Positions 1 through 24,000 of a DNA stretch of 24,000 nucleotides are shown piece by piece. Positions within the stretch are counted from its first letter, which is position 1, and every line of letters starts with the position of its first letter. Source of the DNA: Aminivibrio sp. (lineage in GTDB: Bacteria; Synergistota; Synergistia; Synergistales; Aminobacteriaceae); the NCBI RefSeq assembly GCF_050953645.1, contig NZ_JBMNMY010000001.1. The stretch is one strand, 5' to 3'. Both the position numbers and the translations under genes were made by a program. The notes beneath the pieces were generated by a model, which worked only from the letters and a program-made list of their open reading frames with translations, did not search any database and was not told where the DNA came from.

Positions 1-1
1 C

Positions 2-1333
2 TCAGCGCTCAGCGAAAAGAATTTTGTCCCCAACGAATTCTTCCCCCACCACGGCAGCCTCGCCCCCGAACTTCGCCGAAGCCTGGAGGAGCGGCTCCAG
101 AAGAAGGACCTTCCCACCACAGCGGTGTGCACCTCGACCCTCGAGCTGGGTATCGATATCGGGTCGGTGGCGTCCATCGGCCAGGTGGAGGAACCCTCCA
201 CGGTATCCGGTCTCCGCCAGCGCCTCGGGCGGTCGGGAAGAAGGGGCGGTCCCGCCGTGCTCCGGGTTTTCGCGGAAGAGCCGGAGATCACCCCGGACAG
301 CCACCCCGCCGATTTCCTCAGGTTTTCGCTTGTCCAGACGGCGGCGGTCCTCTCCCTGCTCCTGGAAAAATGGAGGGAACCTCCCCGGAAGGGGCTGTAC
401 CATCTTTCCACCCTCGTCCAGCAGACCCTGTCGGTGATCGCCCAGTACGGCGGCGTCAGGGCGGACCAGCTCTGGACCCTGCTGTGCGGCACAGGCCCCT
501 TTTCCATGGTGGGCAGGAACGATTACGCTGAATTCCTGCGGGGGCTTGCAGAAAAACACGCGATCACCCAGCTTGAGGACGGCCGTCTCGTACTTGGCAC
601 CGGGGGCGAGCTCCTGACGGACCGGTACACCTTCTTCACGGCATTCGCCTCGCCGGCCGAATACAGGCTCGAGCACGGGGGAACCGTTCTCGGCACCGTC
701 CCCCTCGAGATACCCCCTGCTCCGGGTCAGAGGATCCTTTTCGCAGGACGGGCATGGAAGTGTGTCTCGGTGATCGGGGAGACGAAGACCATTCTCCTCC
801 GGCCGTCCGCCGGGGGATCTCCTCCCCGGCTTTCGGGAGGGACCGCCATGGTCCACGATACGGTCAGAAGGAGGATGAAGGAGGTCTTTCTCGCCGGCGA
901 TCCTCCTTCATACTTCGACCGGACCGCCGCCGCCCTCTTCCGGGAGGGGGCAGGCAGATTCATGGCGTCGGGGCTCGGGGAGACGGACATCCTTGAGGGC
1001 AGGGACGCCCTTCATCTCTTTCCCTGGAGGGGCGACGAGGCCGTCGAGGCCGCCGCCATGCTCCTCCGCAGGAAAAAACTTAAGGTGGAAGCCCTCAGGG
1101 GTGTGATCACCGTTCGGGAATGCGGCCGCATGGCTCTTTTGTCGGCGGTGAAGCTCATCCTCTCGGAACCTCTGCCGGAAGGGGAGGATCTCGCTGCGGA
1201 CGTTCCGGACACGGAAGCGGAGAAGTTCGATCCCTTCGTCCCGGAGAAGCTCCGGAGGCGGGGCTGGGCCGCCCGGCACCTGGATGCGGCGGGGGCCGCG
1301 GAGTGGCTTTCCGGGCTGACGGAACAAAAATGA
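2..1333 (+). CDS. Lhr-type DEAD/DEAH (SF2) helicase, C-terminal ~443 aa; the 5' end lies beyond the left window edge
   Basis: The frame is open from base 2. Translation reads ...FFPHHGSLAPELRRSLEERLQKKDLPTTAVCTSTLELGIDIGSVASIGQVEEPSTVSGLRQRLGRSGRR, matching helicase motifs IV-VI in the Lhr pattern (HHGS.., TSxLELGIDxG, QRxGRxGR). A long helicase-associated C-terminal region follows, with a stop at 1331-1333. Confidence 0.8.
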   Translation, partial: SALSEKNFVPNEFFPHHGSLAPELRRSLEERLQKKDLPTTAVCTSTLELGIDIGSVASIGQVEEPSTVSGLRQRLGRSGRRGGPAVLRVFAEEPEITPDSHPADFLRFSLVQTAAVLSLLLEKWREPPRKGLYHLSTLVQQTLSVIAQYGGVRADQLWTLLCGTGPFSMVGRNDYAEFLRGLAEKHAITQLEDGRLVLGTGGELLTDRYTFFTAFASPAEYRLEHGGTVLGTVPLEIPPAPGQRILFAGRAWKCVSVIGETKTILLRPSAGGSPPRLSGGTAMVHDTVRRRMKEVFLAGDPPSYFDRTAAALFREGAGRFMASGLGETDILEGRDALHLFPWRGDEAVEAAAMLLRRKKLKVEALRGVITVRECGRMALLSAVKLILSEPLPEGEDLAADVPDTEAEKFDPFVPEKLRRRGWAARHLDAAGAAEWLSGLTEQK

Positions 1334-1399
1334 TAGAATAGCAGGCGATCCAGTCCTGCCCGGTCGTCTCTGCGGAAGGACGGAAAAGGAGCTGAAACC

Positions 1400-2449
1400 A
1401 TGGAATCAGGCAAACGAATCGCCGATTACGGCGTAACAATAGGGATAATGCCCCGGGGGCCGCGGAACGCCATCACAGATGTGGAAGGGGTCCGCGTGGG
1501 CCACTGCACCCTCTCCGACGGCCCCGTGCAGACGGGAGTGACGGCCGTCCTGCCTCACGGCGGCAATATCTTCAGGGAAAAACTCCTCGCTGCCGGGCAC
1601 GTGATCAACGGTTTCGGCAAATCCGCCGGGCTCATCCAGATCGGCGAAATGGGCACACTCGAGACCCCGATCCTCCTCACCAACACATTCTCCGTGGGCG
1701 CCGCCTCGGAGGCTCTCGTCCGGTACATGCTCGGGGACAACCCCGACATCGGCCGGGAGACGGGAACGGTAAACCCCGTGGTCTGCGAGTGCAACGACGG
1801 ATATCTCAACGATATCCGGGGTTTCCATGTCAGGGAGGAACACGTGCTGCAGGCCATCGCCTCCGCTTCGGCGGAGTTCCGTGAAGGAGCGGTGGGAGCG
1901 GGGCGGGGCATGTCGTGCTACCAGCTCAAGGGGGGCATCGGGACCGCGTCAAGAATACTGGAAGTTGAGGGATCGTCCTTCACCCTCGGCGCGCTCGTCC
2001 TCTCCAACTTCGGCCAGATGGAGGACCTCCGGGTGGACGGCAGGCATATCGGCCCGTCCATCATGGAGACAGACCCTCCCGGCGACGAACAGGGCTCCGT
2101 CATCGTGGTCATCGCCACGGACATTCCCCTCACGGAACGGCAGCTCGGCCGGGTGGCCAGGCGCGCCTCAGTGGGGATAACCCGCACGGGGGCCTTCATA
2201 GGCAGCGGAAGCGGAGAGATCTCCCTTGCCTTCACCACGGCCAACCGGGTCCTGCACGACGAAACGGCGCCGACAGTCCCTCTGGCCATGTTCAACGAAA
2301 ACTACATCAACCTCGCCTTCCGGGCGGCGGCGGAATCTGTGGACGAAGCGGTGCTCAATTCCATGACATGCGCCGGATCCGTCACGGGCAGGGACGGGAA
2401 TTACCGCCTTTCCCTCGCCGGGTTCTCCGGCCTCTTCGCCCGGGGATGA
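1400..2449 (+). CDS. P1-family (DmpA/BapA, formerly S58) aminopeptidase
   Basis: 349-aa ORF with RBS AAAGGAG upstream. The N-terminus ...PRGPRNAITDVEGVRVGHCTL...QTGVTAVLP and ...GSVIVVIATDIPL... are typical of DmpA-type L-aminopeptidase/D-esterase. Confidence 0.85.
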   Translation: MESGKRIADYGVTIGIMPRGPRNAITDVEGVRVGHCTLSDGPVQTGVTAVLPHGGNIFREKLLAAGHVINGFGKSAGLIQIGEMGTLETPILLTNTFSVGAASEALVRYMLGDNPDIGRETGTVNPVVCECNDGYLNDIRGFHVREEHVLQAIASASAEFREGAVGAGRGMSCYQLKGGIGTASRILEVEGSSFTLGALVLSNFGQMEDLRVDGRHIGPSIMETDPPGDEQGSVIVVIATDIPLTERQLGRVARRASVGITRTGAFIGSGSGEISLAFTTANRVLHDETAPTVPLAMFNENYINLAFRAAAESVDEAVLNSMTCAGSVTGRDGNYRLSLAGFSGLFARG

Positions 2450-2486
2450 CCGTGACCGCCCGAGACAATAAAGGAGACGATACCCG

Positions 2487-3615
2487 ATGACCGAAGAGAT
2501 GCAGAACATTGAAATGAACGATAAAGAAACACCTGATACGGAAACGCCGGATGCCCGGTCCCAGGACATTGAGCAGCAGCATGCCCGGATGCAGTTTCTT
2601 GACAAGGCGAAAAAGCTCCACGAATGGTGTTTCGTGGCCGACGGGCACAACGACCTCCTTCCCCGGGTGCTTTTCAAGAGAGCGAAAGGGCGGACAAAAG
2701 TAATAGAGCAGGACTACCTTCCCCTGTTCCGGGAGGGCCGGGTCAACCTGGTGGTGTCGTCCCTCTTCATCGGCGACGAATATCTTCCCGAGATGGGGCT
2801 CAGGAGGGCCCTGGGCTGCATCAGCGCCCTCCGCGCGGAGATGGAGGAAAGCCCCGGGCTCTTTTCCCTCTGCCGGAATACGGCGGAAATCGAGGCGGCC
2901 AACGAACGGGGCGAGCTGGCCATACTTCTCTCCTTCGAGGGGCTCGAACCCATAGGGAACGACCTCTCCCTGCTCGGGATCTTCCACGAGCTGGGTGTCC
3001 GGGGCGTGGGCATCGCCTGGAGCCGCAGGAACTACGCCGCTGACGGATGCTCCTTCTCCCCCGTCCGGGAGGGCAGGAAAGGCGGTCTCACGGAATTCGG
3101 CGTCCGGGTCCTGGAGGAAGCGCTCAGGCTCGGCATGTACCTGGACATCAGCCACCTCAACGACGAGGGTGTGGAGGATGTATTCTCCCTCTTCGACGTT
3201 CCCGTGACGGCATCCCACTCCAACTGCCGCGCGCTGACGCCGGTGATGCGGAACCTCACCGACGAGCAGACCTGCACGGCTCGCCGCCCGGGGAGGCGTC
3301 CAGGGGCTCAACGTCTGCAGCGCCTTCGCCGGAAATCCTGATGAAAAGCAGGTGGACGAAAAAGACCTCGCGGACCATGCGGACCACATAGTGAGAACCG
3401 CAGGACCCGGTGTCCCCGTCTTCGGCTTCGACTTCTGCGACGAGTTCCGTGACTTCTCCGGCCCCGGCCCTCACCGGTACTACGACTGCATCAGTGGATA
3501 TCCCAAAAGCTTCGGCCTCACGGCGGAACTCCTGTCCCGGGGGTATCCGTCGGACCAGATCGCGGGCATAATCGGCGGAAACCTCCTCCGCTTTCTGAAA
3601 AGCACCATCGGCTGA
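2487..3615 (+). pseudogene. Membrane (renal-type) dipeptidase, peptidase family M19, interrupted by a 1-nt frame change near 3270
   Basis: Frame 0 (2487..3341) carries DGHNDL, SFEGLEPIG, ISHLND, ASHSNCRAL and RNLTDEQ. Homology continues in the +1 frame (...PARLAARGGVQGLNVCSAF...DLADHADHIVRTAGPGVPVFGFDFCDEF...GGNLLRFL) to the stop at 3613-3615. The ORF track shows it as two pieces, 2487..3341 and 3352..3615. Confidence 0.8.
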
Positions 3616-3666
3616 AGAAAAGCCCGGCGGCACCTCGAGTGAGCCCGGCCCCCAAAGGAGACTTAA

Positions 3667-4734
3667 ATGAAAAAAACGATATTTATACTGGCACTGATCC
3701 TTCTGCTGCAGGCGTCCAGCCTGCCCGGAAAAGCTGAAGAAACTCCCTGGCAGCCCCTTCACGACTACGCCCTCTCCCTCTACCGTTCCGGCATGTTCTC
3801 CGAAGCCGTCACGGAAGGGATGAAGGCCCTCGAGGCTGCTGAGAAAGGAGGCGGGCCGAAATCGCTTCCCGCGGCGTCCACACTGGGTCTCATAGCCAAC
3901 GCGTGGCACAGTCTCGGACAGTATGCCGAGGCGGAACAATACTACCTCCGCGCACTGGCGATCCACGAGGAGCACAACGGCCCGAACCACCCCGACACCG
4001 CCTCGACCCTCAACAACCTCGCCCAGCTCAGGCACTTCCAGGGCCGGTACTCCGAGTCGGAGGCCCTCTACAAACGGGCCATTGGATCCTACGAAAAATC
4101 CCTCGGGGCCGATGATTTCTCCCTTGCGACCCCGCTGAACAACCTCGCGGAGCTCTACCGCTCCCAGGGAGATCCCGACGCAGCTGAACCCCTGTTTTTC
4201 AGGGCAATGGGCCTTTACGAGCAGCACCTGGGCCCCGATCACCCCAACGTGGCCATGTGCCTCAACAACCTTGCCCTTCTGAACCAGGCGGGCGGCAGGC
4301 CGGACCAGGCGGAGGCCATGTTCCGCCGCTCCCTGGCCATATTCGAGACCCTCGGCCCGGAGCACTCCTACGTGGCCGCGTCGCTGAACAACCTGGCACT
4401 GCTGCTCTTCGAGGAGAAAAAAGCTGCCGCCGCCGAGCCCCTGTTTCTCAGGGCCCTGACCATCTACGAAAAGAACCTCGGGGAGGGGCACCCCTCCGTT
4501 GCCTCGGTGATCCACAACCTTGGGGAGCTCTCCCGGGCAAAGGGGGACGCAAAACAGTCGGAGGCCTATTTCAGAAGGGCCCTTGCCATAAAAGAACGGT
4601 ACCTCGGCACCGACCACCCGTCGGTGGCCGGCACCCTTGAAAACCTCGCCGCCCTGTACAGGGAGACTGGCAGAACGGACGAGGCGCTTCCACTGGAGGA
4701 GCGGGCGGCGGAGATACGGGGGCTTCCCCGCTGA
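3667..4734 (+). CDS. Secreted tetratricopeptide-repeat protein (TPR_12 / kinesin-light-chain-like repeats)
   Basis: Has a signal peptide (MKKTIFILALILLLQASSLPGKA/EE). About 7 tandem 42-aa units follow the pattern A-x-PL-x-RAL-x-I-x-E-x-x-LG-x-DHP-x-VA-x-x-LNNLA-x-LY. RBS AAAGGAGA. Confidence 0.85.
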   Translation: MKKTIFILALILLLQASSLPGKAEETPWQPLHDYALSLYRSGMFSEAVTEGMKALEAAEKGGGPKSLPAASTLGLIANAWHSLGQYAEAEQYYLRALAIHEEHNGPNHPDTASTLNNLAQLRHFQGRYSESEALYKRAIGSYEKSLGADDFSLATPLNNLAELYRSQGDPDAAEPLFFRAMGLYEQHLGPDHPNVAMCLNNLALLNQAGGRPDQAEAMFRRSLAIFETLGPEHSYVAASLNNLALLLFEEKKAAAAEPLFLRALTIYEKNLGEGHPSVASVIHNLGELSRAKGDAKQSEAYFRRALAIKERYLGTDHPSVAGTLENLAALYRETGRTDEALPLEERAAEIRGLPR

Positions 4735-4754
4735 GGATCAGTGAAGAAAGCCAA

Positions 4755-4797
4755 AAACAGCCCGGGCTCCCTGTTTTCGGGGAAACCCGGGCTGTTT
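4755..4797. terminator. Bidirectional hairpin between convergent genes
   Basis: AAACAGCCCGGG (4755-4766) and CCCGGGCTGTTT (4786-4797) form a perfect 12-bp inverted repeat around a 19-nt loop. It lies between the TPR stop (4734) and the minus-strand crystallin stop (4818), with T/A runs at both feet. Confidence 0.6.
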
Positions 4798-4817
4798 GCG
4801 GAAAAACCGGCCCCGGT

Positions 4818-6320
4818 TTACTGAAAGTCGTCCAGAACTCTTACGGCGGAGATTTTATCTCCCCATCCCCAGCCGTGAAGGGTCGGAACGTTTTGCCCGG
4901 CTCTGAAAGTGTTAAGAGGCTGAGTGTGTGTACCGGGGTTGATGTGCTCGTATATTTCAACCCTTACACTGCTTCCGACTTTAAACGAGCTGATCCTGTC
5001 GTTCCAGCTTTTGTTCGAATTTTCCATCATAACTTTCGTAAGATCAGGCTGGTGGTGGTTTGCCCTGACTATAAGATGTTCCCCTCCGTAGTCCACGTGC
5101 TCGAAGAACACCACCTCGTCCGGCTGGGGCTCAACCGCGTCGTCTGCAGGATCCCAGTCCTTTTCCCGTATCTTTATGGAGGAGATCCTGTCGCCCCACC
5201 CGCTGCCGTGGAGATTCCCGATTTCCGTGACCCCGTTTCCGTCTCCCCTGTGCTGGACGCAGCCTCCCTCGTAGTTGATATGGGTGCACACGTAGGCCTG
5301 GGCGTTTTTCCCGATCTTCAGGGAACTGATTTTGTCGTTCCAGGTTCCCTTGGCATCCCAGAGTGAAAGCTGTGTGAGATCGGGCAGGCTTTCCCCGACG
5401 GAATAAATTCTGTATTCTCCCAGGAAGTTTGTGTCCTTGAAGAATATTATCTCTTCATCCATGGGTATGATTTCCTGATCGTCCGTCTGTCCCGTACCGT
5501 CAGTTCCTCCGGATTCCCCGGTCTGATCGGACCCTCCGGTATCCCCTGTTCCGCCGGTTCCTCCTGTTTCTTCCGAACCGCCTGAGCGTTCGCTCTCCGG
5601 CGTCCAGCCCCTGGCGCGGACCTTCATCGAGGATATCCTGTCTTCCCACCCCGTACCGTGAAGGCTCATGATCTCCTTGTCTCCATGGCCGTCGCCGCTG
5701 AAGGAAATGCAGGGTCCCCCGTAATTGATGTCGGTGCACAGGTAGACAAGCGCGTCTTTTCCTATCTTCAGTGAGCTGATCCTGTCATTCCATGTTCTGC
5801 CGCTGGAAATGGGCCACTGTCTCAGGTCGGGATAATCTCCGACCGCATTCGGTGAAAGCATTGCTCCGTAGTAGTTGGCATGTTCGAAGATCAGAACCTC
5901 GTCAGGCCCCGGAACGACCCTCTGCAGGATCCTGACGGATGAGACCGTGTCTCCCCAGCCCATGCCGTGCAGGTCGGCAACAAGAAAATCGTTTGTTCCG
6001 TCTCCCTCGAAACTGATGCTGGCACCCCCGAAATTGGTGTTCTGGTACAGTATGACCCTGGCATTCTTTCCGACCGCCAGGGAACTGATCTGATCGTTCC
6101 ATTTTTCTCCTGTGTGAAGGTTCCACCGGGAAAGATCGGGAACGACGTTGTCATATGTGAAGCCCATGTTTCCTCCTTCAAAACCCGGACTCTCGAACAG
6201 GATCACCTGGAAATCGGCAGGATCCGGCGGATCCGCCGCATGCGCGGAAAACGGAATGGAAAGAAGGAAAACAATCAGAACCGCCGCCAGTGCTGCACCG
6301 GGAACACATCTGATCTTCAT
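4818..6320 (-). CDS. Secreted protein with four beta-gamma-crystallin (double Greek-key, Ca-binding type) domains and a G/T/S/D-rich central linker
   Basis: Has a signal peptide (...SIPFSAHA/ADPP). Eight Greek-key signatures [YF]xxxx[FY]xG are present (FESPGFEG, YQNTNFGG, FEHANYYG, FKDTNFLG, FEHVDYGG and others). Each is followed by an N/D-D-x-[IV]-S-S motif (WNDQISS, WGDTVSS, WNDRISS, WEDRISS, WNDKISS, WGDRISS, WNDRISS, WGDKISA). RBS AAGGAGGGG. Confidence 0.8.
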   Translation of the reverse strand: MKIRCVPGAALAAVLIVFLLSIPFSAHAADPPDPADFQVILFESPGFEGGNMGFTYDNVVPDLSRWNLHTGEKWNDQISSLAVGKNARVILYQNTNFGGASISFEGDGTNDFLVADLHGMGWGDTVSSVRILQRVVPGPDEVLIFEHANYYGAMLSPNAVGDYPDLRQWPISSGRTWNDRISSLKIGKDALVYLCTDINYGGPCISFSGDGHGDKEIMSLHGTGWEDRISSMKVRARGWTPESERSGGSEETGGTGGTGDTGGSDQTGESGGTDGTGQTDDQEIIPMDEEIIFFKDTNFLGEYRIYSVGESLPDLTQLSLWDAKGTWNDKISSLKIGKNAQAYVCTHINYEGGCVQHRGDGNGVTEIGNLHGSGWGDRISSIKIREKDWDPADDAVEPQPDEVVFFEHVDYGGEHLIVRANHHQPDLTKVMMENSNKSWNDRISSFKVGSSVRVEIYEHINPGTHTQPLNTFRAGQNVPTLHGWGWGDKISAVRVLDDFQ

Positions 6321-6392
6321 GGAAAGATCCCCTCCTTAAGCCTGAAGTGAAAACATGCCTTGAAAAAAGAAAATTCTTGCAACTGTTCGTTA

Positions 6393-6421
6393 ATTATAGG
6401 GAGTGCTGGAAATCCAGTCAA
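6393..6421 (-). promoter_or_regulatory. Sigma70-type promoter for the crystallin gene
   Basis: On the minus strand: TTGACT (6421-6416), a 17-nt spacer, then TATAAT (6398-6393). This sits about 70 nt upstream of the ATG at 6320, in an AT-rich divergent intergenic region. Confidence 0.55.
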
Positions 6422-6568
6422 TCGGGTCCCGCGAGAATTCTTCAGGCACGGCATGTGCTGTTCATGGAATATATATTTCAACCTCGCGTAAAGTGAGCTG
6501 CGGATAGAAAAATTTCACGAAAACGTGTATGATATGATTATAAATATTATAACCTGGAGGGAATTCTT

Positions 6569-7729
6569 TTGGCGATCTACATGAACAACGGGGCCACGAC
6601 ATGGCCCAAGCCGGAGTGCGTGGCAAGGGCCATGTCGGACTTCCTCACCGGGTGCGGCGCAAACCTCGCTCGGGGAAGCGCATCGAAGCGCGACATGGGG
6701 ACCCTCGACCTGGTCTTCTCGTGCCGTGAGCTTCTGGCGTCCTTCTTCGGGGGATGGGAAGGCGACGCAAGGTATGTGACCTTCACCGCCAGCGTCACCG
6801 AATCCCTCAACGTGGTGTTCAAGGGATACCTCAAACCCGGAATGAAGGTCCTCATCTCGTCCATGGAGCACAACGCGGTCGTCAGGCCTCTCAGGCGCCT
6901 CGAGACCACGGGCGTATCCGTGGAGGTCCTTCCCTGCGACGAAGAAGGCTTCCTCCATCCATCAACAGTGGAGAAAGCACTGAACGGATCCGGGGTTTCC
7001 ATGGTGGCCCTCTCCCACTGCAGCAACGTGTGCGGCACGATACAGGACCTGGATTCCATAGCCGCCCTCTGCAGGGAGGCAGGAGTTCCCCTGGTCGCCG
7101 ACTGCGCACAGACTGCGGGCATTCTTCCGCTCCAAGCGGAAAAGCTCGGCCTCTCAGCCCTCTGTTTCACGGGCCACAAGGGCCTCCTCGGTCCTCAGGG
7201 AATCGGGGGCATTCTCTGGAACCCGGATTTCGCTGAAAAAACGGACTGGTTTGTTGAGGGAGGCACCGGAAGCTTCTCCCATCTCGAACTGCAGCCCGAC
7301 ACTCTGCCGGACAAGTTCGAGGCAGGCACCCCCAACCTTCCCGGGATAGCGGGGCTCTTTGCGGCCCTTGAATGGATAGGGGAAACGGGGATGGAGAATA
7401 TCAGGAGACGGGAAGAGGCACTCGGCGCCCTGCTTCTGGAAGGGCTGCTCTCCCTCCCCGGCGTTCAGCTCTCGGGGCGGAAGACTATGGACGGCCGACT
7501 GCCCGTGTTCGCGGTCAACTTCCGCGGCAGGGACAACGGAATTCTCGCGGCCAGGCTGTCAGATGAATGGGGTATCGAGACCCGTCCGGGCCTTCACTGC
7601 GCCCCGCTGGCCCACAAGACACTCGGAACATTCCCGGGAGGCGCGCTGCGCCTCAGCCCGGGGTGGTTCACCACCGTTGAAGAAGTGCAGAAGACGGTGG
7701 GAGCCCTGAAGGAAATACTCTCAACATGA
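6569..7729 (+). CDS. Class-V aminotransferase, NifS-like cysteine desulfurase / selenocysteine-lyase family
   Basis: TTG start 8 nt after GGAGGG. The N-terminus reads ..IYMNNGATTWPKPECV.. (IY-x-DNAATT-x-PKP pattern). Also present are SHCSNVCGTIQDL and the PLP-lysine region FTGHKGLLGPQGIGG. It lies immediately upstream of selD. Confidence 0.85.
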   Translation: MAIYMNNGATTWPKPECVARAMSDFLTGCGANLARGSASKRDMGTLDLVFSCRELLASFFGGWEGDARYVTFTASVTESLNVVFKGYLKPGMKVLISSMEHNAVVRPLRRLETTGVSVEVLPCDEEGFLHPSTVEKALNGSGVSMVALSHCSNVCGTIQDLDSIAALCREAGVPLVADCAQTAGILPLQAEKLGLSALCFTGHKGLLGPQGIGGILWNPDFAEKTDWFVEGGTGSFSHLELQPDTLPDKFEAGTPNLPGIAGLFAALEWIGETGMENIRRREEALGALLLEGLLSLPGVQLSGRKTMDGRLPVFAVNFRGRDNGILAARLSDEWGIETRPGLHCAPLAHKTLGTFPGGALRLSPGWFTTVEEVQKTVGALKEILST

Positions 7730-7749
7730 AGATCGGAGGAGGAGCAGTC

Positions 7750-8796
7750 ATGAGACTCACTGAACTTTCCACTACAAGCGGCTGAGCTGCAAAAATAGGT
7801 CCGGCGGACCTGGAGAAGATCCTCAGGGATCTCCCGCTTGCACGTGATGAACGGATCATAAGCTCATGGGGCTCCGGCGAGGACGCCGCCATCTGGACCC
7901 TCGACGCCGAAAGGGCGGGGGTCCTCACGGTGGATTTCATTACTCCCGTATCCGATGACCCGTATACGTGGGGGCAGATCGCCGCGGCGAACTCCCTGAG
8001 CGACGTGTTCGCCATGGGAGGGAAACCCTTCGTGGCCCTGAACATTGTCGGCTTTCCCACGAAGGCCCTGGGTCTGGACGTGCTGAAGGAAGTCCTCAGG
8101 GGAGGGCAGGAAAAGGTCGCCGAGGCGGGAGGATTTCTTCTCGGCGGGCACAGCGTGGACGACAGGGAACCCAAGTACGGCCTCGTTGTCTACGGAGAAG
8201 TGCGGAGGGACTCCATCTGGAAGGTCACGGGCGCAAGGCCGGGCGACCTCCTTATCCTCACCAAGCCTGTAGGCACGGGGATCGTGGCTACGGCAGTGAA
8301 GGCGGACATGGTGGAGGATGAAGCCTCACGGACCGAGGCCGCCAGGTGGATGACGACGCTGAACGACCTGCCCCGGCGCATCTCCGAAGCGGAGTGCCGT
8401 TCCGTGAACGCCTGCACCGACGTCACCGGTTTCGGCCTCGCCGGCCATGCCCTGGACATGCTCTCGGGGGGAGGCCTGAATCTCACCCTGGGGATACGGA
8501 ATGTCCCCCTTCTTCCCGGCGTCCTGGATCTCGCATGCAGCGGCCTCATCCCGGCAGGGACCTACAACAACAGGGTCGCCTACGAGGACAGGGTGAAGGA
8601 CCCGGGAAAACACGACGAGATCCTTATGGACATGATCTTCGACGCCCAGACATCCGGAGGCCTCCTGCTCGCAATGGGCAGGGACGATGCGGAAAAGATG
8701 CTTCCGGTGATCCGCGGTTTCGGCTTTGAGCAGGCGGCAGTGATCGGACAGTTCTCCGAGGGGGACGGAACCATAGAAATAGCGGACAGCATCTAG
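7750..8796 (+). CDS. selD: Selenide, water dikinase (selenophosphate synthetase) with selenocysteine encoded by in-frame TGA at 7783-7785
   Basis: ATG at 7750 follows a GGAGGAGG RBS. The product MRLTELSTTSG-U-AAKIGPADLEKIL... is continuous in frame with the ORF-track fragment 7930..8796 (DFITPVSDDPYTWGQIAAANSLSDVFAMGGKP...). Total length is 348 aa, typical for SelD. Confidence 0.9.
7797..7811 (+). promoter_or_regulatory. SECIS-like hairpin downstream of the selD UGA
   Basis: AGGTCC-GGC-GGACCT forms a 6-bp GC-rich stem with a G-containing apical loop. It starts 11 nt after the TGA (7783-7785). Confidence 0.55.
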
Positions 8797-8908
8797 ATTT
8801 CCGTCCGCTCCCGACCGCCAGTCCCCAGGTATGTTCCCGGACATGTTCTCATAAATCGTACCGCATAAAAAAAGTTTCCCATAATCTTCTGAGAAAGGTG
8901 TTGTCTTC

Positions 8909-10000
8909 ATGAAAAGCATCAACGGAATTCTCATTTCCCGCTGGGGGCCGGCCATAACCGGTGCCTTCGTGGGAGCGGCGGCGTCACTGCTTGTGTACTT
9001 CGGAAATCCCGGAAACATGGGGATATGCGTGGCGTGCTTCACCCGCGACATCGCGGGAGCGCTGGGCCTTCACCGGGCCGGTGTTGTCCAGTATCTCAGG
9101 CCCGAGATACCCGGCTTCATCCTGGGGGCGTTTCTCGCTGCATTCCTCAGCCGGGAATACCAGCCCAGGTCCGGTTCCTCGCCAGTTGTACGGTTCTTCC
9201 TCGGTTTCTTCGCCATGATCGGCGCCCTGATCTTCCTCGGGTGCCCGTGGAGGGCCTACGCCCGTCTCGCAGGCGGCGACTGGAACGCTATTGCGGGAAT
9301 AGCCGGCCTCACGGCGGGGATAGGCCTGGGCATAGTCTTCCTGTGGAACGGGTTCAGCCTGGGCAGGGCGTCCAGGTCTCCCGCCTGGGCAGGGGCCGTT
9401 ATGCCCCTTGCCGCTGTCGCCCTCCTCGCCCTTCTTTACCTGAGGCCTCTTTTCGGTCCTGAGGGGACCGGCCCTGTCTTCTTTTCCAAGTCCGGACCGG
9501 GCGCTGCCGCGGCGCCTGTTCTCATATCCCTTGGCGTCGGGCTTGCCGTGGGGTGGATGGCCCAGAAAAGCCGCTTCTGCACCGTGGGCGCACTTCGGGA
9601 TCTCATCATGCTCAGGAACGGCCATCTCTTCAGCGGCGTGGCGGCCTTCCTCGTCTCGGCCTTCGTCGTTAACCTCCTTCTCGGCCAGTTCAGGCCCGGA
9701 TTTGAAAGCCAGCCCGTGGCCCACACGAACCAGCTGTGGAACTTCATCGGAATGGCCCTTTCCGGCCTCGCCTTCACTCTTGCGGGAGGCTGCCCGGGAC
9801 GCCAGATGATCATGTCCGGGGAAGGGGACGGTGACGCCTCCGTATTCGTTCTCGGCATGCTGGTGGGCGCAGCTTTCGCACACAATTTCTCACTGGCAAG
9901 TTCCGGTGCGGGGGTCACGTCCTTCGGTATGACGGCGACGGTGACCGGTCTCGTTTTCTGCCTTGCCGTGGGCCTGCTGTTCAGAATCAAACTGGATTAG
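8909..10000 (+). CDS. yedE: YedE-family selenium-metabolism membrane protein (YeeE/YedE sulfur/selenium transport-like)
   Basis: 363-aa polytopic membrane protein. It carries the conserved Cys-containing motifs GNMGICVACFTRD and KSRFCTVGALRD, plus GGCPGRQ. It pairs with yedF and sits next to selD. Confidence 0.85.
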   Translation: MKSINGILISRWGPAITGAFVGAAASLLVYFGNPGNMGICVACFTRDIAGALGLHRAGVVQYLRPEIPGFILGAFLAAFLSREYQPRSGSSPVVRFFLGFFAMIGALIFLGCPWRAYARLAGGDWNAIAGIAGLTAGIGLGIVFLWNGFSLGRASRSPAWAGAVMPLAAVALLALLYLRPLFGPEGTGPVFFSKSGPGAAAAPVLISLGVGLAVGWMAQKSRFCTVGALRDLIMLRNGHLFSGVAAFLVSAFVVNLLLGQFRPGFESQPVAHTNQLWNFIGMALSGLAFTLAGGCPGRQMIMSGEGDGDASVFVLGMLVGAAFAHNFSLASSGAGVTSFGMTATVTGLVFCLAVGLLFRIKLD

Positions 10001-10012
10001 GGGGAATGAGAA

Positions 10013-10231
10013 ATGTCTGAAGCTTTTGTAGTCGATGCACGGGGCCTTTCCTGCCCCCAGCCCGTTATGGAAACGCGGAAAGCCCTTGAGAAGCACACAG
10101 GAGGGCCTGTGGAAGTCCTCGTGGACACGGTCACGTCCCGGGAAAATGTCGCCCGCTACGGCGAAAGCCACGGGTGGAAGGCCGTGAAAGAGGAAACCGA
10201 TGACGGTTTCAAAGTAACCTTTACCCGCTGA
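10013..10231 (+). CDS. yedF: TusA/SirA-like sulfurtransferase-fold protein YedF
   Basis: 72 aa. VDARGLSCPQPVMETRKAL is the CPxP active-site motif of the TusA/SirA family. It starts 12 nt after the yedE stop. Confidence 0.85.
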   Translation: MSEAFVVDARGLSCPQPVMETRKALEKHTGGPVEVLVDTVTSRENVARYGESHGWKAVKEETDDGFKVTFTR

Positions 10232-10247
10232 AACGGCTGCATTAACG

Positions 10248-10280
10248 AGAGGGGGCCGCGCATCGGCGGCCCCCTCTTTT
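10248..10280 (+). terminator. Rho-independent terminator of the selenium cluster
   Basis: AGAGGGGGCCGC (10248-10259) and GCGGCCCCCTCT (10266-10277) form a perfect 12-bp stem with a 6-nt loop, followed by a T-run. Confidence 0.75.
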
Positions 10281-10386
10281 CGTATCCCGTGCAGCGGCAG
10301 GGCGTTTTTGCTGTACAATAAGCGGGAAGCGATGTTTTCTGCTTGTTATATTTTACATACATGCCGCAGGCACAGGAGGCGAAGGG

Positions 10387-11058
10387 ATGGACAATTACTA
10401 CGCCGGGAAGCTCAACGCGGGCAACCTGCTTGAAGTGTACAACACGGGTATCGGCAGGGTACGGCAGTACCTGGAAGCGGAGATCGACTTCATCTGCAGC
10501 CGTCTTCACGCTCATGAGACGGTCCTCGAGCTCGGAACGGGGTACGGCCGTATTCTGAAGCGGATCGCCCCCTTCGCGAAAGCCGTGGTGGGGATCGACA
10601 TCTCAAATGATTCCATCGCCTTCGGAAGGGATTACCTCAAGGGATGCTACAACTGCACCGTTCTTGTTCTGGACGCCCACGGGATGGCGTTCGACGGGGA
10701 ATACGACGTGGTGCTCTGTCTCCAGAACGGCCTCTCGGCCATGAAAGGGGACCCGTACGACCTGGTGGAGCGAAGCATGAAGGCTCTCGTTCCCGGAGGA
10801 AGGGCGTTCTTCAGCACCTATGCCTCCGGCTTCTGGGAGTGGCGCCTCGAATGGTTCAAAGAGCAGGCCGGCAAGGGGCTTCTGGGTGAACTGGACATGA
10901 AGAAGACCGGCAAAGGCAGGATCGTCTGCAGTGACGGCTTCACCGCGACGACCTTTTCGGAGGAAGACCTCGAGGCCATGGGAAAAAAGACCGGCTGCCC
11001 CTACAGCCTGCAGATGGTTGACGACTCCAGTCTCTTTCTGATCATCGAGAAGAACTGA
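10387..11058 (+). CDS. Class-I SAM-dependent methyltransferase
   Basis: 223 aa. Motif I is VLELGTGYGRIL, followed by an acidic post-I residue (VVGIDIS) and the LQNGL motif. RBS AGGAGG. Confidence 0.8.
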   Translation: MDNYYAGKLNAGNLLEVYNTGIGRVRQYLEAEIDFICSRLHAHETVLELGTGYGRILKRIAPFAKAVVGIDISNDSIAFGRDYLKGCYNCTVLVLDAHGMAFDGEYDVVLCLQNGLSAMKGDPYDLVERSMKALVPGGRAFFSTYASGFWEWRLEWFKEQAGKGLLGELDMKKTGKGRIVCSDGFTATTFSEEDLEAMGKKTGCPYSLQMVDDSSLFLIIEKN

Positions 11059-11097
11059 GGTATCAAAAACGGCAGGGAAAAAAGAAACGGAACACAC

Positions 11098-11125
11098 TTG
11101 CTAAAATTTAACAGGGGTGTATAAT
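11098..11125 (+). promoter_or_regulatory. Sigma70-type promoter of the S-box leader
   Basis: TTGCTA (11098-11103), a 16-nt spacer, then TATAAT (11120-11125), about 38 nt upstream of the riboswitch P1 stem. Confidence 0.55.
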
Positions 11126-11162
11126 TAATCTGAACAATGAATGTGAAACTTTCCAACTGATA

Positions 11163-11270
11163 CTTTTATCCAGAGCGGCTGAGGGACTGGCCCTATGAAG
11201 CCCGGCAACCTGCCTGAAAAGGCGTGGTGCCAACACCAGCGCTCCGATTTATCGGGGCGGATGATAAGAG
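11163..11270 (+). promoter_or_regulatory. SAM-I (S-box) riboswitch aptamer
   Basis: CUUUUAUCCAGAGCGGCUGAGGGACUGGCCCUAUGAAGCCCGGCAACCUGCC...GGUGCCAACACCAGCG...GAUGAUAAGAG. All the hallmark conserved blocks of the S-box consensus are present (UUAUCnAGAG, GGnGGAGGGAnnGGCCC, UGAAnCCnGGCAACC, GGUGCCAA, GAUnAnAAG), along with P1 pairing UUAUC/GAUAA. Confidence 0.9.
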
Positions 11271-11319
11271 GAGAACCAGAAGCACGGATCTGTCTCGATC
11301 CATGCGCCATGGCGGCCAC

Positions 11320-11348
11320 AGGCCTCTCCTCGGAGAGGCCTTTTTTTT
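11320..11348 (+). terminator. Riboswitch expression-platform terminator (with competing antiterminator)
   Basis: AGGCCTCTC-CTCG-GAGAGGCCT is a 9-bp stem followed by T8. GAGGAGA (11268-11274), on the 3' side of P1, is complementary to TCTCCTC (11325-11331) in the 5' arm of the terminator, which is the classical S-box antiterminator arrangement. Confidence 0.8.
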
Positions 11349-11386
11349 GTCTTTTAAACCGGTTCGCTTGAACCGGAACACATTCC

Positions 11387-12047
11387 CCGAAGGAGGAAAT
11401 GCCCATGATCACGATCGATTATTCCAGGCGCCCCGAAGACTATTCCGAGCCCTTCGACCCCGAGGAACTGATGCTCAGCCGCATCAGCGGCGCCGCCAGG
11501 AGGGAGGTCGTCCGGAAAATGATACGGGAGGGCCGGATGAATGAAGTTCCCGAGGGATTTGACAACCCCGTCCTCAGCCACGACGAGAGGAGGGCCTGGG
11601 CCCGGTACAACCCGTCGTTCCTCGGAGGGGAATACCTGCCGCCGTGCCGGGAAGACGAAGTGGAGATCGCCAGGGTAACCATCCGGTCCACAACCTTCGA
11701 CGTCGTCTCCGTCCGGGCGAAATCCGGAAAAGACCGCATCAGCTACAGGATAAACGACGAGTACAACGGCGATAACCTCGGCGAAAAGCACACGCGCACC
11801 TCGGTCCGCCCCCTCACCCTCGGGAGTTTGCTGGATTTCCTCATCGGCGCGTGGAGCCTTTACGAAAGCGTGGAATGGAACTACCCCGGTGACCTGGAAG
11901 GGCAGCTCGGGTTCTTCTGGGGAGAGTCACAGTTCTACCCGGAGTTCGACGAGGCCCTGAGGGAAAAGGTGACGGAGGGGTTTTACGCAAATCAGAAAAG
12001 GGAGGAATAAATCCATGTACACGGGCAGGGACACAATTGAGTGGCTG
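11387..12047 (+). repeat. Tandem-duplication copy 1 (RBS + A1 + intergenic + first 33 nt of B)
   Basis: Aligns base for base with 13542-14211. By eye, identity is roughly four in five positions and highest at both ends, for example GGAGGAATAAAyCCATGTACACGGGCAGGGACAC. Confidence 0.8.
11405..12010 (+). CDS. Hypothetical protein A1 (unknown family; paralog of A2)
   Basis: AGGAGG (11391-11396) lies 8 nt before ATG 11405. The track's earlier ATG at 11399 is TTG in the paralogous copy, so the second ATG is the conserved start. About 201 aa, charged, with no TM segment or signal peptide. Confidence 0.75.
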   Translation: MITIDYSRRPEDYSEPFDPEELMLSRISGAARREVVRKMIREGRMNEVPEGFDNPVLSHDERRAWARYNPSFLGGEYLPPCREDEVEIARVTIRSTTFDVVSVRAKSGKDRISYRINDEYNGDNLGEKHTRTSVRPLTLGSLLDFLIGAWSLYESVEWNYPGDLEGQLGFFWGESQFYPEFDEALREKVTEGFYANQKREE

Positions 12048-13055
12048 TACGGGAAACAGCTCCAGGTCGACGACGAATGGTCGGTCATCACGGAGAACGG
12101 ATTCACATGGTGGGCCGGTGATCACGCACAGACGGTGGAGGTCGTCGGCGAGGCCGACGGGCCTTCGGGCGAGAGGGGGTATTACATCTCCATCCGGACG
12201 GAGCTGCTGAAGGTCAGGAGCCTGGACCCCGACGCCCTGAAAGCCGTCAGCCTGACGCTCATGCCCTTCGCATCCATGGCGGGGCCGGTTTTCGACCCCC
12301 GCAGGGGAACCCTGGACCTCTGCTCATGGGCCCTCGTCTACGAGGGGATCAGCCCGTGGATGAACGTCCTCCTCAGCGTCGCCGCAGCCATCCAGATCTA
12401 CGAAGCCCGCAGGCTGGGGGACAATTTTTCCGCCTTCGGCATGGAAAACGCCGTCAGTGCCCATCCGAAGAACGGGGTCCGCAGGGAACACGACGAAATC
12501 GCCGGGCTGGTCCCGTCGCTTATCCAGCCCACAGGGAAAGAGCCGTCCCGGTGGCCCGACGACGAATTCCAGAAAGCGGCGGACCTGCTCGGGCAAAATC
12601 CCCCCGTCCTCATGGCAAGTGCCGGAGGGCCCGGGCTGTCAGCCGAGTTCCCCTTCGGCACCTTTTCCTCCCTCTGCAGGATGGCTGCCGATCAGCCACA
12701 CCCGTTCTACGGAAACGGCCTGCTGGTCACCCATTTCTTCCCCGTTTCCGGAAAGAAGGGAGAGGAGGAAAAATGGATCCGGAAGGCCCTCTCCCTGAAT
12801 GAGCCTCAACTGGGCTCCGACCCCGCCGGATACGGCTTCGGAAGCTATGCCTACAGGGACGGCATGATCGTCTACGCGGCGTTTTTCCCGAACATTCTCC
12901 ACAGCCCCGGCTTCCTGCTGAACCTCTTCCTCTCCTGCGGGGCGCGGGGAATGGCCATGAACAGGGTACTTGCGGGAGTCACGGGGGAAGTTGACCCCTT
13001 CAGCATCTCCCGGAGCGCTGCCGAACGGTTTCTGGGTGAGACGGGGGAAAACTGA
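12015..13055 (+). CDS. Hypothetical protein B (346 aa, unknown family)
   Basis: GGGAGG RBS; the start is 4 nt after the A1 stop. The ORF is long and uninterrupted with host-like codon usage. I could assign no motif. Confidence 0.75.
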   Translation: MYTGRDTIEWLYGKQLQVDDEWSVITENGFTWWAGDHAQTVEVVGEADGPSGERGYYISIRTELLKVRSLDPDALKAVSLTLMPFASMAGPVFDPRRGTLDLCSWALVYEGISPWMNVLLSVAAAIQIYEARRLGDNFSAFGMENAVSAHPKNGVRREHDEIAGLVPSLIQPTGKEPSRWPDDEFQKAADLLGQNPPVLMASAGGPGLSAEFPFGTFSSLCRMAADQPHPFYGNGLLVTHFFPVSGKKGEEEKWIRKALSLNEPQLGSDPAGYGFGSYAYRDGMIVYAAFFPNILHSPGFLLNLFLSCGARGMAMNRVLAGVTGEVDPFSISRSAAERFLGETGEN

Positions 13056-13108
13056 GGCACAGGGCGCGTCGGAATATGTGAAGAGATTACGGCACAGGAG
13101 GGAACCGA

Positions 13109-13492
13109 ATGAGGGATATGATCCGCAGGCTGATCGAGGACGCAGGGCTTACGTTCGGCGAGGACGTAAGCGACGGGAACGGCGGCATAGCACGGTACGG
13201 CGGTCGGCGTGAGGCGGGCGGCTGGGTTGTGGCCGGAAACAGCGCCAGACAGGTCAGGCAGGGCATCGCCGAACTGAGGAAGCGGGACGAGAAGCGGTTC
13301 GTCAGGAAGGCGCTGGTCGACAACGGCCTCCGCCTCTCCTTCCACGAAAGAAGCATCCCGAAAAACGGGGTCCTGGTCAACAGCATCCTCTACAAGGGGT
13401 GGAACGACGACGGGGAGAATGTCGTCTCGGGATCATGCCTCGGCGAGGTGCTGGAATCCATCGAGAAATGGCAGGAAGAGGCCCGGGTATGA
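13109..13492 (+). CDS. Hypothetical protein C (127 aa, unknown family)
   Basis: AGGAGGG RBS 6 nt upstream of the ATG; same strand as the operon. Confidence 0.65.
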   Translation: MRDMIRRLIEDAGLTFGEDVSDGNGGIARYGGRREAGGWVVAGNSARQVRQGIAELRKRDEKRFVRKALVDNGLRLSFHERSIPKNGVLVNSILYKGWNDDGENVVSGSCLGEVLESIEKWQEEARV

Positions 13493-13541
13493 CAGGTGTT
13501 TTCCAGCGGCCTGGGAGATTCAGGGATACCCGTAAACAACA

Positions 13542-14211
13542 CCGAAGGAGGAATTGCCCATGAGCACCATCGATTATTCCAGGCGCCCCGAAGGCTATTT
13601 TGAGCCCTCCGACCCGGGGGAACTGATGCTCAGCCGCATCACCGGCGCCATCAGGCGGGAGGCCGTCAGGAAAATGGTACGGGAAGGCGGAATGGACGCC
13701 GTTCCCGAGGGATTCGGCAACGAGGAGCTCAGCGAAGGGCACAGGAGGGCCTGGGGCCTGATCCACCCCATGTGCATGGGAGGGGAGTTCCTCCTTCCCT
13801 GCGAACCCGGAGAGCTGGAAATCGCCCGGCTGACCATAAGGTCCACCACCTACGACGTACTCTCCGTCCGGGCGAAACGGGTGAAAAACCGCATCCGCAT
13901 CAGGGTCGACGACGAATACGACGGCGAGACCCTCAATAAAAAACACTCGTGCATCTCTGTCCGGCCCCTTACCCTCGGGCGTCTGATCGACCTCGTGATC
14001 GTCGGGTGGGACGTGTTCGAATGCCTGGAACGCAACTACCCCGGAGACCTGGAAGGGCAGCTCGGATTCTTCTGGGCAGAGTCCCGGTTCTACCCCGACT
14101 TCGACCAGGCCCTGCGGGAGAGGGTGACGGAGCATTTCCGCGCACACCACGAAGAGGAAAAAGTGGAGGAATAAACCCATGTACACGGGCAGGGACACGA
14201 TCGAATGGTTT
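13542..14211 (+). repeat. Tandem-duplication copy 2 (RBS + A2 + intergenic + B' 5' end)
   Basis: See copy 1. Similarity stops abruptly after codon 10-11 of B/B'. Confidence 0.8.
13560..14174 (+). CDS. Hypothetical protein A2 (paralog of A1)
   Basis: Same RBS context as A1 (CCGAAGGAGGAAnTGCCCATG). The protein aligns end to end with A1. Shared blocks include TIDYSRRPE, ELMLSRI, VPEGF, IAR-TIRSTT-DV-SVRAK, SVRPLTLG and NYPGDLEGQLGFFW. Confidence 0.75.
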   Translation: MSTIDYSRRPEGYFEPSDPGELMLSRITGAIRREAVRKMVREGGMDAVPEGFGNEELSEGHRRAWGLIHPMCMGGEFLLPCEPGELEIARLTIRSTTYDVLSVRAKRVKNRIRIRVDDEYDGETLNKKHSCISVRPLTLGRLIDLVIVGWDVFECLERNYPGDLEGQLGFFWAESRFYPDFDQALRERVTEHFRAHHEEEKVEE

Positions 14212-14268
14212 CTCGAACAGCCGGAATTGACGCAGGCATATTCAAGAAGGAGGAGATGCCGGGGATGA
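14179..14268 (+). pseudogene. B' : 29-codon remnant/leader retaining the first 10 codons of gene B
   Basis: MYTGRDTIEW is identical to the B N-terminus, with 3 synonymous differences, and the sequence then diverges. Its TGA (14266-14268) overlaps the ATG (14265-14267) of the next ORF as ATGA. Confidence 0.5.
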
Positions 14269-14666
14269 CATTGAAGCTCGGAAAAAAAGGCCTGAGCAGG
14301 GTGTGGATGGAGGAAATCGAAGGGGAGTACGTTGTGAGCGGGTTCGTCAACAAGGACAGCAGGAACTGGGAAAAAACAGAGGTCTCCCGGCGCTTCGAAA
14401 CCCTGGAGGAAGCAAACGGCTTCATTGAATGGGCCTGGCCCAAAATGGTGTTTCTGACCATGGACGAGTACTTTGACCCCGAACAGCCCGTGCTGTACGA
14501 GATTTTTACAGCTGATGGGGAAAGCGGGGAAGAAAAACCGGTAAGCCTGTCCCACTCGGCATGGAGATCAACGCTCATCGCCAGGCAGGCGCTTAGGAAT
14601 GCCGGAGAGGGGAAACGGGCTGTCATCAGGGGATCGGACGGATCGGTACGAATAATTGACGGATAA
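14265..14666 (+). CDS. Hypothetical protein D (~133 aa, unknown family)
   Basis: AAGGAGGAG lies ~9 nt upstream of ATG 14265. The track's start at 14205 lacks an RBS and overlaps B'. ATG 14256 is a possible alternative start. Confidence 0.6.
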   Translation: MTLKLGKKGLSRVWMEEIEGEYVVSGFVNKDSRNWEKTEVSRRFETLEEANGFIEWAWPKMVFLTMDEYFDPEQPVLYEIFTADGESGEEKPVSLSHSAWRSTLIARQALRNAGEGKRAVIRGSDGSVRIIDG

Positions 14667-14681
14667 GGGGCGTACGCCCCT
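14666..14681. repeat. Perfect 16-nt palindrome AGGGGCGTACGCCCCT between D and E
   Basis: Read directly from the sequence. It overlaps the last base of the D stop codon and has no T-run after it. Confidence 0.6.
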
Positions 14682-14698
14682 CACAAGGAGGAGTCACA

Positions 14699-15133
14699 AT
14701 GGAACATAAGTACAGGATCATTGACGGAAACGGGAAATTCTACAGAGGAGAGGAAAACGGCGGGGGATGGACGGAAGTGATGGATGAAGCAAAAGTATAC
14801 GACAGCCAAAAAGAACTGCCGGCCGCACTGCTGAACGACGAGGGGGAAGTGTGCATGAAGAAGAAGATCCGCTTTGTGGGCATAAGCGGTTATACATCTA
14901 TCCGCTACTTCCCGGAGCGCTCCGGGAATGGAGGAAGCGACGGAGGGGAAAAAGACATAACCGCAGCCCCATACTGTGTTATCAAGGGAAAGGTGTCCGG
15001 GATCAGGGAAGCAGAACCGGACGACCCGATCTACACCCGCGGGTTCATAATCGGGGGAACTTTTTCGAGAATGGCTTCGAAAAGAAATACGGAGCCAATT
15101 TCCGAAGAGGAGAAGAGGCACAGGGCAGAATAA
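14699..15133 (+). CDS. Hypothetical protein E (144 aa, unknown family)
   Basis: AAGGAGGAG RBS 5-6 nt upstream of the ATG; this is the last ORF before the AT-rich spacer. Confidence 0.65.
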   Translation: MEHKYRIIDGNGKFYRGEENGGGWTEVMDEAKVYDSQKELPAALLNDEGEVCMKKKIRFVGISGYTSIRYFPERSGNGGSDGGEKDITAAPYCVIKGKVSGIREAEPDDPIYTRGFIIGGTFSRMASKRNTEPISEEEKRHRAE

Positions 15134-15402
15134 AAGTATAGCGGTCCTGCGAACAGGGCGAATGCCTAAAGAGGTTCCAATCGATTGATTCCAGAGGTCT
15201 GGAGAAATTCATCTAAATTTGTTTTAATAGTCAGCCTCTAGTTGAACTTTAAACACCATTTGGGTAGGTAGTCGCGAAATAATGAAAACTGTATGTATTC
15301 AAGATATTTGCCTCGAAAAAGAATCCTAAAAACGAAAATTTCGGCAATAAGTGGTAGTATAGAAAAAACATTCCTTTTATTTCATTCATGGGGAGAGAGA
15401 TC

Positions 15403-17259
15403 ATGCTCAGGGAAGCCATAGAAAAAATACTGAAGGAATGGTTAGTAGCTAAAAGAGAACCCATAAAGGGGAACTCACTTGCTGCTTTTATTCGGGATGA
15501 GTTCCCGGAGGTAGTCAGGCAAGTGCTAGGTGAAAGAAGTTCTGACTATAAAATCAGAAGCAGTCCTGGTGCGGGGAACTGGGCCGATGTCCCTTGGCTT
15601 GCGATTCTTAATCCCAAAATTGCGGCAAATACTCAAGAGGGTATAAATCCGGTTTTTCTTTTTTCTGCTGACGGTTCTGGAGTTTATCTTTCGCTGAATC
15701 AAGGTACAAGCAAGCCCAAGCAAATTCTTGGTTCACGAAAAGCCAAAGAACAAATTGAACTTATTAAGGCACAGTCTATCGTGAAAATACCTCGGTTGAA
15801 AGGCTGGGGGTTGGATTCAATTGATCTGAAAGCTAATTCACCTCTAGCAAAATCTTACGAAGAGGCCAATATTCAAGCTAGGTTCTACCCTGCAGATGAG
15901 CTTCCATCCGAAGAAATTCTCGTTGATGATCTGCTTTCCCTTGTTGATATCTACAGTCAATCGGAAGAATTTCTCACAGGATTATTGAATGATAATGGGG
16001 GAAAAGGGACTGACATCATTTCTCCTCCTGTTTTATCGCCAAGTTTCAAAAATGGAGGATTGGCAATAATATCTCTACATAAGCCCTTTCTCCTACTTGC
16101 TGGTATTTCAGGCGTGGGCAAAACCCGCTTCGTAAGAGAACAAGCGAAGGTGCATAATGTCAACCTGCTCAACTATTGCCTTGTTTCTGTTCGCCCTGAC
16201 TGGCACGAACCCTCCGATCTTTTAGGGTATATTTCGAGGATCGGGCAACAGGGTCCACGGTACATGGCGACTGATTTTCTTCGCTTCCTTGTCTCTGCGT
16301 GGAAAGATGCTGTGGACACTGTTTCCGAAGGACAAATTGTATGGAAAGAGATAGAAAAGATGGTTCCCTTCTGGTTGTGTCTTGACGAGATGAACCTTGC
16401 CCCTGTTGAACAGTATTTCGCGGATTACCTCTCCGTTCTTGAAACGAGGGAGTGGTCCGAGGGGGGCTATTTTTGTGACCCCCTTCTGAAGGCCTCCGTC
16501 TTGCATCAACTTGATGAAACCGGGTTGAATGAATTTTGGCGAGACGTAGGTCTTCAAGGAGATGGGCCGAAAGAAGATGGTTTACGAAGTTTCTTTTTGA
16601 GTGAAATTGAGGGTATTCCGCTTCCGCCTAACCTCATCGTCGCCGGAACGGTTAATATGGATGAAACTACCCACAGTTTCTCCCGAAAGGTGATTGATCG
16701 GGCCCTGACCCTGGATTTTGGGGAGTTTTTCCCCAACGATTTCGGAGCTTTTTTCGAGCCTACGACAACGTTGCGCACCTTGGGAATTCCAAAAATCACC
16801 CATGTACGGAAGAAAGACCTAGCGGTTGTGCCCGCCGACCCTGAGGGTGAAAAAACGGTGGCCTTTTTATCATCGGTAAACCAAGTCCTGGAAGGGACAC
16901 CTTTCCAGCTTGCCTTCAGGTCATTAAACGAAGCCCTTTCGCTCGTCCTCTGTTTTCTTCCCAAAGGCGACGGCGAATTGCAAGCCGTCTGGGACGATTT
17001 TCTGATGACAAAAGTGCTGCCGAGGATTGAGGGCGACGAGGACACTCTCGCTTTTGACGGCGATAAAAGCCTTCTCACAGAGCTTTCCGAAATTCTTCGG
17101 GAAGAGCTTCCCTTGATCTGGACTGACGGGAGAAAGGACCTTCTCAGGATGGAAAAGAACGGAGATGTCCTTTTCCCGGTTGAATGCCGATCCAAGCGAA
17201 AAATTACCTGGATGCAGGGTCGTCTGAAAAAAAGTGGATTTACTAGTTTCTGGCCTTAG
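15403..17259 (+). CDS. McrB-like AAA+ NTPase with N-terminal DUF3578 (MrcB_N-type) DNA-reader domain
   Basis: The N-domain motif is SSPGAGNWADVPWLAILNP...INPVFLFSADGSGVYLSLNQG. Walker A is LLLAGISGVGKT (about 16099-16122) and Walker B is WLCLDEMN. The McrB-type GTVNMDETT..SRKVIDRA segment is also present. GGGGAGAG RBS precedes ATG 15403; the track's ATG at 15388 is the alternative start. Confidence 0.85.
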   Translation: MLREAIEKILKEWLVAKREPIKGNSLAAFIRDEFPEVVRQVLGERSSDYKIRSSPGAGNWADVPWLAILNPKIAANTQEGINPVFLFSADGSGVYLSLNQGTSKPKQILGSRKAKEQIELIKAQSIVKIPRLKGWGLDSIDLKANSPLAKSYEEANIQARFYPADELPSEEILVDDLLSLVDIYSQSEEFLTGLLNDNGGKGTDIISPPVLSPSFKNGGLAIISLHKPFLLLAGISGVGKTRFVREQAKVHNVNLLNYCLVSVRPDWHEPSDLLGYISRIGQQGPRYMATDFLRFLVSAWKDAVDTVSEGQIVWKEIEKMVPFWLCLDEMNLAPVEQYFADYLSVLETREWSEGGYFCDPLLKASVLHQLDETGLNEFWRDVGLQGDGPKEDGLRSFFLSEIEGIPLPPNLIVAGTVNMDETTHSFSRKVIDRALTLDFGEFFPNDFGAFFEPTTTLRTLGIPKITHVRKKDLAVVPADPEGEKTVAFLSSVNQVLEGTPFQLAFRSLNEALSLVLCFLPKGDGELQAVWDDFLMTKVLPRIEGDEDTLAFDGDKSLLTELSEILREELPLIWTDGRKDLLRMEKNGDVLFPVECRSKRKITWMQGRLKKSGFTSFWP

Positions 17260-17292
17260 TGTTCGAACCAGGAGCGACAGGGAGGCATAGAA

Positions 17293-19650
17293 ATGCCGGA
17301 AATCCTTACACTCCAGGGAGATTATTGGAGCCTTGGTGTCTGGACACGGGATATTGAATCTCCGAGAAGGACCCTTCGACGTACTCTTGAAAAAAGAGGG
17401 AAAACCCTTCCGGAAACGGTTGTTCGTTTTTCCCCTGAAAGTGTGGTCTTGCGATGCGAATTCCAGGAAGGAAACAAGCCCGGTTCAATACATCTCCCGG
17501 ATCCCTTGTTTTTCGAGAACCGTTTGTATGAGTTTGATTTTCGGTTTGCCGATTCTGTGGATTCTTCCCCTGAACCGCGGGTGCTCCATAGGCTTGTGTC
17601 CATTTGTGACGCCTTTCATTTGTCCGGCAGAAGTTTTCGGGGAAGTGTCAATTTCGGGAATAACATCGGCTGGTTTCGACTCGGCCTAAGGTTCTTTGTC
17701 GCGAAACGCCCGATGGAGCATTTTCTCGCGTTCGAGGTCTTCCCGACGAAAATGGACATGAAAGAAGACCTCGATCGAATAACTCAAATGGTGGATAAAA
17801 CCTACCCCCTGTGGCGTTTTTCATTTGTTCAAAAAACGGAACAGGAGCTTGCCGCTTCGAAAAAACCTCATGAGCGTTTTCCCCTTCTTTGGCTCGCGTT
17901 ATTCCGCTCACTTCGGGAAGAGTTGGTCACTGCCGTAACGGTTCTTTCACGTTCCCCTCATTCCAGGCTTGTTTCGAGAGACCGGCTTCTTCAGCTCGAA
18001 AAAATAAAAGGATCCGTCTCTCCCCGCCTTGAAGAGCGCATCGCGGAGGAGATTACGGGAGGCGGAAAACAACGCCGGTACAGGATCGAAACCCGAAAAA
18101 ACACGGTAGATACGCCTGAAAACAGGTTTGTCAAAATGGTGCTCACGAAAAGCGTTCGAAACCTGCAAAACTTTGTCAAAGGACTGAGTTCCGATGGTGC
18201 ACTATCTGCGGGAGATCGACTGAGTCCCTATTTTTTAGAGGAAATGAAACAGTGGTCTTCAGGGCTTGAACGATGCCTTTCAGATCCGCTCTTCCGTTCC
18301 ATCGGCGATTACCAGGGAATTCGCCAAGAGTCCCTTGTTCTCCAGAAAAAACCGGGGTATTCAAAAGTGTATCGGATTTGGCAGGAGCTCAAGCTGTACC
18401 TCGACTTTTTCGGGCGGTCTGCCTCCATTTCAATGAAATCGGTAGCGGAACTCTATGAGATATGGTGTCTTCTCGAGATACGAAATATCCTGTCTGACCT
18501 TGGGTTTCAGGAGGACAGTTTTTTTCAGCCGTCTCTCCGGAAGTCTTTTTTTGAGAAAGAACTGCCTGAGGGTGGGGGAGCCGCTTTTAGCTTTGTTCGA
18601 CCTGATGGCCTGGCGATACGCCTTTCCCATGAGCCGGTGTTCAGCAGACCAAAAAATGGGGCTTTCAATTCTATTTTTTCATGGACTACGGTTCAAAAAC
18701 CGGATATTTTCTTGGAAGCTCAATTCCCTGACGGGAAGAAAATCCGGTGGATATTTGACGCGAAATATCGTATTTCAAGTGAAGAAGAGGGTTTTGACCT
18801 CATTCCCGACGATGCCATAAATCAGATGCATCGATACCGGGACGCTTTGGTCTATCTTTCAAAGTCCGGCGACGGAGAAGGCGATAAAAGTCGACCGGTT
18901 CTCGGAGCTTTTGTGCTATACCCCGGATGGATAGATGAGGAAAAGGTTACGAACCCCTATAAAAAAAGCATTGAGGAAGTCGGTATCGGAGGATTTCCTC
19001 TTTTGCCGGGAAGAGAAAACCTTTGGCTTCGGTCTTTCTTGGGCGAGATGTTCGGTCAGGTTGTTCAATCCGAAACTCTACGGAGAGTTCCTGAGTCAGA
19101 CGAACACCTGTTAAAAGATTCCGTTAGGATTGCACCCACAGGCCTCTCTTTATCGCGATACCGTGATCTTACGCTGGTGGCGTCGTTGTCTGGAAGGACT
19201 GGGAGAGAGAAAGAGTATTTTGAAAGATTTCTTCAAGGAAAAGCAGGCTGGTACCATATCCCCGTGAGTACAACGGAAAACTACAAGGTAGCAAGGACCG
19301 CAATTCGGGAAATCCGTTATTGCGCTATTGCAGTATCATCAACGGGTGTACCTGACCGGCGCATTGAATTTCTCTACGATGTTCTCTCTATTCGGCTCGT
19401 GAGAAGAAATGAATTCACCCTGGAACAGGCGGGAAAAATCGATCTTTCAAATTCGGCCCTCTATTGGTTGTTTGAACTAGGGTCTTCGAGGACGCTCAAA
19501 CCTCTGGTAGTTCCTGGAAAGCGAGGTTTCCGGTTTATGCTTACCGGAGCGCGGGATCTCATGGAATCTCGGGAATGGAAAGACCTGCCCGACAGGTACG
19601 CTTTTCTCAGGGAAGAACGGCTCCCGGTTTCAGGCGAGGGTTCCGAATGA
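17293..19650 (+). CDS. McrC-like nuclease subunit (DUF2357-type N-region + PD-(D/E)xK core) with an extra unassigned C-terminal domain
   Basis: 785 aa with a GGGAGG RBS. The nuclease motif is ..VQKPD(471)IFLEAQF...IRWIFD(489)AK(491)YRI...INQMHRYRDAL..GAFVLYPG, i.e. the PD...DxK arrangement seen in McrC/PDDEXK_7 proteins. It starts 33 nt after the AAA+ gene. Confidence 0.8.
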   Translation: MPEILTLQGDYWSLGVWTRDIESPRRTLRRTLEKRGKTLPETVVRFSPESVVLRCEFQEGNKPGSIHLPDPLFFENRLYEFDFRFADSVDSSPEPRVLHRLVSICDAFHLSGRSFRGSVNFGNNIGWFRLGLRFFVAKRPMEHFLAFEVFPTKMDMKEDLDRITQMVDKTYPLWRFSFVQKTEQELAASKKPHERFPLLWLALFRSLREELVTAVTVLSRSPHSRLVSRDRLLQLEKIKGSVSPRLEERIAEEITGGGKQRRYRIETRKNTVDTPENRFVKMVLTKSVRNLQNFVKGLSSDGALSAGDRLSPYFLEEMKQWSSGLERCLSDPLFRSIGDYQGIRQESLVLQKKPGYSKVYRIWQELKLYLDFFGRSASISMKSVAELYEIWCLLEIRNILSDLGFQEDSFFQPSLRKSFFEKELPEGGGAAFSFVRPDGLAIRLSHEPVFSRPKNGAFNSIFSWTTVQKPDIFLEAQFPDGKKIRWIFDAKYRISSEEEGFDLIPDDAINQMHRYRDALVYLSKSGDGEGDKSRPVLGAFVLYPGWIDEEKVTNPYKKSIEEVGIGGFPLLPGRENLWLRSFLGEMFGQVVQSETLRRVPESDEHLLKDSVRIAPTGLSLSRYRDLTLVASLSGRTGREKEYFERFLQGKAGWYHIPVSTTENYKVARTAIREIRYCAIAVSSTGVPDRRIEFLYDVLSIRLVRRNEFTLEQAGKIDLSNSALYWLFELGSSRTLKPLVVPGKRGFRFMLTGARDLMESREWKDLPDRYAFLREERLPVSGEGSE

Positions 19651-19657
19651 CCGTCAT

Positions 19658-19676
19658 GCCGGCGGGCGGCTTTTTT
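19658..19676 (+). terminator. Weak terminator after the McrC-like gene
   Basis: GCCG-GCGGG-CGGC followed by T6. The stem is only 4 bp. Confidence 0.35.
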
Positions 19677-19712
19677 CTGGAAAACGCGCCATTTCCCCAC
19701 TACCTGCAATCA

Positions 19713-21221
19713 CTGCTGTCCAAAATAAATCGAAATCTGAAATAGTACCCTGAATTTCCAGGGCTTTGCGGAGCGGTTTTAGACAGATTTGAAAACAGGT
19801 CCCCTGTTTTCCTGAACCTCGATAATTAAATCGGCTGTCCAACTTCCGACAGGGTGAATTTCAACTGTTCCGTCTCCGGCACAATGGGCGGCGTAGCAGT
19901 CCAAAAAAACGTCCGCACTCCTCTTTGTCCCTTTCTATTTTGCAACAAACAGTAAAGCCCGATAGGTAAAGAGGTCCAGCCGGAGCATGGTCGCCATGTT
20001 GGAAAAGGACCATCCCGCTTTCGAGAGATGATGCAGCCACTTGATCACCAGTAGAGAAACAAGGTGAATTGTCCGTTCCCGAAGGGAGCGGACAAGAGAA
20101 GGTACCTGGGTGATCAGGGTTGTCCAAATCTGGATGCAAAGGGCGTTCTCGCTCTCACCTATGAAGGTTTTGACCTTCAGGTTCTGCTTCAGCGTCTTGA
20201 AGAAGAGCTCGATCTCCCACCGGTCCCTGTAGATCTCACCTATGGTGCTCGCCCCGAACCTAAGATGATTGGTGAGAAGAACGATATTCTCTCCTGTTTC
20301 AGGGTTCTCGACAGTGATCCTGCGGAGCAGGCCCGGATATCTCTCCTTCATCCCCGTTCTGGTAAGACGGACGATCTCGTCGGAAAGGACATGCCTGTTT
20401 CGGGGCGGAGTACGGACTTCCTGCACGGAATAGACGCAGTTGTCCTTCATCCGGGTGACGAAAAATACGCCCCGGTCCGTCCAGGACTGATACTGAGCGA
20501 AGTCCACGTATCCCCTGTCCAGGGCAACGATGGAGCCGGGTTTGAGGGCAAGTTCCTTCGACATCCGGCTGTCGTGGGTCTTCGCATCCGTGATGGAAAC
20601 GAAGGAGGGCATGTAGTCGTCATGATCCAACAGTACGTGGACCTTTACACCGCCCTTGGCCCTCCGGAATTCCGCCCAGGGAAAAAGAGACAGGCAGAGG
20701 CTGATGGTCGTGGAGTCAAAGGACAGCAGCTTGTTCTTGAACCGGAACTTTTTCTTCCGGCATCCCAAAGAACCCGTAGAGCGGAAATGATCCGACAGCC
20801 TCCAGAACAGCTCCTCGAAAAGCTCCGCGGGACGATGATTGTTTGCATAAGAGAGGGTGGATCTCCTCGGATACTCCTTTATCCCCAGGTGAACGAGTTT
20901 TCCGTTACAGCAGCTGAGGCCGTTAACGATCTCCCTGAGAGAATCCGCTCCGGCCAGATGACAGAAAAGCATTGAGATGAGCTGCGTCTTCGACCGGAAT
21001 CCTTTGGCGTGACGCTCTGCGCCCCATTTGGCGACCAGGTTGTCAAAGTTCACGGCTGTGAAAATCTCAGAAAGCAATTGACTGAACAGGCTCGCAGGCT
21101 TTAGCATTAGTGTGCCCCCCTTTGGGTTTCTTTGAGGTGTTGTTGTGTTGGCGCATTAATAATATCTCAAGGGCCTCTCAGGGGGCATTTAATTTTCTCA
21201 AAAACCTATTTTGGACAAGAG
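19713..21221 (-). mobile_element. Putative IS4-family element (~1.5 kb); boundaries tentative
   Basis: An inverted repeat, TGTCCAAAATA at 19717-19727 and TATTTTGGACA at 21207-21217, brackets the transposase gene. There is extra partial matching outward (CTnnTGTCC). I could not identify a target-site duplication. Confidence 0.4.
19935..21107 (-). CDS. IS4-family DDE transposase (DUF4372 N-domain + DDE_Tnp_1)
   Basis: 390 aa. The N-terminus ...FSQLLSEI....F..LV.K.GAERHAKGF....QLISMLFCHLAG.DSLREI..GL matches the IS4-type DUF4372 region. DDE-region blocks include VALDRGYVDF and RWEIELFFKTLKQ. Confidence 0.85.
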   Translation of the reverse strand: MLKPASLFSQLLSEIFTAVNFDNLVAKWGAERHAKGFRSKTQLISMLFCHLAGADSLREIVNGLSCCNGKLVHLGIKEYPRRSTLSYANNHRPAELFEELFWRLSDHFRSTGSLGCRKKKFRFKNKLLSFDSTTISLCLSLFPWAEFRRAKGGVKVHVLLDHDDYMPSFVSITDAKTHDSRMSKELALKPGSIVALDRGYVDFAQYQSWTDRGVFFVTRMKDNCVYSVQEVRTPPRNRHVLSDEIVRLTRTGMKERYPGLLRRITVENPETGENIVLLTNHLRFGASTIGEIYRDRWEIELFFKTLKQNLKVKTFIGESENALCIQIWTTLITQVPSLVRSLRERTIHLVSLLVIKWLHHLSKAGWSFSNMATMLRLDLFTYRALLFVAK

Positions 21222-21230
21222 CGGTGTCTG

Positions 21231-22316
21231 TCAACCCACTTGTCGCTTTTCCGGGGTTAAAGTTTCCCGTGCTCTTTCATCCTTCTCAGGATTGAGCCAG
21301 ACCACTTTCTCCTCCTCCAGGTTCCTCACCGGACGGGTATTCCATCGTTCCGGGAATTTCCGCTTCGCTTCCTCAAGCACCTGCTTCCTCGCCGCCAGAA
21401 TAGCCGCAGATTCTCCCCGGTGACGCTGGCCCGGAGTCACGTACTTCAAGGCGCTGTGGCGGTGGATCTCGTTGTACCAGTGAACGAAGCCCAACGTCCA
21501 CTCCCTTGCCCCTTCAAGGCTCTCAAATCCGTAGGTCGGATATTCAGGGCGATATTTCAGTGTCCGGAAGAGGGACTCCGAGTAGGCGTTGTCGTCGCTT
21601 GTCCTCGGCCTGCTGTACGACCCGGATATGCCAAGTTTCTCCATCGTGGCCCTGAAGGTCGATGCCTTCATGGGGCTTCCGTTGTCGGAGTGGAGCACCA
21701 GAGGTTTCTTGTTCCTCCAGAGCGCCTCTTTGAGATATGCCTTCCGGATCAGCGTCTTCGCACACTCTCCGCTTTCCTCTTCATGGACCTCCCAGCCGAC
21801 GATATACCGGCTGAAGATGTCCACGATCATGTAGAGGTAGTAGTATTTGCCCCGGACGGGCGAAGTCAAATAGGTGATGTCCCAGGACCACACCTGGTCG
21901 GGGGCCGTTGCTCCATGCGATGCCGGAACCTTCCTGTTCGGGCCCTTTGCCTTGCCTCTGGTGTGCTGCTGGTTCTTTTCGCGCAGTATCCTGTAGAACG
22001 TCGATTCGGACGCCAGCCATTGCCCTTTGTCCGCAAGGTCCGCCACTATCTGGGCAGGCGGCTTGCTTGCATATTCCGGACTGTCGGCGATTTCGAGCAC
22101 TCTGTGCCTCTCGTCGTCGCTCAGGGTTCCCGTGGGCTTCCTGCGCTCGGCGTCCTTCCTCCCGTCTTCCTTTACTATGTTTTTCCCTCTGCCCCTGAGC
22201 CATCTCTGTCGGGTGCGGATGGTGATTCCAAGTTCACGGCACGCCATGAACAGCCTTGCTCCGTTTCTGTGGGCTTCGTCGACCAGCTCCACTGCTTTCA
22301 GGCGAGGAGCGGCCAC
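21231..22316 (-). CDS. IS3-family transposase OrfB (HTH_21 + rve integrase core, DDE)
   Basis: WSWDITYL..YLYMIVDIFSRYIVGW (D), LVLHSDNGSPM (D) and AYSESLFRTLKYR (E). GTG start as called by the ORF track. Confidence 0.9.
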   Translation of the reverse strand: MAAPRLKAVELVDEAHRNGARLFMACRELGITIRTRQRWLRGRGKNIVKEDGRKDAERRKPTGTLSDDERHRVLEIADSPEYASKPPAQIVADLADKGQWLASESTFYRILREKNQQHTRGKAKGPNRKVPASHGATAPDQVWSWDITYLTSPVRGKYYYLYMIVDIFSRYIVGWEVHEEESGECAKTLIRKAYLKEALWRNKKPLVLHSDNGSPMKASTFRATMEKLGISGSYSRPRTSDDNAYSESLFRTLKYRPEYPTYGFESLEGAREWTLGFVHWYNEIHRHSALKYVTPGQRHRGESAAILAARKQVLEEAKRKFPERWNTRPVRNLEEEKVVWLNPEKDERARETLTPEKRQVG

Positions 22317-22320
22317 CCTA

Positions 22321-22824
22321 TCAGTCTTCCTCGCCGTCCCCCCAGATCGCCTGCGCTTTTTTTCTCAGCGTCAGCAGCGCCGCCGTTTCCGCCAGCGCCC
22401 TTTCCTTCCTCAACAGCTCCTTTTCAAGGGCCTTGTTCCGTTTCTTCTCGCTACGGATCTCTTTCTGCAGTTCCTGGCGTTTTCGGAGATCCCGCTGATT
22501 CGCCTGAAGACACGCCTCCCGCCACTCTTCTATCTCCGCGGGGAAGATCCCTTTGCTGCGGCAGTACTCTCCAAGTTCGGCCTCGTTGAGCGCGTGGGTC
22601 TCCAGAACGATCAGGAACTTGTCCTCGGAGCTCCAGCGGTCGGGCTGCTCTCCGTTTCCGGGAGCGGCTTCGCCTCCGCTTCGCACTTCTTCCCGCCATT
22701 TCGCCAGGGTCACGTAGGAGACTCCGCTTTCCTCTGCCAGCCTCATGATGGGAACGTTCTCCGGCGGCATCATCTTCCGCACAAGGGCTTCCTTGAATTC
22801 AGGGCTGTATCTTTTCACCTTCAC
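22321..22824 (-). CDS. IS3-family transposase OrfA (HTH_Tnp_1 + leucine-zipper region)
   Basis: KRYSPEFKEALVRKMMPP....I..LAEESGVSYVTLAKWR is followed by a coiled-coil region (QELQKEIRSEKKRNKALEKELLRKERALAE). GTG start after GGGAGG. An A7 run sits near the 3' end. Confidence 0.85.
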   Translation of the reverse strand: MKVKRYSPEFKEALVRKMMPPENVPIMRLAEESGVSYVTLAKWREEVRSGGEAAPGNGEQPDRWSSEDKFLIVLETHALNEAELGEYCRSKGIFPAEIEEWREACLQANQRDLRKRQELQKEIRSEKKRNKALEKELLRKERALAETAALLTLRKKAQAIWGDGEED

Positions 22825-22866
22825 CGCACCTCCCGAGAGCTATTGTCAAATCTGGTGTATGGGTCA

Positions 22867-24000
22867 TCAGGCGGCGCTCCTGTCCGATTGATCCGATACA
22901 CGAATTCCATCCTTGAAAATTACTCCTGTGATGACTTCTCCAAGAAGCTCATAGCCTTTGAGCTTTCTCCACCTCTTCTCTGCTGACTGAGCCAGTTTGA
23001 AGACCATTGCCAGCGTCGTTGCCCTCGATCCGCAGTTCCGGGTCTTCGCCGTCCTGAGCCGTATGGTGGAAAAGGCCGATTCCACGGGATTGCTCGTCCG
23101 TATGTGCACCCAGTGCACCGCAGGGAAGTTGTAGAAAGCCAGGAGTTCCTCCCGGTCTTTGGTCAGGCAGTCAATTGCCTTGGGGTATTTGGCCCCGTAT
23201 TTGGCCGTCGCCCTGTCGAAGGCTTTTTCCGCTTCTGCCTTCGTCTCGGCCATCCAGATCTCGTGAAGGTCCGCCTTCATCTTGCCCTGGAGCGATTTCG
23301 GCACTTTGTTCAGCACGTTCGCCGTCTTGTGGACCCAACACCTTTGATGAACACATTCCGGATATTCTTTCCGCAGGGCGTTCCAGAATCCCAGGGACCC
23401 GTCCCCGACGGCAAGTTTCGGCCCATCTTTCAGTCCTCTGGACCGCAGGCCGGAGAGAACTTCGTGCCAGCTCGCCTCGGATTCACGGTAGCCGTCTTCC
23501 ACTGCCACCAGTTCCTTTACTCCCTTCTCCGTAGTCCCGATTATGACCAGGAGACAGAGCTTGTCATCCATCCTCACCCGGCTGTACACTCCGTCCGCCC
23601 ACCAGTAGACGTACTTTTTGCCTGAGAGATCCCGGCGGTTCCATTCCTGGTGCTCTTCCGTCCATTTCTCTTTGAGGCGGGAGATGGTATTGGCGGACAA
23701 TCCTTTCGCATTTTCGCCCAGGAGGCTTTGGAGGGCCTCTCCGTAGCCTCCTGTGGATACTCCCTTCAGGTAGAGCCAGGGCAGAAATTCTTCCACATTC
23801 TTCGCCCGCTTCAGATAAGGGGGCAGCAATGAGCTGTTGAACACAATGCCGCTGCCGCTCCGGTCCCGGACCTTGGGTACCCTCACTTCCACGTCCCCGA
23901 TTCCTGTCTGGACAGCCCGCCCGGGAAGATATCCGTTGCGGACAACCGCCGCTCTTCCGTCTTCCAGGCGAAGAGAGGAGCAATCCTCAAGCAGAGCCTC
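22867..24000 (-). CDS. IS256-family (Mutator-type) transposase; the 5' end lies beyond the right window edge
   Basis: ...RNGYLPGRAVQTGIGDVEVRVPKVRDR...LPWLYLKGVSTG...YWWADGVY...GDGSLGFWNALRKEYPECVHQRCWVHKTANVLNKVPK...HIRTSNPVESAFSTIRLRT. The frame stays open through base 24000, upstream of the track's GTG at 23892. Confidence 0.9.
   Translation of the reverse strand, partial: EALLEDCSSLRLEDGRAAVVRNGYLPGRAVQTGIGDVEVRVPKVRDRSGSGIVFNSSLLPPYLKRAKNVEEFLPWLYLKGVSTGGYGEALQSLLGENAKGLSANTISRLKEKWTEEHQEWNRRDLSGKKYVYWWADGVYSRVRMDDKLCLLVIIGTTEKGVKELVAVEDGYRESEASWHEVLSGLRSRGLKDGPKLAVGDGSLGFWNALRKEYPECVHQRCWVHKTANVLNKVPKSLQGKMKADLHEIWMAETKAEAEKAFDRATAKYGAKYPKAIDCLTKDREELLAFYNFPAVHWVHIRTSNPVESAFSTIRLRTAKTRNCGSRATTLAMVFKLAQSAEKRWRKLKGYELLGEVITGVIFKDGIRVSDQSDRSAA

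Follow-up and report, generated by a model that had tools for sequence, protein, structure and literature searches.

SAM riboswitches control some of the best-mapped bacterial regulons. In the canonical S-box (RF00162) leaders of Bacillota met, cys, and metK operons, a four-helix aptamer sits between the promoter and the operon's first gene, and its P1 helix acts as an anti-antiterminator in an OFF switch that sets an antiterminator against an intrinsic terminator. In Proteobacteria, SAM-I/IV (RF01725) and SAM-II (RF00521) riboswitches precede metK, a classical target. The leader described here lies in a 24,000-nt stretch of Aminivibrio sp. DNA (hereafter, the window) and shares the architecture, the OFF logic, and the placement of the Bacillota leaders. 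However, its host belongs to the Synergistaceae, it is followed by six family-less ORFs (A1-B-C-A2-D-E) instead of Met/Cys/SAM biosynthesis or transport genes, and leader and genes behave together as a single mobile unit that recurs in several contexts. Homologs of the first gene also occur in operons where a riboswitch precedes metK; unlike the proteobacterial metK operons, these also encode A-family and DUF3293 proteins, adjoin tRNA genes, integrases, a resolvase, or PglZ, and are accompanied by many loci in which the riboswitch governs A alone.

The sole Rfam match within the 24-kb window was RF00162 at 11163-11270 on the + strand, the strand of all leader and cassette features given below. 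The covariance search aligned the full length of the model (positions 1-108 of 108) with 88.7 bits and an E-value of 3.6e-20, twice the gathering score of 44.4, which confirms the SAM-I call that had been made from the letters alone. Only two pairs in the alignment are noncanonical, and the P1-P4 four-way junction and the conserved core are present. The aptamer is near-identical in four related loci (L001, L002, L004, and L009), and in a more distant one (L041) its P3 and P4 helices are kept by compensatory paired changes. Upstream lies a sigma-70-like promoter, TTGCTA-16-TATAAT (11098-11125), with 10 of 12 consensus matches. It ranked first of three promoter-like sites within 10300-15500, but the promoter alone is weak evidence because shuffled sequences gave a mean of 1.7 sites. 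Aminivibrio pyruvatiphilus carries TTGACC-16-TATGAT at the matching position.

Downstream of the aptamer, GAGGAGA (11268-11274) can pair with TCTCCTC (11325-11331) in an antiterminator spanning 11268-11331 that encloses a hairpin at 11282-11305. This helix, whose duplex energy is -13.8, is present in the minimum-free-energy fold of the cotranscriptional intermediate 11258-11333 (-30.6 kcal/mol). It overlaps the P1 3' strand by 3 nt and competes with the 5' arm of an intrinsic terminator (11320-11348; hairpin, -18.7 kcal/mol) made of a 9-bp stem (11320-11341) with a CTCG loop and a T8 run ending at 11348. By sequence and energy analysis, the terminator and the antiterminator exclude each other and are coupled to P1. 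The terminator is invariant among homologous leaders; in L041 its sequence differs, but the GAGGAG/CTCCTC design is retained. The ribosome binding site (RBS), AAGGAGG at 11390-11396, lies 8 nt 5' of the ATG at 11405, and the motif GAAGGAGGAAnTGCCCATG recurs 5' of A2 and, in another locus (L088), 5' of B. Promoter-like site, antiterminator, terminator, and RBS thus all lie where the sequence-only reading had placed them, as does a second small hairpin, the 7-bp palindrome CCGGTTC-GCTT-GAACCGG between terminator and RBS (11359-11376). This last element is conserved in L001, L002, and L004, where its loop changes from GCTT to GCCT, and is absent from L041; A. pyruvatiphilus has a related hairpin 5' of its second A paralog.

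Judged by sequence and fold energies, the leader is an ordinary SAM-I transcription-termination OFF switch. Bound SAM would lock P1 (11163-11170 with 11263-11270) and so leave GAGGAGA unable to pair with TCTCCTC, in which case the terminator would form and transcription would halt. At low SAM, the antiterminator would form instead, and RNA polymerase would continue into A1-B-C-A2-D-E.

None of the products of these six genes matched a Met/Cys/SAM family, the classical mark of an S-box regulon, in Pfam or NCBIfam. They had zero matches to any family in Pfam, NCBIfam, PADLOC, or PHROGs, so the initial statement that they resemble no Met/Cys/SAM genes is correct at the sequence level. A1 (11405-12010) belongs to an uncharacterized family of ∼200-aa proteins with 192 homologs. 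Its AlphaFold model has a pLDDT of 89.7 and found no fold match in the PDB or BFVD, and the A profile found no match among PDB sequences. A2 (13560-14174) is an A1 paralog (64% identity) that has a separate copy of the RBS motif. C (13109-13492) encodes an uncharacterized 127-aa protein and follows B in L001, L009, and L088. Values of dN/dS for A1, B, C, and A2 range from 0.25 to 0.5 (0.36 for A1 against A. pyruvatiphilus, 0.29 for B, and 0.31 for C). D (14205-14666) is lineage specific; it has only two close homologs, and as these are 135-136 aa long, its translation probably begins at the ATG at 14256. E (14699-15133; 144 aa) is poorly conserved, with 15 relatives in 1.8 billion representatives, most of which align to the C-terminal ∼50 aa alone; synteny with L004 and L008 ends here.

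B (12015-13055; 346 aa) has 233 homologs and a model with a pLDDT of 90.1, in which each half has the order alpha-beta-beta-beta-alpha-beta-beta-alpha. Foldseek matched it to 2plg with a probability of 0.99 and a target-normalized TM-score of 0.52, with further matches to VecA, CesT, ExsC, and SycE. Across these matches target-normalized TM-scores were 0.5-0.6 with E-values of at least 0.008, and half of B was aligned. The predicted fold of B resembles a tandem type III secretion chaperone/YbjN-like one, a likeness in fold and not in family membership. Pfam gave no YbjN match. Each half is modeled with a chaperone-like fold, but B differs from the known proteins in its tandem duplication, in identities of only 9-19% with all E-values above 0.001, and in having no secretion system nearby. 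On this model, B looks more like a protein-binding adaptor than an enzyme.

The absence of met genes downstream had led the sequence-only reading to offer two explanations, one of which was that the cassette had landed downstream of an S-box leader and cut it off from the met gene that it first controlled, leaving the regulation accidental. Apart from the missing met genes in the window, nothing speaks for this, and the comparison of related loci refutes it. The leader lies 5' of an A-family gene in five further loci in three or more genomic contexts, and in Synergistaceae promoter, aptamer, terminator, and RBS accompany the A gene in at least three contexts. From promoter through RBS the leader is near-invariant in A. 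pyruvatiphilus, L002, L004, and L009, whereas the flank 5' of it varies: the window has selenium genes and a methyltransferase there, L002 has nagA/TctAB, and L001 has neither set. Homology between cassettes starts at about the promoter, near 11087. L041 keeps the switch design although its A protein is only 44% identical, and no met gene lies 3' of the cassette in the window, L001, L004, L009, or L041. Distant A homologs, moreover, stand behind other SAM riboswitch classes, SAM-I/IV or SAM-II. We therefore give an orphaned leader next to no probability. On these sequence comparisons, the switch is not stranded but is inherited together with the mobile cassette to which it belongs.

The association of A with SAM riboswitches extends over many phyla. 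A SAM riboswitch was found in 35 of 81 A-family loci: SAM-I in 3, SAM-I/IV in 29 (22 of these calls come from an in-house covariance model with rough E-values), and SAM-II in 3 (matches only 1-4 bits above the gathering score). SAM-I serves A in Synergistaceae, and SAM-I/IV or SAM-II does so in Proteobacteria, Acidobacteria, and other phyla. The riboswitch lies on the A strand in all 35 positive loci and upstream of A in 34, and positive loci occur throughout all major A subclades. In at least nine loci outside Synergistaceae it lies within 160 nt of A, with expression platforms that include a terminator (L070) and an RBS-sequestering helix (L011). The remaining 46 loci had no detected riboswitch; ∼12 of them end too near A to show one. 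This recurrent pairing strongly supports the core of the second explanation offered at the outset, namely that expression is deliberately tied to the SAM pool. For B, only one of eight B-only loci has a riboswitch. B as an independent SAM-regulon member was considered and rejected: only L088 supports it, and there A appears to have been precisely deleted, which left its leader in direct control of B-C; the locus thus does not represent a separate recruitment.

The A family is also linked to SAM synthesis itself. A metK gene lies within 3.5 kb of A on the same strand in nine loci (404-505 bits against the TIGR01034 cutoff of 309), and a DUF3293 gene does so in at least 13. A SAM riboswitch stands 5' of this genuine metK in five (L033, L038, L042, L048, and L069); operons of the form riboswitch-(DUF3293)-metK-A occur, and L028 has the order riboswitch-A-metK. 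The Synergistaceae cassettes have no metK. For apparent long A-containing ORFs in L042, L069, L065, and L030, whose calls may be overextended, Pfam returned no domains. The initial description of the operon as lying outside Met/Cys/SAM metabolism was therefore too strong: because A adjoins metK in nine loci, we now favor a role in SAM supply.

Such operons could also be read the other way. The riboswitch may first have served an island-borne metK, with A, B, and DUF3293 as unrelated mobile-element accessories, such as immunity or adaptor proteins; genes of the same operon would have kept the leader after metK was lost, and SAM control would be inherited rather than functionally meaningful. The existence of riboswitch-(DUF3293)-metK-A operons fits this account, as do the generic protein-binding chaperone fold of B, the mosaic neighborhoods, and the lack of a riboswitch in over half of the A loci and most B loci. 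However, three aptamer classes are involved, of which SAM-II is structurally unrelated to the other two, and they reach every major A subclade. In many loci the leader directly adjoins A and its expression platform is intact, the Synergistaceae leader is strongly conserved through the RBS across contexts, and in L028 A precedes metK. An unneeded leader would be expected to decay, and decay is not seen. We consider this account very unlikely.

The regions around A-family modules are variable and island-like, and they encode integrases, tRNAs, WYL regulators, toxin-antitoxin components, PglZ, and McrBC. A neighborhood census by family scan (150 smaller singleton ORFs) showed them to be mosaic, with ordinary housekeeping genes also among the flanks. 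One B homolog (L095) lies near a terminase gene. The A family had no match in PLSDB, INPHARED, or IMG/VR and B had none in IMG/VR, and we therefore reject plain phage or plasmid cargo. In the window, the McrB-like and McrC-like neighbors of the cassette match PDC-M26A/B in PADLOC-DB v2, and A-E match none of its systems. McrBC as a functional partner of the cassette was likewise rejected, because the synteny is not conserved: in the close relative L004 homology ends at 15136, before McrBC, and in A. pyruvatiphilus a DUF3427 helicase-nuclease occupies the McrBC position. The proposed link to the adjacent restriction module is thus not supported.

This setting nevertheless suggests a reading in which the cassette is a defense, or "anti-anti-defense," module. 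Phage SAM lyases or MetK inhibitors would lower SAM and so disarm SAM-dependent restriction and BREX; the riboswitch would sense the fall and turn on A and B (and elsewhere a spare MetK), and these would neutralize the phage factor, replenish SAM, or cause abortive infection. Several neighbors fit: McrBC in the window and near another A locus, the DUF3427 helicase-nuclease, the PglZ of BREX adjoining SAM-I/IV-metK-A in L069, BrxR/WYL regulators nearby, AbiEii, HipA, and HigBA-like genes, and, in L094, a B gene flanked by a DNA methyltransferase and McrBC. A metK carried on an island and governed by a SAM switch would suit a back-up supply. The phage scenario itself is speculative and is consistent with the island-like context only. 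Against it, A-E have no PADLOC matches, there is no fixed defense partner (the closest relative lacks the McrBC linkage), and housekeeping genes also flank the modules, with no sign of phage involvement. McrBC itself is not known to use SAM, and induction at the level of transcription may be too slow in a lytic infection. On balance, we judge a SAM-depletion alarm of this kind unlikely.

The broader proposal, that A-family modules with B, DUF3293, and island-borne MetK are guards of the SAM pool in defense islands with the riboswitch as infection sensor, seems to us quite unlikely. Such modules would sense phage-induced SAM depletion, and their proteins would counter SAM lyases and MetK inhibitors or refill SAM, so that SAM-dependent restriction and BREX would stay functional. 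One report, which would favor a SAM-depletion alarm, describes a phage T3 SAMase that cleaves SAM and inhibits MetK, evading Type I restriction-modification and BREX (10.1101/2023.02.27.530186). The likeness to what that report describes is that the SAM pool is contested and MetK is involved, and that A-family modules sit in island or defense contexts. The parallel is conceptual only, as no SAM lyase, phage gene, or defense phenotype is tied to the cassette.

We therefore return to a role in SAM supply. Because the switch is co-inherited and A is a recurrent SAM-regulon member across phyla, the cassette appears built for expression at SAM shortage; regulon logic together with the metK linkage points to what that expression may serve. 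We think it likely that this S-box OFF switch belongs to a mobile, SAM-starvation-induced module whose role probably concerns the supply or the protection of SAM. Together with the chaperone-like B, A would restore or protect the SAM pool, possibly by assisting or shielding SAM synthetase or through an undescribed SAM- or methionine-sparing activity. Such a role would match the usual negative-feedback logic of OFF riboswitches.

Literature searches on DUF3293, on SAM riboswitches in islands, and on SAM lyases, MetK, and defense found no description of the A family or of its riboswitch association. A family that lies behind three kinds of SAM switch, often beside metK, probably has an undiscovered role tied to SAM supply. 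Given their mobility and their place among genes of defense and of mobile elements, the modules may link SAM homeostasis with host, phage, and mobile-element conflicts over SAM. The anonymous A family is now directly testable, with low SAM as its predicted inducing signal and a cultured carrier available in A. pyruvatiphilus (genes C8D99_1202-1205). That a family without a Pfam or NCBIfam entry stands behind SAM aptamers of three classes, and time and again near metK, suggests that part of SAM biology has yet to be described.

The leader upstream of A1, the first of six co-oriented ORFs, carries a SAM-I (S-box) aptamer at 11163-11270 on the + strand, as the sequence-only reading had claimed: RF00162 matched there over 108 of 108 model positions with 88.7 bits (gathering score, 44.4; E = 3.6e-20) and was the sole Rfam match above gathering score in the whole window. 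The promoter, antiterminator, terminator, second hairpin, and ribosome binding site (RBS) described in that reading were likewise all found at their claimed positions, on the same strand. The promoter-like site (TTGCTA-16-TATAAT, 11098-11125) was the best of three in the surrounding 5 kb and is weak evidence alone, because shuffled sequences gave a mean of 1.7 sites. Folding of 11258-11333, the transcript prior to synthesis of the terminator 3′ arm, yielded exactly the antiterminator helix (GAGGAGA at 11268-11274 with TCTCCTC at 11325-11331; −30.6 kcal/mol), which shares three bases with the P1 3′ strand. The terminator hairpin (9-bp stem, then T8; 11320-11348) folded on its own at −18.7 kcal/mol. 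The leader therefore has the same set of elements as a classical S-box, with P1 as anti-antiterminator, antiterminator, and terminator, and an RBS (AAGGAGG, 11390-11396) lies 8 nt 5′ of the ATG at 11405. Sequence and folding strongly support a SAM-I transcriptional OFF switch, in itself an ordinary further member of RF00162. The second, palindromic hairpin (CCGGTTC-GCTT-GAACCGG, 11359-11376) is conserved between terminator and RBS in homologous leaders; it may affect mRNA stability or serve as a processing site or an operator. A related hairpin and the same RBS motif precede the second A paralog of Aminivibrio pyruvatiphilus (locus L001, 1238-1262), and 5′ of A2 (window 13493-13560) the RBS motif alone survives, the hairpin being gone; this suggests that hairpin and RBS were duplicated together with the A gene.

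The six ORFs, all on the + strand, are A1 (11405-12010, 201 aa), B (12015-13055, 346 aa), C (13109-13492, 127 aa), A2 (13560-14174, 204 aa, 64% identical to A1), D (14205-14666, 153 aa), and E (14699-15133, 144 aa). No Pfam, NCBIfam, PADLOC, or PHROGs model matched any of them. Database homologs (192 for A1 and 233 for B) and dN/dS values of 0.25-0.36 for A1, A2, B, and C against their A. pyruvatiphilus orthologs indicate that they are real genes. D is confined to its lineage (two close homologs), and E has few relatives. The C-terminal ∼50 aa of E (within residues ∼80-140) match a set of stand-alone ∼60-aa proteins and also a 907-aa protein with seven copies, which suggests a small repeat domain that is as yet uncharacterised. 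Downstream of E, Pfam identifies an McrB-like gene (MrcB_N) and then an McrC-like gene (DUF2357 + PDDEXK_7). Several IS transposases follow directly: DDE_Tnp_1/DUF4372 (19935-21107, − strand), an IS3-type orfA/orfB (22824-21231, − strand), and a Mutator/IS256-type transposase (22867-23892, − strand); this cluster (19935-23892) identifies the region as a variable island. On the 5′ side of the leader is a selenium-utilisation cluster of a class V aminotransferase (6569-7729), selD (selenophosphate synthetase, 7750-8796), YedE (8909-10000), and a TusA-like gene (10013-10231), followed by a class I SAM-dependent methyltransferase (10387-11058). Given an in-frame TGA at the catalytic Cys/Sec position (7783-7785, …STTSG*AAKIGP…), selD is probably a selenoprotein gene. 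Farther 5′ (4818-6320, − strand), a secreted 500-aa protein consists of repeated beta/gamma-crystallin/Inhibitor_I36 domains connected by a Gly/Thr/Asp-rich linker, its repeat region being rearranged relative to L004, a close relative of the window.

RF00162 matches of 87-93 bits lie 5′ of an A homolog in seven other loci: L001 and L003 (A. pyruvatiphilus), L002 (a run-assembly contig), L004 and L008 (two close relatives of the window), L009 (another Synergistaceae MAG), and L041. The nearest relatives that have names assign the window to Synergistaceae, with 99% identity for L008 and 82% for the A. pyruvatiphilus proteins. Alignment showed the leaders to be near-invariant all the way from the promoter region to the RBS, including aptamer, terminator, and second hairpin, whereas 5′ of about window 11087 the sequences of the window, L002, and L001 are unrelated. 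The 5′ neighbours are selenium genes and the methyltransferase in the window and L004 but TctAB and nagA-type genes in L002; on the 3′ side, a DUF3427 helicase-nuclease in A. pyruvatiphilus occupies the place of McrBC in the window. In the distantly related L041, whose A protein shares just 44% identity with A1, compensatory changes in P3 and P4 preserve the aptamer, and the GAGGAG/CTCCTC antiterminator logic is retained with a different terminator stem. The leader is thus, on strong evidence, part of the cassette. The sequence-only reading had offered, as one possibility, that insertion of the cassette orphaned the leader; this is refuted, because a leader merely severed from a met gene would not move with the inserted A genes between differing contexts. 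In L088 (an Aminivibrio MAG, 4762-6234), the same leader (92.9 bits), with the same RBS and ATGCCCATG start as the window leader, leads straight into B and then C, as though A had been precisely deleted; a gene for a DUF3427/NgoFVII/PLD helicase-nuclease is found 3 kb upstream. Adjoining the riboswitch-A unit of L041, on the opposite strand (1315-2001, −), is a homolog (64% identity) of the window methyltransferase; this shared neighbour could stem from insertion at a common hot spot or from a link in function.

A profile search of one genome per GTDB species found the A family at 80 loci, mostly in Burkholderiales and other Proteobacteria but also in Acidobacteriota, Chloroflexota, Planctomycetota, and Synergistaceae. 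When 15 A loci, an arbitrary choice from diverse taxa, were scanned with Rfam, 10 had a SAM riboswitch: SAM-I in two, SAM-I/IV (RF01725) in six, and SAM-II (RF00521) in two. A covariance model of seven Rfam-verified SAM-I/IV aptamers, whose E-values are rough, extended SAM-I/IV to 29 of 81 A loci (L005 included), 22 of these calls depending on that model; every match lay upstream of A on the same strand. Rfam scans of the remaining loci added one SAM-II match and confirmed L008. In all, 35 of 81 loci have a SAM riboswitch (3 SAM-I, 29 SAM-I/IV, and 3 SAM-II, the last only 1-4 bits over gathering score), with contig ends too near A to judge in about 12 of the negatives. The density is about one SAM riboswitch per 20 kb of sequence, always in the orientation of A, and positive loci occur in every major A subclade. 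The aptamer ends <160 nt from the A start in at least nine proteobacterial loci; a clear intrinsic terminator follows it in L070, and a helix sequesters the RBS in L011. Because SAM-II and the SAM-I clan are unrelated in structure, SAM control of the A family arose on at least two independent occasions. An AAA_5/MoxR-like ATPase (about 470 aa) is found repeatedly close to A (L040 4277-5792, L028 8019-9416, and L056); in L040 its gene directly follows a SAM-II match and may also belong, so far unrecognised, to the SAM regulon.

ORFs within 3.5 kb of A were clustered across 73 non-redundant loci, counting families in at least three loci and Pfam matches among the remaining larger ORFs (200-440 aa). 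DUF3293 recurred in at least 13 loci and S-adenosylmethionine synthetase (metK; Pfam N, M, and C domains) in nine, both always co-oriented with A, and an N-formylglutamate-amidohydrolase-like protein in seven. The metK neighbours score 404-505 bits to TIGR01034 (cut-off, 309) and 454 bits to E. coli MetK structures. Typical gene orders are SAM-I/IV-DUF3293-metK-A (L038), SAM-I/IV-metK-…-A (L033 and L069), SAM-II-metK-A (L048), and SAM-II-A-metK (L028). On strong evidence, then, the A family recurs as a member of the SAM regulon, with repeated linkage to metK. A hitch-hiker scenario, with the leader handed down from an ancestral metK operon, is possible but a poor fit, leaving unexplained the three aptamer classes, the leaders sitting directly on A, and the strong conservation of the Synergistaceae leader.

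The surroundings of A are mosaic and island-like, with tRNA genes directly 5′, tyrosine integrases, a serine resolvase, transposases, WYL-WCX regulators, HigBA-like, HipA, AbiEii, reverse transcriptase, and McrBC genes, and ordinary housekeeping genes mixed among them. A PglZ-domain (BREX) gene lies just 5′ of the SAM-I/IV-metK-A operon of L069 (22-6437). A-family genes were absent from the sequenced plasmids, phages, and IMG/VR contigs searched, which makes the vehicle a chromosomal island, not a phage or plasmid. This island and defence context keeps alive the speculation of the sequence-only reading that the cassette may be tied to phage depletion of SAM; T3 SAMase is described as cleaving SAM and inhibiting MetK, thereby escaping Type I restriction-modification and BREX (10.1101/2023.02.27.530186). 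However, McrBC, the neighbour that prompted the idea, is not a conserved partner. B accompanies A in Synergistaceae but elsewhere only in L006, L007, and L077, and one of eight B-only loci (L088) has a riboswitch. Among B loci without A, L094 (2789-9269) has an N6_N4 DNA methyltransferase and an McrBC pair as flanks of B, and in L095 (2399-8413) B adjoins a VWA_CoxE gene, a terminase large subunit, and a MetK-like gene that is degenerate, with just the N and M domains and 98 bits to TIGR01034. Small stand-alone HD_4 (SpoT/RelA-type HD hydrolase) proteins recur just 3′ of A in several proteobacterial loci (L086 5901-6467, L005 14023-14466, and homologs in L010 and L084). The A ORF of L069 is apparently about 280 aa longer at its C terminus, with no Pfam domain in the extension, and the A-family gene of L074 (a Dechloromonas MAG, 8319-10461) has three tRNA genes and a group II intron (RF02012 + RF00029) next to it.

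The predicted structure of A is confident (pLDDT 89.7, pTM 0.86), with a helical N-terminal region and an alpha/beta core; searches of the PDB and BFVD gave no structure significantly similar to it, and no solved chain was matched by profile. About 25 residues are invariant in the A alignment, many of them polar (including R9, E85, E87, R90, S95, T97, D99, R115, D118, E119, Y120, and N159), a pattern that suggests a specific ligand or partner site. The B model (pLDDT 90.1) appears to be a tandem repeat of an alpha-beta-beta-beta-alpha-beta-beta-alpha unit, each repeat resembling type III secretion chaperones and YbjN-like proteins in fold (2plg, Foldseek probability 0.99, target-normalised TM-score 0.52; further matches VecA, CesT, ExsC, and SycE). 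By its predicted fold, B looks like a protein-binding adaptor, not an enzyme.

OFF riboswitches normally govern genes that raise or spare their ligand. Because A is also linked to MetK and B resembles an adaptor, the cassette would most simply respond to low SAM by supporting or protecting SAM synthesis, with MetK, SAM or a by-product, or an external inhibitor as possible targets of A. We found no description of the A family or its SAM-riboswitch association in the searchable literature, which is not proof of absence. What is new is the regulon, a mobile cassette of protein families without a database model, whose hallmark A family is wired to SAM-I, SAM-I/IV, and SAM-II across phyla and linked to island-borne metK; for a riboswitch or SAM specialist, this is a moderate surprise. 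With a known inducing signal and a carrier that is in culture, the A family is directly testable.

Follow-up and report, generated by a model that had tools for sequence, protein, structure and literature searches.

Gene content of the locus

The window, a 24,000-nt stretch of DNA from Aminivibrio sp., carries a tightly packed block of genes behind a SAM-I riboswitch (Table 1). Every gene of the block is preceded by an AGGAGG-type RBS, and a single ATGA overlap at 14265-14268 puts the stop codon of B′ on the start of D. The initial annotation had listed the same ORFs with their strand and lengths, the RBSs and this overlap, and ORF calls and inspection agree with it on each. It had also found no recognisable family among the encoded proteins, and indeed none of the six gave a match with a meaningful E-value in Pfam, NCBIfam, PADLOC or PHROGs.

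Table 1. Features of the gene block and its leader in the window
Feature	Position	Strand	Remarks
Sigma-70-like promoter (candidate)	11098..11125	+	TTGCTA, 16 nt, TATAAT; 10/12 matches, consensus match only
SAM-I (S-box) riboswitch aptamer, full length	11163..11270	+	Rfam RF00162
Intrinsic terminator of the expression platform	11320..11349	+	GC-rich 9-bp stem, then eight T
Duplicated unit (RBS, A, start of B)	copy 1 11387..12046; copy 2 13542-14210	+	~660-nt direct duplication
A1, 201 aa	11405..12010 (ORF 11399/11405-12010)	+	ATG at 11405 with proper RBS spacing
B, 346 aa	12015..13055	+	
C, 127 aa	13109..13492	+	
A2, 204 aa from ATG	13560..14174 (ORF 13554/13560-14174)	+	A1 paralogue
B′, 29 codons	14179..14268	+	vestige of a second B
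D, 133 aa from the RBS-spaced ATG	14265..14666	+	longest ORF begins at 14205
E, 144 aa	14699..15133	+	last gene of the operon

The genes of the block are real and not chance ORFs, and selection acting on A, B and C is purifying. In comparison with the orthologues of Aminivibrio pyruvatiphilus, dN/dS is 0.25-0.36 for A1, A2, B and C (A1, 0.36; B, 0.29; C, 0.31). D has a dN/dS of 0.68, a value derived from few substitutions. At least 23 contigs carry the identical cassette; four of them were examined, each from a different sample. Downstream of the block lie genes for an McrB-like protein (MrcB_N plus AAA), an McrC-like protein (DUF2357 plus PDDEXK_7) and three transposases. G+C is 0.60-0.63 over 11.5-14 kb versus 0.41-0.49 over the McrBC genes. 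Both this contrast and the island-like setting had been pointed out before, and both hold.

A SAM-I riboswitch leader

The leader of the block is ordered as promoter-like site, aptamer, terminator and RBS. The promoter-like site lies ~38 nt 5′ of the aptamer, and the RBS of A1 lies ~40 nt 3′ of the terminator. The aptamer scores 88.7 bits with RF00162 against a gathering score of 44.4, and covers model positions 1-108 of 108. At the 3′ side of P1 lies GAGGAGA (11267-11273), whose complement, UCUCCUC (11325-11331), forms part of the terminator's 5′ arm. Pairing of the two is the putative antiterminator: it forms in a fold constrained by blocking the 3′ arm of the terminator, while the MFE fold of the isolated platform is not the antiterminator. 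Among the tightly packed genes downstream no convincing internal terminator was seen, and the whole block can be regarded as one transcription unit gated by the SAM-I riboswitch.

Regulation of the operon by low SAM is well supported. The expression platform, a terminator with a putative antiterminator, lies between the aptamer and A1 on the same strand, and the association of the riboswitch with the gene is kept in other genomes, aptamers orthologous to that of the window being found 5′ of A in L001, L002, L003, L010, L011 and L012. The gene 5′ of the riboswitch is a methyltransferase in the window versus an amidohydrolase in A. pyruvatiphilus; it is thus the cassette, and not its upstream neighbour, that the riboswitch accompanies. 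Where the initial annotation took it for a mere border of the block, the SAM-I element is part of the feature and the predicted control element of the operon.

The S-box (RF00162) regulon of Firmicutes-type bacteria includes metK, metE, metI/C, yitJ and others. The leader described here shares with it the full-length aptamer, the terminator/antiterminator platform, the place in an operon 5′ leader and the logic of being off when SAM is high. However, the targets are not genes of methionine/SAM biosynthesis or transport, but those of six family-less proteins in an island beside restriction genes.

Family A and its SAM riboswitches across bacteria

Family A comprises at least 3,458 proteins, none of which has a name, and A1 and A2 match no Pfam or NCBIfam model. 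A is soluble and acidic, and several of its R, H, E and D positions are invariant (HPxxMGGEYLP, DEY). The AF2 model of A1 reaches a pLDDT of 91.3. The initial annotation had suggested Foldseek comparisons; for A, PDB and BFVD returned no match; no solved relative of the predicted fold is detectable, and the fold offers no clue to what the protein does.

A SAM riboswitch accompanies this family widely. SAM-I lies 5′ of A in all 7 Synergistales loci, the window included, and one or more SAM riboswitch elements precede A in 64 of 77 non-Synergistales loci, mostly from Proteobacteria; 11 of the 77 are without a riboswitch. The non-Synergistales elements are SAM-I/IV and/or a SAM-II-like pseudoknot covering the RBS, and 28 of the 77 loci carry both classes. 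SAM-I/IV was recognised by Rfam at 11 loci, and at 31 of 77 by a model built from those 11, every full-length match of which lies on the A strand, 5′ of A.

For SAM-II (SAM_alpha, RF00521), three elements in three loci pass the Rfam threshold (37-40 bits versus 36). The majority SAM-II-like type, which Rfam left unreported in these scans, aligns with these three passers and shares with them the invariant GAUUU, UUGC and GCUAAA core, although most such elements score below the Rfam gathering thresholds. They are strongly biased to the + strand, with 100 versus 6 on the - strand by pattern and 96 versus 4 by covariance model, and 46 loci have one that ends no more than 130 nt from the start of A. 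In the pseudoknot, 87.8% of cells are paired, versus 38-61% with the partners slid, and compensatory changes support it. SAM binding by most of these elements is probable in view of the shared core and the pseudoknot covariation. The genes directly behind them are A (44), DUF3293 (3) and MetK (2), and four loci (L015, L030, L035 and L046) have riboswitch-led operons with both MetK and A.

Tandem SAM-II/SAM-V leaders of marine alphaproteobacteria were reportedly described by Poiata et al. in 2009. Proteobacterial A loci are similar in that an upstream SAM aptamer is followed by an SD-occluding H-type pseudoknot, but their upstream element is SAM-I/IV. They also depart from SAM-II leaders in that most of the RBS-proximal elements, besides falling short of Rfam thresholds, have an extra hairpin in loop 3, and in that one A locus may have several elements, each before a different small gene. 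Judged from sequence, three SAM riboswitch classes precede family A in distant phyla.

Partner genes and remodelling of the cassette

B has at least 233 homologues at 45-50% identity, and members of its family occur widely as single genes in Mycobacterium, Coprothermobacterota and Proteobacteria. B matched nothing in Pfam, the YbjN and chaperone models included, and its family profile had no match among PDB sequences. In the model (pLDDT 89.4), the order of secondary structure is alike in both halves, each being alpha-beta3-4-alpha-beta2-alpha, which resembles a covalently linked dimer. The top Foldseek match is 2plg (probability 0.99, E=0.0099), followed by VecA, CesT, ExsC, SigE, SycE, SpcU and SycH. 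About half of the model aligns to these T3SS-chaperone/YbjN folds, and the matches are weak (TM 0.5-0.57 relative to the target). B may have a tandem T3SS-chaperone/YbjN-like fold, with EspG as another tandem version. It differs from T3SS chaperones and YbjN in having no sequence similarity to them and no secretion system nearby, and in its wide occurrence as a single gene.

C is a near-orphan with only 11 representatives among 1.84 billion proteins. It is kept after B in L001, L003, L010 and L011, and a short C′ takes its place in L095; B and C occur in the riboswitch operon only in Aminivibrio-like Synergistaceae. D and E are orphans; outside this species and its nearest relatives neither was found. 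The exact E protein is present on at least 23 contigs, with identical gene order in the four places shown.

A1 and A2 are 64% identical; in A. pyruvatiphilus, the second A is orthologous to A2, with 86% identity. The two copies of the duplicated unit are ~79% identical (repeat families D1-D3, 78-82%). B′ sits at the end of this duplication and is homologous to B over the first ~11 codons only (MYTGRDTIEW). The RBS and start context of D resembles that of the A genes; here repeat D5, GAAGGAGGAGATGCCGGGGATGAC, is 79% identical to the start region of A1. In A. pyruvatiphilus, a decayed B start follows the first A. The modular rearrangement is thus real: of two ancestral A-B units, each lineage lost a different B, leaving B′ in the window and the decayed start in A. 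pyruvatiphilus. In another related Aminivibrio (L095), A has been precisely deleted, and the locus reads riboswitch-B-C′.

A proposed response to SAM shortage

Since an unannotated family stands behind three SAM riboswitch classes, A may well be an undescribed part of the SAM-shortage response. Taken as a whole, the reading of the block as a SAM-riboswitch-gated operon with family A acting in SAM shortage has, in our judgement, an even chance of being correct. By analogy with S-box leaders, when SAM is plentiful the P1 helix would form, the terminator would fold and transcription would end before A1. When SAM is low, the 3′ strand of P1 would pair with the 5′ arm of the terminator, and the resulting antitermination would let RNA polymerase read through A1-B-C-A2-(B′)-D-E. 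A would act under SAM scarcity; most likely it would bind or convert a metabolite related to SAM or methionine, or else modulate SAM synthesis or consumption. B, which may serve as a binding protein of tandem chaperone-like build, would have been recruited to the operon together with the small C only in the Aminivibrio lineage, and D and E would have come in recently, in this lineage alone, in place of the second B. The function, called entirely unknown in the initial annotation, can be narrowed to a predicted induction by SAM shortage, given the riboswitch that heads this operon and the SAM riboswitches that precede family A across phyla; the biochemical role proposed here goes further and is conjectural. 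A role in SAM homeostasis is the most likely reading, and its rival is a conflict module triggered by SAM depletion.

Alternative interpretations

In that rival, which we consider possible but rather unlikely, the block is a defence or stress cassette fired by SAM depletion, and the riboswitch senses that the SAM pool is being attacked, as by phage SAM lyases, which disarm BREX and restriction that depends on SAM. The effectors A, B-C, D and E would be kept tightly off in healthy cells, and co-regulated copies of MetK would restore SAM. Several features speak for it. The block lies beside the McrBC-like genes and IS, and a DUF3427/PLD helicase and IS adjoin the loci of A. pyruvatiphilus and L095. 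Family A is patchy, being present in only 269 scanned stretches from 185,579 species genomes and sometimes in several paralogous copies per genome. Its neighbours include tRNA genes and a set often met in conflict islands: an integrase, an SNase, HicB/XRE/MqsA-like antitoxins, an HD_4 hydrolase, a macro-like protein, and WYL and MoxR-VWA genes. A-family loci look like variable accessory islands more than metabolic operons, which counts against the SAM homeostasis reading, since conflict genes would explain such a pattern no less well than metabolism. In addition, partner genes vary and cassettes are reshuffled at conserved RBS/start junctions, evolution is fairly fast (dN/dS 0.25-0.47), and 28 loci combine SAM-I/IV with SAM-II-like control, which points to a very tight off state.

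On the other hand, PADLOC-DB v2 gave no significant match for the block proteins, and no toxin, nuclease or NTPase domain was found in them. The best PADLOC match, HamA (E=0.011-0.049 over 24 residues only), is noise, and the one match in the window is the neighbouring McrB-like protein (PDC-M26A). No relatives of A were found in plasmid, phage or IMG/VR collections, and at many loci A is the sole gene behind the riboswitch, without a partner. Ordinary methionine starvation would fire the cassette too, McrBC itself does not use SAM, and a literature search gave no paper linking SAM riboswitches with SAM lyases or phage. The block shares with PADLOC/DefenseFinder island cassettes its place beside McrB/McrC-like genes and IS and its modular gene turnover, whereas no component matches a defence HMM, its G+C differs from that of the type IV McrBC module, and what stays with A across bacteria is not a defence gene but a SAM riboswitch. 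Nothing places it in a known defence or toxin-immunity system, and the immunity/toxin or defence reading of the initial annotation finds no backing in these searches.

A further version, following that annotation, is an undescribed A-B toxin/immunity or defence system, independent of the riboswitch, in which A is conserved and its partners are swappable. The modular rearrangement is real, as the ancestral A-B units duplicated and remodelled in the Aminivibrio lineage and the deletion of A attest, and the island setting and the family-less proteins would suit such a system; a conserved A-B system did not emerge. A and B occur together only in four A-bearing Synergistaceae loci (L001/L003, L010, L011) of three or four close taxa, and neither B nor C, D or E was near A in any of 78 fetched non-Synergistales A loci. 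Six B homologues were examined outside the A-bearing Synergistaceae: five are solitary genes in unrelated contexts, and one is that of L095, which lacks A and has B behind the same riboswitch with C′. By its predicted fold, moreover, B resembles chaperones or binding proteins more than enzymes or toxins. This version is very unlikely. A toxin-antitoxin or polymorphic toxin-immunity cassette likewise found no support, with A-B pairing confined to Aminivibrio-like genomes and no toxin domain. Least credible of all is that the ORFs are functionless, decaying hitch-hikers on a mobile island with a riboswitch left from a lost methionine/SAM gene: the B′ remnant and other rearrangements, the confinement of D and E to one species and its closest relatives and the dN/dS of D would fit decay. 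Against it stand the purifying selection on A, B and C, the recurrence of the link between A and riboswitches of three classes in distant phyla, the confident models of A and B, and a cassette that is identical across many samples.

Beyond this locus, it is a tentative and somewhat improbable suggestion that three SAM riboswitch classes gate mobile accessory cassettes (A, B-C, DUF3293, extra MetK and other small proteins) as a previously unrecognised response to SAM collapse. If so, the signature effector of this response would be family A, for which no structural relative is detectable, and these would be the first metabolite riboswitches serving as sensors of a defence or counter-defence module. 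Under such gating, each cassette would often have its own riboswitch, and the collapse could be caused, for example, by phage SAM lyases or competitors.

The riboswitch and its operon

Few regulatory RNAs have been studied as well as SAM riboswitches, whose regulons are regarded as sets of genes for methionine and SAM biosynthesis, salvage and transport. The sole RNA in the window according to an Rfam scan is a full-length SAM-I (S-box) riboswitch, with 88.7 bits where the gathering score is 44.4. It lies in a leader that begins with a promoter-like site and ends at the RBS of the first gene, A1 (see the table below). GAGGAGA at the 3′ edge of P1 and UCUCCUC in the terminator's 5′ arm are complementary, and a constrained fold reproduces this pairing; the candidate antiterminator would match the usual design of S-box leaders. 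The riboswitch itself is a textbook element. In the initial annotation it was seen as a border of the block. It is part of the cassette and does not go with the upstream methyltransferase gene: Aminivibrio pyruvatiphilus has this riboswitch, followed by an A gene, behind an amidohydrolase gene.

Features of the window from the selenium gene cluster to the end of the block
Feature	Position	Strand	Remarks
Class V aminotransferase	6569-7729		in SelD cluster
SelD (AIRS/AIRS_C)	7750-8796		in-frame TGA in N-terminal motif (..TSG*AAKIGP)
YedE-like gene	8909-10000		in SelD cluster
TusA-like gene	10013-10231		in SelD cluster
Methyltransferase	10387-11058		in SelD cluster
Promoter-like site	11098-11125	+	first element of leader
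SAM-I aptamer	11163-11270	+	Rfam, full length
Intrinsic terminator	11320-11349	+	9-bp GC-rich stem and eight T
A1 RBS	~40 nt downstream of terminator	+	last element of leader
A1	11405-12010	+	201 aa, RBS-spaced start
B	12015-13055	+	346 aa, RBS-spaced start
C	13109-13492	+	127 aa, RBS-spaced start
A2	13560-14174	+	204 aa, RBS-spaced start
B'	14179-14268	+	29 aa, stop overlaps D start (ATGA)
D	14265-14666	+	133 aa, RBS-spaced start
E	14699-15133	+	144 aa, RBS-spaced start

ORF calling recovered all seven ORFs at the positions and on the strand first proposed, and the other structural claims of the initial annotation largely held: an AGGAGG-type Shine-Dalgarno sequence precedes every gene of the block, the ATGA overlap is that of the B' stop with the D start, and G+C is 0.60-0.63 in the block versus 0.41-0.49 in the McrB-like and McrC-like genes. 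That the proteins belong to no recognisable family was borne out by scans of all six against Pfam, NCBIfam, PADLOC and PHROGs, none of which gave a match above noise. Intergenic gaps measure 4-61 nt and a search of the + strand inside the block found no convincing terminator, so that the seven ORFs are most simply one operon. They would be transcribed together, with read-through solely at low SAM. As a reading of the block, a SAM-riboswitch-attenuated operon with predicted switching and expression at low SAM is well supported.

The block contains a duplication of ~660 nt (11387-12046 versus 13542-14210, ~79% identity) whose unit comprises the RBS, A and the B start up to codon 11; A1 and A2 are 64% identical. 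Since the duplication ends 11 codons into B, B' is the stump of a second B gene; there is indeed an ORF, but it is a remnant of the duplicated B start and not an independent gene.

The closest loci belong to uncultured Synergistaceae (L010, 98% identity) and A. pyruvatiphilus (A 82%, B 76%, C 67%). At least 23 contigs encode the identical E protein. Gene order is constant at the four of these sites that were compared, each from a different sample: SelD, YedE, TusA, methyltransferase, riboswitch, A1, B, C, A2, D, E, McrBC.

Family A behind three classes of SAM riboswitch

Single-sequence search with A gave 67 relatives. Profile search raised this to at least 3,458, all of them unnamed and lacking a Pfam domain. 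In GTDB, with one genome per species, 269 stretches encode an A relative, and the best 80 of these were used as comparison loci. Burkholderiales (Limnohabitans, Polynucleobacter, Accumulibacter-like) supply the majority, and Alpha- and Gammaproteobacteria are also represented, along with a few MAGs labelled Chloroflexi, Planctomycetota, actinobacterium or Chitinophaga and with three Synergistales loci.

All seven Synergistales loci, including the window, have a SAM-I riboswitch according to Rfam. For the 77 A loci from outside Synergistales, Rfam reports SAM-I/IV (RF01725) in 11, and a model built from those matches raises this to 31; every full-length match is upstream of A and on its strand. 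SAM-II (RF00521) exceeds the Rfam threshold in three loci. Where Rfam has no match, a conserved element of ~65 nt lies at the A RBS, with the layout P1, GAUUU, UUGCnn, P1', short hairpin, nnGCUAAA, AGGAG. A first covariance model for SAM-II, from the three Rfam-validated elements, missed this majority type and was replaced by a pattern count and a model of 42 sequences. In 990 kb the pattern had 100 matches on the + strand and 6 on the - strand. The 42-sequence model had 96 and 4, respectively, and none in the window, the Synergistales loci or the B-only control loci. These SAM-II-like elements can be aligned with the three validated ones, with which they have the invariant core bases in common. 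Compensatory changes (GC to CG and GC to AU) are seen in the pseudoknot and the loop hairpin, and 87.8% of cells are paired, versus 38-61% when the partners are slid.

Together, at least one element lies upstream of A on the same strand in 64 of the 77 loci; 11 have none and in 2 the upstream region is cut off. SAM-I/IV and SAM-II-like elements occur together in 28 loci, and in 46 a SAM-II-like element is within 130 nt of the A start. The gene immediately behind a SAM-II-like element is A in 44 cases, a 110-aa protein in 5, DUF3293 in 3, a ~105-aa protein in 3, MetK (SAM synthetase) in 2 and a MoxR-like AAA protein in 1. A is the sole riboswitch-controlled gene in many loci, and in four others (L015, L030, L035, L046) it shares one riboswitch-led operon with a full-length SAM synthetase gene. 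Proteobacterial genomes have few SAM riboswitches per several megabases, so the association with A cannot be chance. Family A appears to be a dedicated member of the SAM regulon. Its predicted control by SAM riboswitches in distant phyla, namely in Synergistota and in Alpha-, Beta- and Gammaproteobacteria, is well supported.

What is new is the cargo of the riboswitch, together with the broad association of three riboswitch classes with an unannotated family that has no detectable structural relative; this is a SAM-riboswitch regulon with unprecedented cargo. No paper describing the association was found in a literature search of partial coverage, and regulon catalogues may list such genes as 'hypothetical'. 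Searches on DUF3293, on SAM riboswitches with SAM lyases or phage, and on SAM-II with hypothetical proteins in Burkholderiales found nothing relevant.

The comparison also exposed arrays of small genes, each with a SAM-II-like element mostly missed by Rfam. There are ~100 copies, several per locus, each over the RBS of a small gene (L013, L017, L060/L062, L077, L089 and others; for example, L013:7907-7971 and L017:2287-2351). Most have a hairpin in loop 3 and stay below the notice of Rfam at gathering thresholds, and they may be an unrecognised SAM-II/SAM-V variant. Some A genes have heterologous tandem leaders, in which a SAM-I/IV aptamer stands no more than ~230 nt ahead of a SAM-II-like element that lies on the A RBS (L055, L057, L058, L061, L063, L066-L068, L079, L085; for example, L057:7768-7988). 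One low-GC Synergistales contig carries two SAM-I riboswitches in 3 kb, with a different small gene behind each (L012:496-1650); the additional one, 1.2 kb upstream of that of A, precedes a gene for an unrelated protein of ~200 aa.

The alignment of A has invariant R, G, GGE, R, D, DEY, P, F, S and Y. Its AF2 model is confident (pLDDT 91.3, pTM 0.87), and Foldseek found no match with E<0.3, the best being E=0.74 in PDB and E=0.32 in BFVD. PDB sequences searched with the A and B alignment profiles gave nothing. A plasmid or phage origin of A was dropped because neither tblastn against plasmid and phage collections nor an IMG/VR scan produced a match. In one 165-aa protein on a 1-kb ENA/MGnify contig (P0063), annotated with PF00763 (FolD), a segment at the N-terminus resembles A (67% identity, covering 30% of A1); this may be a fusion or a gene-calling artefact.

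Partner genes and reshuffling of the cassette

B has at least 233 relatives at 45-50% identity, well conserved and all without annotation, in Mycobacterium, Coprothermobacterota, marine and other bacteria. At five loci outside Aminivibrio, B is a solitary gene in unrelated surroundings, with neither A nor a riboswitch. B as a general member of the SAM regulon was rejected, since no riboswitch lies upstream in the Mycobacterium, marine and other loci and only in Aminivibrio does B have one. In the model of B (pLDDT 89.4), the order of secondary structures is the same in both halves. By Foldseek, about half of it matches the YbjN-like 2plg (probability 0.99, E=0.0099), followed by a series of T3SS chaperones at E=0.03-0.3. 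These weak but consistent matches suggest a tandem chaperone-like binding protein and not an enzyme.

In Aminivibrio the SAM-I riboswitch controls a conserved B-C pair, which occurs in three arrangements: riboswitch, A1, B, C, A2, B', D, E in the window; riboswitch, A, decayed B start, A', B, C in A. pyruvatiphilus; and riboswitch, B, C' in a second Aminivibrio (L095). The decayed B start of A. pyruvatiphilus, GGGGGAATGAATCCATGAACACGGG, lies in the 249-nt gap between its two A genes (L001:1042-1289) and is the counterpart of the B' remnant. A2 is the orthologue of A' (86% identity), so two A-B units are older than the species split, and the B copies were lost reciprocally. The second Aminivibrio (L095:5760-6981) has the same SAM-I riboswitch and terminator and no A, its A-type RBS being joined straight to the B start, GGAGGAAGTGCCCATGTACACGG, as if A had been deleted precisely at a short CCATG junction. 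Repeat analysis found the start context of D to be similar to that of A, which suggests recombination at short conserved RBS/start junctions.

Only 11 representatives of C were found among 1.84 billion proteins. Its matches to giant repeat proteins were set aside as cadherin/Ig-repeat proteins, probably compositional (G/D-rich). D and E are seen only in the species of the window and its closest relatives, and comparison of C, D and E revealed no significant similarity among them.

Possible functions of the cassette

With the predicted switching, A would act in response to SAM shortage. Ranked first is a role of A in SAM/methionine homeostasis, for which the balance stands close to even: A would bind a metabolite, act as an enzyme or modulate SAM synthesis or consumption. 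Regulon logic, the operons shared with MetK, the loci where A alone is riboswitch-regulated and the invariant polar residues resembling a ligand or metal site all point this way. Second, and rather unlikely, is a conflict or stress module that a collapsing SAM pool would set off. It would fit the patchy distribution of A and its several paralogues, its two-fold riboswitch control and a moderately high dN/dS. It would also fit the variable islands near tRNA genes, integrase, antitoxin-like genes, SNase, HD_4, a macro-like protein, WYL and MoxR-VWA, and, in Synergistaceae, the adjoining McrBC or DUF3427-helicase genes and IS elements. Accessory defence-like cassettes triggered by riboswitch-sensed SAM depletion would be categorically new, an outcome with a real but minor chance. 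The toxin/immunity cassette of A and B proposed in the initial annotation is improbable, because the two are linked in one narrow clade only. Least credible, by a small margin, is that the block is junk: judged by dN/dS against A. pyruvatiphilus (A1 0.36, A2 0.25, B 0.29, C 0.31), these are real genes under purifying selection, fairly fast evolving.

Family A is a strong, testable candidate for a missing SAM-homeostasis function or a new SAM-depletion response. A. pyruvatiphilus and several Limnohabitans carry an A locus in records of named strains, not MAGs, so experiments should be feasible.

Flanking genes

The SelD gene, with its in-frame TGA, probably encodes a selenocysteine-containing selenophosphate synthetase. 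On the other side of the block (15388-19650 and 19935-23892) are McrB-like (MrcB_N + AAA) and McrC-like (DUF2357 + PDDEXK_7) genes of 41-49% G+C, then three transposases (DDE_Tnp_1, rve and Mutator). This flank varies: sister contigs have NUDIX and RelB, or else IS elements, after McrC. A 500-aa protein with beta/gamma-crystallin and Inhibitor_I36 repeats (4818-6320, - strand) and a TPR protein (3667-4734, + strand) are neighbours upstream of the selenium genes, a pair unusual for a Synergistaceae genome.
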